Notes under the pieces: generated by a model
The model's database searches: none
The model's input: only the letters and a program-made list of their open reading frames with translations
What the model was told of the DNA's origin: nothing
Program-made: the position numbers and the translations under genes
Sequence record: MZ501058
Origin: Escherichia phage DaisyDussoix
Length of the DNA: 64,000 nucleotides
Direction: 5' to 3' (one strand)
In this document: positions 1 to 64,000 of the stretch, in pieces
Layout of the letters: the number at the start of each line of letters is the position of its first letter
Numbering within the stretch: position 1 is the first letter of the stretch

Positions 1-483
1 ATGGCAAATGATGTATTAGTACCAGATCTTATGTCCCCTGAAGGGATGGATGTGATTGAAGCTTATTTACAGTGCGGTAGCGATGTGCCTTCTGCCGCAC
101 GTAGTCTTGGAATGTCTGGAATTGCTTTCCGAGATATTATGAATCGTAGTGAAGTTAAGAATTACTTGAACGATATTTTTATGGAGAGTGGATTCCGTAA
201 CAGAGATCGTTTGTTCGGTGTTCTAGATGAAGTTATTAAACGTAAGCTGGAGGAACTGGAAGAAACTGGCATGGGTTCTGACCAGGATATTATGGATATT
301 CTCTGGAAGGCACATAAAATGAAGATGGAAGAGATGAAAATGATGGTGGAGCTAGAAAAAGCTAAAGCTGCCGTCCGTGCTCCTGCTAATCAGACCAATA
401 TCCAGAATAATATTATTGCTGGAGCTGGGGATCAAAACTACATGGACTTAATTACTTCCCTAGCTACTGGAGGTAAGAAGTAA
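1..483 (+). CDS. hypothetical protein, possible small terminase subunit / DNA-binding protein (may be 5'-truncated by window edge)
   Basis: 160-aa ORF beginning at nt 1; stop overlaps terL start (TAATG); sits immediately upstream of large terminase. Confidence 0.35.
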
Positions 484-1799
484 TGGAAGTATCAAGACCC
501 TACGTTAACACAGTTGATGTTATTGATTTCGGAATAGACAAACGTTTCTTTCGTCTACCTGTTTCAGGAATACTAGCTCAAGAGGGTATTACACCTAATG
601 GTCCTCAAATAGCGATTATCAATGCGCTAGAAGACCCTAGACATCGTTTTGTAACGGCGTGTGTATCACGCCGTGTAGGTAAATCCTTCATCGCATACAC
701 ACTTGGGTTTCTAAAGTTGCTGGAGCCTAACGTAAAGGTGCTAGTAGTTGCTCCTAACTACTCACTGGCCAACATCGGATGGTCTCAGATTCGTGGTCTT
801 ATTAAAAAATATGGCCTACAAACCGAACGTGAGAATGCTAAAGATAAAGAGATTGAGTTAGCTAATGGTTCTCTGTTTAAACTAGCTTCTGCGGCGCAGG
901 CTGACTCCGCAGTTGGGCGTTCATATGACTTTATCATCTTTGATGAGGCGGCAATTTCCGATGTGGGTGGTGATGCCTTTAGAGTTCAGTTGCGTCCTAC
1001 CCTAGATAAACCAAACTCTAAGGCTCTATTTATCTCTACTCCTCGTGGTGGTAACTGGTTTAAAGAGTTTTATGCCTATGGATTTGATGATACATTACCT
1101 AACTGGGTATCTATTCATGGTACGTATCGTGATAACCCACGTGCTGATCTGAATGATATCGAAGAAGCACGTCGTACAGTTAGTAAAAACTACTTTCGTC
1201 AGGAATATGAGGCTGACTTCTCTGTATTCGAAGGTCAGATCTTTGATACCTTTAATGCTATAGACCATGTTAAAGACCTTAAAGGTATGCGTCACTTCTT
1301 TAAAGATGATGAAGCATTCGAAACGTTGCTTGGTATTGACGTTGGTTATCGTGATCCTACAGCAGTTCTTACTATTAAGTACCACTATGATACAGATACC
1401 TACTATGTATTAGAAGAGTACCAGCAGGCGGAGAAAACCACAGCTCAGCATGCGGCTTACATTCAGCACTGTATAGATCGTTATAAAGTTGATCGTGTTT
1501 TTGTTGACTCTGCCGCAGCTCAGTTCCGTCAGGACTTAGCTTATGAACATGAAATTGCATCGGCTCCAGCTAAAAAATCTGTCCTAGATGGATTAGCATG
1601 TTTACAAGCACTATTCCAACAAGGCAAGATTATTGTGGATGCTTCATGTTCCTCATTAATTCACGCATTGCAGAATTACAAGTGGGATTTCCAAGAAGGT
1701 GAAGAAAAATTATCACGTGAAAAACCACGTCATGATGCTAACTCTCACCTCTGTGATGCTCTGCGCTATGGAATTTACTCTATTTCCCGTGGTAAATAA
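483..1799 (+). CDS. terL: terminase large subunit
   Basis: 438 aa; deviant Walker A (SRRVGKS), Walker B (DFIIFDEAA), C-terminal Asp-rich nuclease region; SD GGAGG upstream. Confidence 0.9.
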   Translation: MEVSRPYVNTVDVIDFGIDKRFFRLPVSGILAQEGITPNGPQIAIINALEDPRHRFVTACVSRRVGKSFIAYTLGFLKLLEPNVKVLVVAPNYSLANIGWSQIRGLIKKYGLQTERENAKDKEIELANGSLFKLASAAQADSAVGRSYDFIIFDEAAISDVGGDAFRVQLRPTLDKPNSKALFISTPRGGNWFKEFYAYGFDDTLPNWVSIHGTYRDNPRADLNDIEEARRTVSKNYFRQEYEADFSVFEGQIFDTFNAIDHVKDLKGMRHFFKDDEAFETLLGIDVGYRDPTAVLTIKYHYDTDTYYVLEEYQQAEKTTAQHAAYIQHCIDRYKVDRVFVDSAAAQFRQDLAYEHEIASAPAKKSVLDGLACLQALFQQGKIIVDASCSSLIHALQNYKWDFQEGEEKLSREKPRHDANSHLCDALRYGIYSISRGK

Positions 1800-1913
1800 A
1801 TAAGTATAGGAAGGGATACTACTCAGTTGGTATCCCATTCCTGCATTTTAAAATCCCCTTTACAAATTCGATACGATTATGTATACTATATTCATACAGT
1901 TGAGGAGAACACT

Positions 1914-2351
1914 ATGGCAAGCAATATAAAATATAAACGCGATGCTATATCCCTTATGAGAGACGGAATAAAAAGTCAATATAAAAAAGACTCTCAATGT
2001 GCTATCTGCGGTTGTGCTGAAGAATTAGAGCTTCATCATTACCATACGGTGTCTCTACTAGTTAAAAAATTTGCTAAAGAACTCCAATTGGATTTCACTG
2101 ACGAAGAAATAGTCCTTTCAAATAGGACGGCATTCTATGATCGATATAGGCATGAGCTAGTAGAAGACACTGTTACCCTTTGTGTACACCATCACCAATT
2201 ATTACATAAGGTTTACACAAAAGAACCTCCTTTATTTTCTGCTAATAAGCAAAAAGTGTGGGTTCAAAAGCAGAAAGACAAATTACAGAATCCTCAAGAA
2301 AAGACACAAGTCAAGACTGAAACAAAATCAGGATTCGCAAGGTTCTTATAA
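1914..2351 (+). CDS. HNH-like zinc-binding nuclease (terminase-adjacent)
   Basis: Start moved to ATG 1914 with GAGGAG SD 6 nt upstream; motifs CAICGC...ELHHYH...LCVHHHQLLH resemble HNH core. Confidence 0.45.
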   Translation: MASNIKYKRDAISLMRDGIKSQYKKDSQCAICGCAEELELHHYHTVSLLVKKFAKELQLDFTDEEIVLSNRTAFYDRYRHELVEDTVTLCVHHHQLLHKVYTKEPPLFSANKQKVWVQKQKDKLQNPQEKTQVKTETKSGFARFL

Positions 2352-3568
2352 TGGGTTTTAAAAGCTGGATTACTGAAAAGCTAAATCCGGGTCAACGTAT
2401 TATAAGAGACATGGAACCAGTTAGTCATCGCACTAACCGTAAGCCTTTTACCACTGGACAAGCCTACAATAAAATTGAGATTCTCAATAGAACTGCTAAT
2501 ATGGTTATAGATAGTGCGGCGGAGTGTTCTTATACTGTCGGAGATAAATATAATATTGTCACGTATGCCAATGGCATCAAGGCAAAGACTCTAGACACTC
2601 TCTTAAATGTACGACCTAATCCATTCATGGATATAAGCACATTCCGTAGACTTGTAGTCACTGACCTACTTTTTGAAGGTTGTGCATACATCTATTGGGA
2701 TGGCACAGCACTTTACCATGTCCCTGCTGCATTAATGCAAGTAGAGGCAGATGCCAATAAGTTTATCAAAAAATTTATATTTAATAACCAGATAGACTAT
2801 CGCGTAGATGAGATTATCTTTATAAAGGATAACAGTTACGTGTGTGGCACAAATTCTCAAATTTCTGGACAATCTCGTGTTGCTACTGTTATTGATTCTC
2901 TTGAGAAGCGTTCTAAGATGCTTAACTTTAAAGAGAAATTCCTCGATAACGGAACCGTGATTGGACTTATTCTTGAGACGGATGAAATCCTGAACAAGAA
3001 ATTGCGTGAGCGTAAACAAGAAGAATTACAACTAGATTATAATCCTAGTACTGGTCAGTCCTCTGTCCTGATTCTAGATGGTGGTATGAAAGCTAAACCG
3101 TACTCCCAAATATCCTCTTTTAAAGATCTAGACTTTAAGGAAGACATTGAAGGATTTAATAAATCTATCTGTCTAGCCTTTGGTGTTCCGCAAGTGTTAC
3201 TTGATGGTGGTAATAACGCGAACATTCGACCAAATATCGAACTGTTCTATTACATGACTATCATTCCTATGCTGAACAAACTGACTAGTTCTCTTACTTT
3301 CTTTTTTGGTTATAAGATTACTCCTAATACTAAGGAAGTAGCTGCATTAACACCAGATAAAGAAGCTGAGGCTAAACATTTAACCTCATTGGTTAATAAT
3401 GGTATTATGACTGGTAACGAAGCTCGTTTAGAGCTGAACCTTGAACCTTTAGATGATGAGCAGATGGATAAGATTCGTATTCCTGCTAACGTTGCTGGTT
3501 CTGCAACAGGTGTGTCTGGTCAAGAAGGTGGTAGACCTCAAGGTTCCACCGAGGGAGATAAAGAATGA
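2351..3568 (+). CDS. portal protein (T5 pb7-like)
   Basis: 405 aa; position and size in terminase-portal-protease-capsid order; ATGA overlap with upstream ORF. Confidence 0.75.
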   Translation: MGFKSWITEKLNPGQRIIRDMEPVSHRTNRKPFTTGQAYNKIEILNRTANMVIDSAAECSYTVGDKYNIVTYANGIKAKTLDTLLNVRPNPFMDISTFRRLVVTDLLFEGCAYIYWDGTALYHVPAALMQVEADANKFIKKFIFNNQIDYRVDEIIFIKDNSYVCGTNSQISGQSRVATVIDSLEKRSKMLNFKEKFLDNGTVIGLILETDEILNKKLRERKQEELQLDYNPSTGQSSVLILDGGMKAKPYSQISSFKDLDFKEDIEGFNKSICLAFGVPQVLLDGGNNANIRPNIELFYYMTIIPMLNKLTSSLTFFFGYKITPNTKEVAALTPDKEAEAKHLTSLVNNGIMTGNEARLELNLEPLDDEQMDKIRIPANVAGSATGVSGQEGGRPQGSTEGDKE

Positions 3569-4047
3569 TTGATTATAATGGTCTAAAGACCATTTTTGGT
3601 GAAAAACTGCCAGAATCTCATATCTTCTTTGCTACGGTTGCTGCGCATAAATATGTTCCTAGTTACGCTTTTCTGCGTAGAGAACTAGGACTTTCATCTG
3701 CGCATACTAACCGTAAAGTATGGAAGAAATTTGTAGAGGCATATGGTAAAGCAGTTCCTCCTGCTCCACCATTAACTCTTTCTAAAGATTTAACTGCTAG
3801 CATGTCCGTTGAAGAGGGAGCAGCATTAACCCTTTCAGTTACTGCAACCGGCGGTACTGGTCCATATACTTATGCATGGACTAAAGATGGTTCTCCTATT
3901 CCAGATGCTTCAGGAGCTACCTATACTAAGCCTGCAGCAGCTACTGATGATTCGGGAGTCTATAAAGTAACGGTTACAGATAGCAAGAAAGTTAGTAAAC
4001 CTTCTACTGCATGCACAGTAACGGTTAATCCCGGTGTTGGAGGCTAA
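3565..4047 (+). CDS. head decoration protein with C-terminal Ig-like domain (T5 pb10-like)
   Basis: 160 aa; C-terminal half has Ig-like signature (LTLSVTATGGTGPYTYAWTKDG...VYKVTVTD); between portal and protease. Confidence 0.6.
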   Translation: MIDYNGLKTIFGEKLPESHIFFATVAAHKYVPSYAFLRRELGLSSAHTNRKVWKKFVEAYGKAVPPAPPLTLSKDLTASMSVEEGAALTLSVTATGGTGPYTYAWTKDGSPIPDASGATYTKPAAATDDSGVYKVTVTDSKKVSKPSTACTVTVNPGVGG

Positions 4048-4050
4048 TAA

Positions 4051-4683
4051 ATGACACAAGCTGCTATTGACTATAACAAGTTAAAATCAGCACCGGTTCA
4101 TTTAGATGCTTATATTAAATCTATTGATAGCGAATCCAAAGAGGGTGTTGTAAAAATCCGTGGATTCGCTAATACAATTAGTAAAGATCGCGCTGGTGAT
4201 GTAATTCCTGCCTCTGCATGGAAAACATCTAATGCACTTGCTAACTACATGAAAAACCCGATTATTCTTTTCGGACACGACCATCGTCGTCCAATCGGCA
4301 AGTGTATTGATCTTAATCCTACTGAAATGGGTCTCGAAATCGAATGTGAGATCTATGAAAGTTCTGACCCGGCTATCTTTTCGCTAATTAAAAACGGTGT
4401 ACTGAAAACTTTTAGTATCGGATTCCGCTGCCTAGATGCAGAGTGGGATGAAGCTACTGATATATTTATTATTAAAGATTTAGAACTATACGAAGTTTCG
4501 GTAGTTTCTGTACCTTGTAATCAGGACTCAACATTCAATCTCGCTAAGAGTATGAATGGTCATGATTATACTGAATGGCGTAAATCTTTTACTGCAATAA
4601 GTTCTAAAGCTGTCCCAGCTCAAGAACGTAATCTTTCTGAACTAGAAAAACTTGCGATAGCTTTAGGCTACGTTAAAGAATAA
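4051..4683 (+). CDS. prohead maturation protease (HK97-family-like)
   Basis: 210 aa; placed directly upstream of major capsid protein; size matches T5 pb11 from memory. Confidence 0.7.
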   Translation: MTQAAIDYNKLKSAPVHLDAYIKSIDSESKEGVVKIRGFANTISKDRAGDVIPASAWKTSNALANYMKNPIILFGHDHRRPIGKCIDLNPTEMGLEIECEIYESSDPAIFSLIKNGVLKTFSIGFRCLDAEWDEATDIFIIKDLELYEVSVVSVPCNQDSTFNLAKSMNGHDYTEWRKSFTAISSKAVPAQERNLSELEKLAIALGYVKE

Positions 4684-4700
4684 CGGAGAATTATTTAAAA

Positions 4701-6077
4701 ATGACTATTGATATTAATAAGCTGAAAGAAGAACTTGGTCTGGGTGATCTGGCTAAATCTCTGGAAGGTCTGACCGCTGCTCAGAAAGCTGCTGAAGCTG
4801 AACGTATGCGTAAAGAGCAGGAAGAAAAAGAACTGGCTCGTATGAATGACCTGGTTTCTAAAGCAGTTGGCGAAGATCGTCAGAAGCTAGAAGAAGCTCT
4901 GGAACTGGTTAAATCCCTGGATGAGAAATCTAAGAAGAGCGCAGAACTGTTTGCACAGACTGTAGAAAAACAGCAGGAAACTATTGTTGGTCTTCAGGAC
5001 GAAATCAAATCTCTGCTAGCAGCTCGTGAAGGTCGTTCCTTCGTTGGTGATAGCGTAACTAAAGCACTGTACGGTACTCAGGAAAACTTTGAAGATGAAG
5101 TTGAAAAACTGGTTCTTCTGTCTTACGTGATGGAAAAAGGTGTATTTGATACCGAACATGGCCAGAGACACCTGAAAACTGTAAACCAGTCCTCTTCAGT
5201 AGAAGTTTCTAGTGAAAGCTACGAAACTATTTTCTCCCAGCGTATTATTCGTGACCTGCAGAAAGAACTAGTAGTTGGTGCTCTGTTTGAAGAACTGCCA
5301 ATGTCCAGCAAAATTCTTACTATGCTGGTTGAACCAGATGCTGGTAAAGCTACTTGGGTAGATGCTAGCGCATATGGTACTGATGCTACTACTGGTGACG
5401 AAGTTAAAGGTGCTCTGACTGAAATTCAGTTCAAAACCTATAAACTGGCTGCTAAGTCCTTCATTACTGATGAAACTGAAGAAGATGCAATCTTCTCCCT
5501 GCTACCGCTGCTGCGTAAGCGTCTGATTGAAGCACACGCTGTTTCTATCGAAGAAGCTTTCATGACTGGTGACGGTACTGGTAAGCCTAAGGGTCTACTG
5601 AAACTGGCTGAAGGCGATAGTGCTAAAGTTATTACTGAAGCTAAAGCTGATGGTTCTGTTCTGGTAACTGCTAAAACTATCTCTAAACTGCGCCGTAAAC
5701 TGGGCCGTCATGGTCTGAAACTGAGCAAACTGGTACTGATTGTATCTATGGATGCTTATTACGATCTGCTGGAAGATGAAGAATGGCAGGATGTTGCCCA
5801 AGTTGGTAATGATGCTGTTAAACTGCAAGGTCAGGTTGGTCGTATTTACGGTCTGCCGGTTGTAGTTTCTGAGTTCTTCCCGGCTAAAGCTAACTCTGCA
5901 GAGTTCGCAGTTATTGTTTATAAAGATAACTTCGTAATGCCGCGTCAGCGTGCTGTTACTGTTGAACGTGAGCGCCAAGCTGGTAAACAGCGTGATGCGT
6001 ACTACGTTACTCAGCGTGTTAACCTGCAACGTTACTTTAATAACGGCGTTGTATCTGGTGCTTACGCTGCATCTTAA
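4701..6077 (+). CDS. major capsid protein with N-terminal coiled-coil scaffolding domain (T5 pb8-like)
   Basis: 458 aa; N-terminal charged coiled-coil then capsid fold region; near-identical to T5 pb8 as recalled. Confidence 0.9.
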   Translation: MTIDINKLKEELGLGDLAKSLEGLTAAQKAAEAERMRKEQEEKELARMNDLVSKAVGEDRQKLEEALELVKSLDEKSKKSAELFAQTVEKQQETIVGLQDEIKSLLAAREGRSFVGDSVTKALYGTQENFEDEVEKLVLLSYVMEKGVFDTEHGQRHLKTVNQSSSVEVSSESYETIFSQRIIRDLQKELVVGALFEELPMSSKILTMLVEPDAGKATWVDASAYGTDATTGDEVKGALTEIQFKTYKLAAKSFITDETEEDAIFSLLPLLRKRLIEAHAVSIEEAFMTGDGTGKPKGLLKLAEGDSAKVITEAKADGSVLVTAKTISKLRRKLGRHGLKLSKLVLIVSMDAYYDLLEDEEWQDVAQVGNDAVKLQGQVGRIYGLPVVVSEFFPAKANSAEFAVIVYKDNFVMPRQRAVTVERERQAGKQRDAYYVTQRVNLQRYFNNGVVSGAYAAS

Positions 6078-6096
6078 TACAGGCTTTTCAGCCGAT

Positions 6097-6139
6097 AAGG
6101 AGAGCTTCGGCTCTCCTTTTTTTTTTTTTTTTTTTTTTT
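6097..6139 (+). terminator. rho-independent terminator after capsid gene
   Basis: Stem AAGGAGAGC / GCTCTCCTT with TTCG loop followed by a 23-nt T run. Confidence 0.85.
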
Positions 6140-6153
6140 ATTGGGAAAAATAA

Positions 6154-6666
6154 ATGCAAATCATTACAGCCGAAGATTATAGATTATATGGTAGCTTAAA
6201 GCGACCTGAACTAGAATCCGGTGTAGAAATGATGATTACTGCTGCCAATGCGCTGATTACGAGCCTTCTAGGCATGGATGATGCTGATGCGGTAGACCAG
6301 TTAATCAATACAAAACCTACACGTAGGAAATATTTTCTGAGTTCACCATCTGCTACCTCCGTAACTAAAGTGACGATTAATGATAATGAGATTGACCCAG
6401 AGCAGTATAAACTATACTCTGACGGTATTATCCTTCTCAAATTTAATCCTCCAGAAGGTTATATGGACGTAGCGTATACACAAGGTGGATTTAACCCAGT
6501 GCCTGAAGATCTTAAGTTAGCAGCGTGTATGCTAGTAGATCATTGGCATAAACAAGATTATCGCCAAGCTAAAACAATTGGGGGTGAAACAGTAACCTTC
6601 AATAGCACTAAGTCTGGTATTCCAGAGCATATTCGTACTATTATTGAAGTATACAGGAGAGTATAA
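6154..6666 (+). CDS. head completion / connector protein (T5 p144-like)
   Basis: 170 aa; first gene after capsid terminator; synteny. Confidence 0.45.
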   Translation: MQIITAEDYRLYGSLKRPELESGVEMMITAANALITSLLGMDDADAVDQLINTKPTRRKYFLSSPSATSVTKVTINDNEIDPEQYKLYSDGIILLKFNPPEGYMDVAYTQGGFNPVPEDLKLAACMLVDHWHKQDYRQAKTIGGETVTFNSTKSGIPEHIRTIIEVYRRV

Positions 6667-7433
6667 TGTCTCTTTCCGATCTAGCTAAACAAATTATTAA
6701 AGAGCAGCTAGATACTGCAGGACGATCTGAAAATAATAAGAATACTGTTGTGTACTCTGTTGAGACAGGGTTAAAAGATCCTACCAGAGATGGTACTGTT
6801 GCTCAAGTATCTTTTAAGTTTTCAAAACCCGTATCACAAGATCTTCTTGATGTTAGAACAGCCTCTATACTAAAAGCGGTATCCTCTAGTTTAGATCTTT
6901 CGGGAGATTTAGGTGCTCTAGAGAACTTAATACAAGCAACCGCGGGTAAAAAATCTGCTGTAGGTAAAAAACGTTCTACAGGTAGAGTACAGGTAAACTT
7001 CGGTGATCCTAGAGATGTGGAAGATGGTTATTCTGGTGCAGTAACAGGTGCTTCCGGTCGTTTTGTATCAAATAGTAATATGCGTACTATTCTTGAAATA
7101 GTTGCTAAGGAATATTTGATAAAAGATATGAAAAAGGCAGGAGCGCCATTAAAGTTTAGAACTGGTAGATTTGCAAATTCTCTAAAAATTAAAGATGTTA
7201 TGCTTAGGGATGCAGAGACTAGTAAAGGTGCCCCCGAACTAAACGTGACGTATAATTATATGGTACGTCCATATTCTGTATTTAATCCAGCAGTATCTAC
7301 ATATCGAAGATTATCTCTACGACCTTACCCAGGCGCTAGAAACCCCCAAAAACTTATTGGTGAGGCTATAGCAAAAGCTGCAAGAGACCTGATTCACTCT
7401 AGATATAAAATCAAGGTTAATCAAGGAACCTAA
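6666..7433 (+). CDS. neck / tail-joining protein (T5 p143-like)
   Basis: 255 aa; synteny; stop/start overlap with upstream gene. Confidence 0.4.
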   Translation: MSLSDLAKQIIKEQLDTAGRSENNKNTVVYSVETGLKDPTRDGTVAQVSFKFSKPVSQDLLDVRTASILKAVSSSLDLSGDLGALENLIQATAGKKSAVGKKRSTGRVQVNFGDPRDVEDGYSGAVTGASGRFVSNSNMRTILEIVAKEYLIKDMKKAGAPLKFRTGRFANSLKIKDVMLRDAETSKGAPELNVTYNYMVRPYSVFNPAVSTYRRLSLRPYPGARNPQKLIGEAIAKAARDLIHSRYKIKVNQGT

Positions 7434-7436
7434 TAA

Positions 7437-7922
7437 ATGGATCATAGAACAAGTATTGCACAAGCTCTGGTTGACCGTATATCTAAACAGTTGGATGGCT
7501 CTCAACCTGATGAATATTTTAATAACCTATATGGAAACGTTTCTCGTCAAACTTATAAATTTGAGGAAATACGAGAGTTTCCTTATGTGGCAGTTCATAT
7601 CGGAACTGAAACTGGGCAGTATCTTCCTTCGGGCCAACAGTGGATGTTTTTAGAACTTCCAATCCTGGTGTACGATAAAGAGAAAACAGACATTCAAGAG
7701 CAACTTGAAAAACTCGTAGCGGATATAAAAACCGTTATTGACACAGGTGGAAATTTAGAATATACTGTTAGTAAACCTAATGGATCGACCTTCCCATGTG
7801 AGGCAACTGATATGATCATTACATCAGTTAGTACAGATGAGGGTCTACTGGCCCCATATGGTTTAGCAGAAATAAATGTAACAGTGAGGTATCAGCCTCC
7901 ACGTAGGTCACTTCGCAGATAA
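7437..7922 (+). CDS. tail completion protein (T5 p142-like)
   Basis: 161 aa; synteny immediately upstream of tail tube gene. Confidence 0.4.
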   Translation: MDHRTSIAQALVDRISKQLDGSQPDEYFNNLYGNVSRQTYKFEEIREFPYVAVHIGTETGQYLPSGQQWMFLELPILVYDKEKTDIQEQLEKLVADIKTVIDTGGNLEYTVSKPNGSTFPCEATDMIITSVSTDEGLLAPYGLAEINVTVRYQPPRRSLRR

Positions 7923-7948
7923 GTTACAGATTAGGAGAAAATAATTAA

Positions 7949-9343
7949 ATGTCTTTACAACTATTACGTAATACTCGAATCTTCGTGTCTACGGTTAAGA
8001 CTGGTCATAATAAGACCAACACGCAAGAGATTCTAGTTCAGGATGATATTTCTTGGGGTCAGGACAGTAACTCAACAGATATTACTGTTAATGAAGCTGG
8101 TCCGCGTCCAACTCGTGGTTCTAAACGTTTTAATGACTCTTTAAACGCAGCTGAGTGGAGTTTCTCCACTTACATCCTGCCCTATATCAATAAAGAGGAT
8201 CAGAAGCAAATCGTTCCTGACTATATGTTATGGCATGCACTTTCTAGTGGTAAAGCTATTAACTTAGGGGGTAATACAGGGGCACACAATAACGAAGCTA
8301 ACTTTATGGTTAACTTCAAAGATAACTCTTATCACGAGTTAGCAATGTTACATATTTATATTCTGACTGATAAAGCATGGAGTTATATTGATTCCTGTCA
8401 GATTAATCAGGCAGAAGTTAATGTTGATATTGAAGATATTGGCCGTGTAACTTGGTCTGGTAATGGTAATCAGCTTATTCCTCTGGATGAGCAACCATTT
8501 GATCCAGATGAGGTAGGTATTGATGATGAAACTTATATGACTATCCAGGGTTCTTATATTAAGAACAAACTGACTATCTTGAAAATTAAGGATATGGATA
8601 CCAATAAGTCTTATGACATACCTATTACTGGTGGTACTTTCACCATTAATAATAATATCACGTATCTAACCCCAAATATTATGTCCCGTGTAAATATTCC
8701 GATCGGTTCATTTACTGGCGCATTTGAACTAACTGGTTCATTAACTGCTTATCTGAATGATAAATCTCTTGGTTCTATGGAGCTGTATAAAGATCTTATC
8801 AAAACTCTGAAGGTAGTTAACCGCTTCGAAATTGCTCTAGTACTTGGTGGAGAATACGATGAAGAACGTCCTGCGGCTATTTTGGTAGCTAAACAAGCAC
8901 ACGTTAATATTCCTACTATTGAAACTGATGATGTACTTGGTACTTCAGTAGAGTTTAAAGCTATTCCATCTGATCTGGATGCTGGTGATGAAGGTTACTT
9001 AGGCTTCTCTAGTAAATATACCAAAACAACTATTAATAACTTGATTGTTAATGGTGATGGTGCTACTAATGCTGTAACCGCAATTACTGTTAAATCTGCT
9101 GGTGATGCTACTACAGTAAACAACTCGGCTACTCTTCAAATGAGTGTTGAAGTTACTCCTTCTTCCGCAAAGAATAAGGAAGTTACTTGGGCTATCACTG
9201 CCGGTGATGCAGCTACTATCAATGCAACAGGACTGTTAACAGCACATGCTAGTAAAACTGGTGCAGTAACTGTAGAAGCTACTGCTAAAGATGGTTCTGG
9301 AGTTAAAGGTACTAAACAGATTACTGTAACAGCAGGTGGTTAA
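7949..9343 (+). CDS. major tail tube protein with C-terminal Ig-like (Big_2-type) domain (T5 pb6-like)
   Basis: 464 aa; C-terminal ~90 aa Ig-like (VTAITVKSAGDATTV...KQITVTAGG); SD AGGAG upstream. Confidence 0.8.
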   Translation: MSLQLLRNTRIFVSTVKTGHNKTNTQEILVQDDISWGQDSNSTDITVNEAGPRPTRGSKRFNDSLNAAEWSFSTYILPYINKEDQKQIVPDYMLWHALSSGKAINLGGNTGAHNNEANFMVNFKDNSYHELAMLHIYILTDKAWSYIDSCQINQAEVNVDIEDIGRVTWSGNGNQLIPLDEQPFDPDEVGIDDETYMTIQGSYIKNKLTILKIKDMDTNKSYDIPITGGTFTINNNITYLTPNIMSRVNIPIGSFTGAFELTGSLTAYLNDKSLGSMELYKDLIKTLKVVNRFEIALVLGGEYDEERPAAILVAKQAHVNIPTIETDDVLGTSVEFKAIPSDLDAGDEGYLGFSSKYTKTTINNLIVNGDGATNAVTAITVKSAGDATTVNNSATLQMSVEVTPSSAKNKEVTWAITAGDAATINATGLLTAHASKTGAVTVEATAKDGSGVKGTKQITVTAGG

Positions 9344-9347
9344 TTAA

Positions 9348-10244
9348 ATGTTTTATTCTCTCATGCGAGAGTCTAAAATAGTTGTTGAGTATGATGGTAG
9401 AGGGTATCATTTCGATGCCCTCTCTAACTATGACGCTAGTACGTCTTTTCAAGAGTTTAAAACTCTTAGACGTACTATTCATAATCGTACCAACTATGCA
9501 GACTCTATTATTAATGCTCAAGATCCTTCATCTATTTCATTGGCAATAAATTTCAGTACTACGCTTATTGAATCTAATTTCTTTGATTGGATGGGATTCA
9601 CGCGTGAGGGAAATTCTTTATTTTTGCCAAGAAATACCCCCAGTATTGAACCTATTATGTTCAATATGTATATTATTAATCATAATAATAGCTGTATTTA
9701 TTTCGAAAACTGCTATGTATCAACAGTTGATTTTTCTCTAGATAAGAGTATACCGATCCTAAATGTTGGTATTGAGTCTGGAAAATTCTCTGAAGTATCT
9801 ACTTTCAGCGATGGATACACAATTACACAGGGTGAAGTACTTCCATATAGCCCTCCAGCTGTGTATACTAATAGCGCACCATTGCCTGCATTAGTTTCAG
9901 CATCTATGTCCTTCCAGCAACAATGTTCCTGGAGAGAAGATAGAAGTATATTTGATATAAATAAAGTTTACACTAATAAACGAGCTTATGTCAATGAGAT
10001 GAATGCTTCCGCAACGCTATCTTTCTATTACGTTAAGAGATTGGTAGGAGATAAGTTCTTGAATCTAGATCCTGAAACAAGAACTCCACTAATTATTAAA
10101 AATAAATATGTTTCTATAACATTCCCTTTAGCACGTATTTCAAAACGCCTAAACTTCTCAGATTTGTATCAGGTAGAATATGATGTAATTCCTACTGCTG
10201 ATTCAGATCCTGTAGAAATAAACTTCTTTGGAGAAAGAAAATAA
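9348..10244 (+). CDS. tail protein (T5 p140-like)
   Basis: 298 aa; synteny between tail tube and chaperone/tape measure genes. Confidence 0.45.
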   Translation: MFYSLMRESKIVVEYDGRGYHFDALSNYDASTSFQEFKTLRRTIHNRTNYADSIINAQDPSSISLAINFSTTLIESNFFDWMGFTREGNSLFLPRNTPSIEPIMFNMYIINHNNSCIYFENCYVSTVDFSLDKSIPILNVGIESGKFSEVSTFSDGYTITQGEVLPYSPPAVYTNSAPLPALVSASMSFQQQCSWREDRSIFDINKVYTNKRAYVNEMNASATLSFYYVKRLVGDKFLNLDPETRTPLIIKNKYVSITFPLARISKRLNFSDLYQVEYDVIPTADSDPVEINFFGERK

Positions 10245-10648
10245 TGATTAACTTAAAAGATATTACCCTAGAAACTCGTACTGTCACTCTTTCATACCCA
10301 GGTATGCCGAACTTTAAGCTAGAGCTTAATTATATGTCTCGTGCTACTTCTAAGCGAGTTATCACTTCTGCTAAGCGTGACGAGTGGGTTAACGGTACTT
10401 TGATTCAGGTACAGGATGATGATAAGTTTATTGAAGCTTTCATTGATGCTGCGATTAAAGGTTGGACTGGTTTGACTGTAGGTGACGTTGAAAAACTGAT
10501 GCTGATTGAAACAGATGCTGATCCTGCTACTGAAGTTCCATTTAGTCGTGATAATGCTGTAATGCTTATGCAGAACTCTGCTGCGTTTGATTCTTGGATC
10601 AACCAGACAGTGTTCCACTTAGACACTTTTCGTAGCTCAAAAGCGTAA
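10244..10648 (+). CDS. putative tail assembly chaperone
   Basis: 134 aa; position directly upstream of tape measure gene; ATGA overlap with preceding gene. Confidence 0.4.
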   Translation: MINLKDITLETRTVTLSYPGMPNFKLELNYMSRATSKRVITSAKRDEWVNGTLIQVQDDDKFIEAFIDAAIKGWTGLTVGDVEKLMLIETDADPATEVPFSRDNAVMLMQNSAAFDSWINQTVFHLDTFRSSKA

Positions 10649-10709
10649 AGAACTACTAGATGCTGTTGCCGACTTTGCTGATAAATGTATTAAAAGCTCA
10701 GCATCTAAA

Positions 10710-11078
10710 ATGACTAAACAACAATATCTAATACTTTGCGAGTCAATGGGCATAGAACCTGATCCTAAGGCTATGCCTGTTGAACTTGAAGATTTTCCAC
10801 CTATTGTAGCTATTAGTATGCATATTTATAATAGTCTAATTGACTGTTTCATACCGGGTGACTTTCCTATATTTATAGGTAAAGATAAAGCAGCTCTAGG
10901 TGTTTTATTTGATATTTATGGGATTACTGATCCTATAGAAAAAGAATTTGTTCTACACATCATCAATATATTTGATGCTAAAGCTGTAGATGCTGCACGT
11001 AAACGTGCTGAGAAGCATAAACCGCAAAACGGAAGGATTCCTAACGTTAAGCCACATGCTAGATCTCGTGCACGGTAA
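10710..11078 (+). CDS. hypothetical protein, possible second chaperone segment
   Basis: 122 aa; its reading frame is open from 10623 and overlaps the last 26 nt of the upstream ORF in the +1 frame. Confidence 0.35.
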   Translation: MTKQQYLILCESMGIEPDPKAMPVELEDFPPIVAISMHIYNSLIDCFIPGDFPIFIGKDKAALGVLFDIYGITDPIEKEFVLHIINIFDAKAVDAARKRAEKHKPQNGRIPNVKPHARSRAR

Positions 11079-11113
11079 AAGTTTCCTCCAATGGGCGTTC
11101 CACGATGAGGCTT

Positions 11114-11144
11114 GGCTCTGGGTGATTTGCCCAGAGCCTTTTTT
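11114..11144 (+). terminator. rho-independent terminator upstream of tape measure gene
   Basis: Stem GGCTCTGGG / CCCAGAGCC, 7-nt loop, T6 run. Confidence 0.8.
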
Positions 11145-11161
11145 ATTGGGAAAAATAAAAC

Positions 11162-14100
11162 ATGACTGATAAGCTAATACGAGAATTACTAATAGACGTT
11201 AAACAGAAGGGGGCAACTCGTACTGCAAAGTCTATTGAAAACGTATCTGATGCGTTGGAAAATGCTGCTGCTGCTTCCGAACTGACAAATGAGCAGTTAG
11301 GTAAAATGCCCAGAACTCTTTATTCCATTGAGAGGGCAGCAGACAGAGCAGCGAAAAGTCTTACTAAAATGCAAGCTAGTAGGGGTATGCTTAGTGTTAC
11401 TAAATCTATTAATGATATAGGGGCTAAGTTAGACGACCTCGCTATTACAATAATTGAAGTAGCAGATAAATTAGAAGTCGGATTTGATGGAGTTTCTAGA
11501 TCTGTTAAAACAATGGGTAATGATGTTGCAGCTGCAACAGAAAAAGTCCAGGATAGATTATACGATACTAATAGAGCATTAGGTGGTACAGCTAGAGGTT
11601 TTAACGACACTGCTGGTGCCGCTGGTAGAGCTTCTAGAGCTATTGGTAATACTTCTGGTTCAGCACGTGGTGCAACTCGTGATTTTGCGGCAATGGCTAA
11701 GATAGGTGGTAGTTTACCTATTATGTACGCAGCTCTTGCTTCCAACATCTTCGTTTTGCAATCAGCATTTGAACAACTTAAACTAGGTGATCAGCTAAAT
11801 CGTCTAGAAAAATTTGGTGTTATAGTAGGTACTCAGACAGGTACTCCTGTTCAGACCCTTGCTAGATCACTACAAGAAGCTGCTGGATATGCTATTTCTT
11901 TTGAGGAAGCAATGAGGCAGGCATCTTCAGCATCTGCTTATGGATTTGATGCTGAACAACTTAATAAATTTGGTTTAGTAGCTCGTCGTGCGGCTGCTGT
12001 TCTTGGCGTTGATATGACTGATGCACTTAACCGTGTGATTAAGGGCGTATCTAAACAAGAAATCGAACTTCTGGATGAACTTGGTGTCACCATCCGTCTT
12101 AATGACGCATACGCTGATTATGTTAAACAGTTAAATGCTGCAAACACTGGTATAACATATAATGTTAATAGTCTTACCACTTTCCAGAAACAACAAGCAT
12201 ACGCTAACGCGGTAATTGCTGAATCTACTAAACGGTTTGGCTATCTAGATGAAGTACTACGCGCAACTCCATGGGAGCAATTTGCTGCTAATGCAGATGC
12301 TGCACTAAGAAAAATACAACAAGCTGCTGCTAAGTATTTAGGGCCAGTAATTGATGCTATCAACACAGTATTTTATACATCTCAGGCTTCTATATCGGCG
12401 GAGGCAGCTAGGGCTCAAGAAAAAACTAATAGACAGATAGACCCTACCAACGTTGGTGCTGTTGCTTTAAGTTTAGCTGCTTCTGAAGAAGGCTATAATA
12501 AAGCTCTAGATATGTATAAGGAATCTCTTGATAAGCGTAATAAGCTAAAATCTGAGTTTGATAAACGAATGGAACAAGCAGATTTCTATACAAAACTAGC
12601 TATACGTCAAGTTGGTGAAGGTATTCCTATTGGTCTTGCAGCAGCAGGTGCTTCGGAGGCCAATAAACAATTTGTAGCAGAAACTGCAGCTATGGGTCTA
12701 CAAGTAACTAGACTTGGTAAGGAAGTAGAGGATTCTACGGAAAACCTCAATGCATGGAAATCAGCGTATCAAGCAGCTGGGGATGCTGCTTCAAAGGCTA
12801 GTCCAGAATTTCAAAAGCAGATTAATCTACAGAGAGATGCTACAGATCCTGGTGCTGTATATGACTTTAACTCCACAGTATTAAAAGGACTAACTGAGCA
12901 ACAAAAAGCATATAATCAGATTAAGAAAACAGCCAGTGACTTAGCTAATGATATACAGAACGTTGCTCAGAGTACAGATACTGCTGCTAAAACTAGTGCT
13001 ACTTTAGCAGATGCTATAAAAAACATAGAATCTCTATCTCTAGGTACTGGTAAGAGTGCTGATGAATACGTTAAAAACCTTAACCTGGGCTATAACACCC
13101 TATCTGAAATGAAAACTGCATCTCAGGCTCTATCTGAGTATGTTAAACTAACCGGTAATGAAACTAAAAATCAGTTAGCAGTTCAACAGAAAATAGCTGA
13201 TGTGTATAATCAAACTAAGGATAAGGAAAAGGCTCAGGAAGCTGGTAGACGTTTAGAGTTGCAACAGTTAGAAGAGCAAGAAGCTGCTTTACGCCGTGTT
13301 CTTCAAACAAACCAGGGAAATAAAGCTGTTGAGAAAGAAATTGAAAAAATTCAGCTGGAGAAACTTAAACTTACTAATCAGGGTATGGAAGCTCAGAAGA
13401 AGGTCAAGGATTACACAGATAAAATTCTTGGTGTAGATCGTGAGATAGCTCTCTTAAATAACCGTACTATGACGGATACTCAGTATCGTCTAGCACAGTT
13501 AAATCTTGAATTGACCATTGAAAAAGAGAAGTACGAATGGTATACAAAACAAGCGGACAAACAGAAAGAGGCTGAACAGTCTAGACGTTCTCAAGCCCAA
13601 ATTGAACGTGAAATATGGAAATTCCGTCAGGACCAGCAAGCTGAAATGACCAGTAAAAGGCAAGAAGCCTTTGAAAATACTCTAACTTCCATGTTCCCTC
13701 TGGCAGGGGAAATGCAAAAAATGGAAATGCAGTTAGACTTTTATACTCAGATGAAGGAACTTACTAAAGGTAATGCTAATGAGCAGATGCGTTGGAATGC
13801 TGAAATAGCCAAGACAAGGGCTCAGATATCAGCTTTAACAGCACAACGTAATGCTCAAATGCAAGCTTCTGTTGGATCTTCACTGGGTGCTGTATATACT
13901 CCTACAACTGGTCTATCCGGGAAAGATAAAGAGTTTGCTGATATGGGAAATAGAATGGCTTCTTATGATCAGGCAATCTCTAAGTTATCCGAGCTAAACT
14001 CCGAAGCAACTGCTGTGGCTCAAAGCATGGGTAATTTAACTAATGCTATGATTCAGTTCTCAATGAAATCACTAGATACTACTTCCTTGATTGCTTCTGG

Positions 14101-14845
14101 TATGCAAACTGTGGCTTCTATGATTCAATACAGTACTAGTCAGCAGGTTAGTGCTATTGATGCAGCTATCGCAGCGGAGCAGAAACGTGATGGTAAATCA
14201 GAAGCATCTAAAGCTAAATTGAAGAAGCTAGAAGCTGAAAAGCTGAAGATTCAACAAGATGCAGCTAAGAAGCAGATTATCATCCAAACTGCAGTAGCAG
14301 TTATGCAGGCAGCAACAGCTGTACCATACCCGTTCTCTATCCCTCTGATGGTAGCGGCAGGATTAGCAGGTGCTCTGGCATTAGCGCAGGCATCCTCTGC
14401 CTCTAGTATGTCAAGTATTGCAGATTCTGGAGCGGATACTACTAGTTATTTAACTCTTGGAGAGCGTCAGAAGAACATTGATGTATCTATGTCTGCTAAC
14501 GCTGGGGAACTATCCTATGTGCGTGGTGATCAAGGTATTGGTAATGCTAATTCATTTGTGCCTCGTGCCGAAGGTGGTAATATGTACCCAGGGGTTAGCT
14601 ACCAGATGGGAGAACATGGTACAGAAGTAATTACACCTATGATTCCTATGAAAGCTACACCTAATGATGAGCTAAAAATTTCATCTAACTCAACTTCAGG
14701 AAGACCTATCATCCTGAATATTAGTGCTATGGATGCTGCAAGTTTCAGAGAGTTTGCTTCTAGTAATAGTAGTGCTCTAAGAGACGCAGTAGAATTAGCT
14801 CTGAATGAGAACGGTGCTAGTCTGAAAACATTAGGAAATTCTTAA
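11162..14845 (+). CDS. tape measure protein (T5 pb2-like)
   Basis: 1227 aa; long coiled-coil-rich central region, hydrophobic segment near C-terminus; canonical position. Confidence 0.9.
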   Translation: MTDKLIRELLIDVKQKGATRTAKSIENVSDALENAAAASELTNEQLGKMPRTLYSIERAADRAAKSLTKMQASRGMLSVTKSINDIGAKLDDLAITIIEVADKLEVGFDGVSRSVKTMGNDVAAATEKVQDRLYDTNRALGGTARGFNDTAGAAGRASRAIGNTSGSARGATRDFAAMAKIGGSLPIMYAALASNIFVLQSAFEQLKLGDQLNRLEKFGVIVGTQTGTPVQTLARSLQEAAGYAISFEEAMRQASSASAYGFDAEQLNKFGLVARRAAAVLGVDMTDALNRVIKGVSKQEIELLDELGVTIRLNDAYADYVKQLNAANTGITYNVNSLTTFQKQQAYANAVIAESTKRFGYLDEVLRATPWEQFAANADAALRKIQQAAAKYLGPVIDAINTVFYTSQASISAEAARAQEKTNRQIDPTNVGAVALSLAASEEGYNKALDMYKESLDKRNKLKSEFDKRMEQADFYTKLAIRQVGEGIPIGLAAAGASEANKQFVAETAAMGLQVTRLGKEVEDSTENLNAWKSAYQAAGDAASKASPEFQKQINLQRDATDPGAVYDFNSTVLKGLTEQQKAYNQIKKTASDLANDIQNVAQSTDTAAKTSATLADAIKNIESLSLGTGKSADEYVKNLNLGYNTLSEMKTASQALSEYVKLTGNETKNQLAVQQKIADVYNQTKDKEKAQEAGRRLELQQLEEQEAALRRVLQTNQGNKAVEKEIEKIQLEKLKLTNQGMEAQKKVKDYTDKILGVDREIALLNNRTMTDTQYRLAQLNLELTIEKEKYEWYTKQADKQKEAEQSRRSQAQIEREIWKFRQDQQAEMTSKRQEAFENTLTSMFPLAGEMQKMEMQLDFYTQMKELTKGNANEQMRWNAEIAKTRAQISALTAQRNAQMQASVGSSLGAVYTPTTGLSGKDKEFADMGNRMASYDQAISKLSELNSEATAVAQSMGNLTNAMIQFSMKSLDTTSLIASGMQTVASMIQYSTSQQVSAIDAAIAAEQKRDGKSEASKAKLKKLEAEKLKIQQDAAKKQIIIQTAVAVMQAATAVPYPFSIPLMVAAGLAGALALAQASSASSMSSIADSGADTTSYLTLGERQKNIDVSMSANAGELSYVRGDQGIGNANSFVPRAEGGNMYPGVSYQMGEHGTEVITPMIPMKATPNDELKISSNSTSGRPIILNISAMDAASFREFASSNSSALRDAVELALNENGASLKTLGNS

Positions 14846-14852
14846 AACTGGA

Positions 14853-14879
14853 GGAGGACTTTGAGTCCTCCTTTTCTTT
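14853..14879 (+). terminator. rho-independent terminator after tape measure gene
   Basis: Stem GGAGGACT / AGTCCTCC with TTG loop followed by TTTTCTTT. Confidence 0.75.
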
Positions 14880-14898
14880 ATGGAAAAATAAAAATTTC

Positions 14899-14927
14899 TT
14901 GATAAAATTTTCTAATACTATTATAAT
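14899..14927 (+). promoter_or_regulatory. sigma70-like promoter upstream of Dit gene
   Basis: TTGATA -35, 17-nt spacer, TATAAT -10; followed by SD AAAGAGGAGAAA and ATG 14955. Confidence 0.6.
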
Positions 14928-14954
14928 ATTGTTATTAAAGAGGAGAAATTAACT

Positions 14955-15569
14955 ATGAGATTACCAGACCCATACACGAATCCAGAACTTTCAGGCTTAG
15001 GATTCGAAAGTGTTAACCTGATTGACAATGACCCAGTAATTCGTGATGAGTTACCAAATGGTAAAGTTAACGAAGTTAAGGTATCTGCTCAATACTGGGG
15101 TATAAATATTTCTTATCCAGAATTATTTCCAGATGAATATAGTGTTCTAGATGCTTTTATTCTAGAATACAAAAGGACTGGTGGTTATATAGATGTTATA
15201 TTACCCCAATACGAAGCTTTTAGAGTTAGAGGTAATACTAGTCTAGTAAGTATACCTGCTGGACAGAAGGGTTCTAATATAACTATGGATACAAAAGGGC
15301 TTCTTACAGGTACTCCAAAACCAGGGGATCTATTTAAGCTATCTAACCACCCAAAAGTATATAAAATAACATCATTTAACAAATCAGGTAATACATGGTC
15401 CATAAACTTATACCCTGATTTATTTATAACTACTACTGGAGCGGAGAAGCCAGTATTTAATGGAATACTATTTAGAACAAAACTCATGAATGGTGATGCT
15501 TTCGGATCTACATTAAATAATAACGGAACATATTCCGGCATCTCATTAAATTTACGGGAAAGTTTATGA
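14955..15569 (+). CDS. distal tail protein Dit (T5 pb9-like)
   Basis: 204 aa; position between tape measure and baseplate hub; strong SD. Confidence 0.65.
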   Translation: MRLPDPYTNPELSGLGFESVNLIDNDPVIRDELPNGKVNEVKVSAQYWGINISYPELFPDEYSVLDAFILEYKRTGGYIDVILPQYEAFRVRGNTSLVSIPAGQKGSNITMDTKGLLTGTPKPGDLFKLSNHPKVYKITSFNKSGNTWSINLYPDLFITTTGAEKPVFNGILFRTKLMNGDAFGSTLNNNGTYSGISLNLRESL

Positions 15570-18415
15570 AGAAAATACTAGATAGTGCTAGAAACTACTT
15601 AAAAAATAATAGCAGAATAAAAACTGCTAGTCTAATTTCTCTAGAATTACCTGGCTCTACTGGTACTAGTACTGCTTTTATTTACTTAACTGATTATTTT
15701 AGAGATGTACTATATAATGGTATTTTGTACCAGGCCGGTAAAGTTAAGTCTATTAGCACACATAAACAAAATAGAGATTTATCTATTGGCAGTCTATCTT
15801 TTACTATTACGGGTACAGCGCAGGATGAAGTACTGAAATTAGTGCAGAATGGTGTATCCTTTTTAGATAGACTAGTATCAATCCACCAAGCAATTATTAC
15901 AGAGGATGGTTCTATTTTACCTGTAGACCCAGACACAAATGGCCCTTTATTATACTTTAGAGGGAGAATTACTGGTGGGGGTATTAAGGACAATATTAGT
16001 ACTTCTGGGGTTGGAACCTCTACAATTACTTGGAATTGTTCTAACCAATTCTATGATTTTGATAGGGTTAACGGTAGATTTACTGATGATGCTTCTCATA
16101 GAGGGCTTGAGGTTGTAGCAGGACAATTAGTTCCATCTAATGGGGCTAAAAGACTTGAGTACCAAGAAGATTATGGGTTCTTTCATGCCAATAAAAGTAT
16201 CTCTATTCTAGCAAAATATCAGGTACAGGAAGAAAGATACAAGCTAAAGTCTAAGAAAAAACTATTTGGCCTATCTAGAAGCTATAGTCTTAAAAAGTAC
16301 TATGAGACTGTTACTAAAGAAGTAGATATAGATTTTAACCTTGCTGCTAAGTATATACCAGTAGTTTATGGTGTACAGAAAATACCGGGAATACCTATTT
16401 TTGCGGATACGGAATTACACAATCCTAATATAGTTTATGTAGTATATGCTTTTGCTGAAGGAGAGATAGACGGTTTTCTTGACTTTTCCTTTGGTGATAA
16501 TCCTATGATTTGTATGGACTCTAATGATAGCTCTGCTAGAACCTGCTTCGGTGTTAAAAAAGTAGCAGGAGACACCATGCAAAGAATAGCATCAGGAATA
16601 TCTTCTAGTAGTCCTTCTGTGCATGGTCAGGAATATAAGTATAATGATGGTAATGGTGATATAAGGATTTGGACTTATCATGGAAAAGCTGATCAAACGG
16701 CTTCTGAAGTATTAGTAAATATAGCGAAGGAACGTGGGTTCTATCTCCAAAATATGAACGGTAATGGGCCTGAGTACTGGGATGCTAGATATAAACTATT
16801 AGATACTGCATACGCGATAGTACGCTTTACTATTAATGAAAATAGAACCGAGATCCCAGAGGTTAGTGCTGAGATTCAGGGTAAGAAGATAAAAATCTAT
16901 CATTCTGATGGTAGAGTAACTGCTAATAGTACTAGTTTAAACGGTATTTGGCAAACACTTGACTACTTAACTTCAGATAGGTATGGTGCAAACATTACTA
17001 TTGATCAGTTTCCTCTCCAACAATTGGTACAAGAAGCTGCTATCTTAGATATTATAGATGAATCTTACCAAGTATCCTGGCAGCCATACTGGAGATATGT
17101 TGGGTGGACTGATCCATTAGCAGAAAATAGACAAATAGTACAAATGAATACTATTCTAGATACGTCTGAATCAGTATTTAAAAACGTGCAAGGTTTGCTA
17201 GAGTCCTACGGTGGGGCTATTAACAACTTATCTGGTCAATATAGGATTACTGTAGAAAAATATTCTAATACTCCATTAGAGATTAATTTTCTGGATACTT
17301 ATGGTGATTTAGAGCTATCAGATACTACTGGTAGAAATAAATTCAACTCAGTTCAAGCATCCATCGTAGACCCAGCTCTTAGCTGGAAAACTAACTCTAT
17401 TACCTTTTACAACTCCAAATATAAAGAACAAGATAAAAATTTAGACAAAAAATTACAGTTATCTTTTGCAAATATAACTAACTACTATACTGCTAGAAGT
17501 TTTGCGGATAGAGAACTTAAGAAATCCAGATACTCAAGAACACTTTCTTTCTCATTGCCATATCAATTCATTGGTATTGAGCCTAATGATGCTATTGCAT
17601 TTACATACGACCGTTATGGATGGGATAAGAAATACTTTTTAGTAGATGAAGTAGAAAACTCTAGAGAAGGAAAGATAAATGTTACTCTACAGGAGTACGG
17701 GGAGGATGTATTCATCAACTCTGAGCAGGTTGATAATAGCGGTAATGATATTCCTGATATTAGTAACAATGTCCTTCCTCCTAGAGACTTTAAGTATACC
17801 CCTACTCCTGGCGGTTTAGTAGGCTCTATAGGTAAAAATGGTGAGTTATCCTGGCTTCCGAGTCTAACCAATAATGTAGTTTATTACTCTATTGTGCACT
17901 CAGGTCATGCCGAACCTTACATAGTACAACAGTTAGAGACCAACCCTAACGAACGTATGATCCAAGAGATAATTGGAGAGCCCGCAGGTTTAGCAATATT
18001 TGAAATAAGGGCTGTGGATATAAATGGTAGAAGAAGCTCTCCAGTAACATTATCTATAGAACTTAACTCTGCTAAAAACCTAAGTGTAGTACCTAATTTT
18101 AGGGTAACTAATACGGCTTCTGGGGATGTAACTGAATTTGTAGGCCCAGATGTAAAACTAGCTTGGGATAGAATACCGGAAGAAGATATAATAGAAAGTA
18201 TATTCTATACTCTGGAAATCTATGACTCCCAGAATAGAATGCTAAGAAGTGTACGTATTGAAAATCAGTATACTTATGACTATTTATTAATGTATAATAA
18301 GGCAGATTTTGCTCTTCATAACAGTGATGCTCTAGGAATCAACAGAAAACTATATTTTCGTATTAGAGCAGAAGGAGATGATGGAGAACAGTCTGTGGAG
18401 TGGGCATCCATTTAA
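15566..18415 (+). CDS. baseplate hub / tail tip protein (T5 pb3-like)
   Basis: 949 aa; ATGA overlap with Dit gene; canonical Dit-hub order. Confidence 0.7.
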   Translation: MKKILDSARNYLKNNSRIKTASLISLELPGSTGTSTAFIYLTDYFRDVLYNGILYQAGKVKSISTHKQNRDLSIGSLSFTITGTAQDEVLKLVQNGVSFLDRLVSIHQAIITEDGSILPVDPDTNGPLLYFRGRITGGGIKDNISTSGVGTSTITWNCSNQFYDFDRVNGRFTDDASHRGLEVVAGQLVPSNGAKRLEYQEDYGFFHANKSISILAKYQVQEERYKLKSKKKLFGLSRSYSLKKYYETVTKEVDIDFNLAAKYIPVVYGVQKIPGIPIFADTELHNPNIVYVVYAFAEGEIDGFLDFSFGDNPMICMDSNDSSARTCFGVKKVAGDTMQRIASGISSSSPSVHGQEYKYNDGNGDIRIWTYHGKADQTASEVLVNIAKERGFYLQNMNGNGPEYWDARYKLLDTAYAIVRFTINENRTEIPEVSAEIQGKKIKIYHSDGRVTANSTSLNGIWQTLDYLTSDRYGANITIDQFPLQQLVQEAAILDIIDESYQVSWQPYWRYVGWTDPLAENRQIVQMNTILDTSESVFKNVQGLLESYGGAINNLSGQYRITVEKYSNTPLEINFLDTYGDLELSDTTGRNKFNSVQASIVDPALSWKTNSITFYNSKYKEQDKNLDKKLQLSFANITNYYTARSFADRELKKSRYSRTLSFSLPYQFIGIEPNDAIAFTYDRYGWDKKYFLVDEVENSREGKINVTLQEYGEDVFINSEQVDNSGNDIPDISNNVLPPRDFKYTPTPGGLVGSIGKNGELSWLPSLTNNVVYYSIVHSGHAEPYIVQQLETNPNERMIQEIIGEPAGLAIFEIRAVDINGRRSSPVTLSIELNSAKNLSVVPNFRVTNTASGDVTEFVGPDVKLAWDRIPEEDIIESIFYTLEIYDSQNRMLRSVRIENQYTYDYLLMYNKADFALHNSDALGINRKLYFRIRAEGDDGEQSVEWASI

Positions 18416-20472
18416 TGATTTCGAATAATGCACCAGCCAAAATGGTCTTAAATAGTATAATGACTGGATATACAATGGCATATGTCCAGCACTCTATATA
18501 TACTGACTATGACGTTATTGGTAGATCTTTTTGGTTAAAGATAGGAGAAAGTATAGATAGACGTGATTATACCGGTATAGATACTTTCTTCGTAATGATT
18601 AATAACCTGACCCCTTCAACCTCTTACGAGATTCAAGGGGCTTTCTACGACTCTATTATAGACTCTGAACTATTAGAGGCTAAAATTGGTATCAATCTAT
18701 CTAATGAAACCAACTTTAAGACAAAAGAGAAGCCCACAATTGTTGCAGCAAGATCTGAATCAGAACCTGTGGATGTTGGGGTAGGTGCACCGATAGTTGT
18801 CGTAGAAACAACTGGTGAAGCAAGCTATTGTACTATTGAATTAAAAAGTACAGCTACTGAAGACAGTCCTTGGACTAAGTATTACATTGGGGCTTTAGGT
18901 TCTACTATTAAATTTGGTGGAGTTCCTATCGGAGATTATAAGATCAGAATATCTGGTCAAGTTACGATGCCAGATGGTGTTACAGTTGACTCATCTGGTT
19001 ATTATGAATATCCTAGCGTTTTCACTGTAGCTTATAATTTTGTACCGCCTACTGCACCTACTAACATTGCCTTTAAAGCTGCACGAATCGCAGATGGTAA
19101 GGAACGATATGATGTTAGAATAGAGTGGGATTGGGAACGTGGTGCGGGTGCTAATGTTCGTGAGTTCTTGGTTACATATATAAATTCTGAAGAATACGCT
19201 AAGACTGGCTGGGCTAAAGCTCAAAAGATAAACGTTGGTGCTGCTAGAGCCGCAACGATTATATCGTTCCCATGGAAAGTTGAGCATACTTTTAAGGTAT
19301 CATCAATTGCCTGGGGACCAAATAAGCAAGATATAACAGAATCAGCTCCTGTAACGTTTATACTTAATGAAGATACTCCTCTAGACAACAGCTTTGTCAA
19401 TGAGACGGGTATTGATGTTAATTATGCCTTTATTAAAGGCAGCATGAAAGATGGAGAAATCTGGAGACAGACATTCTTAATCGACGCAGCTACTGGTGCT
19501 ATTAACATTGGTCTGCTAGATGAAGAAGGAAAAGCACCTATTTCTTTCGACCCTATAAACCGTGTTGTTAACGTTGATGGTAAAGTAATTACTAGAGATA
19601 TTAATGCTGCGAACTTTATCATGACTAATTTATCTGGTAAGGATAATCCAGCAATTTATACTCAAGGTAAATCTTGGGGGGATAATAACTCTGGTATTTG
19701 GATGGGTATGGATAATACCTCTGCCAAAGCTAAATTAGACATTGGTAACGCTACACAATGGATACGTTATGATGGTACTACTTTGCGTATCTCTAGTGGT
19801 GTAGTCATTGGAACACCAAATGGTGACGTAGATATTGGAACTGGATTACAAGGTAAACAGACAGTATTTGTTTATAAGTTAGCAACATCTCTACCTGCTA
19901 AACCACTAGAACAAGATTATCCGCCTCCTGGTTGGTCAAAAACTCCACCTAACCGTACAGATATGACACAAAATATCTATGCCACTACAGGTACGCTTGA
20001 TCCCGTTACTAACAAACTTCTTGAAGGTACTAGCTGGTCTGATGTAGTTCAGTGGAGCGGTACTGAAGGTACTATAGGACATGACGGACAACGTGGTCCT
20101 GGGATGTACTCCTTAGGTATTCCTGGTCTTGGAGGCTGGGATGATGGACAAGCTAATGCCTTCTTCCAGAATAACTTTGGTAGTCCTCCTGTTAGATATG
20201 ATGTATTAACCGAATTTAATAGTAATGCTCCACAATCAGCATTTACCAGACAATGGAATGGATCTGGGTGGGTTAACCCTGCAATGGTTCTTCACGGGAA
20301 CATGATTGTTAATGGAACAGTGACGGCAGATAAAATTGTAGCAGGAAATGCTTTCTTGTCTCAAATTGGTGTTAATATCATTTATGATAGAAATGCTGCG
20401 TTATCCGGGAATCCTGAGGCATACTACAAGATGAAGATAGACCTAAATAGTGGGTATATCCATATAAGGTAA
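18400..20472 (+). CDS. central straight-fibre protein (T5 pb4-like)
   Basis: 690 aa; follows hub gene with short overlap; synteny. Confidence 0.6.
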   Translation: MGIHLMISNNAPAKMVLNSIMTGYTMAYVQHSIYTDYDVIGRSFWLKIGESIDRRDYTGIDTFFVMINNLTPSTSYEIQGAFYDSIIDSELLEAKIGINLSNETNFKTKEKPTIVAARSESEPVDVGVGAPIVVVETTGEASYCTIELKSTATEDSPWTKYYIGALGSTIKFGGVPIGDYKIRISGQVTMPDGVTVDSSGYYEYPSVFTVAYNFVPPTAPTNIAFKAARIADGKERYDVRIEWDWERGAGANVREFLVTYINSEEYAKTGWAKAQKINVGAARAATIISFPWKVEHTFKVSSIAWGPNKQDITESAPVTFILNEDTPLDNSFVNETGIDVNYAFIKGSMKDGEIWRQTFLIDAATGAINIGLLDEEGKAPISFDPINRVVNVDGKVITRDINAANFIMTNLSGKDNPAIYTQGKSWGDNNSGIWMGMDNTSAKAKLDIGNATQWIRYDGTTLRISSGVVIGTPNGDVDIGTGLQGKQTVFVYKLATSLPAKPLEQDYPPPGWSKTPPNRTDMTQNIYATTGTLDPVTNKLLEGTSWSDVVQWSGTEGTIGHDGQRGPGMYSLGIPGLGGWDDGQANAFFQNNFGSPPVRYDVLTEFNSNAPQSAFTRQWNGSGWVNPAMVLHGNMIVNGTVTADKIVAGNAFLSQIGVNIIYDRNAALSGNPEAYYKMKIDLNSGYIHIR

Positions 20473-20478
20473 TAAATA

Positions 20479-20901
20479 ATGAGTACAGAAAATAGAGTAA
20501 TTGATATTGTTATTGATGAGAAAGTGCCTTATGGTCTTATCATGCAGTTTATGGATGTTGATGATAGTGTATACCCTCCTTCTGAAATACCTGTTAATTT
20601 AACAGGTTATTCACTTCGTGGAACGATTAAAGCAAGTCTTGACGAGGATGCGGAAACTTTAGCTACTTTTAAAACTCGTATAATCGATGCGGCTCAAGGA
20701 GCTGCTGCTATTAGCCTTAGTGTTGGAGATGTTAATAATATAGGTATTAAGGCATCCAAAGAGCGTGATAAATATAACCCAAGACAACGTTTCGCAGGTT
20801 ATTACGATATTCTAATGACTCGCGATGTTATTGGTTCAGAAGTCAGTTCTTTCCGTATTATGGAAGGAAAGGTTTACGTGAGTGACGGGGTAACTCAATA
20901 A
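20479..20901 (+). CDS. collar protein (T5 p132-like)
   Basis: 140 aa; between central fibre and L-shaped fibre genes; overlaps next start. Confidence 0.45.
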
Positions 20902-23900
20902 TGGCACTTAAAACTAAAATTATTGTACAGCAGATTCTGAACATAGATGACACTACAACTACTGCTAGTAAGTATCCTAAATATACAGTAGTTTTAGGAA
21001 ATTCTATTACTGCTGGTGAATTAACTGCTGCTTCTGCGGCAGCAGCAAAAGATTCTGAAATTGCTGCTAAAGATTCTGAGAATAAAGCAAAAGATTCAGA
21101 AAACATGGCTGGTATCTATGCTACTTCCTCTGAAACATCTGCAACCCAATCAGCGGCATCTGCGGCCGAAGCTAAAAAACAAGCTGGTTTATCTCAGAAG
21201 AGTGCTGAAGCATCAGCTACATCGGCGGAAGAGTCTAAAGGATTTAGAGATTCTGCTGAATTAGCTGCTCAAAATGCTGAAACTAGTCGTAGACTTGCAG
21301 AACAAGCTAAAACAGCTGCGCAACAAGCTCAAACAGCTGCAGAAGCTGCTAAGACTGGTGCTGAAACAGCTAAAGATGGAGCTGATGCTGCTGCTACCAC
21401 TGCTGGCGAACATGCTGCTGCTGCTAAACAATCAGAACTAAACGCTAAGATTTCTGAAACTAATGCTGCTGGTTCTGCTACTGAAGCTGGTGATAAAGCT
21501 ATCGATGCTACTACTGAGGCTAATCGCGCTAAAGCAGAAGCTGATCGTGCAACTCAGATTGTTGATAATAAACTTGATAAGGTAGATATTTCTGGTTTCA
21601 TCAAAGTTTATAAGACTAAAGCAGAAGCCGATGCTGATGTTGGAAATCGTGTACTAGGGGAGAAGATCCTAGTATGGAATCAAACTGATTCAAAATATGG
21701 TTGGTATAAAGTTGCTGGTACTGCTGAAGCTCCTGTTCTAGAGTTAGTAGAAATAGAGCAAAAGCTAGTTTCTATTAACAACGTTCACGCAGATGATGCA
21801 GGTAACGTACAGATCACACTTCCTGGTGGTAACCCGTCTCTGTGGCTAGGTGAAGTTACTTGGTTCCCTTATAACAAGGATTCAGGTGTTGGTTACCCTG
21901 GTGTTCTACCTGCTGATGGCCGTGAAGTTCTTCGTGTGGACTATCCAGATACTTGGGAGGCTATTGAGGCTGGCTTAATTCCTTCTGTATCAGAAGCTGA
22001 ATGGCAAGCTGGTGCGTCTCTTTACTTCTCTACTGGTGATGGCTCTACAACCTTCCGTCTACCAGATATGATGCAAGGACAGGCATTCCGTGCACCAACT
22101 AAAGGTGAAGAAGATGCTGGTGCTATCAAAGAACAAATCCCTTATATCACTACGGTGAATGGGATTGGTCCTGCTGACGATACTGGAGCTATTAAGCTAC
22201 CTTACGTGGCGATGGTTAACGGAGCTATTATACCAGATGAGAACGGGAACCTAGCACTAGGTAACGTTGTTACTAAGAATGTTTGGAATGGTACTGATGG
22301 AGAAGTTCTACTTCGCGGTGCTTTTGGTTTAGGTGGTGCTGGTATTGCGTTAAATGAACCAGATCTAGTATCCTTCTTTAAAGCTATGAGGGCCTTTGGT
22401 TCTGGATATTATCGCAATGACACTGGATTTGACGGCTTGCCTGCATATGCTGCAGGTTTCTATTCCAGAGTAGCAGATACTAACTCATTTATCTGTCCAG
22501 CGTATGGTAGTGCCTCAGTATTTGTAGCCGCAATCAATGATGGTGGTTTAGATGGTGAAAACCCTACTGTTCATACTAATATTCTTTATGGTACTGTTAA
22601 TAAGCCGGATTTAAATGGGGATACTCAAGGTGTCTTAAGTCTAGCTAAAGGCGGTACTGGAGCTACCACAGTTGGTGCCGCTAGGAAAGCTTTAGAAGTT
22701 GGTGGAGTTTTCTGTAATGATAGTCCCGCTGATGCTGCTTTCAATTCCCTCCAGAGCCCTGCTGGTATTCATGAGTTTAGAATAACTAATGATGGAACAT
22801 GGGGTGTCTGGAAGAAGGGTGAAGAAACGGTAGCTGCGTTGCCTATAGGCTCTGGAGGTACGGGAGCTACTGATAAAGTTGCTGCACGTGATAACTTTGG
22901 ATTGGGGTATCATAATACTCCTAGATTTACTGGGGTAGATCTATCTAACCCCGAAAGTATACCCTATAGTGGTATCCTTAACCTAAATAGGCTAAAGGAA
23001 TCTGATCAAAATGTTATTACTCAGGGTAGAATCTATCATGAGATGCAATCAGGCTTGGCTAAAATTACCCTTCATATTAACAATACTTTAAATGGTGCAA
23101 ACCGTTATATACAGTTTATAGAAAATGGTGATTTAACTGGGCTACAGAATGTACATGCAGTTAACTACCTTGCAAGTGGTTATGTTACAGCCCAGGGATG
23201 GATCAAAGGCGGGGAAAAAATCTATATACAGCAAACAGGTGGGGGCAACAGGGAAATTAGTATGGCTGTACCTACTCCTAATAATGACCCTGGTGCTGGT
23301 TCTTGGGTTAACTTACTACAGGGTAACTGGTATAACGGTTACTGGCAAGTAGGTGGTATCCGTGGTAGTGGACCGGACTTAGACTGCCTCCGTATTGGAG
23401 TTACTAATAGTGGTACAGATTGGAAAGAGTTTAACTTCTATAACTCTTTCGGTGGGCACATAACTGCTCAAAGAGGTTTTCGTGGTCAGTGTATCCAAGG
23501 ATCTTGGGGCTTAGAGTGGAATTACATGGGTGCCCCATTTCATGCAGAGTCTGTAATAAATAATGATGGTGGTTGGTCTCCATTTGTTTCTGGTGGTACT
23601 GTATCTACAGGAGGCTACTCACTACGTGTTGGGCTTGGATGTATTTCTAATGGTAACGCTGCATGGCCTGATGCTGCTCTTAAGTTAAATGGGGATGGCC
23701 AGTTCCACCGTTCATTCACCTTTAGAACAAATGGTAGCATATATACTTGGGGTAATGATCCTTGGGGAGGTAACTATGACATTGCTATGAACCCTTCTTC
23801 AGATAGAGATATCAAAAGAGATATTAATTATGATGATGGGTTAGCCTCCTATGAGAATATAAAGCAATTTAAACCTACCACATTTATCTATAAACTAGAT

Positions 23901-24224
23901 AAGTATAATCGTGTACGCCGTGGTGTTATTGCTCAAGATCTTTATAAAATTGACCCTGAGTACGTAAAACTGGTTCCTGGTTCTCCAATTATAGAAATCC
24001 CAGAACATCATTGCTGTAATGGTGAAGCTGAGAATGCAGAAGGTAAGATCATTGGTTATAATGATGATACCCTAGCCTTAGATATCAACCCAATTGCTAT
24101 TGATACAGCTTTAGCAGTTCGTTACTTATCTCTAAAGTTCGAAGAGTCCCAGGAAGAACTGAAGTCCGTTAAGGCAGAACTGGCAGAGTTAAAAGCTCTA
24201 GTAGCCACTCTGGTAAATAAGTAA
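20901..24224 (+). CDS. ltfA: L-shaped tail fibre protein A with C-terminal intramolecular chaperone (autoproteolytic) domain
   Basis: 1107 aa; Ala-rich N-terminal repeats, GGTGAT fibre repeats, C-terminal SDRDIKRDINYDDG...IAQDLYKIDPEYV chaperone-type module. Confidence 0.8.
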   Translation: MALKTKIIVQQILNIDDTTTTASKYPKYTVVLGNSITAGELTAASAAAAKDSEIAAKDSENKAKDSENMAGIYATSSETSATQSAASAAEAKKQAGLSQKSAEASATSAEESKGFRDSAELAAQNAETSRRLAEQAKTAAQQAQTAAEAAKTGAETAKDGADAAATTAGEHAAAAKQSELNAKISETNAAGSATEAGDKAIDATTEANRAKAEADRATQIVDNKLDKVDISGFIKVYKTKAEADADVGNRVLGEKILVWNQTDSKYGWYKVAGTAEAPVLELVEIEQKLVSINNVHADDAGNVQITLPGGNPSLWLGEVTWFPYNKDSGVGYPGVLPADGREVLRVDYPDTWEAIEAGLIPSVSEAEWQAGASLYFSTGDGSTTFRLPDMMQGQAFRAPTKGEEDAGAIKEQIPYITTVNGIGPADDTGAIKLPYVAMVNGAIIPDENGNLALGNVVTKNVWNGTDGEVLLRGAFGLGGAGIALNEPDLVSFFKAMRAFGSGYYRNDTGFDGLPAYAAGFYSRVADTNSFICPAYGSASVFVAAINDGGLDGENPTVHTNILYGTVNKPDLNGDTQGVLSLAKGGTGATTVGAARKALEVGGVFCNDSPADAAFNSLQSPAGIHEFRITNDGTWGVWKKGEETVAALPIGSGGTGATDKVAARDNFGLGYHNTPRFTGVDLSNPESIPYSGILNLNRLKESDQNVITQGRIYHEMQSGLAKITLHINNTLNGANRYIQFIENGDLTGLQNVHAVNYLASGYVTAQGWIKGGEKIYIQQTGGGNREISMAVPTPNNDPGAGSWVNLLQGNWYNGYWQVGGIRGSGPDLDCLRIGVTNSGTDWKEFNFYNSFGGHITAQRGFRGQCIQGSWGLEWNYMGAPFHAESVINNDGGWSPFVSGGTVSTGGYSLRVGLGCISNGNAAWPDAALKLNGDGQFHRSFTFRTNGSIYTWGNDPWGGNYDIAMNPSSDRDIKRDINYDDGLASYENIKQFKPTTFIYKLDKYNRVRRGVIAQDLYKIDPEYVKLVPGSPIIEIPEHHCCNGEAENAEGKIIGYNDDTLALDINPIAIDTALAVRYLSLKFEESQEELKSVKAELAELKALVATLVNK
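21048..21110 (+). repeat. three tandem 21-bp in-frame repeats in ltfA (KDSEIAA/KDSENKA/KDSENMA)
   Basis: AAAGATTCTGAAATTGCTGCT / AAAGATTCTGAGAATAAAGCA / AAAGATTCAGAAAACATGGCT read directly. Confidence 0.8.
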
Positions 24225-24266
24225 GAGTATAGGGGAGTAACCTCCCCTATTTACTAAGGAAATACT

Positions 24267-26510
24267 ATGTCACGTAATTTAATGCCTAAATCTGGCGCAA
24301 TGGCGCCTTACGTAGTAGTTAACAGAGACGCCGCAGTTGCCGGCGTTTTCTCTGTTGATGGAGAAGCTGGTGCTGTTGTACTAACTTCTAAATACCTACA
24401 AATTACAAAATATAACTTAGATCAGCAAGAACTTAATACGCGTTTAACTGGTATTGATAGCTCTATCAAAAGTAATACTAATGCTATTGGGAATATCAAT
24501 ACTGCTCTTAGTAGTATGAATACCACTATAGATAGTAAAGCTGCTAAAGGTGCTAATAACGATATTACAGAACTAAATGCACTTACTAAGGCTATTACTG
24601 TAGCTCAGGGTGGGACAGGTGCTACTTCTCCAGATGGAGCACGTTTAGCATTAGAATTAAACCATCTTACTAAGTCAGCAGATGTTTCATATATGTCATC
24701 CCCCGATAGTTCAAAGTTATTTTATGTTAATAACGATGGGACTTGGGGAGTTACTGCTAATGGTGGAGGAACTAACTATGCCTTACCTATTACTCAAGGT
24801 GGTACAGGTGCTATTAGTGCTGCTGAGGCACTAGTTAAGCTAATGGATGGTAAACCATTACCATTAGCTGCAGACGGGCAAGCTCCTTATGATGCTGTGA
24901 CGGTAAGACAATTAGCTAATATTTCTGGTGGCGGCAACGCTAGCATGAGTGGGGTTATGAATAACTTCATTGGTGCTGTAGAATGGTTTAACGGTAACCG
25001 TACTAAACTGCCAGCCGGCTATATACCAGCAGATGGTCAGTTAGTTAGCCGTACTGATGCTAAAACAGCAGATCTATGGTCTGCGGTATCTAGTGGTCTA
25101 TTTTACTCTGTTTCCGACGCTTTATGGATTAATAGTGGGGATCCTGTTAGACCCTGCGCTTGGAGAGCTTCCTACTCTACTGGTGATGGTTCTACTACTT
25201 TCCGAGTTCCAGATCTTAACGGTACTCAGTTAAATAGTATTAAGCATTTATTTTTATCTGGTAGTTCAGGTGCTACTAATGAACCTTCGGCTAATCAGGT
25301 GTGGAATCAGGTTGCTCCCAATATTACTGGTACTTTCTACACTCATGGTAGTAACGCAGATGCTGCAGATGCCATGGGGGCTTTTTATTTAAATGCTCAA
25401 GATACAGGTGGTTCACTTACTGTAGGAGGTCCAGATAAGGGAGACCACTTAGGATTTTCGGCCTCTAGAAGTAGCAAGACATATGGTCGTGGTGTGGCTT
25501 ACCAACCAGACCCTGGTGGTACCAGCCCTATTGGTGATCTATACCCTAACCATGCAGCCGGTATTTGGATTATCCGTGCTAACGGTTCTTTTAACGCTGC
25601 TGGTTCACAGTATCATGTTATTAACGGAGATTCTACACGCCCTGCTGATGGAACTAATACTTATGGGGGCTTTGCATATAGCGACTACAGAGTAGGGGAA
25701 GTAGTTAATCACTCAGCTTTAATAGTAAGTGCCAAAAGATTTGGTAATCCTTATAGTGTTGCTGTTCTACAAGCGCATAATATGGAGAATGGGGATCTTG
25801 CTAACTTAGAAGTACAATCTAATGGTGTTGTTAACTTACCTACTTCGATTAATAATAAATCCTGGATAAAAGCTTCGGGGGCCAATGGCCTACATTTAGA
25901 GGCTACTACTACTACTACGGATCTACATACTATGCCTGGTGGGGGTTGTGGTGTATCTCCGGCAGATAGAAATGCTATCGAGTTGAATAATGCCCCAGGT
26001 GCTGTAGGTTCTGGTGGTTATGTTAACTGGCTGCAAGGATGGTGGTATGACGATAGGTTCCAATTTGGGACTGTTCGTAGTGGTTCTGTTGTATTGGCTG
26101 CTGTAGCCTTAACTATATATTCTAATACATTTGGGCTAAAACAGTGGTTCTTTAGAGCTAGTGATGGTAGGATTGCTTCCACTGCAGGTACTATTGCTAT
26201 TGAAGGTTCGGATATCAAACTTAAGGAGAATATAGTTAGAGCATCCGAAGGGGCCTTAGATAGAATAACTAAAATCACTCCTAGAGAGTTTGACTGGAAA
26301 GCTGGGGGTAGGCATGATAGAGGATATATTGCTCAGGAATTACGTGATGTAGATCCTACCTATGTATATTCATCAACCGTTGGGGAAGGAGAAGAGGTAT
26401 TAAATGTTAGTACATCTGCTCTGATTTCTGACTTAATAGCTGCTGTTACAGCTCTTAAACAAGAGTTAGATTCTGCCAAATTAGAAATTAAAAAGCTGAA
26501 AGCTAAATAA
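24267..26510 (+). CDS. ltfB: L-shaped tail fibre protein B with C-terminal intramolecular chaperone domain
   Basis: 747 aa; shares STGDGSTTFR.PD, GGTGAT and NDGTWGV motifs with ltfA; C-terminal SDIKLKENI...IAQELRDVDPTYV module. Confidence 0.75.
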   Translation: MSRNLMPKSGAMAPYVVVNRDAAVAGVFSVDGEAGAVVLTSKYLQITKYNLDQQELNTRLTGIDSSIKSNTNAIGNINTALSSMNTTIDSKAAKGANNDITELNALTKAITVAQGGTGATSPDGARLALELNHLTKSADVSYMSSPDSSKLFYVNNDGTWGVTANGGGTNYALPITQGGTGAISAAEALVKLMDGKPLPLAADGQAPYDAVTVRQLANISGGGNASMSGVMNNFIGAVEWFNGNRTKLPAGYIPADGQLVSRTDAKTADLWSAVSSGLFYSVSDALWINSGDPVRPCAWRASYSTGDGSTTFRVPDLNGTQLNSIKHLFLSGSSGATNEPSANQVWNQVAPNITGTFYTHGSNADAADAMGAFYLNAQDTGGSLTVGGPDKGDHLGFSASRSSKTYGRGVAYQPDPGGTSPIGDLYPNHAAGIWIIRANGSFNAAGSQYHVINGDSTRPADGTNTYGGFAYSDYRVGEVVNHSALIVSAKRFGNPYSVAVLQAHNMENGDLANLEVQSNGVVNLPTSINNKSWIKASGANGLHLEATTTTTDLHTMPGGGCGVSPADRNAIELNNAPGAVGSGGYVNWLQGWWYDDRFQFGTVRSGSVVLAAVALTIYSNTFGLKQWFFRASDGRIASTAGTIAIEGSDIKLKENIVRASEGALDRITKITPREFDWKAGGRHDRGYIAQELRDVDPTYVYSSTVGEGEEVLNVSTSALISDLIAAVTALKQELDSAKLEIKKLKAK

Positions 26511-26548
26511 AATAAAACCCCCGGTGGATTGTCCACCGGGGGTTTTTT
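26511..26548. terminator. bidirectional rho-independent terminator at convergent late/early junction
   Basis: 11-bp GC-rich stem CCCCCGGTGGA / TCCACCGGGGG flanked by an A run on one side and T6 on the other. Confidence 0.85.
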
Positions 26549-26551
26549 CTA

Positions 26552-26824
26552 TTATTCTTTACTGCCCGCGATAACACCTAAATTATATACGGCAAGCATA
26601 GCCCTAAGGGTAGGATCTTGAGACTCAGAACATAGGTTAATAAAACCTTCTTCATCCCACTGCTCTACATTGCCAAACATATCCACTTTTAATACTACCT
26701 TATCAAGTGTAGGTGGTGCTACAATCACATCATAGAAATTCGGGTGTTGATTAACATCAATCTCTATTTGAGTAGGGTCAACAAAATTACTTACTTCCTG
26801 AGCTTCCAAATCCACCTTCTCCAC
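26552..26824 (-). CDS. hypothetical protein
   Basis: 90 aa; GTG start with GAGGAG SD 6 nt upstream; overlaps 3' end of dut by 38 nt. Confidence 0.45.
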   Translation of the reverse strand: MEKVDLEAQEVSNFVDPTQIEIDVNQHPNFYDVIVAPPTLDKVVLKVDMFGNVEQWDEEGFINLCSESQDPTLRAMLAVYNLGVIAGSKE

Positions 26825-27233
26825 GTACAGTCTCCTCTAGTTCGTCAACTATTTTAAAATTATGGGTTGAGTAGTGTGGTACTACCACCAACTGACAAAG
26901 TCTTTCGAAATTCTCTAAAGTTTGTATTTCAGAACCGTAGTTATAAAGGTTCATCTTAATAGTACCACGGTAGTCTGAGTCAATCACTCCTGCAGTGTTT
27001 GCGATCATCAGATGACGCTTACCTAAAGAGCTGCGAGGAACTACCAAACCGAACCAACCTCGCGGAATTTCTACCGCGACACCGGTGTCAATCATTAAGG
27101 ATTTGCCTGGTGCAATAGCACGTAAATCTGCAGCAGGGTTAGTACCAAAGAATGCTCGCAGATCCATACCTGCGGCATCTTCGGAGCCAATCTTAGGCAT
27201 ACAATCTGGATGAGTTAATTTAATTTTAATCAT
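26787..27233 (-). CDS. dut: dUTPase (trimeric dUTP pyrophosphatase)
   Basis: 148 aa; motifs AAGMDLRA, PRGWFGLVVPRSSLG, GVIDSDYRG, C-terminal RGEGGFGSSG. Confidence 0.9.
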   Translation of the reverse strand: MIKIKLTHPDCMPKIGSEDAAGMDLRAFFGTNPAADLRAIAPGKSLMIDTGVAVEIPRGWFGLVVPRSSLGKRHLMIANTAGVIDSDYRGTIKMNLYNYGSEIQTLENFERLCQLVVVPHYSTHNFKIVDELEETVRGEGGFGSSGSK

Positions 27234-28105
27234 TGTTCTGCAATCTCCAAAATATCTTTTGTAAATTTATCTAATACATCTTGACCTACAGCAGCAATAG
27301 CATCCACACAGTAGGTAGGTAAATCAACCAGAATTAAGTTTCGATAAAGCAATTCTTCCGAAGCATTTAAATTCCGTATATATTTCTGTTTTCCAGGCAG
27401 TGGAAGCTGATCAATAATATCCAGAACGTTACCAAATTCACGAATAATATTATACCCGCGTTTTGCCCCAATACCCTCAACACCACGGATATTATCTCCT
27501 AAATCACCCATAATTGCTTTCAGAGAGATAAACTGCTCTACATCGTCAACATTATGATGCTCATACATATCACGAAGATGGTATTCACGACGTGTTGTGA
27601 AAGAGAAGCGAGATACTTTATCAGTTAATAAAGTATCCCAGTCACCGTCAGTAGAAATCAGCCAAACGTGATCATATAGATGTCCAATGAGTTTAACGAT
27701 ATAAGCAGCCATATCATCTGCTTCTACACCACGAATAGTGAATGTTGGGAATGTAGTTTCACATAATTCGAAAGCATCTTTCAAATACTCGAAGAACTGC
27801 TCATCTAGTGCTTTCTCCTCTTCCGTACGCTGCGAGTATTTCTCATCTCGATTCCCCTTATACTCAGGGAGATGCTCTAAGCGGAATGCAGACTTCCCTT
27901 TATCCCCTAAAACTATTGTAGTTCTAGCAGAATAAGATTTTGCAAGAGACTGAATAGTGGAAACATAACTTGAGGCAAATGGTTTTTTACTGTTGTTATG
28001 TTTGAAGCGAAAGCCTAAGTTAGTTCCATCGACAATCATTAGGTTACGACGGGAAGCCATTTCAGCTTCCTCTTCTTCAATAAATTTTCCCCAGGATTTA
28101 CTCAT
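27230..28105 (-). CDS. flap endonuclease / 5'-3' exonuclease (T5 D15-like)
   Basis: 291 aa; N-terminal LMIVDGTNLGFR and acidic metal-binding residues typical of FEN/5' nuclease family; ATGA overlap with dut. Confidence 0.9.
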   Translation of the reverse strand: MSKSWGKFIEEEEAEMASRRNLMIVDGTNLGFRFKHNNSKKPFASSYVSTIQSLAKSYSARTTIVLGDKGKSAFRLEHLPEYKGNRDEKYSQRTEEEKALDEQFFEYLKDAFELCETTFPTFTIRGVEADDMAAYIVKLIGHLYDHVWLISTDGDWDTLLTDKVSRFSFTTRREYHLRDMYEHHNVDDVEQFISLKAIMGDLGDNIRGVEGIGAKRGYNIIREFGNVLDIIDQLPLPGKQKYIRNLNASEELLYRNLILVDLPTYCVDAIAAVGQDVLDKFTKDILEIAEQ

Positions 28106-28587
28106 TATTTAATTAAGTCCTCAACAGATGCATTATGTAGCCACGGCTCAAATAAACCGATTACGATTTCCATGCCTTTCTTATTTAACACCATATGGGT
28201 ACGACTCATTAAGTTGTCAACCATCGGGTCTGAGCTATCCAAAGCTATTAACCACTGTCCTCTGTCTTTTTTGAATATTAATGCAGGTTTGGAGTTCATC
28301 TGCTCACCTTCACGTGAGCACTGCTGCCACCACTTCTCTAGAGTGGATTCACCAACATTAAATAAATTACTTGATATATTATCATCTTTATACCACTTAA
28401 CTTCGAAGCAGTATTTACTAATGTGTCCGCTTTGTGGTGGAAGGTAGATGTCACCCTTCAGTCCGTGGCTCTGGCCAAAAGCACCAGAGCCAGGAACACG
28501 TTCCCACTCAAGACCTGTACGCTCACGTAGAATATCCCTTACCTGATATTCACCACGTTTACCTTTCTCTCTACTATCTACAGCCAT
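28105..28587 (-). CDS. hypothetical protein, possible PD-(D/E)xK nuclease / junction-resolvase-like
   Basis: 160 aa; spaced E...D...E.K pattern (GEYQVRD...GDIY...FEVK); motif-level only. Confidence 0.35.
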   Translation of the reverse strand: MAVDSREKGKRGEYQVRDILRERTGLEWERVPGSGAFGQSHGLKGDIYLPPQSGHISKYCFEVKWYKDDNISSNLFNVGESTLEKWWQQCSREGEQMNSKPALIFKKDRGQWLIALDSSDPMVDNLMSRTHMVLNKKGMEIVIGLFEPWLHNASVEDLIK

Positions 28588-28590
28588 GTT

Positions 28591-30429
28591 TTATTCTAAG
28601 TAGGAAAATCCTTCTGCATCTTTTTTAACTGTAATCTTATGGGCTAATGGATGCGTATGCCCATGAGAAACAATGATAGAATTTAGACTTTCTTCCTCAT
28701 TTAATAATTCAACAAGAGTGTCAAGTCCTTTCGTATCAATAAAGCTAATTACTTCATCAAGGAATAGAAGATTAATATTAACTTTACTAATAGATGTTAA
28801 CAGCATCCGAATAGCTAACAGGGTTGCTAGATTAATTCTACTTTGCTGACCAGTAGAGCAGTTCTCCATACTGGTACGATTTCCATCATTGAAGATTACT
28901 ACTTGTAACTTCGTTTCATCAAGTTCAAATCCAAGTGCGAATTTACCTCCAGTCATAATAGAAAGGTATTTATTAATTAATTCTTCGAATACTTTCACAC
29001 TATGCTCTAGTTTATATCCCACCAGATTTTTCAAAGCAGCAATTAGAATATCAAGATCAGCTACAGCTTCGGCTACTCCATCAAGTTTGGAAGTAATCTC
29101 AGACATTTCTGCTTCAGCTTTCTCAATCTGTTCTAGTTTCGCTTTATATTTTGCGTTGGCTAATTCGACATTTGCATTATGCTCTTTGGCAATTGCAACC
29201 TTAGAGCGGCCATCAGCGATTTCCTGTTCTAATTGTCGGATTTGCACCTGTAGGATTTGCACATTGAGTTCTTCAAAAGAAGCATCACTCATTGAATTTT
29301 TGAACTCGTCTCTAGCTACCACCGCTTTATCCAAAGCATCCTTTGCTCTAGTATACGCAACGTACTCAAGTTGTTCTTTCTTCAACTGTTCTAGCTTAGC
29401 TTCAAGAGATTGCTTCTCTTTGAACAGAGGGTCATATTCTACTCTAGCCATATCCATTGCTTTTTGAGCAGCAGTTGTATCCAGGTGAGTACCGCAAGTA
29501 GGGCATTCAGTATTTGAAGCCTCTTGCTTGAACTTCTGATAACGTTTCTTAACTTCGCTCGCACGTGAGGTCACAATCGTTAGGTCACGCGTAACACTCG
29601 AGATCTCTTCACTTTGGTCGGTGGGCGCGGGCAAATTTTTGAAAGGTTCGAAAGATTGTTCGGCAACTTGTACAGCTTTGTCCAAATTACGCAACTTAGT
29701 AATATTAGCCTCTTGAGACTTGGCTAATGCCGCCTTAATTTTCGATTCAGTAAGTTCTTGTGCTAATGGCTCTTCATCAAACTCCGGCACCTCTACAGGT
29801 TCCTGCAAAGTTCCTAGATTATTTTTTCCATTAAGGATTTTCGTAATTACAGCCATCTGGCCCTGCAAATTATTTAAGGTATTTGCTATTTCTTTACGGT
29901 CAGCCTTAATAGTTTCTGACATTTCTTTGTATTGCTCTTGATTGAACAAGTTAACAAGAAAAGCCTTACGTGTTGCATCTGTTGCTTTTAGGAAGTCTAG
30001 ATTAGAACCCACTGATTGATAAATCAGTTTGGTGAATGTTTGAAAGTCACCACCCATAATTTCTTCAATCATCTTATATGTTTGGGTTGCCGTATGCCCA
30101 CTAATATCTTCCCCATTCTTAATCAACGTTACTTTAGCAGTTGATTTAACTACTTTATGCAGCTCATACTCATCATCATCTTTCGAGAAATAAGCGTGCA
30201 TATCATATTCTTTCTTAGGGGCATTCCAAGAGAACAATGCATCCTTCTTGATACCTCGAGAGTTCTTGTTATAAAACAATTCCTCGATAACCGTAGCGAT
30301 GGTGGATTTCCCTAGCCCATTGCCACCAATTAGTTGAGTAACTGGATTCTTATCGAAATGAATTACGATGTCCTTACCGTAAGACATAACGTTACTAAAT
30401 TTTAGTGTCTTAATTGTAATCTTTGACAT
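28591..30429 (-). CDS. SbcC/Rad50-like recombination ATPase (T5 D13-like)
   Basis: Start set to ATG 30429 (MSKITIK); Walker A GGNGLGKST, coiled coil with CPTCG zinc hook, ABC signature STGQQSR, Walker B LLFLDE. Confidence 0.85.
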   Translation of the reverse strand: MSKITIKTLKFSNVMSYGKDIVIHFDKNPVTQLIGGNGLGKSTIATVIEELFYNKNSRGIKKDALFSWNAPKKEYDMHAYFSKDDDEYELHKVVKSTAKVTLIKNGEDISGHTATQTYKMIEEIMGGDFQTFTKLIYQSVGSNLDFLKATDATRKAFLVNLFNQEQYKEMSETIKADRKEIANTLNNLQGQMAVITKILNGKNNLGTLQEPVEVPEFDEEPLAQELTESKIKAALAKSQEANITKLRNLDKAVQVAEQSFEPFKNLPAPTDQSEEISSVTRDLTIVTSRASEVKKRYQKFKQEASNTECPTCGTHLDTTAAQKAMDMARVEYDPLFKEKQSLEAKLEQLKKEQLEYVAYTRAKDALDKAVVARDEFKNSMSDASFEELNVQILQVQIRQLEQEIADGRSKVAIAKEHNANVELANAKYKAKLEQIEKAEAEMSEITSKLDGVAEAVADLDILIAALKNLVGYKLEHSVKVFEELINKYLSIMTGGKFALGFELDETKLQVVIFNDGNRTSMENCSTGQQSRINLATLLAIRMLLTSISKVNINLLFLDEVISFIDTKGLDTLVELLNEEESLNSIIVSHGHTHPLAHKITVKKDAEGFSYLE

Positions 30430-31387
30430 ATTTCGCAGCTCTAGCCAAGATTCTATCAATGTCGCCTTGAGATAGCTTCTCGACTTCACGGAAGTAAAGT
30501 TCAAGTTCGCCCAACATATCAAGATCAACAAGATTTAACTTAGCATCTTTAGTAACTCGATGGTTAATCTTCTTATCTAATAAATCAGAGTCTTTAATAG
30601 ACTTTAATTGAACAACATCACCAGTAACTTCGTAGACTACACGATCATAATCACTAGGTTCCATCTCTTCACCAGCTCTGATTGTTTTACGAATCAGTTG
30701 TGGTAAATCACCTAGTTCAATCCATTCTACTTTTAATGTGTCGGTATCAATGATAAAGCAACCATTTGTACCTTTTGTGCGTTCTCTATGGAACGATGTA
30801 GTTAATGGAGAGCCTGGGTAGAGGAGTCTAGTAGATCCGATAGTCTGGCTATTAGTATAAGAATGTAAATCGCCAGCAATTACAGTATCATAACAGTTGT
30901 ACTTAGTTAGATCGATTTCTGGTTTTACGTGCGGAGGGATTTCACCACGAACATGCGTGAAACATAGTTTTGATTCAGCAGGTTTCCACTTGGGTTTATG
31001 AATCTCATCATATGGGACAATATCAAATTCAGTGGAACGATATGGTTTGGTAATTACTTCCCATTTCCCACTAGTTACTTTATTAATAACTCCCGCATAA
31101 TGGTACAGACATGAAATGGTTTTAGTTAACATTTCATGATTTCCAGTAAAGATTTTGCCTGGATGGTCAAGTCTTGACATGAACTGTTCAAGCAGTTCTA
31201 TTTCTTCTGACGACGGGTCGGCAACATCAAGTATATCACCACCAGCAATATGAAGATCACAGTTATGATTATGGAATATATCATTTAACCGTTCTCCTAG
31301 CATCAGGAAGCGACGCTTCTGCCATTCCTTTGGAACTTTATCTTGTCCTAGTTTGATATGATGATCAGCACTAAATAATATTCTCAT
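30410..31387 (-). CDS. SbcD/Mre11-like nuclease (T5 D12-like)
   Basis: 325 aa; calcineurin-like phosphoesterase motifs DHH, GGDILD, GNHE; overlaps D13 start. Confidence 0.85.
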   Translation of the reverse strand: MRILFSADHHIKLGQDKVPKEWQKRRFLMLGERLNDIFHNHNCDLHIAGGDILDVADPSSEEIELLEQFMSRLDHPGKIFTGNHEMLTKTISCLYHYAGVINKVTSGKWEVITKPYRSTEFDIVPYDEIHKPKWKPAESKLCFTHVRGEIPPHVKPEIDLTKYNCYDTVIAGDLHSYTNSQTIGSTRLLYPGSPLTTSFHRERTKGTNGCFIIDTDTLKVEWIELGDLPQLIRKTIRAGEEMEPSDYDRVVYEVTGDVVQLKSIKDSDLLDKKINHRVTKDAKLNLVDLDMLGELELYFREVEKLSQGDIDRILARAAKYVKDYN

Positions 31388-31390
31388 TGG

Positions 31391-31416
31391 TTAAAAAGAA
31401 AGGGGCCGAAGCCCCT
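31391..31416 (-). terminator. rho-independent terminator (minus strand)
   Basis: AGGGGC / GCCCCT stem with 4-nt loop followed in transcript sense by a U-rich tract. Confidence 0.55.
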
Positions 31417-31423
31417 CTATTTA

Positions 31424-32197
31424 TTAATCATCCAGATCGCTTGCAGCTTCGTGGTCAATACCTTTCTGGGAACCAGCATTGCTGTTACCAGATTTGGCAT
31501 CATCATCTTTATTCTCACGACCTTCCATGAAGGCTTGAATTGCTTCTTTCTGCTCTTCATAGGTAGGAACCGGATAGGTTTGTTCCAGAGAAGGAACTTT
31601 CTCAAACTTAATGATGTCGCCATCTTCGTCACACATAGCTTCACCAATCAGATCTACATCCGCAGCATATTGCTTAGATTCTGCACTGTTAGGATCTTGC
31701 AGCTTAATCTGGAACTGCATAGCAGCAATCTGCTGTACATCATACTCAGTATCGAAACCTTTGCCTTTTTTCTCGATAGAAATATCAATATCAAACGGAG
31801 TTGCCAGATTCAACTGCTTCATGATAGACTGGATGCCTTTCAGAATAGTAGCTTTGACTTCCATTACTTTCAGTTTGTTATCAGAACGGTCGATAACAAA
31901 AGCGATATAGTTTTTCTTCGGTTTCAGCGGAACGCGATTACCATCTTTATCCAGCTCTTTCTCAAAGAAGCCCATCTCATGAACCGGATCAGCTTTACCA
32001 CGAACAAAACTCTCTTTGTCGCGGTTAAAACGGAGACATTCGAAAGGAGCTACGCTACCCTCTTTATTAGTCAGCCAATAGACATAACGTGGAAGAACAC
32101 CAGAAACGATACGAACACGAGTGATACCGTTGTTGAACTTCAGGAATTCGATTTTATCGTTAGAACCGCCAGTAGTTTCGCCCCAAGACTTAGCCAT
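31424..32197 (-). CDS. hypothetical protein with strongly acidic C-terminal tail (possible DNA-binding/SSB-like)
   Basis: 257 aa ending ...EAASDLDD; placed between helicase and SbcCD-like genes. Confidence 0.35.
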   Translation of the reverse strand: MAKSWGETTGGSNDKIEFLKFNNGITRVRIVSGVLPRYVYWLTNKEGSVAPFECLRFNRDKESFVRGKADPVHEMGFFEKELDKDGNRVPLKPKKNYIAFVIDRSDNKLKVMEVKATILKGIQSIMKQLNLATPFDIDISIEKKGKGFDTEYDVQQIAAMQFQIKLQDPNSAESKQYAADVDLIGEAMCDEDGDIIKFEKVPSLEQTYPVPTYEEQKEAIQAFMEGRENKDDDAKSGNSNAGSQKGIDHEAASDLDD

Positions 32198-32474
32198 ATT
32201 TTATTTCCTCTTTAAAGATTAATTTCGATTTGTTAATTGCGATTAGTGGGTTAGTGTCGATTACTAAACGTGGTATCCATACTGGAACATATTGTATGTC
32301 CAAACTAGGATCGTTTGTAAACTTGTATTCGGCATAATTTCGTAGACTTAAAATTCCTAGATATTCTGCCAGTTGTCTATTAGACAATTTATTTGGATTA
32401 TCAACTATTGTTGATTCATTCAAAATGAATGAGGAACCGACCAATAATTGGTGAGCATCAGGCTCTGTAAGCAT
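32190..32474 (-). CDS. hypothetical protein
   Basis: 94-aa ORF; no strong SD seen. Confidence 0.3.
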   Translation of the reverse strand: MLTEPDAHQLLVGSSFILNESTIVDNPNKLSNRQLAEYLGILSLRNYAEYKFTNDPSLDIQYVPVWIPRLVIDTNPLIAINKSKLIFKEEIKYG

Positions 32475-32581
32475 TCTTTTGAATAGCTTAATAATTAGGT
32501 CGGAATTTCCTCTAGCTAGTAAGTATAGCTTTTCATAATCGAAGAATTTAATTTTTGTTTTCTCCTCGAATTTATGTATAT

Positions 32582-32611
32582 ATTATACTAGATTTCGAGA
32601 GAATTTAGCAA
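32582..32611 (-). promoter_or_regulatory. sigma70-like early promoter (proximal copy of tandem pair)
   Basis: TTGCTA -35, ~18-nt spacer, TATAAT -10, followed by ATACATAAATTCGAGGAG. Confidence 0.55.
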
Positions 32612-32682
32612 CTAAAATTTTTATTTTTCTGCTTCGGACTTTCTTATCAATCCGAAACTTTCTCTCTCAAATTTATGTATAT

Positions 32683-32711
32683 ATTATACATCATTTATGA
32701 GCTGTTGCCAA
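32683..32711 (-). promoter_or_regulatory. sigma70-like early promoter (distal copy, overlaps 3' end of helicase gene)
   Basis: TTGGCA -35, 17-nt spacer, TATAAT -10, followed by ATACATAAATTTGAGAGAG. Confidence 0.55.
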
Positions 32712-34047
32712 ATGCAATTTTAGCTAATTGAACTGCTTTCTCCGGAGTCATAGTAATAGTTTTCCACCCGTTGTTACGATATACTGCCATACGTCCAGAA
32801 GCCTGTCTTAGTCCAGTGCCACCTTTCATAATTAGATCTACAACAATAGGGTCGAGTTTACCATCGACAATACGTTGAACACGGCCTGCAAGCTGTTCAA
32901 TGAGAGATTCATTATTAATGAGGCTTCCCATTATTAAACAAGATAGCTCATTAAGGGAAATACCTTCAGAGAAGATACTTTGAGCTGCTGCAAGTACACA
33001 AGGCCCACCTTTTGCTATATCTTCCTGAATTTTTAATCGGTCATCTAAGTGGGTTGCGCCAATAATCTCATAGGTTGTGACTCCTCTCTGAGATAGTGCT
33101 TCTAGTACTGTTTGGATTAACTCTGTTCTATCACTTACAATGAGTACTTTATGCCCCATATTCACGTATAAATGTGCTAGATTTATAATAGTCTCTCGAT
33201 ATTCCGGATGGTTATATACATCATTAGCACGCAAAGCCCATGGAACATTCTGGTTTCCAGACAATTCAACTGGTACGGAGTACCTGTGGATTGTAGGAGC
33301 AACAGTATTATTAACCGGCGGGCTAAATATCTTATATCCAAAGAAATCTTTGAACATAACCTGCAAGCCATCCTTACGTTTTAGTGTACCGGATAGTCCA
33401 ATTTTATAGTGAGCACATGATATTTCTAGGAAGTTAGTGAAAGTTGTAGCTACACAATGGTGAACTTCATCAACTATAACAGTACCGAATACTTTAGAAA
33501 GATTATTCGCATGTTTATTCACTGTTTGAATATTACTGACTACAATTGGTGGATCAATATTGTACTTCCCAGAACCTATGATGCCTGGTTCAAACCCAAA
33601 CCATTTACGAACTTCTGCCGCCCACATTTCACGAATGGATGTATTCGTACAGATTACCAAAGTTTTCTGGCCAAATTTATACGCAAGTGCAAGGGCTAGG
33701 ATAGTTTTACCAAATCCAGGCTTACCATTAATAATACAAGTATCATCGCATTCTTCGTATATTGGAAGCTGATCTTCTTCACGCAATTTGAACTTAGGTT
33801 TTGGTATATCTACCGGAGCTAATGTGCGTTTATCGACTAATTCGTATTTTACTCCTTTAGCATCTAGTAAGTCCAGACGCGTAATAGGAATCCACTTAAT
33901 CTCTTTGGCAACAACACCACTATTCTTATACATAATAGGGTATTTACTAGTCATTGTCTCTATGTGATAAGTGGTTTGCTTACTACAATAATCCCAAAGT
34001 TCATCATCGGGCTTGAAATAGGCTTTATTAGATATAACAACCTTCAT
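32695..34047 (-). CDS. superfamily-2 DNA helicase (T5 D10-like)
   Basis: 450 aa; Walker A GKPGFGKT, DEVHH box; ATG start. Confidence 0.8.
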   Translation of the reverse strand: MKVVISNKAYFKPDDELWDYCSKQTTYHIETMTSKYPIMYKNSGVVAKEIKWIPITRLDLLDAKGVKYELVDKRTLAPVDIPKPKFKLREEDQLPIYEECDDTCIINGKPGFGKTILALALAYKFGQKTLVICTNTSIREMWAAEVRKWFGFEPGIIGSGKYNIDPPIVVSNIQTVNKHANNLSKVFGTVIVDEVHHCVATTFTNFLEISCAHYKIGLSGTLKRKDGLQVMFKDFFGYKIFSPPVNNTVAPTIHRYSVPVELSGNQNVPWALRANDVYNHPEYRETIINLAHLYVNMGHKVLIVSDRTELIQTVLEALSQRGVTTYEIIGATHLDDRLKIQEDIAKGGPCVLAAAQSIFSEGISLNELSCLIMGSLINNESLIEQLAGRVQRIVDGKLDPIVVDLIMKGGTGLRQASGRMAVYRNNGWKTITMTPEKAVQLAKIAFGNSS

Positions 34048-34541
34048 AATTTTATTCTAAGTCTAGGAATTTCAGGCTCCTCTTGATGGACTTGATAAAT
34101 AACGGGGCTATTATTTACCAGAATATAGCTTATATAAGCTGGAACATAGGATAATACAAATGGATAAGGGACTTTAGCCACATAGCATTGGTATTTTCCA
34201 TTATAAATTCTAGCTGAATGCAAAACTTTAGAGGTGACAACATCATAGAACGTAGTTTTCTTCCAATTAATAAGATTTCCATCAGAATCTATAAATTGGT
34301 TACGCTTTGACCCAACTAATTGAGACAACATTGATATTCTACCCCTAATAGGATAGAGCTTGTATGGTAATTCTTTCCGTTTCTCAAATAGGATAAGCCT
34401 ACGTTGAGAAAACGTGCCAGGCAACTTCCTGTTATCTAGCACATATTTATTATATCTTGTTGTAATTACGGAATAATCACCTTCTTGCTCAATTGATACA
34501 AACGCCCGTAACGCATAGACGGGCAATTTGAAATTAAGCAC
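34044..34541 (-). CDS. hypothetical protein
   Basis: 165-aa ORF, overlapping stop/start with both neighbours. Confidence 0.4.
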   Translation of the reverse strand: MLNFKLPVYALRAFVSIEQEGDYSVITTRYNKYVLDNRKLPGTFSQRRLILFEKRKELPYKLYPIRGRISMLSQLVGSKRNQFIDSDGNLINWKKTTFYDVVTSKVLHSARIYNGKYQCYVAKVPYPFVLSYVPAYISYILVNNSPVIYQVHQEEPEIPRLRIKL

Positions 34542-37101
34542 CGAGAATCCTTTTCACGTTATCCAGATCTTTACATACAGCAATAAACTTATCATCCTTG
34601 TACTTGCTGTGGTCTGGATGTTCTTTATCCATTGCAGCTAGTTTCTTATACTCGAACTCTGCATCAAGTAATACACCCTTGACATAACGAGTATATTCGT
34701 CATCATCAATACAAGCGATTGATGGGTGCTGTTTCTTCATCTTACCACAAGAATAGTCACGAGAACCTCCAGCTTCAGAATCTGAATCAATACCAATAGG
34801 ACAGCCAGGAATACTGATACCACGGTCTTTCTGAATATTACGAATCAGAATTTCATTGTATTGGTCGATCAAATCCTCACGAACAATAGCAACTACGGAG
34901 TCATGAACCAGCATAACAATCTTCATCTCTTGTTCTACGCCAAGAGAAATGATCTCATTATCTGCATCTACAGCACCTAAAAGTAGGCTATCAGAAGAAG
35001 CAGACTGAATGATTGCGTTAAATCCAGAACGGATTTCTTCACCCTGAACACCACGGTCTTCGGAATGGATATTATGCAGACGACGTTTACGACCAAAGTG
35101 ACTATAGATAAATCCATGATTCTTGATCTGATCGTGGCACTTATCAATCCAACGCTTAAGCTGTGGGAACTGACCGAAGTAAGTTTCAATGTACTCTTTA
35201 GCATCTGCAACAGTACATTCAACAAACGGTTCACCAGTTTTGGCTGCTTGTTCTAGCAATGCTTCGTTAACAGAATGTGCTACTTTAGCCGGGCCAGAAC
35301 CGTATAGAATACCGAAGGTAATTGCTTTAGCTGCTTGACGCAGAGCCGGGAATAACTTTTTAACATCACGAGGTTCGCATTGGAGCTTAAATACCATGTG
35401 TGCGATGTTAGAGTGGAAGTCAGGGTATTTATCAGGTTCATTTCTCATGTTGATAAATACTTGTTGCATATTTCTATCCCCAGATAGAACAGCAGCATAA
35501 TAAACTTCCGCAGTTGTTAAGTCCCATGCGATTACACGATACCCAAGAGGAGCTACTACACAACCCTTGATAATAGATTCATCACGGGGTAACTGTTGCA
35601 GGTTCAGTTTACCAGAAGAACTCAGACGACCAGAAGTAGTCATATGTTCATGGAAACCAGTACGAATGCAACCATCTGCATCAATACTCAGAAGAATCTT
35701 CTCAACATAAGTAGAGATTAGCTTAGTCAGCTTACGAATCTCTAGTAGAGTTTTAGCAATTGGATGCTGCGTAGCCAGTTCATTCAGAGCTTCTGCGTTT
35801 GTAGAATCTGCACCAGTATCTGTTAACTTACCAGTTGGAGTCAAACCAACATAATCGAACAGAAGAACACGAAGTTGTTTAACAGAGTTCGGGTTAAATG
35901 CTTCATTCTGATCTTGTTCTAGCTGTTTAACTTCTGGATAAGTGTACAGTTTCTCACGGGCTTTATTCAAATTATGAGTCAATTGATACTGAGCTTCTTT
36001 CAAACGATCAATAGAGATAGGTACTCCACGATCCTCAACACGTTGCAAGAATACGCAACCAGGCATCAAAACATCATAATACAGACTGCAAAGTTTTTCA
36101 TTCTTCTCAATTTTCGGTAAGAAGAAGTTGTGCAAACGTAGGGTGGCATCTGTATCTTTCGCAGCGTAAGGCCACATAATATCAAACGGAATTAAATCAT
36201 AGGTGAAATCTTCTTTCTTGATTTTATGTGCTTTGCAGTAATCATCTTTGAACTTATCTAGTTCGAAGTCATAGTCACCCATATCGGTATACTTCATTGC
36301 TAGAGATTTCAAGCCATGAGTACCACGACGTTCATCTAGAACATAATGCTGCAACATGGTATCATGGAGCCTGCGTTCTTTATGTGCTTTATCAAAAGTA
36401 AGTCCCAGATGGTACTTATAAAAGTGCATATCAAACTTCAAGTTGTGAAAAACAATAGTGTGGTTTTCACTATCCAGAATTTTCTGGAGATAATATACTG
36501 CAACCTCTGTGAGACAATCAGAATCGATATATACACCCTGATACTCTTGGTGAGACATAGAAACACCGAGCAGATAACCATCTCGACAGTATAGTGCTGA
36601 GGTTTCGGAGTCGAATGCGACAGGTCCGATAACCATATTATACACCATCTTGATATATTCTTCTGCCTCGTCAGGGTCAGTAATAGGACGGTAATCACCA
36701 GCTTTTGCAATCTTCTCACGACCATTGATAATATCGTGGATATTCTCTACTGTTGCATCAAAAACTGGTTTCATTTCAGGTTTAAAGTGTAACTGGGCTG
36801 GGCTGATACTCGCAATCCAGTTAGCATATCCATTATACTCTACACGTTTACCGGTATAATCACCAATACCTTTCTTACCTGCAAAGTACAGAAAAGGTTC
36901 GGCACCTACCAATATAACAAAATCATAATCATTCGGGTCAAATGGGTTTTCCGGAGTCCCGATAGTAATATGCTTTTTGAGCAAACGACCGGACAACTTC
37001 TCGTTACACATATGGAATACATCAACTTCCTCGCCGTATAGCTGGAAATGTTTATCATAACGAGTGTTGTTTAGAGCTTTATCAACTACTGCGATTTTCA
37101 A
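34534..37101 (-). CDS. family A DNA polymerase with 3'-5' exonuclease domain (T5 D9-like)
   Basis: 855 aa; motif B RQAAKAITFGILYG, motif C VHDSVV; TTG start with AGGAG SD 6 nt upstream. Confidence 0.95.
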   Translation of the reverse strand: MKIAVVDKALNNTRYDKHFQLYGEEVDVFHMCNEKLSGRLLKKHITIGTPENPFDPNDYDFVILVGAEPFLYFAGKKGIGDYTGKRVEYNGYANWIASISPAQLHFKPEMKPVFDATVENIHDIINGREKIAKAGDYRPITDPDEAEEYIKMVYNMVIGPVAFDSETSALYCRDGYLLGVSMSHQEYQGVYIDSDCLTEVAVYYLQKILDSENHTIVFHNLKFDMHFYKYHLGLTFDKAHKERRLHDTMLQHYVLDERRGTHGLKSLAMKYTDMGDYDFELDKFKDDYCKAHKIKKEDFTYDLIPFDIMWPYAAKDTDATLRLHNFFLPKIEKNEKLCSLYYDVLMPGCVFLQRVEDRGVPISIDRLKEAQYQLTHNLNKAREKLYTYPEVKQLEQDQNEAFNPNSVKQLRVLLFDYVGLTPTGKLTDTGADSTNAEALNELATQHPIAKTLLEIRKLTKLISTYVEKILLSIDADGCIRTGFHEHMTTSGRLSSSGKLNLQQLPRDESIIKGCVVAPLGYRVIAWDLTTAEVYYAAVLSGDRNMQQVFINMRNEPDKYPDFHSNIAHMVFKLQCEPRDVKKLFPALRQAAKAITFGILYGSGPAKVAHSVNEALLEQAAKTGEPFVECTVADAKEYIETYFGQFPQLKRWIDKCHDQIKNHGFIYSHFGRKRRLHNIHSEDRGVQGEEIRSGFNAIIQSASSDSLLLGAVDADNEIISLGVEQEMKIVMLVHDSVVAIVREDLIDQYNEILIRNIQKDRGISIPGCPIGIDSDSEAGGSRDYSCGKMKKQHPSIACIDDDEYTRYVKGVLLDAEFEYKKLAAMDKEHPDHSKYKDDKFIAVCKDLDNVKRILGA

Positions 37102-37162
37102 ATTTAATCTCCTCTTGGTAAGTAAGTATAACTTCAGTGTTTCTTCTCTAACTTACCAATAT

Positions 37163-37191
37163 ATTATATCAAAATATTGGGATAATAGCAA
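37163..37191 (-). promoter_or_regulatory. sigma70-like early promoter upstream of DNA polymerase
   Basis: TTGCTA -35, 17-nt spacer, TATAAT -10. Confidence 0.6.
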
Positions 37192-37194
37192 ATA

Positions 37195-37524
37195 CTATTT
37201 ATAGGTATGGAGTAATTTACGCATTTCATTGCGCTGCTTTTCTAGTACCCGAAATTCTTCGTCTATACGCAGAAAAGCATCTAGTGCTTTCATAGATTGC
37301 TCAGTATTTTCTACAACAGCCCAATCATATGTTAGGTATACTTCTTGACCTGTATCTTTTACTTTAAAGTAAATATAAGATGCAGGTAATTTAGGATCAC
37401 CAAATAAATGGAAATTCTTTCGTTTATTAAGGGACTCCAGTGTTGTGAATCGCTCTAGTTTAACCTCTTTGTGTGTTATACTATCATACACTGGAACATC
37501 CGCATAAATATATATGTATTCCAT
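37195..37524 (-). CDS. hypothetical protein
   Basis: 109-aa ORF, ATG start, TAG stop. Confidence 0.4.
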   Translation of the reverse strand: MEYIYIYADVPVYDSITHKEVKLERFTTLESLNKRKNFHLFGDPKLPASYIYFKVKDTGQEVYLTYDWAVVENTEQSMKALDAFLRIDEEFRVLEKQRNEMRKLLHTYK

Positions 37525-37550
37525 AGTAGCTCCTCAGTTATTTAGGATTA

Positions 37551-38441
37551 TTATACCAAATCTTTAAGTGATTCAGCAACTAAAATTTCAATACGTTTTG
37601 CTAACATATCAATTTCTTCTTTATTTAAGTCACCTGGGTCTTTACCTTCAGGCAGAAGAAAGTTAGCCACTACAGGTGTTAAACGCGTTTTTGTACGAAT
37701 TAGCTTGGCCAATGCTTGTGCAGCCTTATTACCAGAAGCATCATTATCTAGTAAGATAACAACAACTTTTACACCAGCAATAATATAGGGGCTGAACTTA
37801 TCTGCAATGTTATCCGAAGTAAACTGATGTGTACCGAAGCAACAAGAAGCATAGTCTATACCATTATCCTCTAGATTCAGCATATCAAAGATACCTTCAA
37901 CTAGAATAAGAACTGGAGTATTATATCGTACAGGGAAAATCGGTGGTGAAACTTGTTTTGGTTTTACTAAGTATTTAGGAGGGGCAGAACTGTTTATAGA
38001 ACGACCCAAAAATAGGATATTGCGTCCAACAGCATCTGTGATTGGGAATACAATTCTGCCTTCCCAGTTCTCTTGATGTTGGAAAGCAAAATATTTCTTC
38101 AAGGTCTTAGAACTGATACCTCGGAAATCACCTTCAAAAAGAAAGGCAGATTCTGGGATTGCAAGATTCGTAGATCCATTTCTAATCTCAGAAATTTTTT
38201 TACGTACTTGGGATAGTCTTGGAGATTGTCTATATTGAGTCTCATTAAAATAATGATAAATACTAGGTATACCTTTGCCAAAACCGCAACTCAAGCAGTG
38301 CATAATCCCGGTTTCAGGATCAATACGCAAACTTGGGTGTTTATCATCATGATCTGGGTTTAAGCAACAGATTAAAATATCTCCACCAGTATCTTTATAC
38401 TCAATTCCCTTAAGATCAAGTAATTCTGTTATTCTACTCAT
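37551..38441 (-). CDS. DnaG-type DNA primase
   Basis: 296 aa; N-terminal zinc ribbon (CLNPDHDDKHPS...CLSCG), TOPRIM motifs LVEGIFD and LLDNDASG. Confidence 0.8.
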   Translation of the reverse strand: MSRITELLDLKGIEYKDTGGDILICCLNPDHDDKHPSLRIDPETGIMHCLSCGFGKGIPSIYHYFNETQYRQSPRLSQVRKKISEIRNGSTNLAIPESAFLFEGDFRGISSKTLKKYFAFQHQENWEGRIVFPITDAVGRNILFLGRSINSSAPPKYLVKPKQVSPPIFPVRYNTPVLILVEGIFDMLNLEDNGIDYASCCFGTHQFTSDNIADKFSPYIIAGVKVVVILLDNDASGNKAAQALAKLIRTKTRLTPVVANFLLPEGKDPGDLNKEEIDMLAKRIEILVAESLKDLV

Positions 38442-38971
38442 GAATTTATCTCCTCTAATGCAGGATAATTAGACGGGTCGAATATTTCTTGAATAGCATT
38501 TTCCCCATGAAATTGTAATCGTAGCTTATTAATCTTATCTACTGCTGATTCTAAATTCTGGTACTCAAAATATCCACCGAATATTTTCTTTTTATTGGTA
38601 TCTCTTAGTTGAACTTGCCATTTTTGCCGTTGTTTATTCCAACTAACTCCTATATACCCTGATTTACTTTTAGCTGCTTTATTCCTACTATTCTCTTGGT
38701 GAGAAGAATCTTTAAGATTAACCCAACGATTATCCCTTCGTATACGGTTTATATGGTCTACTTCTTCAGGTAAATAACCTTCCATATAGAGAAAAGCTAG
38801 TTGATGCGCATAGTAAGGCTTTCCATCTACCCATATACATATATAATCATCTTTTCTTAAAGAGCCAGCTATACTACCAGCTTTCTGATTACCTCTAGAT
38901 ACTTTTCTAGTAAACTCCCCAGTTTCTGGGGAGTAATCAAATAACTCTTTTAGCCTTTCCTGTGTTATCAT
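38438..38971 (-). CDS. HNH homing endonuclease with AP2-like DNA-binding domain
   Basis: 177 aa; HNH_3-type DHINRIRRDNRWVNL plus SKSGYIGVSWNKQRQKWQVQ; ATGA overlaps with both flanking genes. Confidence 0.8.
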   Translation of the reverse strand: MITQERLKELFDYSPETGEFTRKVSRGNQKAGSIAGSLRKDDYICIWVDGKPYYAHQLAFLYMEGYLPEEVDHINRIRRDNRWVNLKDSSHQENSRNKAAKSKSGYIGVSWNKQRQKWQVQLRDTNKKKIFGGYFEYQNLESAVDKINKLRLQFHGENAIQEIFDPSNYPALEEINS

Positions 38972-40491
38972 ATATCGCTGGCCTGTTCACCTGTTGAATT
39001 TTCAGCTTTGTCTTTCTTAGCACGTTTAGATTGAGCCAGCTTATCCTTCTCAATAGGGATAACGAACTCAGCTTCCATTTGAGATATATCTTCCATTGCG
39101 AGATTGGTAGTGTTATCCATCCGCAGGGTTTCCCAGTTCATTTTAGGCATAAACTTCACGCTATCAGAAGAACGAGTCTTAACGAAGTCAAACATAATAG
39201 CACCTTGACCATTATCCGCTTTTGCAGCATTAAGATTAGCAGCCATGTCTGCGGAATCAAGAATCCCCTTTGACATACGTGTTCTACCATCTTGATCAAT
39301 CTGGTAAGGAGCTACACCAGCCACGTTATGTTTCTGGCAGATAGATTTGAAAGACGAGCTAACAACCATCTGTTCTTTCCAGTCATACATATCAATGGTT
39401 TTAGAGTCTGGAAGTCGGGTTTGGTTAATATAGTCTAGTAAAGCTACTGTAACTTTATCCCCATATCTAGCAACTAATTTATTTAATTCTACGTCAACTG
39501 TTGTAATAGACAGCTCAGGATCATAAACAATAATCATAGGAGTATGTAGCTCATACCCTTCTATTAGCTTACTTTCCATATCGTAGAAATCACTCATCTT
39601 AGCCATTGTGTACTGTTTAACGAAGTTATCGAAAAGCTCTTCACCACCGTTAAACATCCTAGCTCTAGTTCTGGCTAATCTCAACAGAGCTGCACCTTCT
39701 AGAGTATTATTACGCATTGCTAGTGCTGATACACCAGCTAACATAGCTAGATTACGTCTAAATACTTCATGTTCTTTCATCTCAATTGAGAAGTATGGAG
39801 CAATATCTCCATTCAAATATTGCTGAACCTGTATGTTTGAACAGATAATGGATTTACCAGTACCACGCCAACCACCAAGCAGTAACGTTTCTGTGCGAGC
39901 TAAACCAATTTGAGCGTCGAACTCATTACAAATACCAAGAGCGATTAAGTTCAGTTTGGTATCTTCTTCTCTCTGGAAAATACGCATGTTATCTGCGTTG
40001 AATACTTTTCCAGTATTCGTTACTTTCTCTTCTAATTTTAAGTGAAGGGAGGCAACTCGGTTAAGAATTTCTCCCTGATCCAGCATTGTTAAGTCTTGAA
40101 GCACGTCTGTTTCTAGGAGCTTCAGGAATAAATCCTGTGTATATTCAGCCTCTAGGACTTCAAGTGCCTGTTCCATGCTCACTTCTGGAATTTGAGTGTT
40201 AGCTAAGACGACTAGAGCTTGAGAAAGGCGGGCGTTCCTATTAGCTTCAAGCATAAGTGCGTCAATGGACGGCATTGTGTTATATTTTTTATAATAATTC
40301 TGGACGGCTTGGTAAATTGAGGAGAAAGCGTCATTAAAATGATCTTTATGCAGTTTTGAGAATGTTTCCAATGCTATTTGCTTCTGTTCGGAAGCTAGAA
40401 GCATCTTCAACACTACAGCTTGCACGTTAAACAAGGTCATTCTCCTTTGCACGCTTTCGTGCCTTCTAAATGCAAAAAGGGGAAGGAGCAT
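38968..40491 (-). CDS. DnaB-like replicative helicase
   Basis: 507 aa; Walker A-like GGWRGTGKS, C-terminal RecA-like region; SD GGAGG upstream of first ATG. Confidence 0.6.
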   Translation of the reverse strand: MLLPLFAFRRHESVQRRMTLFNVQAVVLKMLLASEQKQIALETFSKLHKDHFNDAFSSIYQAVQNYYKKYNTMPSIDALMLEANRNARLSQALVVLANTQIPEVSMEQALEVLEAEYTQDLFLKLLETDVLQDLTMLDQGEILNRVASLHLKLEEKVTNTGKVFNADNMRIFQREEDTKLNLIALGICNEFDAQIGLARTETLLLGGWRGTGKSIICSNIQVQQYLNGDIAPYFSIEMKEHEVFRRNLAMLAGVSALAMRNNTLEGAALLRLARTRARMFNGGEELFDNFVKQYTMAKMSDFYDMESKLIEGYELHTPMIIVYDPELSITTVDVELNKLVARYGDKVTVALLDYINQTRLPDSKTIDMYDWKEQMVVSSSFKSICQKHNVAGVAPYQIDQDGRTRMSKGILDSADMAANLNAAKADNGQGAIMFDFVKTRSSDSVKFMPKMNWETLRMDNTTNLAMEDISQMEAEFVIPIEKDKLAQSKRAKKDKAENSTGEQASDI

Positions 40492-40522
40492 AGCCCCCTC
40501 CCCTTAGGTTTAATTTACCAGA

Positions 40523-41290
40523 TTATTCAGCAGCCGCAGCTTTTGCATCCAGTTTAGCACGCTTAGCGGCACCATCATAGTCCTTAGCAACCAGACCACG
40601 ACGAGACAGCATAGATTTAACACCGCGCTCAGACTTACCAGTTTTCTCAGCGATCTCAGCAACAGTCATGTTAACCAGATCCAGCCCTTCTAACAGATCT
40701 TCACGAGTTTTAGCACTTGAAGTTTCCTGTACCGGCATAGCGGCGATACGACCTTCACGAAGCAGGCTCAGAGCTTTACCACGGATCTGCTTGATATTAC
40801 GACCGAAGTGAGCAGCGATAGCTTCAATAGTAGCCCCAGCAACAACCTGATTAACAAAATCAGTTTCTTCATCAGGAGTGAAGGAACGAACAGCGGCAGT
40901 TTTTTCAGTTGGTTTAACAGAAGCGGTCATTTCCAGACTCAGGATCTTACCCTGTACCTGTTTAGCACCGAACTGACCACCAGCCACAGCAGCAGCGATT
41001 TCAGCATAGGTATACTGACCAGCATGAGCGTTCAGGAAATCAACCAGTTCAGCTTCCTGCTCAGGAGTCCACGGGGATTTCTGTACTTCGTTAGCTTTCT
41101 GTACTTCAAAACCTTCTTTACGCAGTTTAGAGCCAACAGAGCGAGCAGTAACATCTTTGCCAGTTTCAGCAGCCAGTTCAGTAGCAATAGCAGCTACTTG
41201 TTCTTGAGAGATTACAGCAACACCCAGAGCAGTGGCTTTTGCTTTCAGAGACTCGGTTACACCTTCTACGTTCCAGTTCAGTTTAGACAT
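40523..41290 (-). CDS. hypothetical protein with repeated HTH-like modules (putative DNA-binding)
   Basis: 255 aa; three internal repeats of a ~25-aa basic motif (VGSKLRKEG / GKALSLLREG / GVKSMLSRRG). Confidence 0.35.
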   Translation of the reverse strand: MSKLNWNVEGVTESLKAKATALGVAVISQEQVAAIATELAAETGKDVTARSVGSKLRKEGFEVQKANEVQKSPWTPEQEAELVDFLNAHAGQYTYAEIAAAVAGGQFGAKQVQGKILSLEMTASVKPTEKTAAVRSFTPDEETDFVNQVVAGATIEAIAAHFGRNIKQIRGKALSLLREGRIAAMPVQETSSAKTREDLLEGLDLVNMTVAEIAEKTGKSERGVKSMLSRRGLVAKDYDGAAKRAKLDAKAAAAE

Positions 41291-42053
41291 TATTATTTTT
41301 CTCCAATAGTTCTTTAATCGACAGGATTTCTATCCCATTCGTTTCGGCTTTCTTATAAGATGAGGAAGAACGTTTTGATTCATCCTCACAGATCAGGTAT
41401 TTGACGTCTTTGGTAACGGATTTCTTAACCGTATATCCTAGACCTTCTAAATAGTTTGTTGCATCCGTTCTATTTGCAAAATCTTGCAAAGATCCGGTAA
41501 TACATACCGCGATTTTATTTGGCTGGGCAACTAAATCATCAGTAACGACGGTTTTAGCTTTCGCACCTTTTGAAAATTTCCACGGTAATTCGATAACATC
41601 CTTGCCTTGTGGGGAATTTAGCCAGGCTTTATAATTTTCTCCAGCCTTGCCGTCAGCCTTCACATCATGGAAGCTAGTGCAATTTTGGGATAATTTCTTT
41701 GCTGCAACCTCTCCGATTAGAGGGATTCCTAAAGAACCGAGAACTGAACCAAAGTCAATGTCTCCGCGAACTTTAGTATTTAATTCGCTAATTAACTTAG
41801 CGGCAACCTTGCTACCCACGGCTCTAACCAAATCTTCTTCGGTTAGGTAAAATAGTTCTGAAATCTTCGTCAGCTCCAGCTTCTCAATAGTTTTTGGGCC
41901 AAAGCCCTTTAACTTCATTTTTGTACAGAAGTTCTCAATTAACTTACTTGATTGCGCTGGACAGTTGGACTTATTCCGACAGAATAATTGTCCGTTGACA
42001 AGATCTAGCTTAGAACCACAAGAGGGACATTGTGTTGGAATTTCGATTTTCAT
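41283..42053 (-). CDS. ligB: NAD-dependent DNA ligase, C-terminal part (Zn finger, HhH, BRCT)
   Basis: Start set to ATG 42053 with AAGGAAG SD; CPSCGSKL...CRNKSNCPAQ zinc finger, HhH GFGPKTIEKL, BRCT-like C-terminus. Confidence 0.85.
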   Translation of the reverse strand: MKIEIPTQCPSCGSKLDLVNGQLFCRNKSNCPAQSSKLIENFCTKMKLKGFGPKTIEKLELTKISELFYLTEEDLVRAVGSKVAAKLISELNTKVRGDIDFGSVLGSLGIPLIGEVAAKKLSQNCTSFHDVKADGKAGENYKAWLNSPQGKDVIELPWKFSKGAKAKTVVTDDLVAQPNKIAVCITGSLQDFANRTDATNYLEGLGYTVKKSVTKDVKYLICEDESKRSSSSYKKAETNGIEILSIKELLEKNNNV

Positions 42054-42083
42054 CAAATTTCTTCCTTATCAATTTATATAAAT

Positions 42084-42112
42084 ATTATAGCAAGTATTTA
42101 AGCATTTAGCAA
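42084..42112 (-). promoter_or_regulatory. sigma70-like promoter inside the ligA-ligB spacer
   Basis: TTGCTA -35, 17-nt spacer, TATAAT -10; second weaker candidate TTGACA/TATACT at ~42177-42205. Confidence 0.6.
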
Positions 42113-42257
42113 CTACAATTTTAACTAACTTTGCTTACCCTCGCCATAACTTTCTATCCCTCAACTGAATGATAATAGTATATACCTAAGCGGCGAAAAT
42201 GTCAATAACCACTTTATAATTCCGATATGGTAGATGGGTAGCAAAGGGTTACATATA

Positions 42258-43229
42258 TTAATCGTATACTCGCTCTACTATGCACGGGATTACACCACCA
42301 GCACGAATTACTCGAATCTGGCAACCGATCTCTAGATCAAGAGAGTTAATATAATCAACGTTATTAAGAGTCGCCTTAACAATTGTAGCATCATCAATAA
42401 TTACCGGTTCGAAATAACCAACTGGAGTTACTTTACCAGAAGCCCCTACCTGCCATTCAACTTTAGTAAGAGTTGTAATTTCGCCTTCTTCATCCTCTTT
42501 AATAGCGAATGCTCCACGAGGAAATTTATTAGTCCAGCCTTCACGGAAGAATTTGTTGTTGTCATTAATACGAACAACTTTACCGTCCGTCGGAATCCAT
42601 TTAAAGAAGGAACACACATTAACAACTGTTAAGAAGTTCTCATTCTCTAGCCAAAGCATATCTTTTAAATACGTTTCTGTAATACCTACAGATTCAGCAG
42701 AACACTGGACACCATATGCAACGAAGATTAAACCACCTTCCCCGATACGTTGTACGAAATCATCGCTATCTTTGAGGTTAATAGCACCAGAGGCAAAGTT
42801 ACGTTTATTTTCTACTTCTTTTGTAATTAGAACTTCGCCAGTGATTTGAGTAGGTACTTTTTGGGAAATCTTTTTAGGAATGTTCAGCAATCTTACGTTG
42901 CTTGTGACATCATTCCCTAGAATACCATTACCACGAGTTAGTGCTTGAACAAATTCGCCATTAATATATAACAGAGAAATCGCACAACCATCTAACTTAT
43001 CAGTTTCTACCTGACCTAATGGGTTAAACGGAGGTTTATCTCCACGATTATAATAAACTTTCTGTAAAGAATACATACGATACAGATGTGGAATATCACC
43101 CTTAGGCCCGATCTCTTCTTCTAATGGAAATCTTTTAATCAGACGATCATATTCTTCGTCAGAGATTAAAGACATTCCCTGGTAATATGCCTCTTGACAA
43201 CGTTTAATAAAGTCTTTTACATTATTCAT
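42258..43229 (-). CDS. ligA: NAD-dependent DNA ligase, N-terminal part (adenylation + OB domains)
   Basis: 323 aa; KLDG adenylation motif (ETDKLDGCA), TRGNGILGNDVT; ATG start overlaps upstream ORF. Confidence 0.85.
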   Translation of the reverse strand: MNNVKDFIKRCQEAYYQGMSLISDEEYDRLIKRFPLEEEIGPKGDIPHLYRMYSLQKVYYNRGDKPPFNPLGQVETDKLDGCAISLLYINGEFVQALTRGNGILGNDVTSNVRLLNIPKKISQKVPTQITGEVLITKEVENKRNFASGAINLKDSDDFVQRIGEGGLIFVAYGVQCSAESVGITETYLKDMLWLENENFLTVVNVCSFFKWIPTDGKVVRINDNNKFFREGWTNKFPRGAFAIKEDEEGEITTLTKVEWQVGASGKVTPVGYFEPVIIDDATIVKATLNNVDYINSLDLEIGCQIRVIRAGGVIPCIVERVYD

Positions 43230-43416
43230 CGTCTGCGATTTCCATTTTGAGTTCTTTATTATACTGAGCAGCCATACCAGCTAAATCAGCAGCTTCTTTC
43301 AACCACGCATCTTTGTACGCTTTCTGGTTTGGAGTGCCGATACTATCCTGGTAATTGATTCTTGCTATGGAGAGCAAATTAAGTTTTGCTTGAATTTTTG
43401 GAAGTGTTACTTTCAT
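43222..43416 (-). CDS. hypothetical protein
   Basis: Start set to ATG 43416 with AGGAGG SD 7 nt upstream; 64 aa. Confidence 0.4.
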   Translation of the reverse strand: MKVTLPKIQAKLNLLSIARINYQDSIGTPNQKAYKDAWLKEAADLAGMAAQYNKELKMEIADDE

Positions 43417-43445
43417 AATTGATCCTCCTATCAATTTATATAAAT

Positions 43446-43474
43446 ATTATATAACAAAACTGAGTTGAAAGCAA
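43446..43474 (-). promoter_or_regulatory. sigma70-like early promoter
   Basis: TTGCTT -35, 17-nt spacer, TATAAT -10. Confidence 0.55.
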
Positions 43475-43501
43475 ATACATTTATAAAGAAAAAGCCAAGA
43501 A

Positions 43502-43810
43502 CTAGGCATTCTTGGCTTTGAGTTCTTCAGCTCGTTTCTGTACTTCATGTAAAACCTCAGATTCGCTAAGAATCTGTGTAAACGCATAGAAAAGCTGTGA
43601 TGTTGTTTCTAGGGTGTAAGGAAAAGAGAAGCCAGATTTCGTTGGAAACCATTCATCATTAATATCAAGAAGCCAGTAACGAATACCCATGTATAGATTC
43701 CCACGAAATTCAGATACTGTTAATCTTACTTGTTCTCCCTCCTTCTCCCAAAGTATGATGGACTGGTCATCAACGTGTCCTTCATAGTTTTGATTTACCT
43801 GTTCGCTCAT
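43502..43810 (-). CDS. putative PC4/YdbC-like ssDNA-binding protein
   Basis: 102 aa; core QVRLTVSEFRGNLYMGIRYWL...PTKSGFSF resembles PC4-like fold signature; motif-level only. Confidence 0.45.
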   Translation of the reverse strand: MSEQVNQNYEGHVDDQSIILWEKEGEQVRLTVSEFRGNLYMGIRYWLLDINDEWFPTKSGFSFPYTLETTSQLFYAFTQILSESEVLHEVQKRAEELKAKNA

Positions 43811-43860
43811 TTACATATCCCAAATACACAAAAAGCCCCATATAGGGGCTAATTGGTTTC

Positions 43861-44157
43861 TTATCGGCCTACTGGAGAAGCACGATCTAACTCTGATTGG
43901 AGGCTAGTCACACGACGGACTTTCTCGACAGGAATAAAACGGAAGCTATCATTAGTACGAGAGAAGACAAGGATCTCATCATCTTTCGCTTTACGAATAC
44001 GTTCACGTTTAATACGCTCAGCCAGATATTTATCTTGGGCTGGATCAAATTCCATCGTACCCTGAAGGTACGTGGTTCCTTTCTGACGAAGTTTCTCGTA
44101 ATGAAGATAAAACTCACCAAATTTTTCACATTGTGCGATAATTTCAGCTTTGGTCAT
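43861..44157 (-). CDS. hypothetical protein
   Basis: 98-aa ORF chosen over three overlapping ORFs because of strand context; hairpin plus U-run terminator just downstream. Confidence 0.4.
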   Translation of the reverse strand: MTKAEIIAQCEKFGEFYLHYEKLRQKGTTYLQGTMEFDPAQDKYLAERIKRERIRKAKDDEILVFSRTNDSFRFIPVEKVRRVTSLQSELDRASPVGR

Positions 44158-44193
44158 AACTGTGTTCCTTTTGTTGGTGGATTTATCTAAAAA

Positions 44194-44604
44194 TTACTTA
44201 GTGATAGCTCGGATTGCTTCTGCTAGATGAGCAGCCGCTTTACCGGTCAGTTTGTCGATAATTGCATCATCCAGAAAATCTGGTGCTAGGCCAGCATCAG
44301 AGAATGCTGAACGAAGATCGGCATGAGCTTGGGCTTTGGAAGTACGAGAACCACCAGAAGCTTTTTCTCCAGTAGATGCGCTAGATTTAGAAGCAGAGCC
44401 AGCAGCTTTCTTGATATACACACCTGCTTTAGTTAGCTTCATACGAAAACCGTTCGGAGTTACACCATTTTCCTGAGCAATCTCGCTAACAATTTCCATG
44501 CTAACACCCGGACGTTCATCCTCTGGGAATTGCTCCATACGAGCAACGTATTCGGAAGACATTTTTTCGAACAGTTCATCAGTCCACTGAGTTGGAGTAG
44601 TCAT
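44194..44604 (-). CDS. hypothetical protein with HTH-like motif
   Basis: 136 aa; motif VTPNGFRMKLTKAGVYIKKA resembles the repeat in ORF 40523-41290; promoter at ~44650-44685. Confidence 0.4.
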   Translation of the reverse strand: MTTPTQWTDELFEKMSSEYVARMEQFPEDERPGVSMEIVSEIAQENGVTPNGFRMKLTKAGVYIKKAAGSASKSSASTGEKASGGSRTSKAQAHADLRSAFSDAGLAPDFLDDAIIDKLTGKAAAHLAEAIRAITK

Positions 44605-44710
44605 ATTTTATATTTCCTTAATTAAGAATTAAACAGAATAGTTCTTTCAAACTATGAGAATATTATATCAAGAATTATAGGATTAAGCAACTGAAATTTT
44701 TCGGTAATTG

Positions 44711-44971
44711 CTACACATCTAGCTCAACAATCTCCCAATCATCCGCTAGAGCTTCATCTAGAGTTAATTCAACCTCTTCATCACTAGGCAGCAGTGTAGT
44801 GTCTGGAGGCATCCACACGTATTGGCGTACAGTATTGCTGTCTACGTCAAACTTCAATAGTACAGTATACTCTTTATTATTTTCCCAGCTATCCCGTTGG
44901 AGATATTTTACATCTCCATCTTTAAGTAAATCAGTTAGCTTACTCACGGCGTTTTCCTTTTTCTTTATCAA
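44711..44971 (-). CDS. hypothetical protein
   Basis: 86-aa acidic ORF overlapping upstream gene end. Confidence 0.35.
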   Translation of the reverse strand: MIKKKENAVSKLTDLLKDGDVKYLQRDSWENNKEYTVLLKFDVDSNTVRQYVWMPPDTTLLPSDEEVELTLDEALADDWEIVELDV

Positions 44972-45644
44972 GTTTTAGAGCAGCCTTAACAGCTTCGTTA
45001 ATCAACGTAATAATTTCTTCACGAGTCCATTTATATCCCAGAGATTTTACATCAACCCCTAGCTTTTCCAGATGTTTAACAGAAGCCAGCTCGTAATTCA
45101 TATAGTGGACGTTCTGTTGTTTGCCTTCTGATAGAAGCCATACACGGTAACAACCAACAGGATTATCCATTGCTTTTTTGATTTCACCAATACACTGGTA
45201 TCCAGGAACCCAAACAAGCTCACCAACTGCAAATTCTTCTGCTACAGCATCATCAGGAATAATCGGAGGATTCAATGGGTCTACAATATCATTCAAACGA
45301 AGTAGAGCACCATATCGTTCCAGAACAGATTTAACCATTGCTACAGAACGGTAATTACGATCGGCAATTTCTTCAAAAGAATCACCAGATAAATACTGCT
45401 CAATAACGTTAGCTAACTCAATGCCTTCAATGAGTGTGCCACGTTTCTTTTTCTTCATCTCGGCAACTTGAATTTGGCGATCTTGCCACTCTTCTATCAT
45501 CCTTTCCATAGTTGGGTTGGATGATACGCCAAGCATTTCACATGCTGCTTTCTTAGTACCACCGTTCTCCAGATGCTCTATAACCTTTTTAAAGACTTCA
45601 TCAGGGATTTCATGGATATGTTTCTTTCTACGAGAACCGGCCAT
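44940..45644 (-). CDS. hypothetical early protein (putative DNA-binding), first gene downstream of N25-like promoter
   Basis: 234 aa; ATG start with GAGGAG SD; N-terminal HTH-like region. Confidence 0.5.
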   Translation of the reverse strand: MAGSRRKKHIHEIPDEVFKKVIEHLENGGTKKAACEMLGVSSNPTMERMIEEWQDRQIQVAEMKKKKRGTLIEGIELANVIEQYLSGDSFEEIADRNYRSVAMVKSVLERYGALLRLNDIVDPLNPPIIPDDAVAEEFAVGELVWVPGYQCIGEIKKAMDNPVGCYRVWLLSEGKQQNVHYMNYELASVKHLEKLGVDVKSLGYKWTREEIITLINEAVKAALKLDKEKGKRRE

Positions 45645-45675
45645 ATTTAAACTCCTCTCTCAAATTTATGAATCT

Positions 45676-45704
45676 ATTATACAGAAAACTTTTCCTGAAA
45701 GCAA
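45676..45704 (-). promoter_or_regulatory. strong sigma70 early promoter resembling T5 PN25
   Basis: TTGCTT -35, 17-nt spacer, TATAAT -10, A/T-rich upstream, downstream AGATTCATAAATTTGAGAGAGGAG; matches PN25 as recalled. Confidence 0.7.
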
Positions 45705-45710
45705 ATAAAT

Positions 45711-45923
45711 TTATAAATAAGCTGCTTTCAGCTTGTTATATCTATAAAGAATAGCTGGGGCGCTTTTAAATCCAAGCACTCTAGCAGTTTTTCTCCAAGA
45801 ATTGGTTTTCTGGTATGTAGATTCTATTAATTCTAAGGTTAGGGTATCGCTGGAGGGAACAGCCACAATGTATTTAAGCATAGCCTTACGCCTATAGAAT
45901 GCAGCTGCTTTAGTTATGCCCAT
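45711..45923 (-). CDS. small HTH-like ORF, possibly detached C-terminal DNA-binding part of an HNH endonuclease
   Basis: 70 aa; begins 5 nt after the stop of ORF 45929-46291 in a different frame. Confidence 0.3.
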   Translation of the reverse strand: MGITKAAAFYRRKAMLKYIVAVPSSDTLTLELIESTYQKTNSWRKTARVLGFKSAPAILYRYNKLKAAYL

Positions 45924-45928
45924 ACTTT

Positions 45929-46291
45929 CTAATTTCTTAATTTCTTAATTTCTACTAGGAAATCTGGATGTTCTCTCCAATTTTTATTATGAAATTTTAT
46001 TGCATTAGCTCTGTAGGTTAATACCTGCAAGTTAGATAGTCTAGGATCTAACTTATCATCATTTATATGGTCTACTACCAATTCTGATTCTAACCCAGGA
46101 AGTAGCCCAAAACAATAAGCTACTAACCTATGCACCCTCACATTTATAGGGAGGCCGTCCTTCATTAAATTAACTTGTAAGTACCCAGCAGTATTTTGAC
46201 CTGGAGTAAGAAACTTGTAGGAGAGAAAAGAGTACACCTCTCCATTTTCATTCACTGCATAGTCAGGAAATTCGGGAATTCTTATAAACAT
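45929..46291 (-). CDS. HNH endonuclease (HNH_3 type)
   Basis: 120 aa; VDHINDDKLDPRLSNLQVLT motif. Confidence 0.6.
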   Translation of the reverse strand: MFIRIPEFPDYAVNENGEVYSFLSYKFLTPGQNTAGYLQVNLMKDGLPINVRVHRLVAYCFGLLPGLESELVVDHINDDKLDPRLSNLQVLTYRANAIKFHNKNWREHPDFLVEIKKLRN

Positions 46292-46632
46292 TATTGTTCC
46301 TTGAGCGAAGAAGAAAGTTCAGCATATACTTTATCTAACTCAAACCCTATGCGAAGGGATACGTTAGTCCTCCGTTGTTTAAGTAACCACTCGGATATGT
46401 TAGGGATGCCAGCTAATCTGTGCGGTACCACCCTACACAGCTTTTCCGAAGTATCATAAACAGGAACTTTACGTTCTTTTACTGGAAACTTCCTTGTTTC
46501 CCATTTTTTATTCTTCACTGTCATATCTCTCCGAGGGATTAAATTCACCAAACAGCTCTTTAACTCCCCTAAGGTATAGCTGATGGGCTTCTTCCGGGGT
46601 ATCTCGTCTACCAAAAATATGCTGCTTCCCAT
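46291..46632 (-). CDS. hypothetical protein (start uncertain)
   Basis: 113-aa ORF; 5' part overlaps HNH-AP2 gene in another frame, so true start is probably an internal Met. Confidence 0.25.
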   Translation of the reverse strand: MGSSIFLVDEIPRKKPISYTLGELKSCLVNLIPRRDMTVKNKKWETRKFPVKERKVPVYDTSEKLCRVVPHRLAGIPNISEWLLKQRRTNVSLRIGFELDKVYAELSSSLKEQ

Positions 46633-47038
46633 CGCAGTAAGCGTAGGCCATATACCTATTACCTCGTTTTACAACTCCAGTGAATCCGGTAGAATTAGTA
46701 GAACACTTCTTATTCTTTCCATTTTCGGAATAGGTAGCCTTACGTAAATTATCCCACAAGTTGTTTAAACTATCACCGTCTTTATGGTCGATAGTTTTAT
46801 CTCCAGGATCTTCGCCTGTCTTTATAAACCAGATTATTCTATGGGCTAAGTAAGCTGTCCGCTCCCCATTTATCGTAAACTCTAGCTGTCTCCCAGTTTT
46901 CATTTTGGAGCCCGCTACCTTTCCCTTCCTTGGGCCAGATAACCAAATTAAGTCCCCAGTACTTTCGTCATACCTAAGCTTTTCTAGGATAAATGCCATA
47001 GGAGGCATTGGTTTATGCGTCTTCATTAGTTGCTCCAA
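46508..47038 (-). CDS. HNH homing endonuclease with AP2-like domain
   Basis: 176 aa; IDHKDGDSLNNLWDNLR (HNH_3) plus TGFTGVVKRGNRYMAYAYCDGKQHIFG (AP2-like). Confidence 0.75.
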   Translation of the reverse strand: MEQLMKTHKPMPPMAFILEKLRYDESTGDLIWLSGPRKGKVAGSKMKTGRQLEFTINGERTAYLAHRIIWFIKTGEDPGDKTIDHKDGDSLNNLWDNLRKATYSENGKNKKCSTNSTGFTGVVKRGNRYMAYAYCDGKQHIFGRRDTPEEAHQLYLRGVKELFGEFNPSERYDSEE

Positions 47039-49799
47039 GTTCGGACAGTACTTCTTCTGCCATAGCCTTCTCTTCCTCTGTCATGAATTTGAAAGGAATT
47101 GGCATACACTCGATTTTACAATAGGTTCTGTACCAGTCTACGATATTTTCAGTGTTCATATCCTTACCAATACCCATCATACCAAGATACATTCTAGCAT
47201 ATTTTGGGTTAGCACTCTGACCTGTTTTAAGGAAGAAGTCTTTCTTCTTACCCTTCAGAGCTTCTATGAATGGTTTAATAGTTACATTTGAACACTTCTT
47301 AATATCTTCCCAGAACATCTCGTGCATCTTATGGAAGAATGCAGCTCGATCATTCGGTTTATCTTTGATATATTGTTCAACATGCTCAACTGTTACATCT
47401 TTAAAAGACTCAAGATGATAATAGCGAACAAGAAGTAGTTTAGCTTCATATGCATCTGCATGACGTGGAGCACAATAATCTGGAGTTGAATGCAGAATAG
47501 CTTTGATTCGCTCTTCCGTATATTCTTTTCCTGCACCTTCGATAGTTCCCCAGCTTTCACTGAAAATATCAATAGTTGCACCCTGATCAAGCAAATAATA
47601 ACGTAAAGTACTAGTATAGTTCCTAGATTCCAGCTCCCTACGACGTGCGTATAATTGCTGTGCTAACTCCAGCCAACCTTCATCAATGTTATATTGCTCA
47701 GAACCTGCGGAGAATCCACTCGTAGATTTATCAATAAAATAATAAATGTTCTGAGCGCCACGGTCGCGCCTGATTGCTTGGAAACGCATGTTTGGCGCTT
47801 GGTTGCTGGTTCTAGTAATAACGAATACGTTATCAAAGTAGTTGAAGTCAACGCCACTTGTTACTGATGGACTACATAATAAGCAATCAATTTGTTGGTC
47901 AATTAGCTCATTAGTTGTGTAATCCAGAATACGTCGAATATCTACATCAGACGTAGAGTTTGAGTGGATTTCCTTAACTAATGCACCAGTATTACGACGC
48001 AGTGCCATACCCTTCTCATTCAGTTCATCCGGGCCACAGTCAGATACTAGGATAGATTTCTCCCCCATCTCTAGCGAAGTCTGAAGTGCAACCCAAATAC
48101 TGGATTCATCCGGGAACTCATAAGCATGAGCTTTTGACAGCATCTTACGGTGGTGATTATAAAATGCAACCGGTTTATCAAACTCAATCAAGGAACCATA
48201 TGCTTCAATTGTTTCTGCACTAATATCACCATCTGATAATATAATGATTTTTGCAGTTGCAAGAATATCCCGAAGAACCTGAATACATTCACGACGCTGT
48301 TTAACAACCGGGGCGAATAATAGGTCATTCATTACAGCATCACATTCATCGATAAAGATTGCATCGATTTGACCAATAAAACTCTTGAACTTATGCAAAG
48401 AGTGAATAGTTGTGGACATACGGTCAATAGCGCCACGCTTAAAATTAAGCATATCTACAGACTTATCATATTGTCCTGCACTAAATTTCTTAGCATTTGA
48501 AGATACCAGTGCTCGAGTATTGGTAATTGCTAAGAAATTACCTTTAATAACTCCTGAATCTAACCAACGCACAACCGCCGTAGTTTTACCTGTACCTAGA
48601 CTTGCTTTTACAAAAGTCATATAACCTTCTGGTGGTACAGTATTTAATTTCAAGAAGTTATCAGTTTCTAGGGAATTAGTTTCTAGCTTTTTAAGTGGAA
48701 TACCTTTTAAAACATCCGGTATATCACGTTTAGAATTATTAACAAACGCTTTCAGAGCCTGTTTACGACCGTTATTAAAGTAATCTTGAATATTACGACT
48801 ATTATCTTTAGTTGCAATGTATTCTGATAAGGCTGGACGGATTTCTTTTTCTAGCCATGCGAAGTCAACACCATCCTCTAAAGCTCTGTGATAAAGTTTA
48901 GGTATGATACGTAGGTACACCCCATCCTCAGCTTCTTCTAGTTCGCTGATAGTTTCCTCTACTTTATCGGAGGCAGCTTTTTTACCTTTAATTTGATCGA
49001 GTAGAGAGTAGAATTCCTCTTTAAACTCTCCTCTAGTTGTTTCATAGTCAACCAGGTTATTAGGTAAATTTACCTTTGAGCCTTTAACAAATACCAGACG
49101 TGAAGCACCCTCCGCTTTAAACGGATCAACTATACCATCAGTAAATAAAGGATCTGCAAAATAGTGGAGCTGTACGGAAGAGTAATAAGCTAAGTCGGCA
49201 ATATCAAAGCCATACTTTTGTCTACTACTTTCGTTGATAGATGTAAATAAGAACTTGATCTGACCCTGCGTAACTTTAACATTAGATTCTAGTATTAAGT
49301 GCATTCGGATACCTGGTTTTAGGCCAGCCGAAGACGATGCATGAGCGATAAACCCTGCATCAAGAGGAAACATATCCTCGCTAATACTATTTAACATCCT
49401 AATAATATGTCGAGCCATGCCAACAAGATCAAACTTGTTACAACCTCCTGTATCTACAATACCATCCACGTCCATTGCAATTATATGACTTGGATTAGAT
49501 ACATTAAAGTTGCCCTTCTTACGTCGCACATTATTTTTGGGTGCAAGACATCGACCTCGTACCGCAACGATATGAGGGTCAGACGTTAAACGTCTCATAA
49601 GAGGGAGCATTTCTACTAGGGTTTGAGGATCAACTTCATCAATTACATCAAACTTGAAGGGCATTGAAGCTGGTTTACCTTCAGGATGCTTTGAGGAAAA
49701 TCTTTTAGCAAAAAGATAGTCTTCTGCTTTAACTTCTCGCCAATTGCCTGTGGCTAAATCGCGATGAAATCCTGCATGACCTTGTAGGATTGAGAACAC
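47013..49799 (-). CDS. large NTPase, putative primase-helicase / replication initiator
   Basis: Start moved to GTG 49799 with AGGAG SD 7 nt upstream; Walker A ASLGTGKTT, Walker B IFIDECD; N-terminal IIAMDVDG resembles AEP primase motif I. Confidence 0.55.
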   Translation of the reverse strand: MFSILQGHAGFHRDLATGNWREVKAEDYLFAKRFSSKHPEGKPASMPFKFDVIDEVDPQTLVEMLPLMRRLTSDPHIVAVRGRCLAPKNNVRRKKGNFNVSNPSHIIAMDVDGIVDTGGCNKFDLVGMARHIIRMLNSISEDMFPLDAGFIAHASSSAGLKPGIRMHLILESNVKVTQGQIKFLFTSINESSRQKYGFDIADLAYYSSVQLHYFADPLFTDGIVDPFKAEGASRLVFVKGSKVNLPNNLVDYETTRGEFKEEFYSLLDQIKGKKAASDKVEETISELEEAEDGVYLRIIPKLYHRALEDGVDFAWLEKEIRPALSEYIATKDNSRNIQDYFNNGRKQALKAFVNNSKRDIPDVLKGIPLKKLETNSLETDNFLKLNTVPPEGYMTFVKASLGTGKTTAVVRWLDSGVIKGNFLAITNTRALVSSNAKKFSAGQYDKSVDMLNFKRGAIDRMSTTIHSLHKFKSFIGQIDAIFIDECDAVMNDLLFAPVVKQRRECIQVLRDILATAKIIILSDGDISAETIEAYGSLIEFDKPVAFYNHHRKMLSKAHAYEFPDESSIWVALQTSLEMGEKSILVSDCGPDELNEKGMALRRNTGALVKEIHSNSTSDVDIRRILDYTTNELIDQQIDCLLCSPSVTSGVDFNYFDNVFVITRTSNQAPNMRFQAIRRDRGAQNIYYFIDKSTSGFSAGSEQYNIDEGWLELAQQLYARRRELESRNYTSTLRYYLLDQGATIDIFSESWGTIEGAGKEYTEERIKAILHSTPDYCAPRHADAYEAKLLLVRYYHLESFKDVTVEHVEQYIKDKPNDRAAFFHKMHEMFWEDIKKCSNVTIKPFIEALKGKKKDFFLKTGQSANPKYARMYLGMMGIGKDMNTENIVDWYRTYCKIECMPIPFKFMTEEEKAMAEEVLSELGATNEDA

Positions 49800-50298
49800 A
49801 ACAATACTCCTGTATTGGAAATGAAATAAGTTTTCTTTAGGACTATTCAGAAAGAATAGAACAACTGTTACTGTCAATTTCTCAACAATTAATCGCAAAT
49901 ACTGAAGGGGGGGTGGCAACTTCCCCTTTCACGCTACACTGCCGCTTCACTATACCGCACAAATCCTTGAGGATGGCCGCTAAGCCAGATTTGCTCACCT
50001 AATGCTTCATGTACTAGCTCATACTAGATGCAGTATACCTTACGTCATCACTTCTCAGAGTTTTTCACTCTTCCCGTCTCACTTCACAACCACCTCACAC
50101 TAGGTTGCTTCGAGGCCTTACCAGGGTTCCTACGGGGTGTAGATCGCTAAGTATTCTATTAACTATTTGTTTAAAAACTAACACGTAACAGTTAAAACAA
50201 CCCTTAATGGGGCAGCCTAACTGTTCCGTATCGCGGATTGTAAACAAGAAAAATTAGCAAAATCAGTTTTTACTAATGTCTCTCAATTCAATATAAAT

Positions 50299-50328
50299 AT
50301 TATAGCAAGATTTTGAGCATCGTGCAAG
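50299..50328 (-). promoter_or_regulatory. sigma70-like promoter driving the long leader of the primase-helicase-like gene
   Basis: TTGCAC -35, ~18-nt spacer, TATAAT -10. Confidence 0.5.
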
Positions 50329-50368
50329 TAAATTTTTAAAGAGAATGCTATCATTGGTCTTGAGTACG

Positions 50369-50395
50369 GATAAAACCGAGCCAAAATGACTCGGT
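50369..50395 (-). terminator. rho-independent terminator (minus strand)
   Basis: ACCGAG / CTCGGT stem followed in transcript sense by UUUUA. Confidence 0.5.
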
Positions 50396-50418
50396 AATCA
50401 GGATTGAGCTAATGAAAA

Positions 50419-50814
50419 TCAATCATCATTTAGGCCTGGGACATAGATTCCAATGCGATTTAATTGACCTTTAGCTTCTTCGAGAATATCTTCGGTGTAC
50501 TCCCAAATATCATCTTCTACTTGCAAAAGATAAGGGGATTCACCAGTTTCGGGGTCACGTGTAATGGCTAAGCCACATGGATGGAATATAGAGAAGTTGA
50601 GGGCAACAATCAAGCCCATGCTGGACAATTCATTCCAGTCAGCTTCCCAACCATCATCTTCATTTTCGTCCACAAAGACACCTACACTAGGGTCTGTTAC
50701 AGAAGTAAACGGAAATGTTACACTAACCTTGTCAACCCCCAACCAACGTGCAAGGAGCCCCTCAGCACGCTCTACCAAACTAGGATCTATCTGACGCCAA
50801 AATACTTGTTCCAT
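50419..50814 (-). CDS. hypothetical protein, paralog 1 of tandem pair
   Basis: 131 aa; shares GV.VD...W.EL..MGL..ALN...F.P...R.TGE.P...PGL with next ORF. Confidence 0.45.
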   Translation of the reverse strand: MEQVFWRQIDPSLVERAEGLLARWLGVDKVSVTFPFTSVTDPSVGVFVDENEDDGWEADWNELSSMGLIVALNFSIFHPCGLAITRDPETGESPYLLQVEDDIWEYTEDILEEAKGQLNRIGIYVPGLNDD

Positions 50815-50823
50815 TCTGCCTCC

Positions 50824-51252
50824 TTAAGCAGTTAAACCTGGGATCATATACCCGAAACGACGAAGTTTCTGAATCCCCTCATTTACTTCCTCGGGCGAAT
50901 ATGACCAGCCCTCACGTTCATTTACCTGGAAAGCAGGAGCTTCACCAGTGCGATAATTTACAATAAGACGGTGATTTGCAGGCATAAACAGCTTATGATT
51001 CAAGGCAAAAACCAGACCCATTTCATCGAGTTCTTTCCAGTCTACAATCTCTTCTACTCCCTCCCCTAAATCCACGCTAACTCCAATACACGGAGCTTCC
51101 TCTAGCGGGCCTTTAAAGGATAAGAAGATATCGTTATTCTCACACCAAATCTTGAGCAGATTGATGGTTTCATTATACATACCATTAGGGAGAGAGCGCC
51201 AGAAGTTGAGAAGCATAGGATTTACCTCTTTCATGAAAATATTATTGAACAT
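50824..51252 (-). CDS. hypothetical protein, paralog 2 of tandem pair
   Basis: 142 aa; collinear similarity to ORF 50419-50814. Confidence 0.45.
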   Translation of the reverse strand: MFNNIFMKEVNPMLLNFWRSLPNGMYNETINLLKIWCENNDIFLSFKGPLEEAPCIGVSVDLGEGVEEIVDWKELDEMGLVFALNHKLFMPANHRLIVNYRTGEAPAFQVNEREGWSYSPEEVNEGIQKLRRFGYMIPGLTA

Positions 51253-51254
51253 GC

Positions 51255-51794
51255 TTATACCTTAAGTTTCTGAAGAGCCTTACACATTTCAAGATCTGGA
51301 CTAAACTCCAGCATATAGCTGATAGCGTTTAAATCTTGAAGGTTTATTCCAGTCCTGCCGTTTACAATAACAGTAGGAAATTGATACATCATAGCACCAG
51401 CATCATCTAGGACACACCAATGCTTGAGCTTATATTTTTCGACAAAACGTAAAACAGAATTACCCCGAGATAAACCACCTCCAGTAAAATCTGTTGTACC
51501 AAGAAAACGATCGATCAAACCGAGTCCGGTCATAATCTGAACGTTCTCCATTTCATTTCGTACAGAAAACCATGAAGATACCCCAACAATCATTATTGGG
51601 GATGGCTTAAGAAAGTTCTGAAAAGCCTGGAGTAATGGCTTGTAAACCCAATCACCACCAAAGAATAGCTTCTCACTATCTGGAGCATGATGGTGAGAGA
51701 TGCTCGAATTGAGCACCCCATCAATATCCAGGAAAATCACAGGAGTATTACTTATTTCCACCAGTAGCATCCCACGTCCAGACTTTAACTTCAT
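51255..51794 (-). CDS. HAD-superfamily hydrolase-like protein (putative phosphatase/nucleotidase)
   Basis: 179 aa; N-terminal FLDIDGVL (DxDG motif I of HAD family); likely start at internal Met ~51770. Confidence 0.5.
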   Translation of the reverse strand: MKLKSGRGMLLVEISNTPVIFLDIDGVLNSSISHHHAPDSEKLFFGGDWVYKPLLQAFQNFLKPSPIMIVGVSSWFSVRNEMENVQIMTGLGLIDRFLGTTDFTGGGLSRGNSVLRFVEKYKLKHWCVLDDAGAMMYQFPTVIVNGRTGINLQDLNAISYMLEFSPDLEMCKALQKLKV

Positions 51795-51933
51795 CAGTAA
51801 AAGGAACTGGAACCTTCAATTCACCTTTACCCCACATAACAGATAGGAACAGAGAATAAATGGTAATCATACCGATTAGGTTGACAAACCATACTAGACC
51901 TTTCCAGATACCCTTAAAAATCTTCTTCACCAT
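51748..51933 (-). CDS. small predicted membrane protein
   Basis: Start set to ATG 51933 with AGGAGG SD; hydrophobic helix GLVWFVNLIGMITIYSLFLSVMW. Confidence 0.35.
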   Translation of the reverse strand: MVKKIFKGIWKGLVWFVNLIGMITIYSLFLSVMWGKGELKVPVPFTDEVKVWTWDATGGNK

Positions 51934-52096
51934 ATTCTCCCTCCTTAATAAGGAACTCTTTCCACTCTGCTGTATCCTCATAGATAACGCAGAAATCATC
52001 ACTCTTCCATGAGAAGTCATCAGTAGCAAATTCGAAACGGTAGCACCAACTACCGTCTGGCCATACTAAAAGATCACACATGCTTTTCTGGGACAT
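51914..52096 (-). CDS. small hypothetical protein
   Basis: Start set to ATG 52096 with GGAGGG SD; ATGA-type overlap with Sir2-like gene end. Confidence 0.3.
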   Translation of the reverse strand: MSQKSMCDLLVWPDGSWCYRFEFATDDFSWKSDDFCVIYEDTAEWKEFLIKEGEYGEEDF

Positions 52097-52925
52097 AAAT
52101 ATTTCCCTCCATAAAAGCTTCAACTTGATCAATAAAGTGTTTATTACCAAAAACTTCGGCAGCTCCAGCACGCCATACAGTAACACCACGTTTCTCATAC
52201 TCAAGCTGTTCGTCATAACGAACTTGTGGGTTAACAACCATCATCTTAGTTCCACGACATACAGCAGGAAATAGCTCCCAGTTGAAGTCGATTACTTGGT
52301 TGCTACAACCTACTACAATAACCATATCATTGCTAGTAAGTGTATCAAACAGGTTAATCTGACCCATATACCACGGAGCCGTCTCACCAAAGAATGTTAC
52401 GTTTGGTTTTACCCATTCGTAATCCTCAGGGGCAATAGCAGTATACCCAACATCTTCGATGATTTGGTTGCGACCCTGACGATAGATCACCTCTTTCAAG
52501 TACCCGTGAGCGTGAATGATTTCATCACGAGGGATACCAGCACGTTCCAGAAGGTCATCAACGTTAGTAGTGAAGTTCTTCACGCTATCCGCACCATAAC
52601 GCTGGAACCATTCTGCAATTCGCAGATGGGCAATGTTAGGCTCAACAGTCTGTAATTCCTGACGACGCATGTTGTAGAACTCATGAGTCTTGAGATACAG
52701 ATCGTTACCATCTTTATCAATGCCAGGGAAACGAGCACTGAAGTAGTTAGGATCATCTTCACCACAGAAGCGACGGAAGCCAGCTTCAAAGTTAGGCAAG
52801 CTACATACTTCCTCTAGATCGTACTCATCCCACAAGGATTTCCCACTAGCAGTATCAGTACGGAAAGCACGAACACCACTATCTACACTCAAACCTGCAC
52901 CACTAACAACGATTAGTCTACGCAT
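52074..52925 (-). CDS. Sir2-family (sirtuin-like) NAD-binding protein
   Basis: 283 aa; GAGLSVDSG, TTNVDDL and HAHG motifs; no CxxC...CxxC zinc-ribbon pairs. Confidence 0.65.
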   Translation of the reverse strand: MRRLIVVSGAGLSVDSGVRAFRTDTASGKSLWDEYDLEEVCSLPNFEAGFRRFCGEDDPNYFSARFPGIDKDGNDLYLKTHEFYNMRRQELQTVEPNIAHLRIAEWFQRYGADSVKNFTTNVDDLLERAGIPRDEIIHAHGYLKEVIYRQGRNQIIEDVGYTAIAPEDYEWVKPNVTFFGETAPWYMGQINLFDTLTSNDMVIVVGCSNQVIDFNWELFPAVCRGTKMMVVNPQVRYDEQLEYEKRGVTVWRAGAAEVFGNKHFIDQVEAFMEGNIYVPEKHV

Positions 52926-53119
52926 TATACGATTCCTTGCTTGAATCCTTCGATGATATTTTGGAGCAGAATTGCTTCTTCTGGGCGAACCTTCTCTTGC
53001 TTAATAAGCATATCCAAACCAGCAATACAGGTAGCTACTCCAGCATTATACCCAGCATTCCACTGCTCCATAAGCATATTTTCTAAATTACTTTTTAGAT
53101 TCTGATTCAAGAAGTCCAT
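52925..53119 (-). CDS. small hypothetical protein
   Basis: Start set to ATG 53119 with GGAGG SD; 64 aa; stop overlaps Sir2-like start. Confidence 0.3.
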   Translation of the reverse strand: MDFLNQNLKSNLENMLMEQWNAGYNAGVATCIAGLDMLIKQEKVRPEEAILLQNIIEGFKQGIV

Positions 53120-53291
53120 AAAGTTTTTCCTCCAATTCCATAATACGATTTTCGTAAGAAGCACGCAGCTTCTCGATGGACAAAGCACGAACTGTAACTT
53201 CATCTGAATTGATCGCTAGCTGAGCTAGATCTTCTGTTTCCATACGTCCGTTGTAAATTAAGCGATATTTAAGATGTTTTACGTTTTTCAT
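53088..53291 (-). CDS. small hypothetical protein
   Basis: 67-aa charged ORF; overlaps next gene start. Confidence 0.3.
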   Translation of the reverse strand: MKNVKHLKYRLIYNGRMETEDLAQLAINSDEVTVRALSIEKLRASYENRIMELEEKLYGLLESESKK

Positions 53292-53300
53292 TCTTGTTCC

Positions 53301-53582
53301 TTAGTTCTGTACTGTAAATTCATTCTTATCACAGTGAGCATAATAATACCCATACATACGATAAATTTTCACAGCCTTAGTAGACCCCTTCGATTCTTCA
53401 TAATCAATCCAGAGCCACTTGTCTTTACCTACATAATGTACCCGAAACTTCTTAACTTTCTTATCATTCCATGTTGCAACAACACGACGATAATCAAATC
53501 CGCCCAACCAATCTAGAGCCTTACGTTCTTCACTAGGCTCTCCAAGATGGGAAACATCTACTTTCGGAAGCAATTCGCTCAT
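53301..53582 (-). CDS. hypothetical protein
   Basis: 93 aa; ATG start with GAGAGGAGAAAG SD; first gene after promoter at 53611-53639. Confidence 0.4.
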   Translation of the reverse strand: MSELLPKVDVSHLGEPSEERKALDWLGGFDYRRVVATWNDKKVKKFRVHYVGKDKWLWIDYEESKGSTKAVKIYRMYGYYYAHCDKNEFTVQN

Positions 53583-53610
53583 AGCTTTCTCCTCTCAAAT
53601 TTATAAATCA

Positions 53611-53639
53611 ATTATACATAAGTTTTAGCTCGAAAGCAA
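53611..53639 (-). promoter_or_regulatory. sigma70-like early promoter
   Basis: TTGCTT -35, 17-nt spacer, TATAAT -10, followed by TGATTTATAAATTTGAGAGGAG. Confidence 0.6.
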
Positions 53640-53641
53640 AT

Positions 53642-53674
53642 AAAATAAAAGCCAGGTCGACTAGCAACCTGGCT
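53642..53674 (-). terminator. rho-independent terminator after nrdD
   Basis: AGCCAGGT / ACCTGGCT stem followed in transcript sense by UUUAUUUU. Confidence 0.6.
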
Positions 53675-53680
53675 GATTCA

Positions 53681-55555
53681 TTATTTAGCGCGAATGTCTT
53701 GATGTTTCACTCGACCCATAACCTCATGTTGTTTACCTGGGTTAAACGGACGAGCACCTGGATTTCCAAGATATCCACAAACTCGACGAGTTACCTCAAG
53801 AGTCTCAGGATCATGATTGCCACAAATTGGGCATTTGAAACCATCCTCAGAAGCTATAGTTTCACCCAAGAACCCACATTCCCCACAAGAGTCTACTGGA
53901 GTATTAATACCGAAGTAATGAACTTTACTTGCAGCATAGTTAATAACCCATTCCAGTGCATCAGGGAATCGTTTCATATCCGGTAATTCCACATAGGAAA
54001 TGCACCCACCAGAAGCAATAGGAGTAAAGTTAGACTCATAATCAAACTTCACATTTGGAGCAACCTTACGTTCTACATCAAGGTGATGGGAATTAGTGTA
54101 ATATCCTTTAGCCAGAATATCTTCATGCTCTGGGAAATACTCACGGTCTAGGCGACAGAAGCGATCACATAGAGATTCAGATGGTGTAGCATACAGACTA
54201 TACCCTAATTGAGTCTCTTCCTTCTTCTGATCAGCACGATCACGCATGTATTGTAGCACACGTTGAACGAACTTGATACAAGACTCAGACATTGTATCTA
54301 CATCTTTACCAAACATGAGCTGCAACATTTCGTGGCAACCAATATATCCTAGAGATACAGAAGCACGCTTGTAGAAATGATCAAATACATATTCATCTGG
54401 CCCCAGACGTAATCCAAAGGCTCCTGACATATAGAGGATGGGCGCAGCTTTAGCTTGAATGTATTTTAAGCGATCAACCCTCCACTCCAATGCTTTTAAC
54501 GCGGTATCCACACGCAGCTCAAGCAGATCGAAGAATAGATCAATATTTCCTTCCGCTTCGATAGCGATTCGAGGAAGGTTTACGGAAACAACGCCTAAGT
54601 TGTTACGACCAGAAGTTTCACCATCTTCCGCAGCAGCCAGGAACGAACGACAGCCCATAGAGACTTTGTAGTCCCCCGTAACTTCTACAACCTTATCATA
54701 ACTGATGTAGTCAGGATACATACGTTCAGCAGTACATTTCATAGCTAACTTCTTGATATCATAGTTAACATCACCAGGTTTCATGTTTACGCCCTCACGC
54801 AAAACAAATACCAGTTTAGGGAAGATAGCTGTACGTTTATTGATACCCAAACCATCCATACGTACTTCTAGTATTGCTTTCTGTACAAGACGTGCTTCCC
54901 AAGAAGTTCCTAGACCAAAACCAAAGGTAATAAACGGACTTTGACCATTAGAGTTGAACATCGTATTGATTTCATACTCCAGGCCCTGACAGGCATCGTA
55001 AACTTCTTTCTCAGTCATTTCCGTAGCCATTACAGATGCTTTAGCTTCATCCTTAGTCCAACGCTTTGCAAACGCATGATTCTTATCATAAGACTTACGA
55101 ACATAAGGAGCCAATACTTCATCTAATCGGTCTACAGAAGTACCCCCATATTGATGTGAACTAACCTGAGTGATAATCTGAGCTGTGATAGCAGCCGCAG
55201 TAGTAATAGAGTTTGGTGTACTGATTTCAGCATTACCAACCTTCATACCATTCTTCAACATATCTTCCAAAGCAACCAGGCAACAGTTAGTCATACCTAA
55301 CGCAGCGTAATCAGCATCATGGAAGTGAATATCACCAATCATGTGAGCATTTCGAATCTGGATGGGCATTTCTTCCAGAATCAGATATTTACTCAATTCC
55401 CCTGCAAGCATATCCCTTTGTGTAGGGAAACGTTCTGAGGGCTTATTGGCATTATTAAACAGCAGCTCTTCATCTGCTGAACCTTCGATAATTTCTTTGC
55501 AGTTTCGAATCAAGGACTGCATTCCTTTATACTTTAGTTCTTCATTGCGATTCAT
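53681..55555 (-). CDS. nrdD: anaerobic ribonucleoside-triphosphate reductase (class III)
   Basis: 624 aa; C-terminal Cys cluster CGECG...CPICG and glycyl-radical motif RVCGYLG; ATG with GGAGG SD. Confidence 0.9.
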   Translation of the reverse strand: MNRNEELKYKGMQSLIRNCKEIIEGSADEELLFNNANKPSERFPTQRDMLAGELSKYLILEEMPIQIRNAHMIGDIHFHDADYAALGMTNCCLVALEDMLKNGMKVGNAEISTPNSITTAAAITAQIITQVSSHQYGGTSVDRLDEVLAPYVRKSYDKNHAFAKRWTKDEAKASVMATEMTEKEVYDACQGLEYEINTMFNSNGQSPFITFGFGLGTSWEARLVQKAILEVRMDGLGINKRTAIFPKLVFVLREGVNMKPGDVNYDIKKLAMKCTAERMYPDYISYDKVVEVTGDYKVSMGCRSFLAAAEDGETSGRNNLGVVSVNLPRIAIEAEGNIDLFFDLLELRVDTALKALEWRVDRLKYIQAKAAPILYMSGAFGLRLGPDEYVFDHFYKRASVSLGYIGCHEMLQLMFGKDVDTMSESCIKFVQRVLQYMRDRADQKKEETQLGYSLYATPSESLCDRFCRLDREYFPEHEDILAKGYYTNSHHLDVERKVAPNVKFDYESNFTPIASGGCISYVELPDMKRFPDALEWVINYAASKVHYFGINTPVDSCGECGFLGETIASEDGFKCPICGNHDPETLEVTRRVCGYLGNPGARPFNPGKQHEVMGRVKHQDIRAK

Positions 55556-55584
55556 TATACCCTCCTTCTCTAACTAAGACTACT

Positions 55585-55613
55585 ATTATAACTCATTCGA
55601 AGGCGGATGTCAA
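55585..55613 (-). promoter_or_regulatory. consensus sigma70 promoter for nrdD
   Basis: TTGACA -35, 17-nt spacer, TATAAT -10. Confidence 0.65.
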
Positions 55614-55664
55614 CAATATTTTACTATAACATTCTGTAAATTGATCTGAGTCAAAAAATTTTAT

Positions 55665-55693
55665 TTGCCAACCTCTATTAAAAATAGTATAAT
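55665..55693 (+). promoter_or_regulatory. sigma70-like promoter (distal) for plus-strand early genes
   Basis: TTGCCA -35, 17-nt spacer, TATAAT -10. Confidence 0.55.
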
Positions 55694-55805
55694 CACGCGC
55701 CCGTGTACGCGATATAAAATGATTATCTAGTACCATACATCTCCCAATAAAAGCAAGCAAATTTTTTATTTAAATGCAATATCATAGGCTTATTTAAAAT
55801 TGTAG

Positions 55806-55834
55806 TTGCTTTCTCCCGTATATATTGGTATAAT
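55806..55834 (+). promoter_or_regulatory. sigma70-like promoter (proximal) for phoH
   Basis: TTGCTT -35, 17-nt spacer, TATAAT -10, followed by GTTGATAAACA element. Confidence 0.6.
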
Positions 55835-55907
55835 ATATTTGTAAGTTGATAAACAAGATCTTTTTGTTGATCCTCTGTTAGCGAAGTACACTATAGGAGT
55901 GTTATTT

Positions 55908-56660
55908 ATGGGAAAAGCACGTCAAAAAAGAGAGAACCGCAATGGTTCAAGAAAGCGTGGCAACAAGTACGAGAGTAACGTAATTCAAGCAGATTTCTCT
56001 GGTGATTACGCCAATCCAGTTGCTAAATCCCTAGTTGGTAAAAACCGTGAGCAAAAATCATATATCAATATGATCAAGAACAACACAGTGACTGTGGGTA
56101 TCGGTGAACCAGGTACTGGTAAAACCTTTATCCCGTCTGTTCTTGCAGCTCAGGAACTCGTAGACATTCACTCAGATATTGAGCAAGTGATCCTCGTACG
56201 TCCTAATGAACCTCTAGGTAAGTCTCTTGGTATGCTTCCTGGTGATCTAGCGGAAAAGCTAGAGCCTTGGTTAGAGCCAATAGCTGATGGTATGAAATGG
56301 GCCATCGGCGACCATGCCTATAAGGGATATGTCGAACGTCAGAAAATTAAATTTTTGGCTGTAGAACATGCTCGTGGCAGAACTTTCAACAACTCCTATG
56401 TAATTGTCGATGAAGCTCAGAATATTTCCGTTGAGGCAATGATTTGTCTCCTAACTCGTGTAGGGCAAGACTGCCGTTTAATTATCTGCGGAGATATAGC
56501 TCAGAAAGACATTAAAGGTGACTCAGGTCTAGCACTCCTTATGGAAGTCTATGAGAAATATGAAAATGCCCCATTCTCAATGATCGAATTGATTGATAAC
56601 GTTCGTTCTATTGAGTCTAAAGCATTCTATGATATTTTTAAAGACATGGGGAAGGTGTAA
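55908..56660 (+). CDS. phoH: PhoH-like ATPase
   Basis: Start set to ATG 55908 with AGGAG SD 8 nt upstream; Walker A GEPGTGKTF, Walker B VIVDEAQN. Confidence 0.85.
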   Translation: MGKARQKRENRNGSRKRGNKYESNVIQADFSGDYANPVAKSLVGKNREQKSYINMIKNNTVTVGIGEPGTGKTFIPSVLAAQELVDIHSDIEQVILVRPNEPLGKSLGMLPGDLAEKLEPWLEPIADGMKWAIGDHAYKGYVERQKIKFLAVEHARGRTFNNSYVIVDEAQNISVEAMICLLTRVGQDCRLIICGDIAQKDIKGDSGLALLMEVYEKYENAPFSMIELIDNVRSIESKAFYDIFKDMGKV

Positions 56661-56661
56661 T

Positions 56662-56883
56662 ATGGGAAACGTCGTTCATCTGAGCCGTAAAACTAAAATA
56701 CATCGTACTTCACTGAGTGCTGCTAATATGATTACACGTAAGGAAGGGGAAGAAAGTCCTAAGACAACCCTAGCGTGGAAAATTGTAACCTCAAATCCAA
56801 ATAAACCATTCAATTATAACGAGCTGAGCACTTCCATAGATATTCTATTAAAAGAAGTAGCTAGAGCTAAAGTAATTGAATAA
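56662..56883 (+). CDS. small hypothetical protein
   Basis: Start set to ATG 56662 directly after phoH stop; 73 aa. Confidence 0.4.
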   Translation: MGNVVHLSRKTKIHRTSLSAANMITRKEGEESPKTTLAWKIVTSNPNKPFNYNELSTSIDILLKEVARAKVIE

Positions 56884-56911
56884 GCTAAAAAGCTAGACTG
56901 GTAATATACGA

Positions 56912-56943
56912 GGCCTGGGTATGAAAATACTCGGGCCTTTTCT
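56912..56943 (+). terminator. rho-independent terminator between phoH operon and nrdA
   Basis: 11-bp stem GGCCTGGGTAT / ATACTCGGGCC with GAAA loop, followed by TTTTCT. Confidence 0.7.
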
Positions 56944-56958
56944 ATCAGAAAATTTTAT

Positions 56959-56987
56959 TTGCCTAATGACCGATAATAAAGTAGAAT
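56959..56987 (+). promoter_or_regulatory. candidate sigma70-like promoter for nrdA
   Basis: TTGCCT -35, 17-nt spacer, TAGAAT -10. Confidence 0.45.
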
Positions 56988-57025
56988 ATTCCTTAAATCC
57001 TGATAACTATAAAAAGGAAAGCCAA

Positions 57026-59356
57026 ATGAGCCATCGCATTGAAAAAGTAATTAAACGTGACGGTACTGTAGAAGACTTTGCTCCTGAAAAACTCAATGGT
57101 TGGGCAGAGTATGGTTGCAAAACAGTTGATGTAAGCTGGTCAGCCATTACTATGGCTGCTCAAAAAACTCTACCTAAAGGGGTTGTAGATTCCGACACTC
57201 TGATGGATGCATTAATTAAGGCTGCTGAAAGTCTTATCAAAGATAATCCAGCATACGATGTGCCAGCAAAGGAATTACGTCTTGCGCAAATGCGTAAACG
57301 CCTTTATGATTCTTTCGAACCACCTTCTCTACGCTTCTTCCATGATCACATGGTTAGCGTAGGTGCATGGGAAGACATGAGTGCATGGATTACCGATGAG
57401 CAATTTGAAGCTCTGAATCAGGTTATCGACCATGATCGTGACCGTCTTTTTACTAGTGGTGGGCTGAAGCAGTTCTTTGATAAGTATTCCCGTCGTAATA
57501 TAGCCACTGGTGAAATTTACGAAACTCCGCAATTCGCCTACATGGGTATGGCAATGGCGATGTTATCTCAACCTAACTGGACAATTCTAGATGCAATCGA
57601 CCTCTACAACGCAATGTCGCTCCACAAAATCAACGTTCCTACGCCGCCACTGGTTGGCCTGCGCTCTAGTGACCGTGGATTTGCTAGTTGCTGCCTCGTG
57701 GATTCCACTGACACGTTGGATTCAATCGACACCGCCGAGCACATCGTCTTCAAAATGGTCGCAGCCAGAGCGGGAATCGGGTATCATCTTGAAAGCCGAT
57801 CAATTGCTGATCCGGTGCGAAATGGGGCATTCCCGCATTCCGGAAAACTGCCATATTATCGACACATTGACCGCTCAGTAAAGGCCAATACTCAGCAAAC
57901 TCGTGGTGGTTCTGCTACAGTGTCTTATCCATATTTCGATCCTGAAATCATTCAATTGATGCAGGTTAAGCAACAACGTGCTACAGATGAGAATAAAATC
58001 GATAAGATGGATTATTCTCTGAGCTTCAACAATCTTTTGTTAAAACGTTATCTGAAAAACGAAGATATTACGCTAATGTCATACTTCTATGCTCCAGAAG
58101 TTCATGAGGCGTTTTATAGTGATGACGAGGCTAAATTTGAAGAAATCTATGTGGCAGCGGAGAAACGTGTGGCATCTCTTACAAAGATCGACCACGAAGG
58201 AAAGACAGTTCCAGCAGCTCCTAAGGTCTCTGCAAAAGAAATCCTAGATACTTGGCTACGTATCCGAATGGAAACAGGACGTATGTATGCTCATCACATC
58301 GGGGAATCTAATCGTCACGGTAACTTCCTTGATCCGATCCGTATGACAAACCTTTGTGTTGAAATTACTCAGCCTACACGCCCGTTCCATCATATTACAG
58401 AGCTGTATAAGACAAAAGAGCAGCTTGATCAAATGAAGCCGGAGGATATTGGTGAAGTATCCCTGTGTAACTTAGGTGGTGTTGTACTTGGACGCATGGA
58501 ATCTCTGGCTGAGTGGGAAAAAACTTGCTACATCCTTCTGAAATTCGTTGATACAATTATTGAAATTCAGGATTATCCGTTCCCAACTATGGAATATACG
58601 GCTAAGAAACGTCGTAACGTTGGTATTGGCCTGATGAATGCAGCAGGTGCAATGGCAGCAGAAGGTCTGGCTTACGAAGGTATTGAAGCCCGTAACTGGA
58701 TTCACCGTGAGGCTGAAAAACTGTCTTACTTCCTGCATAAAGCCTCTGTACGCCTGGCTAAAGAACAGGGCGCATGTGAGTGGTTTGATCGTACTAAACC
58801 ATCTAAAGGAATTCTAGTAATCGATACGTACAAGAAAACTGTTGATGAACTGGTATCCGTAGGTCTAGAAATGGATTGGGAGTCTCTGCGTGCAGATATT
58901 CTGAAATACGGCATGCGTAACTCTGTTCTGACTGCTCAGATGCCAGGAGAAAGTTCTTCTGTTCTGTTAGGTGTTACTAACTCTATTGAACCGCCTCGTA
59001 AGATTGTATCTATCAAGGGTAGTGCAGTAAATAAAGTAATTGCAATTGCTCCAGGTGCAACCGATTGGGAAACGTTAATGAGCTATAAATTGGCTTATGA
59101 TGTAGATCGTATCGAGTGGATCAAATGGGTAGCAACTATGCAGAAATTCTTCAGTCAGTCTATCAGTACGAATATGTACTATGACTACACCAAGTTTGAG
59201 AATGAGATCATTCCTGGTCCAGTAGTAGTTCGTGATTTCATGACTGCTGTTAAGTATGGGTGGAAAACTTGGTATTACGCTAACTTCAATACTGCAAATG
59301 GTGGAGGTGCTGGAGAAGAAGCAGCCGGTTGTGCATCAGGCGGTTGTACTATTTAA
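57026..59356 (+). CDS. nrdA: ribonucleoside-diphosphate reductase alpha subunit (class Ia)
   Basis: Start set to ATG 57026 with AAGGAAAG SD; ATP-cone start VIKRDGTVEDF, active-site NLCVEI, C-terminal CASGGC. Confidence 0.9.
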   Translation: MSHRIEKVIKRDGTVEDFAPEKLNGWAEYGCKTVDVSWSAITMAAQKTLPKGVVDSDTLMDALIKAAESLIKDNPAYDVPAKELRLAQMRKRLYDSFEPPSLRFFHDHMVSVGAWEDMSAWITDEQFEALNQVIDHDRDRLFTSGGLKQFFDKYSRRNIATGEIYETPQFAYMGMAMAMLSQPNWTILDAIDLYNAMSLHKINVPTPPLVGLRSSDRGFASCCLVDSTDTLDSIDTAEHIVFKMVAARAGIGYHLESRSIADPVRNGAFPHSGKLPYYRHIDRSVKANTQQTRGGSATVSYPYFDPEIIQLMQVKQQRATDENKIDKMDYSLSFNNLLLKRYLKNEDITLMSYFYAPEVHEAFYSDDEAKFEEIYVAAEKRVASLTKIDHEGKTVPAAPKVSAKEILDTWLRIRMETGRMYAHHIGESNRHGNFLDPIRMTNLCVEITQPTRPFHHITELYKTKEQLDQMKPEDIGEVSLCNLGGVVLGRMESLAEWEKTCYILLKFVDTIIEIQDYPFPTMEYTAKKRRNVGIGLMNAAGAMAAEGLAYEGIEARNWIHREAEKLSYFLHKASVRLAKEQGACEWFDRTKPSKGILVIDTYKKTVDELVSVGLEMDWESLRADILKYGMRNSVLTAQMPGESSSVLLGVTNSIEPPRKIVSIKGSAVNKVIAIAPGATDWETLMSYKLAYDVDRIEWIKWVATMQKFFSQSISTNMYYDYTKFENEIIPGPVVVRDFMTAVKYGWKTWYYANFNTANGGGAGEEAAGCASGGCTI

Positions 59357-59364
59357 TAAAAACA

Positions 59365-59392
59365 AGGAGATCTTCGGGTCTCCTTTTTCTTT
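59365..59392 (+). terminator. rho-independent terminator after nrdA
   Basis: AGGAGATC / GGTCTCCT stem with TTCG loop followed by TTTTCTTT. Confidence 0.7.
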
Positions 59393-59402
59393 GAAATTTT
59401 AC

Positions 59403-59431
59403 TTGCTAATCGCTACCAGATTTGCTATAAT
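59403..59431 (+). promoter_or_regulatory. sigma70-like promoter for nrdB
   Basis: TTGCTA -35, 17-nt spacer, TATAAT -10. Confidence 0.65.
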
Positions 59432-59462
59432 ATTCCTGAAATAGTGAGAAAGAGGAAAATCA

Positions 59463-60608
59463 ATGACTACTTTACTAAACCTGAACTGGGATCATACTAA
59501 TGCTGACCTTTTCCTGGGAGATTCTCTCGGTATCGCAGATTATGTACGTGTAGCACATCCAGAACTAGAACGTCTGGCACTACTGCAACGCTCTCAATTT
59601 TGGACTGAAACTGAAATCAGTCTGGAAGCAGATAAGAAACAATGGCCTAATCTCCCACGTGAAATTCAGGAAATTACACTCCTGAACTTAGCATGGCAAA
59701 CCCAAACCGACTCCTTTATCAGTCGTGCCCCTGAAGCAGCTATTATGCCGCTTGTAAGTCGTCCAGAATTGGAAGGTATGCTCAAGCAGTGGAGCTACTT
59801 CGAAGATCTGCATAGTCGTGCTTATAGTAATATTATTCGTAATGTGCTGACTGACCCAGCAGAATTTATTGATTCTGTAACCAAAAACCAAGAAGCATTT
59901 GCACGCATCGCTGATTCTGTTGAACTGTTCGATGAACTGTACCAGTTAGGTCAGTATTTCATCGCAGTACGTGATCATCGTGGTGACAATACGTATCCAG
60001 AAACTGAGTTCCCTGAAGTTAAGCGTGAAACTCAGGCTAAACTATTAGACGCTTACTTTGCGATCTATGGCCTGGAAGCAATGCAGTTTTACGCATCCTT
60101 TGCATGTACCTTTGCATTAGCAGAGAACGATATTCTGCAAGGTATTGCTAAAAATCTGCAATTAATCGCTAAAGATGAAGCTCTGCACACTCAGATGTCC
60201 AAAGCAATCATCCATATTATGTTTCAGCAATTTGACAAAGATCTGGTAGATGAAGCAGTGGCTAAAGCACCAGCACAGCTCCTGAAAACTCTGAAAACTG
60301 AAATTGAATGGGGTCATTTCATTTTCAAAGGTCGTAGTCTGATTGGCTTGAATGCAGAACTTCTAGAAGAATATCTGTATTTTGTGGGACGTAATGCATT
60401 TATGCACATCGGTGTAGAATGGCCTAGTCATTTACCAGTAATCACCAAAAACCCTATTCCGTGGATTATGAACTGGTTGGATACTACTTCTCTACAGCCT
60501 GCTCCACAAGAAATCCAGATTGGTGCAGCCTACCGTGTAGGTCAGGTAACTGAGACCTCTACTGATACTCTGAAAGATCTGGGCAATGAATTTGGAGATT
60601 TCCTATGA
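59463..60608 (+). CDS. nrdB: ribonucleoside-diphosphate reductase beta subunit (class Ia)
   Basis: 381 aa; ferritin-like di-iron fold with E/H ligand spacing; SD GAGGAAAA; stop overlaps frd start. Confidence 0.9.
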   Translation: MTTLLNLNWDHTNADLFLGDSLGIADYVRVAHPELERLALLQRSQFWTETEISLEADKKQWPNLPREIQEITLLNLAWQTQTDSFISRAPEAAIMPLVSRPELEGMLKQWSYFEDLHSRAYSNIIRNVLTDPAEFIDSVTKNQEAFARIADSVELFDELYQLGQYFIAVRDHRGDNTYPETEFPEVKRETQAKLLDAYFAIYGLEAMQFYASFACTFALAENDILQGIAKNLQLIAKDEALHTQMSKAIIHIMFQQFDKDLVDEAVAKAPAQLLKTLKTEIEWGHFIFKGRSLIGLNAELLEEYLYFVGRNAFMHIGVEWPSHLPVITKNPIPWIMNWLDTTSLQPAPQEIQIGAAYRVGQVTETSTDTLKDLGNEFGDFL

Positions 60609-61138
60609 TTACAGCAATATATGCAGTTGGGCCGAGTGGGGAGTTCGGCCTCCGAGGTAAGCTTCCCTGGGGTTCTTTTAAAGAAGAACTAGATGCTTTT
60701 TATTCACAATTAGATGTACTAAATCCCGATAATATTATTATGGGGGCAGGTACTTATTTAGCTCTTCCATATGCCGTTAGGGAACGTATGATTGGAGCTT
60801 CTGACCTATTTATTCGTGCTGATCGTCCACTGCCAGACGATATTACACATGATATTTACACTCCCATATCAATGATAGGTGATACATTACCTACTTTTCT
60901 AAAAGATCAGCAAACAGTAGTTCTAGGTGGAGCTAATCTTCTTCTAGAAATGTACCAACATGGGCATATAGAGAGTGCTTTTGTATCTACAATCTTTAGC
61001 GAACAGAAGCTAGAGGCAGATATATATCTAGATAGTATGATACTAGATTATAACTATGAATCCACTCGATTAGTCTATGCAGTTGGCGCAAACAGTGATA
61101 ACAGCCTGCGATTTGTACAGGAATTGGTTACTTATTAA
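60605..61138 (+). CDS. frd: dihydrofolate reductase
   Basis: 177 aa; N-terminal MITAIYAVGPSGEFGLRGKLPW resembles DHFR NADPH-binding start; ATGA overlap with nrdB. Confidence 0.8.
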   Translation: MITAIYAVGPSGEFGLRGKLPWGSFKEELDAFYSQLDVLNPDNIIMGAGTYLALPYAVRERMIGASDLFIRADRPLPDDITHDIYTPISMIGDTLPTFLKDQQTVVLGGANLLLEMYQHGHIESAFVSTIFSEQKLEADIYLDSMILDYNYESTRLVYAVGANSDNSLRFVQELVTY

Positions 61139-61977
61139 TGCAACAATACTTAAAAATTTTGACAGATGTAATTTTACTAGGTGAACCCCGTAATGACCGT
61201 ACAGGAACAGGCACAGTTTCAATTTTTGATTCCTATGCTAAGTTCGACCTACGTGAAGGATTCCCGGCTGTAACTACTAAACGCCTGGCCTGGAAATCAG
61301 TAGTAGGAGAACTTTTGTGGTTCTTGTCTGGTTCCACAAATCTTCATGATCTACGTGTATTCACATTTGGTCGTGACGAAGGACAGTGGACCATCTGGAC
61401 TCCAAATTATGAAGACCAAGCTATAAGTATGGGGTATGATAAGGGTAATCTAGGACCAGTATATGGTAAACAGTGGCGTAACTTTGGTGGGCGAGATCAG
61501 ATCCTAGAACTTATTGAAGGAATCAAGAATAATCCTCATGGCCGCAGACATCTAGTTTCTGCGTGGAACGTAGCTGAACTTGATAAAATGGCATTACCAC
61601 CCTGTCATTATGGTTTTCAGTGTTACGTAAGTAATGATGGATACCTAGATCTTAAATGGACACAACGCTCTGTGGATTGTTTCCTCGGTTTACCTTTCAA
61701 TATTGCTAGTTATGCTTTATTAACGCATATATTAGCAAAACTGACAGGATTAAAACCTCGTTATCTTATCTTTAGTGGTGGTGATACTCATATCTATAAT
61801 GACCACATGGAACAGGTAGAAGAACAGGTAAAACGCAAGCCACGCCCTCTGCCAACTCTAGTAATGCCAGAGTTTGTAGATCTTTACGATTTATTAGAAA
61901 ATAATACAGCAGCTTGGTCGTTCCATTTAGAGGGGTACGATCCTCATCCAGCTCTTAAAGCTAAAATGTCCTCTTAA
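61138..61977 (+). CDS. thyA: thymidylate synthase
   Basis: 279 aa; catalytic LPPCHYGFQCYV motif; start overlaps frd stop. Confidence 0.9.
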   Translation: MQQYLKILTDVILLGEPRNDRTGTGTVSIFDSYAKFDLREGFPAVTTKRLAWKSVVGELLWFLSGSTNLHDLRVFTFGRDEGQWTIWTPNYEDQAISMGYDKGNLGPVYGKQWRNFGGRDQILELIEGIKNNPHGRRHLVSAWNVAELDKMALPPCHYGFQCYVSNDGYLDLKWTQRSVDCFLGLPFNIASYALLTHILAKLTGLKPRYLIFSGGDTHIYNDHMEQVEEQVKRKPRPLPTLVMPEFVDLYDLLENNTAAWSFHLEGYDPHPALKAKMSS

Positions 61978-61981
61978 CTTA

Positions 61982-62014
61982 AATAGCCCTTCGGGGCTAT
62001 TATATTTAAAATTT
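61982..62014 (+). terminator. candidate terminator after thyA
   Basis: AATAGCCC / GGGCTATT stem with TTCG loop followed by A/T-rich tract (not a pure T run). Confidence 0.5.
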
Positions 62015-62017
62015 CAT

Positions 62018-62047
62018 TTGCTTATTTAGTGAAATTTTAAATATAAT
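62018..62047 (+). promoter_or_regulatory. sigma70-like promoter
   Basis: TTGCTT -35, 17-18-nt spacer, TATAAT -10. Confidence 0.5.
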
Positions 62048-62078
62048 ATACTAAATCAACCAATATGGACAAACAAGA

Positions 62079-62465
62079 ATGAGCAAAGATATAGAATTAG
62101 AACACGCCCTGCATAATTATACCTCTTACTTGGAGGGTAATGAAGTAAAAGAATTAACTAAGGAACAAATCCTACTAATTCTAGATTCTCTAGTTTTAAA
62201 GTTTAAAAAACTAGAGGAATACTACTCCGTAGGTAATGGGGATGAAAGAGTAGAACTATCTCTAAGTCTTCTAGAAGACATGGGGTGGGATGAAGATGAC
62301 CAAGTAGGGTACTTGGGGATTTCTGTAGAAATCTTAGAAAACACAGAACATGAAGATATTTTAGAAGTGAAAAGTAGAACAGCTATTCGTTATGGTACTT
62401 ATGGAAGTGGAATAACTGGATTAAAAGCGCTTCTTAGTATGGATCTAGGGTGGTTGGATGAGTAA
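62079..62465 (+). CDS. hypothetical protein
   Basis: 128-aa acidic ORF; stop overlaps HNH gene start. Confidence 0.4.
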   Translation: MSKDIELEHALHNYTSYLEGNEVKELTKEQILLILDSLVLKFKKLEEYYSVGNGDERVELSLSLLEDMGWDEDDQVGYLGISVEILENTEHEDILEVKSRTAIRYGTYGSGITGLKALLSMDLGWLDE

Positions 62466-63003
62466 ACAACCGACACTAGAGAGATTAAAAGAACTTCTAA
62501 ATTATGATCCTGATACCGGAATATTTACTAATAAAATAAGTAGAGGTAAGGGAGGTAAAGCCGGAGCAGTTGCTGGTTATTTAAGAAAAGATGGTTATAT
62601 AACTATAAAAATAGATAAAGTAGATTATCTAGCCCATAGACTGGCATTCCTGTATATGACAGGGAGTATTCCTGACTTAGTAGATCATATAAATCGTATA
62701 CGGTCAGATAATAGATGGAAAAATTTAAGAGAATCTACTAGTCAAATTAATAATAGAAACTGCACTGCCTCTAGCAAATCAGGGTACTTAGGGGTACATT
62801 GGAATAAGCAACTACAAAAGTGGCAAGTACAGATAATAAACTGTGAGGGTAAGAATATTTATGGTGGAATATTCGAATATCTAGACTTAGAGAACGCCGT
62901 ATTAAAAGCAAATATCTTGAGACACGAGTTACATGGTAAAGATGCTGTAGAAGAAATATTTTATAATAACTATTATCCCACATTAGAGGAACTTAATAGA
63001 TGA
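62458..63003 (+). CDS. HNH homing endonuclease with AP2-like domain (paralog of ORF 38438-38971)
   Basis: 181 aa; VDHINRIRSDNRWKNL plus SKSGYLGVHWNKQLQKWQVQ; collinear with 38438-38971 product. Confidence 0.8.
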   Translation: MSKQPTLERLKELLNYDPDTGIFTNKISRGKGGKAGAVAGYLRKDGYITIKIDKVDYLAHRLAFLYMTGSIPDLVDHINRIRSDNRWKNLRESTSQINNRNCTASSKSGYLGVHWNKQLQKWQVQIINCEGKNIYGGIFEYLDLENAVLKANILRHELHGKDAVEEIFYNNYYPTLEELNR

Positions 63004-63476
63004 GTACATTTCATATATACACAGATGGTGCTTGTAAGTCTAATCCAGGTCCAGGTGCTTGGGGTTTTATTGTCTATGATGATAACAACGATCGTTTAGG
63101 TTCTAAATCTGGTTATAATCCTAAAACCACAAATAACGAGATGGAACTCACAGCTATTGTAGAAGCTCTACGTTGGTCCGTTAAAAAAGATAATAGACCA
63201 ATTGCTATCTATACTGACTCTGCTTATTGCAAAAATGGCATGGAAAGTTGGATGTTTTCTTGGCAAAGGAAAGGCTGGAAGAAAGCAGATGGTGAAGTTC
63301 CTCTTAATCTAGAACTTTGGCAGGAAGCATTTAAATTAACACAGCAGTATATCAACTTTCATAATACTAACCCTACCTTTATTAAGGTTAAAGGACATTC
63401 TGGTATTAGTGGTAATGAAGCTGTAGATGCACTATGTAATACAGTTATTACTGAGCAAGAACTTGCTGAGATGTGA
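63000..63476 (+). CDS. rnh: ribonuclease H
   Basis: 158 aa; RNase H1 acidic residues in IYTDGAC, MELTAIVEAL, IYTDSAY, GHSGISGNEAVD. Confidence 0.85.
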   Translation: MSTFHIYTDGACKSNPGPGAWGFIVYDDNNDRLGSKSGYNPKTTNNEMELTAIVEALRWSVKKDNRPIAIYTDSAYCKNGMESWMFSWQRKGWKKADGEVPLNLELWQEAFKLTQQYINFHNTNPTFIKVKGHSGISGNEAVDALCNTVITEQELAEM

Positions 63477-63496
63477 TAAATAAATTAAAAATTTTC

Positions 63497-63525
63497 TTGC
63501 TTAAAGCCCCCTAATTTAGTATAAT
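63497..63525 (+). promoter_or_regulatory. sigma70-like promoter
   Basis: TTGCTT -35, 17-nt spacer, TATAAT -10; SD GAGGAGGG before ATG 63553. Confidence 0.6.
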
Positions 63526-63552
63526 ATTCGTATTGAAAGTGAGGAGGGCTTT

Positions 63553-63831
63553 ATGCGAATTTACAACTCAAATTCATTAGGATTTAAACCTTTGAGAAAA
63601 CTCGCACAACCTCCGCGTCAGATCAGAAAGGCAAATATTGGTGAGCCAGAAACTAGGCTTCCACCACCTCCGGAGCAACGTCTAGTTTACCTAGACGAAG
63701 AATTAGCCGAAAGGGAACGCAAAGCTCAAGAAGAAATTGAGCGCAAGAAACTGTGTACTGCTCCAGCGTATAATAAAGGAGCGTATCAATATGTCTCAGA
63801 TGCCGAACAAGCTAAGATGGTTGGTAGATAA
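63553..63831 (+). CDS. hypothetical protein
   Basis: 92 aa; Pro/Arg-rich N-terminal half. Confidence 0.4.
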   Translation: MRIYNSNSLGFKPLRKLAQPPRQIRKANIGEPETRLPPPPEQRLVYLDEELAERERKAQEEIERKKLCTAPAYNKGAYQYVSDAEQAKMVGR

Positions 63832-63847
63832 TTTTTAAAAAATTCAT

Positions 63848-63876
63848 TTGCTAAACGCTTCAAATTCTCGTATAAT
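63848..63876 (+). promoter_or_regulatory. sigma70-like promoter
   Basis: TTGCTA -35, 17-nt spacer, TATAAT -10, followed by ATTGATAAACA element. Confidence 0.6.
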
Positions 63877-63914
63877 ATACTTCATAAATTGATAAACAAA
63901 AAGGAAAACAAATA

Positions 63915-64000
63915 ATGGCTAAGCAGAAAAACGCAAAAACTCAAGCAGCTCCGGCAGTTAAAACTTTCCCGCAGACCGAGGCTAATCGCAAAGCTCGTCT
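63915..64000 (+). CDS. hypothetical protein, 5' fragment (continues beyond window)
   Basis: ATG 63915 with AAGGAAAA SD; open to window end (MAKQKNAKTQAAPAVK...). Confidence 0.4.
   Translation, partial: MAKQKNAKTQAAPAVKTFPQTEANRKAR

Follow-up and report, generated by a model that had tools for sequence, protein, structure and literature searches.

The locus at the end of the late operon of Escherichia phage DaisyDussoix (sequence record MZ501058) very probably encodes a two-component, branched L-shaped tail fiber of the type described for phage DT57C. Within the 64,000-nucleotide stretch analyzed here (the window), two adjoining tail fiber open reading frames of this T5-like coliphage occupy positions 20901 to 24224 (plus strand, 1,107 aa; ltfA, the proximal, tail-attached L-shaped tail fiber protein) and 24267 to 26510 (plus strand, 747 aa; ltfB, the second or branch fiber protein). 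The original prediction of two tandem fiber genes, each with a C-terminal intramolecular chaperone, agrees with these coordinates and with the presence of Pfam family PF13884 in both products. LtfA matched the tail fiber family PHROG 5481 over its full length (E = 0), and the profile search also identified the second open reading frame as a fiber protein (PHROG 6921, tail fiber, E = 1.7e-135). The two large fiber genes lie directly 3' of ltfC, where they close the late operon and converge on dut, and the order pb3, pb4, ltfC, ltfA, ltfB, terminator, and convergent dut is identical in DT57C, NBEco001, and chee24. In T5, as the original prediction stated, there is a single fiber gene of about 1,400 codons (ltf, 1,396 aa), whose product carries both the attachment region and the receptor-binding tip, whereas DaisyDussoix has two genes.

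Judged by sequence, this is the LtfC-LtfA-LtfB system already described for DT57C and DT571/2, and the arrangement is not new. It was published in 2016 on the basis of genetics (Golomidova et al. 2016, PMC4728585), and the DT57C system was examined by cryo-electron microscopy (cryo-EM) in 2023 (Ayala et al. 2023, PMC10713586; PDB 8hqz). Hundreds of deposited T5-like genomes carry the two-gene arrangement, and in many of them it is annotated. Every module that defines the DT57C-type locus clearly has a homologue here, which favors the earlier suggestion of a branched fiber with possible dual specificity. The DaisyDussoix locus is a fresh combination of known gene variants, real but ordinary, and its value for discovery is small, given that branched fibers of this kind have been characterized both genetically and structurally and are widespread. 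Its practical value lies in annotation: two interchangeable adhesin modules would determine the host range on smooth (O-antigen-bearing) strains, with exchange points after LtfA residue ∼434 and LtfB residue ∼50, and expression of LtfA and LtfB would need the C-terminal chaperones on both. A search of the window with DT57C pb5 (tblastn) returned only a noise match (E = 7), as expected from the proposal that the pb5 receptor-binding gene lies beyond the terminase end; in DT57C the pb5 gene adjoins terS, and our window opens at the terS start codon.

The attachment end of the fiber closely resembles that of DT57C. The collar protein that would anchor LtfA at the tail tip is encoded by ltfC (20479 to 20901, plus strand, 140 aa; Pfam PF23926 LtfC, E = 2.7e-14), whose stop codon shares 1 nucleotide with the start of ltfA. 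DaisyDussoix LtfC is 93% identical to its DT57C counterpart and differs from chee24 LtfC at one residue, with no residues unique to the window. LtfA matched the DT57C LtfA structure (PDB 8hqz) with an E value of 8e-241, and its first 433 residues, which run from the tail attachment through the coiled coil to a Kuravirus-type domain, are 86% identical to DT57C LtfA. Residues 1 to 36 (20901 to 21008, plus strand) are near-identical to DT57C LtfA residues 1 to 39, which according to the DT57C cryo-EM work (PMC10713586) are N-terminal strands inserted into the ring of LtfC. 

An Ala/Ser/Glu/Lys-rich stretch at residues ∼37 to 230 (21009 to 21590, plus strand), recognized by repeat search and T5 homology, is predicted to form a trimeric coiled coil built on 21-nt (heptad) repeats, with tandem families at 21042 to 21104 and 21296 to 21358. 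Together, the attachment region and coiled coil (residues 1 to 221) share 46.5% identity with residues 1 to 215 of T5 Ltf, also known as pb1 (PDB 4UW7/4UW8), and a T5/DT57C-type attachment region accompanies LtfC here, with the caveat that 9 conserved neck residues are missing.

These residues are absent through two in-frame deletions at the junction between the collar and the coiled coil: 3 residues (9 nt) are missing after nucleotide 20999 and 6 residues (18 nt) after nucleotide 21026, leaving the neck 9 residues shorter than that of DT57C. All 15 homologues compared, T5 included, possess the missing residues, as does every matching phage record. Searches of IMG/VR, JGI metagenomes, and GTDB genomes recovered the undeleted junction but not the deleted one; one IMG/VR match to the deletion junction (L006) was rejected as a chance 20-mer within an unrelated gene. 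Since short direct repeats flank both deletions, we read them as slippage.

Could the shortened neck block seating of LtfA in the LtfC collar, so that LtfA and LtfB are lost from or unstable on virions, as happens with fiberless mutants after laboratory passage, and the locus is an inactive copy of a known system? The otherwise invariant nature of the 9 residues among the homologues compared and the slippage-type repeats are consistent with such a defect. In DT57C, moreover, a one-residue deletion in the coiled coil abolished fiber function, and fiberless mutants came to make up ∼30% of clones on K-12 (PMC4728585). However, both deletions preserve the reading frame, the other 1,098 residues of LtfA are intact and differ from chee24 by only 28 substitutions, and ltfB and ltfC are intact as well. 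The deletions also fall right where the helix begins (T40 in DT57C LtfA; PMC10713586), and a change of register may be absorbed there. An inactive locus thus seems rather unlikely to us. Tentative, and also rather unlikely, is the idea that the unique deletions may alter how the branched fiber as a whole is anchored, or prevent its anchoring, as a natural or passage-selected neck variant, and that both receptor-binding bodies may also bind O antigens so far assigned to no T5-like fiber. If this were true, DaisyDussoix would demonstrate either that a neck of otherwise invariant length can be shortened or that the two adhesins go missing as a pair. Should DaisyDussoix adsorb poorly to smooth strains, the neck deletion is worth keeping in mind.

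If the fiber is anchored and branched, as we favor, how would LtfB be held on it? LtfA residues 219 to 434 (21555 to 22202, plus strand) form a domain like Kuravirus gp14/gp12, homologous to the long tail fiber proximal protein gp12 of SU10 (PDB 7z47 chain D, E = 7.8e-43). A docking role for this domain was proposed for DT57C/DT571-2 (PMC4728585), and we regard it as the putative platform for LtfB. The segment STGDGSTTFRLPD sits within it (aa 377; nt 22029 to 22067). Identity to DT57C is 84 to 100% per 50-aa block along the domain and drops to 48% in the block spanning its end (aa 401 to 450). On the LtfB side, residues 1 to 47 (24267 to 24407, plus strand) match by tblastn an N-terminal docking module common to Kuravirus distal long tail fiber proteins. 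A search with residues 1 to 62 retrieved 234 phage records, including the ∼76-kb Kuraviruses EP335, SU7, and YF01 ("distal long tail fiber"), with 70 to 75% identity over residues 1 to 47. The first 50 residues are 90% identical to DT57C LtfB, and the conserved module extends for ∼50 to 60 residues. BLASTP of LtfB against T5 Ltf gave no match. LtfB has an N terminus of ∼45 residues of the phiEco32 gp15 type and lacks a T5-type attachment sequence, as also reported for LtfB of DT57C/DT571-2 (PMC4728585). The N terminus alone retrieved nothing meaningful from PDB sequences, among which the Kuravirus distal fiber is absent.

The same Kuravirus likeness raises a different geometry, in which LtfB makes up the distal half of one fiber with an elbow, joined end-on to LtfA, and the C-terminal region of LtfA is structural. 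The SU10 long fiber consists of a proximal gp12 trimer and a distal gp13 trimer with one elbow and no branch described (PMC9509320); LtfA residues 219 to 434 resemble gp12 and the LtfB N terminus resembles the distal proteins, and green fluorescent protein (GFP)-tagged EP335 gp12 bound none of the strains tested. However, a further ∼530 residues of LtfA follow the gp12-like domain, and LtfA carries a cleavable-type chaperone of its own, a hallmark of a free C-terminal tip. In DT57C/DT571-2, host specificity switches when the C-terminal segment of LtfA is exchanged (PMC4728585), and the LtfA distal module serves as a lateral fiber tip in unrelated ∼50-kb phages. We consider the end-on arrangement highly unlikely.

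A branched fiber is also what the published mutants point to. In DT57C/DT571-2, an ltfA amber mutation eliminated growth on both O-antigen hosts, and an ltfB opal mutation led to the loss of one host (PMC4728585). By cryo-EM, LtfA alone occupies the LtfC collar of DT57C, and weak LtfB density was read as folded back (PMC10713586); branching was deduced there from the genetic data together with the lack of LtfB in the collar. In AKFV33 virions, mass spectrometry identified four gel bands, the LtfA homologue among them and LtfB not; with only four bands identified, this is uninformative on LtfB. The chee24 paper contributes host range tables only with regard to receptors.

Beyond the docking domain, residues 435 to 966 of LtfA (22203 to 23798, plus strand) make up the distal shaft and receptor-binding region, a variable module that contains the GGTGAT and NDGTWGV motifs and was delimited by block identity, homologues, and the AlphaFold2 (AF2) model (pLDDT of 71). 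After residue ∼450 it is unrelated to DT57C LtfA (16 to 28% per block). Its homologues are found in T5-like phages and among the lateral tail fibers of ∼50-kb siphophages, and all of its BFVD matches are phage fibers. In LtfB, residues ∼222 to 647 (24930 to 26207, plus strand) contain a collar-like domain (Pfam PF07484 Collar, 24.8 bits versus a cutoff of 24), in which STGDGSTTFRVPD is located (aa 304; nt 25176 to 25214), and a predicted receptor-binding body; pLDDT was mostly 75 to 90 across residues 230 to 530 and 570 to 647. LtfB has 534 homologues; over residues 1 to 528 it is 43% identical to DT57C LtfB, falling to 20 to 46% after residue 150. The distal modules of DaisyDussoix and DT57C are thus different alleles.

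Foldseek searches with monomer AF2 models gave no significant PDB fold match for the LtfA distal region or for LtfB outside its chaperone. PDB matches to both receptor-binding bodies other than the intramolecular chaperone (IMC) had rmsd values of about 15 to 65 Å and offered no credible fold, which is weak negative evidence because these are monomer models of trimeric fibers. NCBIfam gave no match for LtfA or LtfB, and a "pyocin knob" label on one homologue is for that reason without confirmation.

Both proteins end in an intramolecular chaperone/autoprotease domain of the Peptidase_S74 family (PF13884): residues 967 to 1107 of LtfA (23799 to 24221, plus strand; E = 7.9e-10, 39.3 bits), whose removal once folding is complete is predicted, and residues 648 to 747 of LtfB (26208 to 26507, plus strand; E = 3.2e-11, 43.8 bits), against a gathering cutoff of 22. 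The Ser/Lys dyads Ser967/Lys972 of LtfA and Ser648/Lys653 of LtfB align with T5 Ser1264/Lys1269, which is catalytic according to the S1264A structure (PMC4690869). Among 61 LtfA homologues the serine is invariant and the lysine at least 90% conserved; both LtfB residues are invariant among 70 homologues. Structure prediction of both C termini, suggested as a check on the original prediction, yielded a body of mixed alpha/beta structure that leads into a long C-terminal helix in monomer AF2 models of moderate confidence, and chaperone folds (IMC/ICA) were the sole significant PDB matches: the MyRF ICA (7dc3, probability 1.00) and the K1F endosialidase IMC (3gw6, probability 0.97). When the chaperone regions alone were used to search PDB sequences, neither T5 4UW8 nor K1F 3GW6 was recovered, and the dyads were therefore checked by direct alignment to T5 Ltf and by the fold search. 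Autoproteolytic release at Ser967 and Ser648 is predicted by analogy; it would convert unprocessed proteins of 117.5 kDa (LtfA) and 78.3 kDa (LtfB) into mature forms of residues 1 to 966 (101.6 kDa) for LtfA and 1 to 647 (67.3 kDa) for LtfB. The domains share the Pfam family, the Ser-x4-Lys dyad, and the predicted fold with those of K1F endosialidase (3GW6), GA-1 gp12 (3GUD), and MyRF (7DC3), but here they cap fiber tips that lack a PDB fold match rather than a triple-beta-helix tailspike.

Did the two genes arise from one another? The fiber and chaperone motifs singled out in the original prediction are present in both proteins: GGTGAT (aa 584 and 652), NDGTWGV (630), SSDRDIK (966), IAQDL (1010), and DPEYV (1018) in LtfA, and GGTGAT (115), GGTGAI (178), NDGTWGV (156), SDIK (648), IAQEL (688), and DPTYV (696) in LtfB. 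BLASTP between the two proteins found two motif-bearing segments (E = 7e-13 and 5e-12) and two C-terminal segments (E = 2e-5 and 3e-5), a similarity beyond chance. These four segments (29 to 41% identity) and one 46-nt DNA repeat (83% identity) are what a recent tandem duplication followed by divergence could claim. The similarity is, however, confined to short local alignments over motifs common to many fibers, the N termini are unrelated (Kuravirus type in LtfB, T5 type in LtfA), the distal modules have distinct sets of relatives, and for both genes much nearer relatives exist elsewhere. The literature likewise concludes that recombination rather than duplication was at work (PMC10644984). 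The duplicated-gene option of the original prediction thus did not hold up, and we regard it as extremely unlikely.

The nearest loci are the ltf loci of NBEco001, ECOP18, and the chee24 group in deposited genomes. Against NBEco001, the whole 5.6-kb locus has 91.9% nucleotide identity, with 89.7% amino acid identity for LtfA and 96.8% for LtfB. LtfA is 96 to 100% identical to chee24 LtfA in each 50-aa block, whereas chee24 LtfB resembles that of DaisyDussoix in the docking N terminus only and is unrelated after residue ∼50. DaisyDussoix joins a chee24-type LtfA, coiled coil included, to an NBEco001-type LtfB, and the distal, receptor-binding portions of the two proteins have been exchanged as modules. 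Such swaps keep the docking module and change all distal parts, as expected for a design of adaptor plus variable tip.

Gene order, module-by-module homology, conserved catalytic residues, and the chaperone fold are shown by the present analysis. For the working of the fiber we draw on studies of DT57C/DT571-2, T5, and the Kuraviruses, from which we infer physical docking, cleavage, and receptor type. An LtfA trimer would thread its first ∼36 residues into the dodecameric LtfC collar and exit as a coiled coil. An LtfB trimer would dock through its conserved ∼47-residue N terminus onto LtfA residues ∼219 to 434, and since LtfA runs on for ∼530 residues past this site to its own receptor-binding tip, each fiber would bear two different adhesin tips. 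The C-terminal region of each protein would fold with the help of its own chaperone, which after trimerization would cleave itself off at Ser967 or Ser648 and unmask the binding tip. The most likely ligands of the two tips are two different O-antigen polysaccharides, bound reversibly, which would allow passage through the O-antigen layer before pb5 binds its outer membrane protein receptor.

Gene order and junctions are those of DT57C/DT571-2, where both fibers also end in S74 chaperone domains. T5 pb1 shares the attachment region and coiled coil, another segment of ∼100 aa at 36% identity, a C-terminal chaperone of this kind, with its Ser/Lys dyad, and the role of reversible O-antigen binding, but T5 is without a second fiber gene, and its distal parts are unrelated in sequence to those of DaisyDussoix. 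The two-protein long tail fibers of Kuraviruses (phiEco32 gp14/gp15, SU10 gp12/gp13, and EP335 gp12/gp13) share the modules described above with LtfA and LtfB, and EP335 gp13, which has a chaperone at its C terminus, binds O157/O26 cells. Kuraviruses are, however, podophages whose fiber sits on an adaptor ring rather than on an LtfC collar, and their proximal protein is shorter (786 aa), with no S74 domain reported for it.

At the DNA level, no tRNA genes or Rfam families were found within the window. Internal promoters were dropped, as the scan gave 20 sites versus 18.2 expected from shuffles. Long direct DNA repeats between ltfA and ltfB, which cause fusions in DT57C, were likewise dropped; DaisyDussoix is without them, the 46-nt repeat being the only one. 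The 42-nt spacer between ltfA and ltfB contains a GC-rich hairpin (24229 to 24250, plus strand; 9-bp stem, −15.6 kcal/mol), followed on its 3' side by the ltfB ribosome-binding site AAGGA. The hairpin is the same in NBEco001 and chee24, and DT57C has another GC hairpin at that place. Downstream of ltfB, a bidirectional intrinsic terminator (26514 to 26546) is predicted to close both the late (fiber) operon and the convergent dut operon. Its 15-bp stem includes 9 GC pairs (−27.9 kcal/mol), with T-runs on both strands. The terminator is conserved in NBEco001 and chee24, and T5 has an "efficient bidirectional terminator" annotated at this very place.

The two adjacent fibre ORFs of the original prediction, ltfA (20901-24224, + strand, 1107 aa) and ltfB (24267-26510, + strand, 747 aa), were recovered with exactly the coordinates and sizes proposed, and all of the quoted motifs were located in both products. 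LtfA, the proximal tail-attached fibre protein, carries GGTGAT at aa 584 and 652, STGDGSTTFRLPD at 377 and NDGTWGV at 630, and LtfB, the second (branch) fibre protein, carries GGTGAT at 115, GGTGAI at 178, STGDGSTTFRVPD at 304 and NDGTWGV at 156. The S-D...K / IAQ(D/E)L / DP.YV signature is found at both C termini. Nothing beyond four local alignments (E = 7e-13, 5e-12, 2e-5 and 3e-5) reached significance in a direct BLASTP of LtfA against LtfB, so the motif sharing is real without extending to full-length similarity. The system itself is already known; our analysis confirms the earlier observation and supports its interpretation, except for the term "duplicated."

On the basis of its sequence, the locus is the LtfC-LtfA-LtfB arrangement of the DT57C type, originally studied in DT57C and DT571/2 (PMC4728585). 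The collar protein LtfC is 93% identical to that of DT57C. LtfA is 86% identical to DT57C LtfA over aa 1-433 and unrelated beyond, and LtfB is ∼90% identical over its first 50 residues and only 20-46% identical past aa 150. Sequence searches of the PDB matched LtfA to the cryo-EM chain of DT57C LtfA (8hqz, E = 8e-241) and its aa 219-434 to the long-tail-fibre proximal protein gp12 of the Kuravirus SU10 (7z47, E = 7.8e-43). The equivalent region, which resembles phiEco32 gp14, was proposed as the LtfB docking site by Golomidova et al. (PMC4728585). The first ∼47 residues of LtfB are 70-75% identical to the N terminus encoded by the second fibre gene in many Kuraviruses of ∼76 kb, including EP335, SU7 and YF01 ("distal long tail fiber"), and the same likeness has been reported between DT57C LtfB and phiEco32 gp15 (PMC4728585). 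Taken together, LtfC, LtfA, LtfB, the two PDB matches and the Kuravirus matches supply all of the sequence features that define the DT57C-type system.

What fibre would such a locus build? In DT57C, nine LtfA N termini thread into a dodecameric LtfC ring, every LtfA trimer exits the ring as a coiled coil from T40, and LtfB is absent from the collar in cryo-EM (PMC10713586). Of the two O-antigen-bearing hosts, HS1/2 and HS3-104, neither supported growth of an ltfA amber mutant; with an ltfB opal mutation, growth was lost on HS3-104 and poor on HS1/2, and the C-terminal segment of LtfA sets the other host specificity (PMC4728585). From homology to these genetic and structural data, a two-tip fibre is expected in the window, in which one LtfA-anchored stalk would bear two different adhesin tips, each maturing with the help of a self-cleaving chaperone of its own. 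Both tips would bind O antigen reversibly before the receptor-binding protein pb5 engages its outer-membrane receptor. The proposal of a branched fibre with possible dual receptor specificity draws support from the same homology to DT57C and DT571/2; the paper on chee24 gives host-range tables only. The chief alternative is a fibre of purely serial build, "proximal plus distal" in the wording of the SU10 paper (PMC9509320). We disfavour it because LtfA runs on for ∼530 residues and has a chaperone-dependent tip of its own.

The prediction that a chaperone module ends both proteins was borne out by four agreeing lines of evidence. Pfam PF13884 (Peptidase_S74) matches both C termini above threshold. 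The catalytic Ser1264 and Lys1269 of T5 Ltf, established from the uncleaved S1264A structure (PMC4690869), align with Ser967 and Lys972 of LtfA and with Ser648 and Lys653 of LtfB. The LtfB pair is invariant across 70 homologues; for the LtfA distal part, 61 homologues show no change at Ser967 and at least 90% conservation of Lys972. AlphaFold2 models built from these 70- and 61-homologue alignments (mean pLDDT of 67.9 for LtfB and 71.2 for LtfA) had intramolecular chaperone folds as their only significant PDB matches, namely the MyRF ICA domain (7dc3, probability 1.00) and the K1F endosialidase chaperone (3gw6, probability 0.97). The predicted mature products are LtfA 1-966 (101.6 kDa) and LtfB 1-647 (67.3 kDa). 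The receptor-binding bodies N-terminal to the chaperone domains gave no credible PDB fold match in these models; in a search of predicted viral structures, only phage fibre and S74 proteins matched the LtfA distal model.

The "duplicated" arrangement did not hold: LtfA and LtfB lack full-length similarity, and their modules have different relatives. LtfA is 96-100% identical to chee24 LtfA per 50-aa block, and the chee24 LtfB is shared in the first ∼50 residues only. Conversely, LtfB is 92-100% identical to that of NBEco001, whose LtfA differs chiefly in the coiled coil (52-78% identity over aa 50-200). Because LtfA is chee24-like and LtfB is NBEco001-like, we regard the locus as one in which known modules are newly combined, with the junctions at conserved adaptor segments. 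Gene duplication as its origin was rejected in favour of mosaicism, since the closest relatives of the two proteins lie in different phages; a family-wide analysis in the BF23 paper likewise attributes ltfA and ltfB to recombination, not duplication (PMC10644984). In ∼50-kb siphophages, for example egaa, FritzSarasin and Klebsiella phage Samwise, the lateral tail fibres contain homologues of the LtfA distal module (22203-23798, aa 435-966; ∼78% coverage, 45-50% identity), which indicates fibre-tip exchange between phage families. In DT57C, long ltfA/ltfB repeats give rise to fusion mutants, whereas the window has just one DNA repeat between the genes, of 46 nt at 83% identity. Within the LtfA coiled coil, tandem 21-nt (7-codon) repeats occur at 21042-21104 and 21296-21358 (e.g., AAKDSEI/AAKDSEN/KAKDSEN). 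Within LtfA, divergence from NBEco001 is greatest in this repeat-bearing coiled coil (52-78% identity), a pattern that suggests variation of stalk sequence or length mediated by the repeats.

All 15 homologues compared have 9 neck residues that the LtfA of the window lacks; the closest are 1116 aa long, and T5 and DT57C have these residues too. Two in-frame deletions account for this on the + strand of ltfA, one of 9 nt at 20999/21000 ("SIS/SSI," inside a TCTATT repeat) and one of 18 nt at 21026/21027 ("TAAVEA/AAVEAS," with GCTGCT on both sides). Both fall within codons 33-43, each at a short direct repeat, and they are the sole indels relative to chee24 LtfA over 1116 positions. The site is the exact transition from the LtfC-bound N-terminal strands to the start of the coiled coil; LtfC has no window-specific change. 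None of the 103 phage records matching the stretch carries the deletions (full-coverage matches span 106 nt, that is, 79 + 27), and searches of IMG/VR, JGI metagenomes and GTDB genomes did not detect the deleted junctions; as a control, four IMG/VR contigs were seen to contain the undeleted one. Loss of a single coiled-coil residue inactivated the fibre of DT57C, and mutants without fibres build up on K-12 (PMC4728585). Because of these precedents, the neck deletions could mark a variant altered in attachment that arose by slippage or was selected during passage. They could equally be neutral, since both are in frame and all else is intact, and they may also reflect an assembly artefact at the short repeats.

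The window belongs to a T5-like phage (Demerecviridae, Tequintavirus-like) with a replication block ∼96% identical to that of coliphages VAH1, MM-1 and phiAPCEc03. Its plus-strand late operon runs terS (1-483), terL, portal, major capsid protein, tail tube, tape measure (11162-14845), Dit, pb3 (15566-18415), pb4, LtfC (20479-20901), ltfA and ltfB. T5 has one ltf gene of 1396 aa, as stated in the original prediction (∼1400 aa), compared to the two fibre genes here. The placement of pb5 outside the window, past the terminase end, was also right: tblastn with DT57C pb5 gave a noise match only (E = 7), and pb5 directly adjoins terS in the DT57C record, while the window begins at the terS ATG. The 42-nt ltfA-ltfB spacer contains a GC-rich 9-bp hairpin (24229-24250) just 5' of the ltfB ribosome-binding site. 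NBEco001 and chee24 share this hairpin, and DT57C has another GC hairpin in its place. By attenuating transcription or stabilising the mRNA, the hairpin may set the LtfA:LtfB ratio. A strong bidirectional terminator (26514-26546, perfect 15-bp stem) lies 4 nt past the ltfB stop codon, between the fibre genes and the convergent dut-D15-D14-D13 block, and the T5 annotation has a terminator of this kind at the corresponding position. Adjoining it, a minus-strand ORF of 90 aa (26552-26824) overlaps the end of dut and corresponds in position to T5.132 and chee24 gp091, each annotated "hypothetical protein."

Two mechanically called starts give ORFs longer than the annotated homologues, GTG 18400 of pb4 (18400-20472) and TTG 30531 of the D13/SbcC homologue (28591-30531). 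NBEco001, DT57C and chee24 all have a pb4 of 2058 nt, which points to a start at 18415; T5 and DT57C have a D13 of 1839 nt. By these comparisons, the true starts of both genes are probably internal ATGs. Finally, a 254-aa plus-strand ORF (31451-32215) overlaps almost exactly a 257-aa minus-strand ORF (31424-32197) that sits, by synteny only, at the D11 position of T5 and DT57C; the plus-strand ORF is probably a spurious antisense ORF.

Follow-up and report, generated by a model that had tools for sequence, protein, structure and literature searches.

The DNA ligase of bacteriophage T5 is encoded by two genes. The split has stood in the annotation from the 2005 genome paper onward and was taken up in print in 2006; in 2026, the structure of a heterodimer on nicked DNA followed. 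In the T5 genome (AY543070), ligA (T5.116) is followed by the promoters P-K28b and P-K28a, ligB (T5.117), and the D5 gene (T5.118). The solved ligase is that of Providencia phage PR1 (PDB 9HU3 and 9I5I, released 2026-01-14); both homologous chains are present under the entry title “heterodimeric DNA ligase in complex with nicked DNA,” and the depositors named the A chain “DNA ligase (NAD(+)).” Chain B of 9HU3 is 100% identical to the ligB product of PR1/PSTCR5. A literature search found no publication behind 9HU3, which is known by its entry titles, and none on the K28 promoters.

We analyzed the ligase locus of Escherichia phage DaisyDussoix (MZ501058) within a stretch of 64,000 nucleotides (“the window”). 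The phage is T5-like and belongs to the Demerecviridae. With a probability of about 0.9, we think that this is the family's two-subunit NAD+-dependent DNA ligase, with its halves in separate transcription units and, most likely, an origin by fission of a compact LigA. All of the features of the Demerecviridae split ligase that can be read from sequence are present (Table 1): the two genes are adjacent, the cut lies between the OB fold and the zinc finger, there are tandem promoters between the halves, and D5 comes next. Instead of the single polypeptide of the LigA family, there are two ORFs with 204 nt and several stops between them, which is the hallmark of the T5 type. The split ligase of T5-like phages was already known; its occurrence here is real, and it is ordinary in the lineage. 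It adds nothing new in itself; its value is as a clean natural case of protein fission at a domain linker.

Table 1. The ligase locus and its surroundings, in coordinates of the window.
Feature	Coordinates	Strand	Evidence
Terminator-like hairpin (predicted) upstream of the early promoter	43519..43491		Prediction
T5-type early promoter (predicted), TTGCTT-17-TATAAT, heading the small ORF and ligA	43446..43474	-	Member of a repeated promoter family
64-aa ORF (70 aa from TTG 43434); stop overlaps ligA start	43222..43416	-	phrog_8267
ligA, subunit A, 323 aa: short Ia, nucleotidyltransferase with KLDG, OB fold	42258..43229	-	Pfam, PDB, and T5 matches
Non-coding spacer between the ligase genes, 204 nt; several ligA-frame stops ahead of the ligB start	42054..42257	-	
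Promoter b (T5 P-K28b), TTGACA-17-TATACT, 11/12 consensus	42177..42205	-	T5 annotation and conservation
Promoter a (T5 P-K28a), TTGCTA-17-TATAAT with TG extension	42084..42112	-	T5 annotation and conservation
ligB Shine-Dalgarno, AAGGAAG, 7 nt ahead of ATG	42061..42067	-	Sequence reading
ligB, subunit B, 256 aa: Cys4 zinc finger, HhH (fourth motif shortened), BRCT	41283..42053	-	Pfam, PDB, model
D5 DNA-binding protein gene	40523..41290	-	phrog_323 “transcriptional regulator, D5-like” (E = 6e-71); D5 in T5
Terminator-like hairpin (candidate), 13 pairs, 8 G-C, then T run	40477..40505	-	Consensus match only

The two halves of the ligase

A preliminary description of this DNA had given the coordinates of both ligase ORFs correctly, and its assignment of the KLDG adenylation domain and OB fold to the first of them was upheld. 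Besides the KLDG motif itself, ligA has matches to PF01653 (DNA_ligase_aden, E = 5.8e-24) and PF03120 (DNA_ligase_OB, E = 3.9e-22), and it aligns to chain A of 9hu3 (E = 2e-104). By alignment against the solved structures, residues 214–320 correspond to residues 284–390 of E. coli LigA. Across the ligA alignment, the invariant positions (in E. coli numbering) include Y22 and D36 of the Ia domain as well as K115, D117, G118, R136, E173, D285, G286, and K314; R200 is also conserved. Thus the nucleotidyltransferase (NTase) has KxDG and motifs III, IV, and V, with the lysine of motif IV (E. coli K290) replaced by arginine in all Demerecviridae A subunits in the alignment. The NMN-binding part of the Ia domain (E. 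coli Y22, D32, Y35, and D36) is also recognizable, as YYQGMSLISDEEYDRL in ligA aligns to YHVMDAPEIPDAEYDRL in E. coli; beyond YYQGMSLISDEEYDRL, the domain is shortened.

The zinc finger, HhH motifs, and BRCT domain that had been attributed to the second ORF were all identified in ligB, so that it carries the C-terminal domains expected of the LigA family. The four cysteines (CxxC...C...C) align to E. coli C408, C411, C426, and C432; three are invariant in the alignment, and the fourth was read directly from the sequences. The BRCT domain is found by Pfam (E = 1.8e-07). The HHH_2 match is under the Pfam cut-off, and three HhH motifs align while the fourth is truncated. The protein aligns to chain B of 9hu3 (E = 6e-81), with residues 3–122 corresponding to E. 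coli LigA 402–529 (alignment against solved structures), and its AlphaFold model (pLDDT 85) matches 9hu3_B (E = 1e-24) and E. coli LigA (2owo, E = 4e-07). We counted its length from the ATG; there is an in-frame TTG 3 nt upstream, at 42056. The Shine-Dalgarno sequence proposed for this gene is indeed there, and a purine-rich block is kept at its position in the spacer alignment of the relatives.

As the preliminary description had argued, the split falls at the boundary between the OB fold and the zinc finger: by alignment to LigA and the solved structures, subunit A runs to about E. coli residue 394, and subunit B picks up at about residue 400. The break site is thus the OB-Zn linker of bacterial LigA, and about six linker residues are missing from the phage halves.

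Both halves are under purifying selection (dN/dS of 0.04–0.07 for ligA and 0.10–0.15 for ligB, versus T5 and phage bastian). The ligA/ligB arrangement is present in over 400 independently sequenced genomes of close phages, and the split is also found in phages of Klebsiella, Proteus, Providencia, Serratia, Yersinia, Vibrio, and Aeromonas. The best 120 homologues of ligB are all stand-alone proteins of about 190–263 aa, and none is fused. Low dN/dS, the recurrence in so many genomes, and the joint presence of the homologous chains in 9HU3/9I5I bear out the earlier view that this is a two-subunit ligase and not a pseudogene. The expectation that subunits A and B are typical of the lineage was also sound, as the T5 reference record annotates both genes under those names.

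By analogy with LigA, subunit A (Ia, NTase, and OB) would do the chemistry, with AMP passing from NAD+ to Lys78 of the KLDG motif. Clamping the DNA and binding the nick would fall to subunit B (zinc finger, HhH, and BRCT). The PR1 orthologue, whose chains are about 54–63% identical to those of this phage, suggests that A and B join non-covalently here too, as a heterodimer on nicked DNA that would rebuild the architecture of LigA. Subunit A should need subunit B because an NAD+ ligase truncated to the Ia, NTase, and OB domains can self-adenylate but cannot join DNA (PMC1684257).

The spacer and the transcription units

The preliminary description had put at least one sigma70 promoter in the spacer. 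The site that it located is promoter a, which stands; the count needed refining, as there are two promoters in tandem. The sequence is base-for-base that of T5 from a point ahead of promoter b as far as the ligB start codon, and promoters b and a lie at -152 and -59 relative to the ATG. In 14 cultured Demerecviridae genomes from different genera, the -35 element of promoter b is at -147 to -155 from the ligB ATG. That of promoter a is at -56 to -60 in 14 cultured genomes and in the metagenomic contig L019. (Chance should give about 0.05 matches in 260 nt, by a rough estimate made by hand from the base composition.) A match to the promoter consensus is not evidence in itself, because a generic scan of this AT-rich region gave 37 sites as compared to 34.1 ± 6.1 in shuffled sequences, which is no enrichment. 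The evidence is instead the identity with annotated T5 sites and the recurrence at fixed positions in 14 genomes, from which we infer that P-K28b and P-K28a are active as promoters in this phage.

Other features of the spacer were considered. The 119-nt K28b leader folds better here than its shuffles do (z = -3.8), but the leaders of relatives are unexceptional and RNAalifold gave no consensus structure among seven genomes, so a conserved leader RNA was rejected. An 8-codon mini-ORF downstream of promoter b (ATGGCGAGGGTAAGCAAAGTTAGTTAA) was dropped because phages of Klebsiella and Vibrio do not conserve it. Around the -35 element of promoter a, there is an inverted repeat in about 12 of 15 genomes, with differing arm sequences. 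The arms are at non-homologous positions in different genomes, and their z-scores are mixed. Among ten other members of this promoter family in the window, about 3 have a comparable repeat (hand count from printed structures).

Because the spacer carries P-K28b and P-K28a, the ligase halves are in different transcription units. The first unit would comprise the predicted early promoter, the small ORF, and ligA. This promoter and promoter a have a downstream box in common (ATATTTATATAAATTGA), and in the T5 record a promoter without a name is marked immediately ahead of ligA. The small ORF matches phrog_8267 from residue 7 onward (E = 1.5e-42).

The second unit would comprise P-K28b, P-K28a, ligB, D5, and the candidate terminator at 40477..40505, which overlaps the first ATG (40491) of a helicase ORF. 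The start of D5 overlaps the stop of ligB (ATGTCTAA), which places D5 in the ligB unit, and D5 is directly 3' of ligB in every relative that we examined. Since no terminator-like site was predicted within the spacer, read-through transcripts from ligA should reach ligB and D5. With this read-through and two extra promoters, the expression of ligB-D5 should at least equal that of ligA.

Alternative explanations and the origin of the split

Could the locus be a single ligase gene that was broken by mutation or by an assembly or sequencing error? The two ORFs do share a frame in this genome, counted to the TTG at 42056 (201 nt), but the length of the spacer modulo 3 varies among relatives (it is 202 nt in T5), so the shared frame is a matter of chance. 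Several in-frame stops separate the ORFs, ligB has its own Shine-Dalgarno sequence and ATG, the identical arrangement occurs in the 400-odd independent genomes, dN/dS is 0.04–0.15 over both halves, and both chains of the PR1 enzyme were produced and solved as a complex; we regard a pseudogene or artifact as practically inconceivable. A continuous ORF, which the preliminary description had named as a refuting result, is found in no cultured relative. Fusion of the halves by read-through or frameshifting is ruled out by the intervening stops and by the differing frame relation in T5 and other relatives. One polypeptide might also be made if the spacer were removed as a self-splicing intron, which the preliminary description had raised too, or skipped by ribosomal bypassing as in T4 gene 60. 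Introns and homing endonucleases do occur in T5-like and T4-like phages, and there is a GAT codon before the ligA stop and a GAT that overlaps the ligB start. However, these form the only matching take-off/landing pair, and landing at 42054..42052 would be out of the ligB frame, so we rejected bypassing. No group I or group II catalytic core is apparent: Rfam, searched permissively (E up to 10), had no match in 42054–42257 (two chance-level hits were both outside the spacer), relatives have no consensus structure there or in the leader, and the two promoters take up most of the 204 nt, so that a group I core cannot fit. Furthermore, the interval in cultured relatives ranges from 182 to 1359 nt and contains translated, protein-coding ORFs, and A and B are separate chains in 9HU3. 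Removal or skipping of the spacer is therefore exceedingly improbable.

Two other explanations accept the split but differ as to what it means. Subunit A could work by itself as a minimal ligase, with B as an independent factor that binds nicks or DNA and goes with D5; the two would then be non-obligate partners. In every genome, ligB is transcriptionally tied to D5 and not to ligA, it has the two extra promoters and is thus probably made in excess, and NTase-OB-only ligases have a precedent among the ATP-dependent enzymes. Against this, the PR1 entry is titled as a heterodimeric ligase on nicked DNA, NAD+ ligases lacking the Zn-HhH-BRCT portion do not ligate, and the adjacency and order of A and B are kept in all cultured relatives examined, as well as in L016, L017, and L019, the longer of the metagenomic contigs. 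We consider independent partners to be very unlikely, but a free B subunit might have an extra role. Alternatively, the split could be the scar of a free-standing homing endonuclease that invaded the linker, with the promoters arriving with it or afterwards and with no selection for ligB-D5 expression. In relatives, homing endonucleases and small ORFs have landed at the site right after ligA. Two Klebsiella phages have unrelated endonuclease genes exactly after the ligA stop (T5orf172/treble-clef, phrog_681 with E = 3e-45, in vB_Kpn24-P3; GIY-YIG in AmPh_EK80), Vibrio, Proteus, and Salmonella phages have other cargo ORFs there, and genes split by endonuclease genes are known from T4-like phages. 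Yet the endonuclease genes are sporadic and lineage-specific, whereas the promoters are in all 14 cultured genomes compared, at a fixed position. All inserts fall within the ligA unit, ahead of promoter b, and the shortest spacers, both metagenomic (65 nt in L016 and about 50 nt in L018), have one promoter each and no trace of an ORF. Overall, a mobile-element scar seems unlikely.

Fission of a compact phage LigA is the most likely origin, judging from unsplit orthologues and their syntenic position. Four contigs of uncultured T5-like phages (L014, L015, L021, and L022) encode unsplit ligases of 555–576 aa between the gene for a T5.115-like regulator and a D5-like gene. These ligases (P0148, P0217, P0220, and P0238) have the same compact domain set in a single ORF, with a continuous OB-Zn linker of 8–14 aa and no relic Met. 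The D5-like gene begins 2–17 nt after the ligase or overlaps it, and DnaB helicase and primase genes follow. The unsplit forms are known from metagenomic contigs only, and their closest cultured relatives are the split ligases of the Demerecviridae. An ancestral LigA of about 560 aa would have been divided by gaining an intergenic segment that bears promoters, and this segment would boost the expression of ligB-D5.

A neighbor-joining tree of the B regions (200 bootstraps) is a star apart from one clade, and its deep nodes leave the number and direction of events undecided. The split ligase of L016, with its one-promoter spacer, groups with the unsplit L021 and L022 (99% bootstrap). L016 also shares gene order with these two contigs, and its DnaB is 51% identical to theirs, versus 30–37% to others. 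It is possible, although on balance doubtful, that the ligase was cut or re-joined repeatedly in the wider T5-like group, always at the OB-Zn linker and always with an early-promoter cassette as the insert. If so, the split would be no frozen accident but an adaptation that gives the DNA-binding half and D5 separate and stronger control, and excess free B might act alone, for instance where T5-type genomes are nicked at specific sites. The relatives provide a series of states (an unsplit gene; a split with a single promoter; a split with a promoter pair; a split with cargo or endonuclease genes) against which one could examine why essential phage enzymes become subunits and whether expression needs, such as those of D5, drive the breaks.

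Comparison with T5, PR1, E. coli LigA, and split genes of T4-like phages

The T5 locus is the closest, with identical promoter sequences, amino-acid identities of 98% (ligA) and 96% (ligB), and the same gene order (D3 ... ligA, spacer, ligB, D5, D6). There are some differences: T5 has a spacer of 202 nt and a ligB of 259 aa, as compared to 204 nt and 256 aa here. The 64-aa ORF between the upstream promoter and ligA is missing from T5, which has just 87 nt between T5.115 and ligA. The PR1 genome has the tandem promoters and the ligB-D5 linkage as well. However, a terminator is marked in the PR1 record immediately behind ligA, where our prediction gives none for this phage, and phages may therefore vary in how much transcription runs through into ligB.

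Relative to E. coli LigA (2OWO), the domain order (Ia-NTase-OB-Zn-HhH-BRCT) and the catalytic motifs are the same, and the fold of the B half matches. The E. coli enzyme is one chain of 671 aa, whereas the phage enzyme is two chains that total 579 aa. In the phage chains, the Ia domain is shortened, the NTase domain has two deletions, the fourth HhH motif is 12 residues shorter, and K290 is changed to R.

T4-like phages also have genes in pieces, such as the topoisomerase genes 39 and 60 of T4 and nrdA of Aeh1, which is split by mobE. In these cases, likewise, an essential enzyme of DNA metabolism comes from two adjacent genes whose products reassemble and whose junction attracts homing endonuclease genes, although this is only an analogy. 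Unlike in the T4-like cases, the universal insert in the split ligase is a pair of promoters, and not an endonuclease gene or a bypass element.

Two genes for one ligase

The preliminary description had assigned the adenylation and OB domains of an NAD-dependent DNA ligase, with a KLDG motif, to one ORF and the zinc-finger, HhH, and BRCT portion to another. Both ORFs are present with matching Pfam hits and the KLDG motif (see table), and we call them ligA and ligB, for subunits A and B. The earlier coordinate for ligB is right: because all relatives compared use an equivalent ATG, ligB starts there, and the TTG at 42056 need not be invoked. In the AlphaFold model of ligB (pLDDT 85), zinc-finger hairpins, a helical HhH domain, and a BRCT fold are predicted, with a disordered linker at 164-176; the model matches 9hu3_B (E 1e-24) and E. 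coli LigA (2owo, E 4e-07).

Alignment to solved structures pairs ligA residues 214-320 with E. coli LigA 284-390 and ligB residues 3-122 with 402-529. In multiple alignments, subunit A ends at about 394 and subunit B starts at about 400 (E. coli LigA numbering), so the split does fall at the OB/zinc-finger boundary, as had been claimed pending an alignment to LigA; only the short linker between those domains is missing. The catalytic and NMN-site residues (Y22, D36, K115, D117, G118, R136, E173, R200, D285, G286, and K314) and the zinc-finger cysteines are kept.

Features of the ligase region, and contents of the interval between ligA and promoter b in relatives
Feature	Coordinates	Strand	Remarks
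P-N25 homologue	45657-45709	minus	upstream of D2 homologue (45644..44940)
P-N26 homologue	44654-44702	minus	upstream of D3 homologue (44604..44194)
Small ORF (phrog_8267)	43222-43434	minus	64/70 aa; between T5-type promoter and ligA; stop overlaps ligA start
ligA	43229..42258	minus	323 aa; Pfam DNA_ligase_aden (E 5.8e-24), DNA_ligase_OB (E 3.9e-22); KLDG
Spacer	42257..42054	minus	204 nt between ligA and ligB
Promoter b (T5 P-K28b)	42205..42177	minus	sigma70-like; TTGACA-17-TATACT
Promoter a (T5 P-K28a)	42112..42084	minus	sigma70-like; TTGCTA-17-TATAAT, TG-extended
Shine-Dalgarno AAGGAAG	in spacer	minus	7 nt upstream of ligB ATG
ligB	42053..41283	minus	256 aa from ATG; N-terminus MKIEIPTQCPSCGS; BRCT (E 1.8e-07), HhH models
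Terminator-like hairpin	40477-40505	minus	strong; 13 pairs, 8 G-C, T run; downstream of D5
T5, Klebsiella Boggle, Aeromonas Akh-2			no insert; 182-204 nt
Salmonella phage bastian			64-aa ORF
Proteus PM135			55-aa ORF
Vibrio 234P1			98-aa ORF
Vibrio VF16 and River4			three ORFs, including DprA-like gene (phrog_768)
Klebsiella vB_Kpn24-P3	L011 1771-2469		T5orf172/treble-clef homing endonuclease
Klebsiella AmPh_EK80	L012 1838-2497		GIY-YIG homing endonuclease

Two genes in place of one could reflect a decayed ligase or an assembly or frameshift artefact. These readings are ruled out by low dN/dS relative to T5 and phage bastian (0.04-0.07 for ligA and 0.10-0.15 for ligB), by several stops between the genes, which share a frame in the window only when counted to the TTG, by a spacer length that takes all values modulo 3 among relatives (202 nt in T5), and by the best 120 ligB homologues in a collection of 5.8 billion proteins, which are all stand-alone (about 190-263 aa), with no fused form among them. 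The preliminary description had also raised removal of the spacer from the mRNA as a self-splicing intron; a permissive Rfam search of the spacer gave no match, which speaks against this. The split is thus confirmed, and its interpretation as a two-subunit ligase rather than a pseudogene is supported.

The split ligase is already known and is typical of the lineage, as the annotation of T5 had suggested. A 2.15-kb region matched 441 phage records, 429 of which cover 80% or more of it. The phages are T5-like, from Salmonella, Escherichia, and relatives, and in most of the records the ligase is annotated as two genes or as "subunit A / subunit B." The T5 reference (AY543070) lists, in order, ligA (T5.116), "promoter P-K 28b," "promoter P-K 28a," ligB (T5.117), the DNA-binding protein gene D5 (T5.118), and the D6 helicase.

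Tandem promoters and transcription units

The spacer had been described as about 200 bp with a sigma70 promoter at 42084-42112 and a Shine-Dalgarno for ligB; all of this was found, along with a second sigma70-like site. The stretch that begins upstream of promoter b and ends at the ligB ATG is the same in the window and T5, base for base. A consensus scan of the AT-rich region gave 37 sites versus 34.1 in shuffles, and because this is no excess, a consensus match is not evidence for a promoter. Instead, annotation in T5 and conservation argue that these sites are promoters.

For conservation, we compared the 200-260 nt upstream of ligB in 14 cultured Demerecviridae genomes, from phages of Escherichia/Salmonella, Yersinia, Klebsiella, Serratia, Providencia, Proteus, Vibrio (several genera), and Aeromonas, with ligase protein identity down to about 50%. 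Each genome has promoter b (TTGACr-17-TATAmT) once, with the -35 at -147 to -155 from ligB, and promoter a (TG-extended TTGynn-17/18-TATAmT) once, with the -35 at -56 to -60. In the alignment of this region, the hexamers are invariant and the DNA between them is variable.

An inverted repeat or RNA hairpin surrounds the promoter a -35, at 42090-42144 on the minus strand of the window and at the corresponding place in comparison loci L002-L007, L019, and L023-L029. Its arms differ by genus (TAAGCA/TGCTTA in the window, a perfect 10 bp in Proteus PM135 and Vibrio River4, and 11 bp in Serratia Slocum), with no alignable consensus across the genomes compared. By a hand count of printed structures, about 12 of 15 genomes have it at promoter a, compared with about 3 of the 10 other promoters counted from the same family in the window. 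It might be an operator, an RNA stabiliser, or chance.

Every insert that separates ligA from ligB falls after the ligA stop and before promoter b. The two Klebsiella endonuclease genes are unrelated and share one site, where they overlap the ligA stop codon; nothing is inserted there in a third Klebsiella phage (L002). The DprA-like gene is upstream of ligA in Proteus PM135 and between ligA and ligB in Vibrio VF16 and River4 (L003 1869-2501; L004 3885-4448; L006 4612-5172).

Promoter a belongs to a family with about 10 copies on the minus strand of the window (32.5-53.7 kb), including the homologues of the classic T5 promoters P-N25 and P-N26 and a copy preceding the small ORF and ligA. T5 lacks this ORF and has only 87 nt upstream of ligA; in many relatives, homology ends at the ligA start. 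Downstream, D5 directly follows ligB in every genome compared, and in the window its ATG overlaps the ligB stop. The promoters of ligB-D5, this overlap, and the hairpin after D5 place the two halves of the ligase in different early transcription units. No terminator-like site was predicted in the window spacer; the record of Providencia phage PR1 differs in having a terminator annotated directly after ligA, before the spacer promoters (L023 1613-1636), and none like it was predicted in the window or T5. With two promoters of its own and possible read-through, ligB-D5 may be expressed more than ligA, its transcripts being in excess. The first ATG (40491) of a DnaB-like helicase ORF falls in the loop of the post-D5 hairpin, which leaves two readings: a helicase start further downstream, or control of helicase translation by the hairpin.

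Unsplit and short-spacer relatives

We searched 1.84 billion representative proteins exhaustively with ligB. The best 150 hits include 101 stand-alone proteins (225-280 aa, identity down to 31%), ten compact fused proteins of 555-578 aa, ten bacterial-size ligases, and a 511-aa protein without the KxDG motif. Unsplit ligases of 555-576 aa were placed on four contigs of uncultured T5-like phages (L014, L015, L021, and L022), which carry T5.113/114/115 homologues, the ligase, a D5-like gene, and then DnaB helicase, primase, and PolA, as in T5. In all four, the OB-zinc-finger linker is unbroken, there is no methionine at the junction, and the D5-like gene overlaps the ligase stop or starts 2-17 nt away. 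Among cultured phages, these unsplit ligases are closest to the split Demerecviridae ligases, which always match them as two pieces.

Other uncultured phages have split genes with short spacers that hold a single promoter: 153 nt in L019, 65 nt in L016 and L017, where the promoter is TG-extended, and about 50 nt in L018. In a tree of the B region, split L016 groups with fused L021 and L022 (99% bootstrap; the remaining tree lacks resolution). L016 also has the gene order of these two, and its DnaB is closer to theirs (51% identity) than to the others (30-37%). At least one additional fission or fusion event is therefore likely among T5-like ligases, with no direction assigned.

The analysis shows which domains the two genes encode, where the break falls, that the genes and their promoters are conserved, that both genes are under purifying selection, and how the neighbouring genes are linked. 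Beyond this, we propose that a promoter-bearing segment was inserted into a compact unsplit ligase, that both spacer promoters are used in vivo, and that subunits A and B would assemble into an enzyme that uses NAD+. The constant position of the tandem promoters, the hotspot for insertions, the unsplit orthologues in syntenic position, and the very short spacers with one promoter are modest extensions of what was known and may be worth a short follow-up.

Comparison with known ligases

Relative to E. coli LigA, the phage enzyme is compact: the Ia domain is shortened, the NTase domain has two deletions, and the fourth HhH motif is 12 residues shorter. All Demerecviridae A subunits examined have arginine in place of the motif IV lysine (K290 in E. 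coli; TDGKVVRIN in the window), whereas the lysine is kept in E. coli and a jumbo-phage ligase, and an Acinetobacter phage ligase has aspartate. The fused 613-aa ligase of Acinetobacter phage Ab1-TPeters (L008 2962-4803) aligns without the zinc-finger cysteines.

An NAD+ ligase cut down to Ia, NTase, and OB (a LigN truncation) self-adenylates but does not ligate (PMC1684257). A closely related known system is in PDB entries 9HU3 and 9I5I, for which our literature search found no publication. Their chains are a 339-aa "DNA ligase (NAD(+))" and a 248-aa "DNA ligase subunit B," related to ligA (E 2e-104) and ligB (E 6e-81), and chain B of 9HU3 has the sequence of the phage PR1 B subunit (100% identity). 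The title of 9HU3 (released 2026-01-14) is [quoted passage not shown]; thus, for this homologue rather than for the window phage itself, the two subunits form a heterodimer on nicked DNA.

Follow-up and report, generated by a model that had tools for sequence, protein, structure and literature searches.

Host RNase III cuts long base-paired stalks in rRNA precursors and in the leaders of phage lambda N and of T7, while transcripts that persist as RNA-DNA hybrids and are processed to primers have their models in ColE1 RNA II and in the R-loop origins of phage T4. The repZ/repA leaders of the IncI-alpha, IncB and IncFII plasmids reportedly carry a loop 5'-UUGGCG-3' and involve a pseudoknot and an antisense RNA. 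Large RNAs of complex fold have often proved to be ribozymes, riboswitches or ribonucleoprotein scaffolds. Phage T5 is a classical model phage, the start of whose DNA replication is still unknown; repeated annotation of its genome has left the stretch considered here blank or filled it with spurious mini-ORFs.

The window analysed is a stretch of 64,000 nucleotides from Escherichia phage DaisyDussoix (MZ501058), in which an earlier note had singled out about 620 bp free of ORFs upstream of a primase-helicase-like gene and had proposed either a structured 5' leader or non-coding RNA, or an iteron-bearing replication origin. As judged from comparison of the sequences, the stretch appears to be a gene for RNA, whose sense (minus) strand would specify a structured leader of ~490 nt that is conserved by shape, not by sequence, across the T5-like phages of enterobacteria. 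We put at about even the chance that this RNA heads the early mRNA of a UL9-like initiator/bipolar helicase as its structured 5' leader and has a cis-acting part in the control or processing of that message.

The gap, its flanking genes and its transcription signals

Reckoned to the true GTG start of the helicase gene, the non-coding stretch measures 619 nt (49800-50418) and abuts the stop codon (50419-50421) of the upstream gene, a homologue of T5.107. No ORF of at least 60 aa lies within 49920-50418 on either strand, and no longer gap of this kind occurs in the 64-kb window, which bears out the first observation of the earlier note; the elements that it had named were all found, at or close to where it had placed them (Table 1). 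The helicase ORF can be carried mechanically back to a TTG at 49919, but this added piece varies between 0 and 43 open codons from one lineage to another and is not conserved, on which account a longer N-terminus of the protein was rejected; the N-terminus MFS(I/L)LEGH is conserved. Small ORFs in the gap are not conserved, lie in different frames between lineages and encode no nuclease or transposase. It is thus scarcely credible that one or more protein-coding genes have been missed here, as the 33-50-aa ORFs called by PHANOTATE-type annotators and entered as "hypothetical proteins" in some GenBank records would have it: they start with TTG or GTG and lack a Shine-Dalgarno sequence, are truncated or shifted from lineage to lineage, and have no Pfam match, and the sole conserved "peptide", DTEQLGCPI, is read in differing frames by lineage. 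The hidden conserved gene that the earlier note had allowed for was looked for across the lineages and not found, nor is the region unconserved, its other proviso, since the architecture is shared. Annotators should no longer call ORFs in this gap.

Table 1. Features of the leader locus and its flanks, in window coordinates and in the order of transcription
Feature	Position	Strand	Description	Basis or remark
Terminator	50370-50394	-	rho-independent hairpin CCGAG...CUCGG followed by UUUUAU; closes the upstream operon (T5.107 homologue)	sequence
Promoter	50299-50327	-	T5-type early sigma-70 promoter with A-rich tract upstream	sequence; T5 annotation
H0	50246-50284	-	5'-terminal hairpin: outer stem GAGAGA...UUUCUU, C/U mismatch, covarying inner stem	
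Hairpin A	50197-50241	-	variable outer stem, then conserved GAUAC-GG-AA-CAGU-UNG-GCUG-CC-CC-AU	
P1, 5' arm	50143-50196	-	A/U-rich arm of long-range duplex	
Core	49934-50142	-	209 nt bounded by the P2 arms CUACAC/GUGUAG; holds P3, P4, P5, P6, P7, P8 and HU	
P3 domain	50073-50136	-	with hairpins P4 and P5	
P6 and junction	50049-50071	-	hairpin AGAG-UGAAAAA-CUCU (50057-50071), then junction GAGAAGUG (50049-50056)	
HU	49959-49994	-	8-bp covarying outer stem, 3'-side internal loop, 3-bp inner stem GGC/GCC, apical UUAGCG	
H3	49903-49931	-	hairpin with conserved 11-nt loop AAGUUGCCACC	plus-strand G7 run is its 3' arm
P1, 3' arm	49863-49902	-		
Hend	49843-49859	-	hairpin CUAUUC-UUUCU-GAAUAG, past P1 and ahead of the ribosome-binding site	
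Ribosome-binding site and start	49797-49811	-	Shine-Dalgarno AGGAG (49807-49811); start codon GTG of the helicase gene (49797-49799)	sequence
Helicase gene	47013-49799	-	928-aa UL9-like SF2 "replication origin binding"/bipolar helicase, T5.108	mRNA carries the leader

The sigma70-like promoter noticed earlier on the minus strand, at about 50299-50328, proved to consist of a -35 box TTGCAC (50322-50327) and a -10 box TATAAT (50299-50304) separated by 17 nt; a strict consensus promoter scan fails to pick it up. Transcription presumably starts at the A at 50292, on the layout of T5 PN25. At the homologous place in T5 (NC_005859) a promoter and a terminator are annotated 472 nt 5' of T5.108, with the counterpart of the terminator hairpin at T5 positions 58952-58976, and the promoter lies ~526-538 nt before the start codon in all the enterobacterial lineages compared. 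A scan found no terminator-like site between promoter and start codon, nor any 3' of the folded domain, and a leader of ~490 nt, as had been suggested, is therefore supported by the conserved promoter ~490 nt 5' of the GTG; that GTG, the proposed start of the 928-aa gene, is preceded by AGGAG. The only other sites in the window resembling any part of the leader are further early promoters, which match its promoter part alone, and ARAGORN finds no tRNA or tmRNA genes over the whole window. The T5.108 helicase corresponds to "D1" in DT57C and to "D2" of Wong et al. 2013 (PMC3632103); its N-terminal 390 aa match no Pfam family and have only two close database matches.

Fold, covariation and alleles

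The predicted structure begins with H0 within 10 nt of the conserved, presumed transcription start; the inner stem of this hairpin differs in sequence yet pairs in the window version and in three others (L028, L039 and L027). Hairpin A, in which GG/CC becomes AG/CU in the Klebsiella-phage lineage, is followed by a domain of ~330 nt closed by P1, which ends ~60 nt 5' of the start codon. From the P2 5' arm through H3, the core of this domain measures 241, 241, 235 and 243 nt in four lineages with little sequence identity. Not one of the 11 lineages compared departs from the 8-nt apical loop of HU, CUUAGCGG (49977-49984), and the junction GAGAAGUG is conserved too, with invariant columns. The core probably also contains one loop-loop tertiary pairing, PK1, whose candidate 5' partner (50093-50097) lies in the P5 loop UAG...GAGGU and whose 3' partner (49968-49972) lies in the internal loop of HU. 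The G7 run at 49907-49913 and the hairpin at about 49905-49928, both remarked on before, turn out to be parts of one element, H3, the G7 run being the complement of its C-run; the length of the run is polymorphic among relatives, and the T5-type allele lacks it altogether. Hend recurs with the stems CUAUC/GAUAG, CUUUCC/GGAAAG and CCUG/CAGG in other lineages. As a separate observation, a core of about ten helices, constant in length and with tertiary pairing, goes far beyond the needs of an RNase III site or a translational operator, which hints at a function beyond the explanation preferred here.

Comparative folding across T5-like phages yields covariation above both shuffled and slid controls. 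The RNAalifold consensus, computed on a plain MAFFT alignment of eight cores that was not fitted to structure, comprises 64 pairs, 36 of them changed on both sides (15.1 +/- 2.5 in shuffles, with none of 500 shuffles reaching 36), and 88.8% of its cells are paired, as against 39-45% with partners slid. In HU, seven of nine pairs are compensatory over 11 lineages; an alignment of the T5-type allele has only three broken cells for 110 predicted pairs; and a helix table curated by hand has canonical pairs in 339 of 343 cells, where non-cognate arms reach 60%, and covariation in 55 of its 64 columns. A simple within-allele covariation scan was dominated by phylogenetic linkage. A covariance model gives exactly one strong match in the window, a single copy, and also picks the T5-type core, which was not in its seed, at the syntenic site (E about 0.005-0.01). 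Helices are kept by compensatory changes in the Tequintavirus/Epseptimavirus, Pectobacterium-, Klebsiella-, Providencia- and Proteus-type lineages, and about a dozen helices of the sense strand are backed in this way. The locus thus has the generic marks of a conserved structured RNA, and the earlier proposal of a structured 5' leader or non-coding RNA is strongly supported.

The structure is strand-asymmetric and favours the sense strand. Across seven lineages the cognate arms of P1 form duplexes of 28-37 bp (~35 bp) at -24 to -36 kcal/mol, compared with -8 to -19 for non-cognate arms, -9 to -13 for shuffled arms and only -8 to -21 for the arms in antisense; 16-25 of the 28-37 pairs are A-U, and each P1 contains 3-8 G.U pairs. 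Covariation by itself cannot separate RNA from DNA of the same sense, and the adjoining gene encodes a helicase of the UL9 family, so that the folded element could be conceived as the non-template strand of an unwound origin recognised by that helicase, as has been proposed for the herpesvirus oriS* hairpin and the Rfam "ssNA-helicase" motif. We hold this to be highly improbable: the fold starts, with a 5'-terminal hairpin, within 10 nt of the transcription start; G.U pairs are many and a loop-loop contact is a candidate, both features more characteristic of RNA than DNA; no Rfam family, ssNA-helicase included, is matched; and the arguments against an origin given in the next section hold here too.

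The domain enclosed by P1 exists, as far as the alignments tell, in at least two cassette-like alleles, window-type and T5-type, which share an architecture and almost no core sequence. The first 100 nt of the leader, with hairpin A, are 98-100% identical between the alleles (~80% in the flanking genes); identity between the window and T5 collapses a few bases inward of the outer ends of the P1 arms and is regained beyond the arms, and the outermost 9-11 bp of P1 are common to both. Together with other small insertions in the leader, such as one of 96 nt in three versions (L012, L026 and L033), this pattern could suggest a small mobile or recombining module with the P1 arms as its inverted ends, or a fold that merely shields the leader from Rho and RNases. 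Such a selfish or protective cassette is very unlikely, as the invariant 8-nt loop, the conserved junctions, the constant core length and the compensatory internal helices in at least five lineages point to selection on a specific fold, and the element is single-copy in each genome, has no second copy in the window and encodes no nuclease or transposase. Two non-alignable alleles with one architecture offer a natural experiment on the evolution of RNA structure, and possibly of specificity.

Hundreds of sequenced T5-like isolates carry the leader RNA, which has ~530 homologues in GenBank; among these isolates are many candidates for use in phage therapy or in the biocontrol of food. Vibrio T5-like phages have, at the conserved position, an ORF-free leader of ~700 nt with a promoter; neither they nor metagenomic relatives show covariance-model matches or the UUAGCG motif. 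The Vibrio leader has no detectable homology, and folding of one example, L041, gave a z-score near -1 for either strand, which is not significant. A long leader is absent upstream of distant helicase relatives (L046, at 52% identity, and several metagenomic loci at 35-37%), so the domain is not obligatory for the gene. Blastn against 5,426 complete E. coli genomes found no similarity to the leader, and host origin or mimicry was rejected on that ground.

The question of a replication origin

The alternative raised earlier, an iteron-bearing origin, found no support. The TCACT(T/C) tract does contain a real local cluster, with three copies of TCACTY in 37 nt (50048-50084) where the full 64 kb has 35, but the T5-type, Pectobacterium-phage and Klebsiella-phage versions lack it, and it is therefore not a set of conserved iterons. 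A search for direct repeats revealed no 17-22-bp iterons, only two-copy families of 9-17 nt, and the UL9 box CGTTCGCACTT, allowing up to two mismatches, does not occur in 49800-50418 and occurs at chance level window-wide, for which reason an origin of the herpesvirus oriS type with inverted UL9 boxes was rejected. As to an A+T-rich unwinding element, the P1 arms are A/U-rich, but they form a duplex with one another on a single strand and covary as RNA; the overall GC profile is unremarkable. The structure, as noted, is strand-asymmetric. A scan for consensus sigma-70-like sites on the plus strand of 49800-50420 found none, and an antisense regulator RNA was rejected on this basis.

An origin could also act through its transcript, either as a persistent RNA-DNA hybrid processed to a primer, after the ColE1 and T4 models, or by loading the UL9-like helicase, with the alleles as types of replication specificity. 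The ~490-nt structured, untranslated transcript adjoins the gene of a putative initiator helicase, its size and dependence on RNA folding recall ColE1 RNA II, and the A/U-rich arms of P1 would suit such a role. The position is suggestive as well, T5.108 starting at 59,545 of 121,750 bp, near the middle of the T5 genome, and internal T5 origins were seen by electron microscopy according to Bourguignon (1976), as cited in PMC3632103. We nevertheless regard this as quite unlikely, given that the consensus scan shows no antisense promoter on the opposite strand, that neither iterons nor a UL9-type box is present, that the C-run/G-run is missing from the T5-type allele, and that some helicase homologues lack the leader; moreover, the strand bias of a recombitron suggests that T5 replicates mainly unidirectionally from one genome end, not from a central origin (PMC10055335).

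Proposed role and comparison with known systems

The leader is not described in Rfam 15, in the GenBank records inspected or in the searchable literature. A cmscan of 49000-51200 on both strands with the 4227 models of Rfam 15, at E up to 10, identified no family; the only two matches are at chance level (sR17, 17.4 bits with a gathering threshold of 36, and Hrs1, 16.3 with 56.4), and the families without a match include those related to RNAI/RNA II, ssNA-helicase, GOLLD, ROOL, YrlA, riboswitches, group I/II introns and T-box. Whether the leader is complete or the mRNA truncated makes no difference to how accessible the ribosome-binding site is predicted to be, and this gives no sign of a classical sequestering switch; a switch that sequesters the Shine-Dalgarno sequence was rejected accordingly. 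A riboswitch was rejected for want of an Rfam class, of a terminator-like site 3' of the domain and of any change in this accessibility, and the P1 closing helix (~35 bp) was judged too long to switch.

In the explanation that we prefer, the folded domain would work in cis on the helicase message. P1, whose arms pair specifically with their cognates over 28-37 bp where an RNase III stalk calls for at least ~20 bp of dsRNA, may serve as a processing stalk cut by host RNase III; cleavage would set the folded domain free, and the helicase mRNA that remained would start directly ahead of Hend. The invariant loop and hairpin A may be where a conserved partner docks, the most plausible candidates being the helicase itself and other early replication proteins; such docking would provide autogenous control of initiator synthesis.

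Alternatively, the domain of ~330 nt might be excised and act elsewhere, in host takeover or anti-defence for instance, as a stable ribonucleoprotein, a decoy or a catalytic RNA; its location 5' of the helicase gene would then merely supply an early, strong promoter. A constant-length fold with candidate tertiary pairing and invariant loops is typical of RNAs with a biochemical function of their own, the long terminal duplex is like the processing stalks that free stable RNAs, cassette alleles with almost no shared sequence resemble the outcome of an arms race, and no effect on the ribosome-binding site is predicted. Such a trans-acting RNA is still unlikely in our view: in all the loci examined the domain lies directly 5' of the helicase gene at a conserved spacing, despite frequent insertions just upstream of it, no terminator follows it, and the search for targets or partners gave a single complementary 10-mer. 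This perfect complement of the invariant loop, GCCGCUAAGC, lies in the D5 mRNA (40561-40570) and occurs also in T5, with 8-mer counts in the window at expectation; changes at synonymous sites have removed it from Pectobacterium phage DU_PP_V, and a Klebsiella phage retains no more than part of it. As it is not conserved it was treated as chance, and D5 mRNA was rejected as a trans target.

A bolder idea, which we consider a long shot, is that the domain, biochemically active in its own right, represents a new class among the large phage RNAs of complex fold, either a ribonucleoprotein partner or loader of the helicase that sets the T5 origin, or a self-processing ribozyme that matures the initiator mRNA, the cassettes being specificity alleles. 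An RNA domain of this size right before the gene of a candidate initiator helicase is, in any case, a mutable handle on the synthesis of the initiator or the control of initiation, and the leader adds a new family to the few large, complex-folded RNAs of bacteria and phages.

Among described systems, the RNase III stalks of rRNA precursors, lambda N and the T7 early region resemble this locus in that the sequences to either side of a folded RNA form a duplex longer than two helical turns and that a small hairpin, here Hend, would stay at the new 5' end of the mRNA; the lambda N and T7 leaders also lie in early phage transcripts 5' of a regulatory or replication gene. Here, however, the enclosed domain (~240 nt, about ten helices, invariant loops) is much larger than that of the lambda or T7 leaders and is not rRNA or tRNA, and cleavage is a prediction. 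With the rep leaders of the IncI-alpha, IncB and IncFII plasmids the leader shares its length and structure, its place before the gene of a replication initiator, long-range pairing between loops and an invariant hexaloop that fits the YUNR U-turn, UUAGCG in 11 of 11 lineages here and UUGGCG there. It differs from them in being several times larger and in having no antisense promoter or Rfam match; reading of the leader sequences likewise revealed no conserved leader peptide ORF and no conserved CGCUAA-type complement near the ribosome-binding site. ColE1 RNA II is similarly an untranslated transcript of ~500 nt that depends on its fold, is made from a strong promoter, is associated with replication and exists in sequence alleles; it has no sequence or Rfam similarity to the leader, which has no equivalent of antisense RNA I and no mapped origin and runs into a protein-coding gene. 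GOLLD, ROOL and ssNA-helicase of Rfam are, like the present RNA, large, complex-folded, phage-borne and of unknown function, with a helicase gene association here too, and differ from it in architecture and host range (here enterobacterial Demerecviridae), with no match in Rfam 15. The operators of T4 genes 32 (a pseudoknot) and 43 (a hairpin), finally, are only 20-60 nt long and overlap or abut the ribosome-binding site, whereas the domain here stops well short of it and leaves its accessibility unchanged; all the same, they too are structures in the 5' leader of a replication gene, and by this likeness the leader is a plausible binding site for the nucleic-acid-binding protein that its own message encodes.

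The open gap and its predicted transcript

Megablast of positions 49700-50500 retrieved 441 phage records at 80-99% identity, Tequintavirus and Epseptimavirus of Salmonella and Escherichia, and so identifies a T5-like phage as the source. The stretch 49920-50418 holds no ORF of at least 60 aa on either strand, as an earlier note had proposed, and exceeds every other such gap in the 64 kb; counted from the real helicase start the gap measures 619 nt, and the in-frame ORF extension to 49919 is unconserved (0-43 codons across lineages). Other ORF-free gaps of at least 200 nt lie at 55578-55898 (321 nt), 32475-32694 and 42057-42257, the last being the counterpart of the T5 ligA-ligB promoter region (P-K28a/b). 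The T5.108 gene downstream is annotated as "replication origin binding", is labelled "D1" in phage DT57C and corresponds to the "D2" bipolar helicase of Wong et al. 2013. The sole recognisable domain of its 928-aa product is a herpesvirus UL9 helicase core (residues ~388-533), the N-terminal 390 aa matching no family. At the homologous gap of T5 (NC_005859) a terminator and a promoter are annotated, and nothing further over 472 nt; other GenBank records leave it blank or fill it with ORFs of 33-50 aa.

The promoter consists of a -35 box TTGCAC (50322-50327), a 17-nt spacer and a -10 box TATAAT (50299-50304), followed by ATTTAT-A-TTGAATTGAGAGA; transcription presumably starts at the A at 50292, by analogy with the layout of T5 PN25, giving a leader of ~493 nt. 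Every feature listed in the earlier note was recovered at the locus, including the G7 run (49907-49913) with its surrounding hairpin and the TCACTY cluster (three hexamers inside 37 nt, against 35 across the whole window), whereas its suggestion of an iteron-bearing origin found no support, no iteron-like repeats being detected. In the RNA the G7 run reads as a C-run, the 3' arm of hairpin H3. Among near-identical phages this run appears as C7, C6 or CCCCAC, the last compensated on the 5' arm by a change of GGGG to GUGG. No tRNA was detected, Rfam gave no match at E up to 10, and the genome holds no further copy; the promoter alone resembles other sites, which are other early promoters. One RNA-seq data set has been published for Tequintavirus infection.

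Features of the leader and its surroundings (window coordinates unless stated otherwise)
Feature	Position	Strand	Remarks
T5.107 homologue	50419-50814	minus	upstream neighbour of the gap; Pfam DUF7415
Terminator hairpin	50370-50394		ends upstream operon
H0	50246-50284	minus	predicted 5'-terminal hairpin
Hairpin A	50197-50241	minus	predicted; variable outer stem, then conserved GAUAC-GG-AA-CAGU-loop-GCUG-CC-CC-AU
P1	50143-50196 with 49863-49902	minus	predicted long-range duplex
Core	49934-50142	minus	P2 (CUACAC/GUGUAG) as boundary
P3-P5	50073-50136	minus	predicted P3 domain including hairpins P4 and P5
P6 and junction	50049-50071	minus	predicted P6 hairpin, then conserved GAGAAGUG
P7 and P8	49951-50037	minus	predicted; P7 arms 50030-50037 and 49951-49958; P8 49996-50030
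HU	49959-49994	minus	predicted; outer stem 8 bp, 3'-side internal loop, GGC/GCC, apical UUAGCG
H3	49903-49931	minus	predicted; immediately outside P2; loop AAGUUGCCACC
Hend	49843-49859	minus	predicted small hairpin past P1; then A/U-rich spacer and ribosome-binding site
Helicase start	SD AGGAG 49807-49811; GTG 49797-49799	minus	from sequence
928-aa gene, T5.108 homologue	47013-49799	minus	downstream neighbour of the gap
Vibrio phage leaders	L041/L044 1700-2416; L042 1770-2636; L043 1640-2363		locus coordinates

Two alleles of one architecture

The comparison covered 35 IMG/VR loci, 13 metagenome loci and annotated GenBank regions of T5, DT57C and Vibrio, Pectobacterium and Klebsiella phages. 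In all enterobacterial lineages a consensus promoter precedes the helicase start codon, by ~526-538 nt in Tequintavirus/Epseptimavirus and in the Pectobacterium and Klebsiella phages, by ~655 nt in Providencia-type phages and by ~806 nt in locus L040. When window and T5 are compared by sliding, identity reaches 98-100% over the first 100 nt of the leader, only 34-64% over the following ~300 nt (50199-49900), which are essentially unalignable, and ~80% in the flanking genes; from these three zones we recognise two cassette-like alleles, window-type and T5-type. Very rough counts from coverage and identity bands (200 and 330 of 530 records, respectively) suggest that both are common. An island, GGCTTAGCGGCC, is invariant although the alleles diverge, and it was because its flanks vary yet stay complementary that the structure was analysed.

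Comparative folding bore out the proposal of a structured leader or non-coding RNA, the helices being supported by compensatory changes. In an unfitted alignment of eight cores (MAFFT and RNAalifold), 36 of 64 predicted pairs had changed on both sides. Column shuffles gave 15.1 +/- 2.5 such pairs, and the observed value was not reached in any of 500; 88.8% of cells could pair, against 39-45% when the 3' partners were slid by 1-3 columns. Cognate P1 arms from seven lineages pair over 28-37 bp (-24 to -36 kcal/mol); pairing weakens to -8 to -19 for arms mixed between lineages and to -9 to -13 (SD ~3) for shuffled ones. Within HU, CUUAGCGG does not vary in any of 11 lineages, Providencia- and Proteus-type phages among them, while seven of the nine predicted pairs show compensatory change, the inner stem alternating between GGC/GCC, GAC/GUC and GCC/GGU. 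A curated helix table (P2-P7, HU, H3, Hend and PK1), fitted by eye and to be weighed accordingly, is canonical in 339 of 343 cells, against 60% for non-cognate arm combinations, with two-sided covariation in 55 of its 64 columns. The T5-type allele, aligned by itself, repeats the P1/P2/P7/P8/HU/H3 layout of the window-type (110 predicted pairs, three broken cells), and every variable helix position in it is compensated or a G.U transition. From P2 5' arm through H3 the core measures 241 nt in the window, 241 and 235 nt in two Pectobacterium-phage lineages and 243 nt in the Klebsiella-phage lineage, a near-constant length despite little common sequence.

A covariance model seeded only with window-type, Pectobacterium and Klebsiella sequences gave one strong match in the window (49905-50056, minus, 160 bits) and also recovered cores that had not been seeded, all at the syntenic site: the T5-type ones (E 0.005-0.01) and, weakly, the Providencia- and Proteus-type ones (E 0.33 and 3.3); Vibrio and metagenomic loci yielded no match. 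A weak hit of model R1 at 29990-30060 (plus strand, 10.7 bits, E 0.68) is probably spurious. In each lineage examined the P5 loop could pair with the internal loop on the 3' side of HU (UGAGG:CCUCA, UUAAGG:CCUUAA, UUAAGG:CCUUAG, CAUGUG:UACAUG and, in T5, AGGU:ACCU). Composition-preserving shuffles gave p values of 0.13, 0.017, 0.072, 0.035 and 0.06 (Fisher combination ~1e-3), by which this tertiary pairing, PK1, is likely, not proven.

Membership defined by the HU loop extends the family to Tequintavirus, Epseptimavirus, Klebsiella Sugarlandvirus, Providencia- and Proteus-type phages, and Pectobacterium phages (DU_PP_V and a second lineage). In the corresponding position, ahead of the same helicase gene, Vibrio T5-like phages have a ~700-860-nt leader free of ORFs, with a consensus promoter; no homology to the enterobacterial RNA was detected in these leaders, and the one that was folded (L041) gave no significant score. 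In L043 a ~100-nt module with hairpins (GACTATCAC...GTTAACTTCTGTCG) is tandemly duplicated, and L042 has internal terminator-like hairpins. In remoter helicase homologues (35-52% identity) the long leader is mostly absent.

Recombination breakpoints cluster around the leader, and the first ~50 helicase codons (49650-49799) show 60-84% nucleotide identity between otherwise close phages, against ~80-98% deeper in the gene. In the stretch 50419-51252 and in loci L006-L036, T5.107 is mosaic, the window's copy being 98% identical to copies beside the other RNA allele and ~70% to copies beside the same one; a weak paralogue (~30% identity) lies directly upstream of it. Directly after the H0 3' arm (~50246, before hairpin A), DT57C (L001), phage Tennessee (L002) and loci L012, L026 and L033 (about 2410-2505 in each) carry a 96-97-nt insert flanked by a TTTTTCTT duplication and bearing its own hairpin (ATTTACGG...CCTGTAAAT); since it occurs in both alleles, it looks like a small mobile insert that the leader tolerates upstream of P1. 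Variable inserts also occupy the space from the T5.107 stop to the leader promoter (equivalent to ~50330-50418), of ~500 bp (L010, L017, L034), ~170 bp (L007, L009, L025) or ~270 bp (L026), the largest of which, bearing a consensus promoter of its own (TTGACA...TAATAT) as well as an ORF beginning MSFTQQELLDNFRYE, may be a homing-endonuclease-type cassette.

The nature of the molecule

P1 contains 3-8 G.U pairs in every lineage, and its reverse-complement arms are much weaker (-8 to -21 kcal/mol). The whole leader folds 11-44 kcal/mol better in sense than in antisense, an advantage that stems partly from G+U richness (z -3.0 and -2.4, respectively). The fold begins less than 10 nt from the conserved transcription start, as a 5'-terminal hairpin, and scanning as far as the helicase gene revealed no terminator-like site. 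Together, the G.U pairs, strand asymmetry, placement of the fold and lack of a terminator argue, at the level of sequence, for a sense RNA and not a cruciform or double-stranded protein-binding site; a structure in same-sense single-stranded DNA at an origin is a very improbable alternative. We consider it highly probable that the leader is a functional structured sense RNA.

Missed small proteins are practically discounted: the small sense ORFs are unconserved, begin with TTG or GTG without an SD and are truncated differently in the two alleles, the sole conserved "peptide" falls in differing frames across lineages, and the hidden conserved gene that the earlier note had allowed for was not found. 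Host origin was likewise rejected, E. coli genomes showing no similarity.

Possible function and relation to known RNAs

In every locus examined the domain sits immediately before the helicase gene at conserved spacing, although insertions of 96-500 bp are common just upstream. A selfish or merely protective cassette seems improbable. Two to three helical turns of duplex enclose the domain, a geometry like that of the RNase III stalks of rRNAs, the lambda N leader and T7 early leaders. The UUAGCG loop, hairpin A and the junction after P6 stay frozen while all helices drift, and conservation of this kind in single-stranded elements is a hallmark of contact sites. The loop matches the YUNR U-turn pattern seen in loops that control replication, for example UUGGCG of IncI-alpha plasmids. 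In our favoured reading, a cis-regulatory and processing scheme to which we would give an even chance, the domain, encoded in cis, would be cleaved at P1 and would bind a conserved partner, the simplest candidates being the helicase and other early replication proteins; cleavage and binding would so set the amount or timing of the initiator helicase. Classical riboswitch-like occlusion was rejected, the ribosome-binding site having the same average probability of being unpaired in the full leader and in mRNA truncated at -80.

An excised RNA acting in trans is an unlikely alternative to such cis action; no conserved complementary target of the invariant HU loop was found. A perfect 10-nt complement in the early D5 mRNA (40561-40570, minus), conserved in T5, is lost at synonymous sites in DU_PP_V and was judged a chance match; ligB mRNA, likewise early, holds a perfect 8-nt complement (41796-41803). 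Somewhat more doubtful still is an origin or primer transcript like ColE1 RNA II. Against it, no antisense promoter was found, and recombitron data (PMC10055335) suggest that replication proceeds predominantly from one end of the genome.

No description of the leader RNA was found in Rfam, the GenBank records inspected or the searchable literature. It would become categorically new if the domain had an activity of its own in replication initiation or self-processing; as it stands, it forms a new RNA family within a type already known in broad terms, the large structured phage leader or non-coding RNA.
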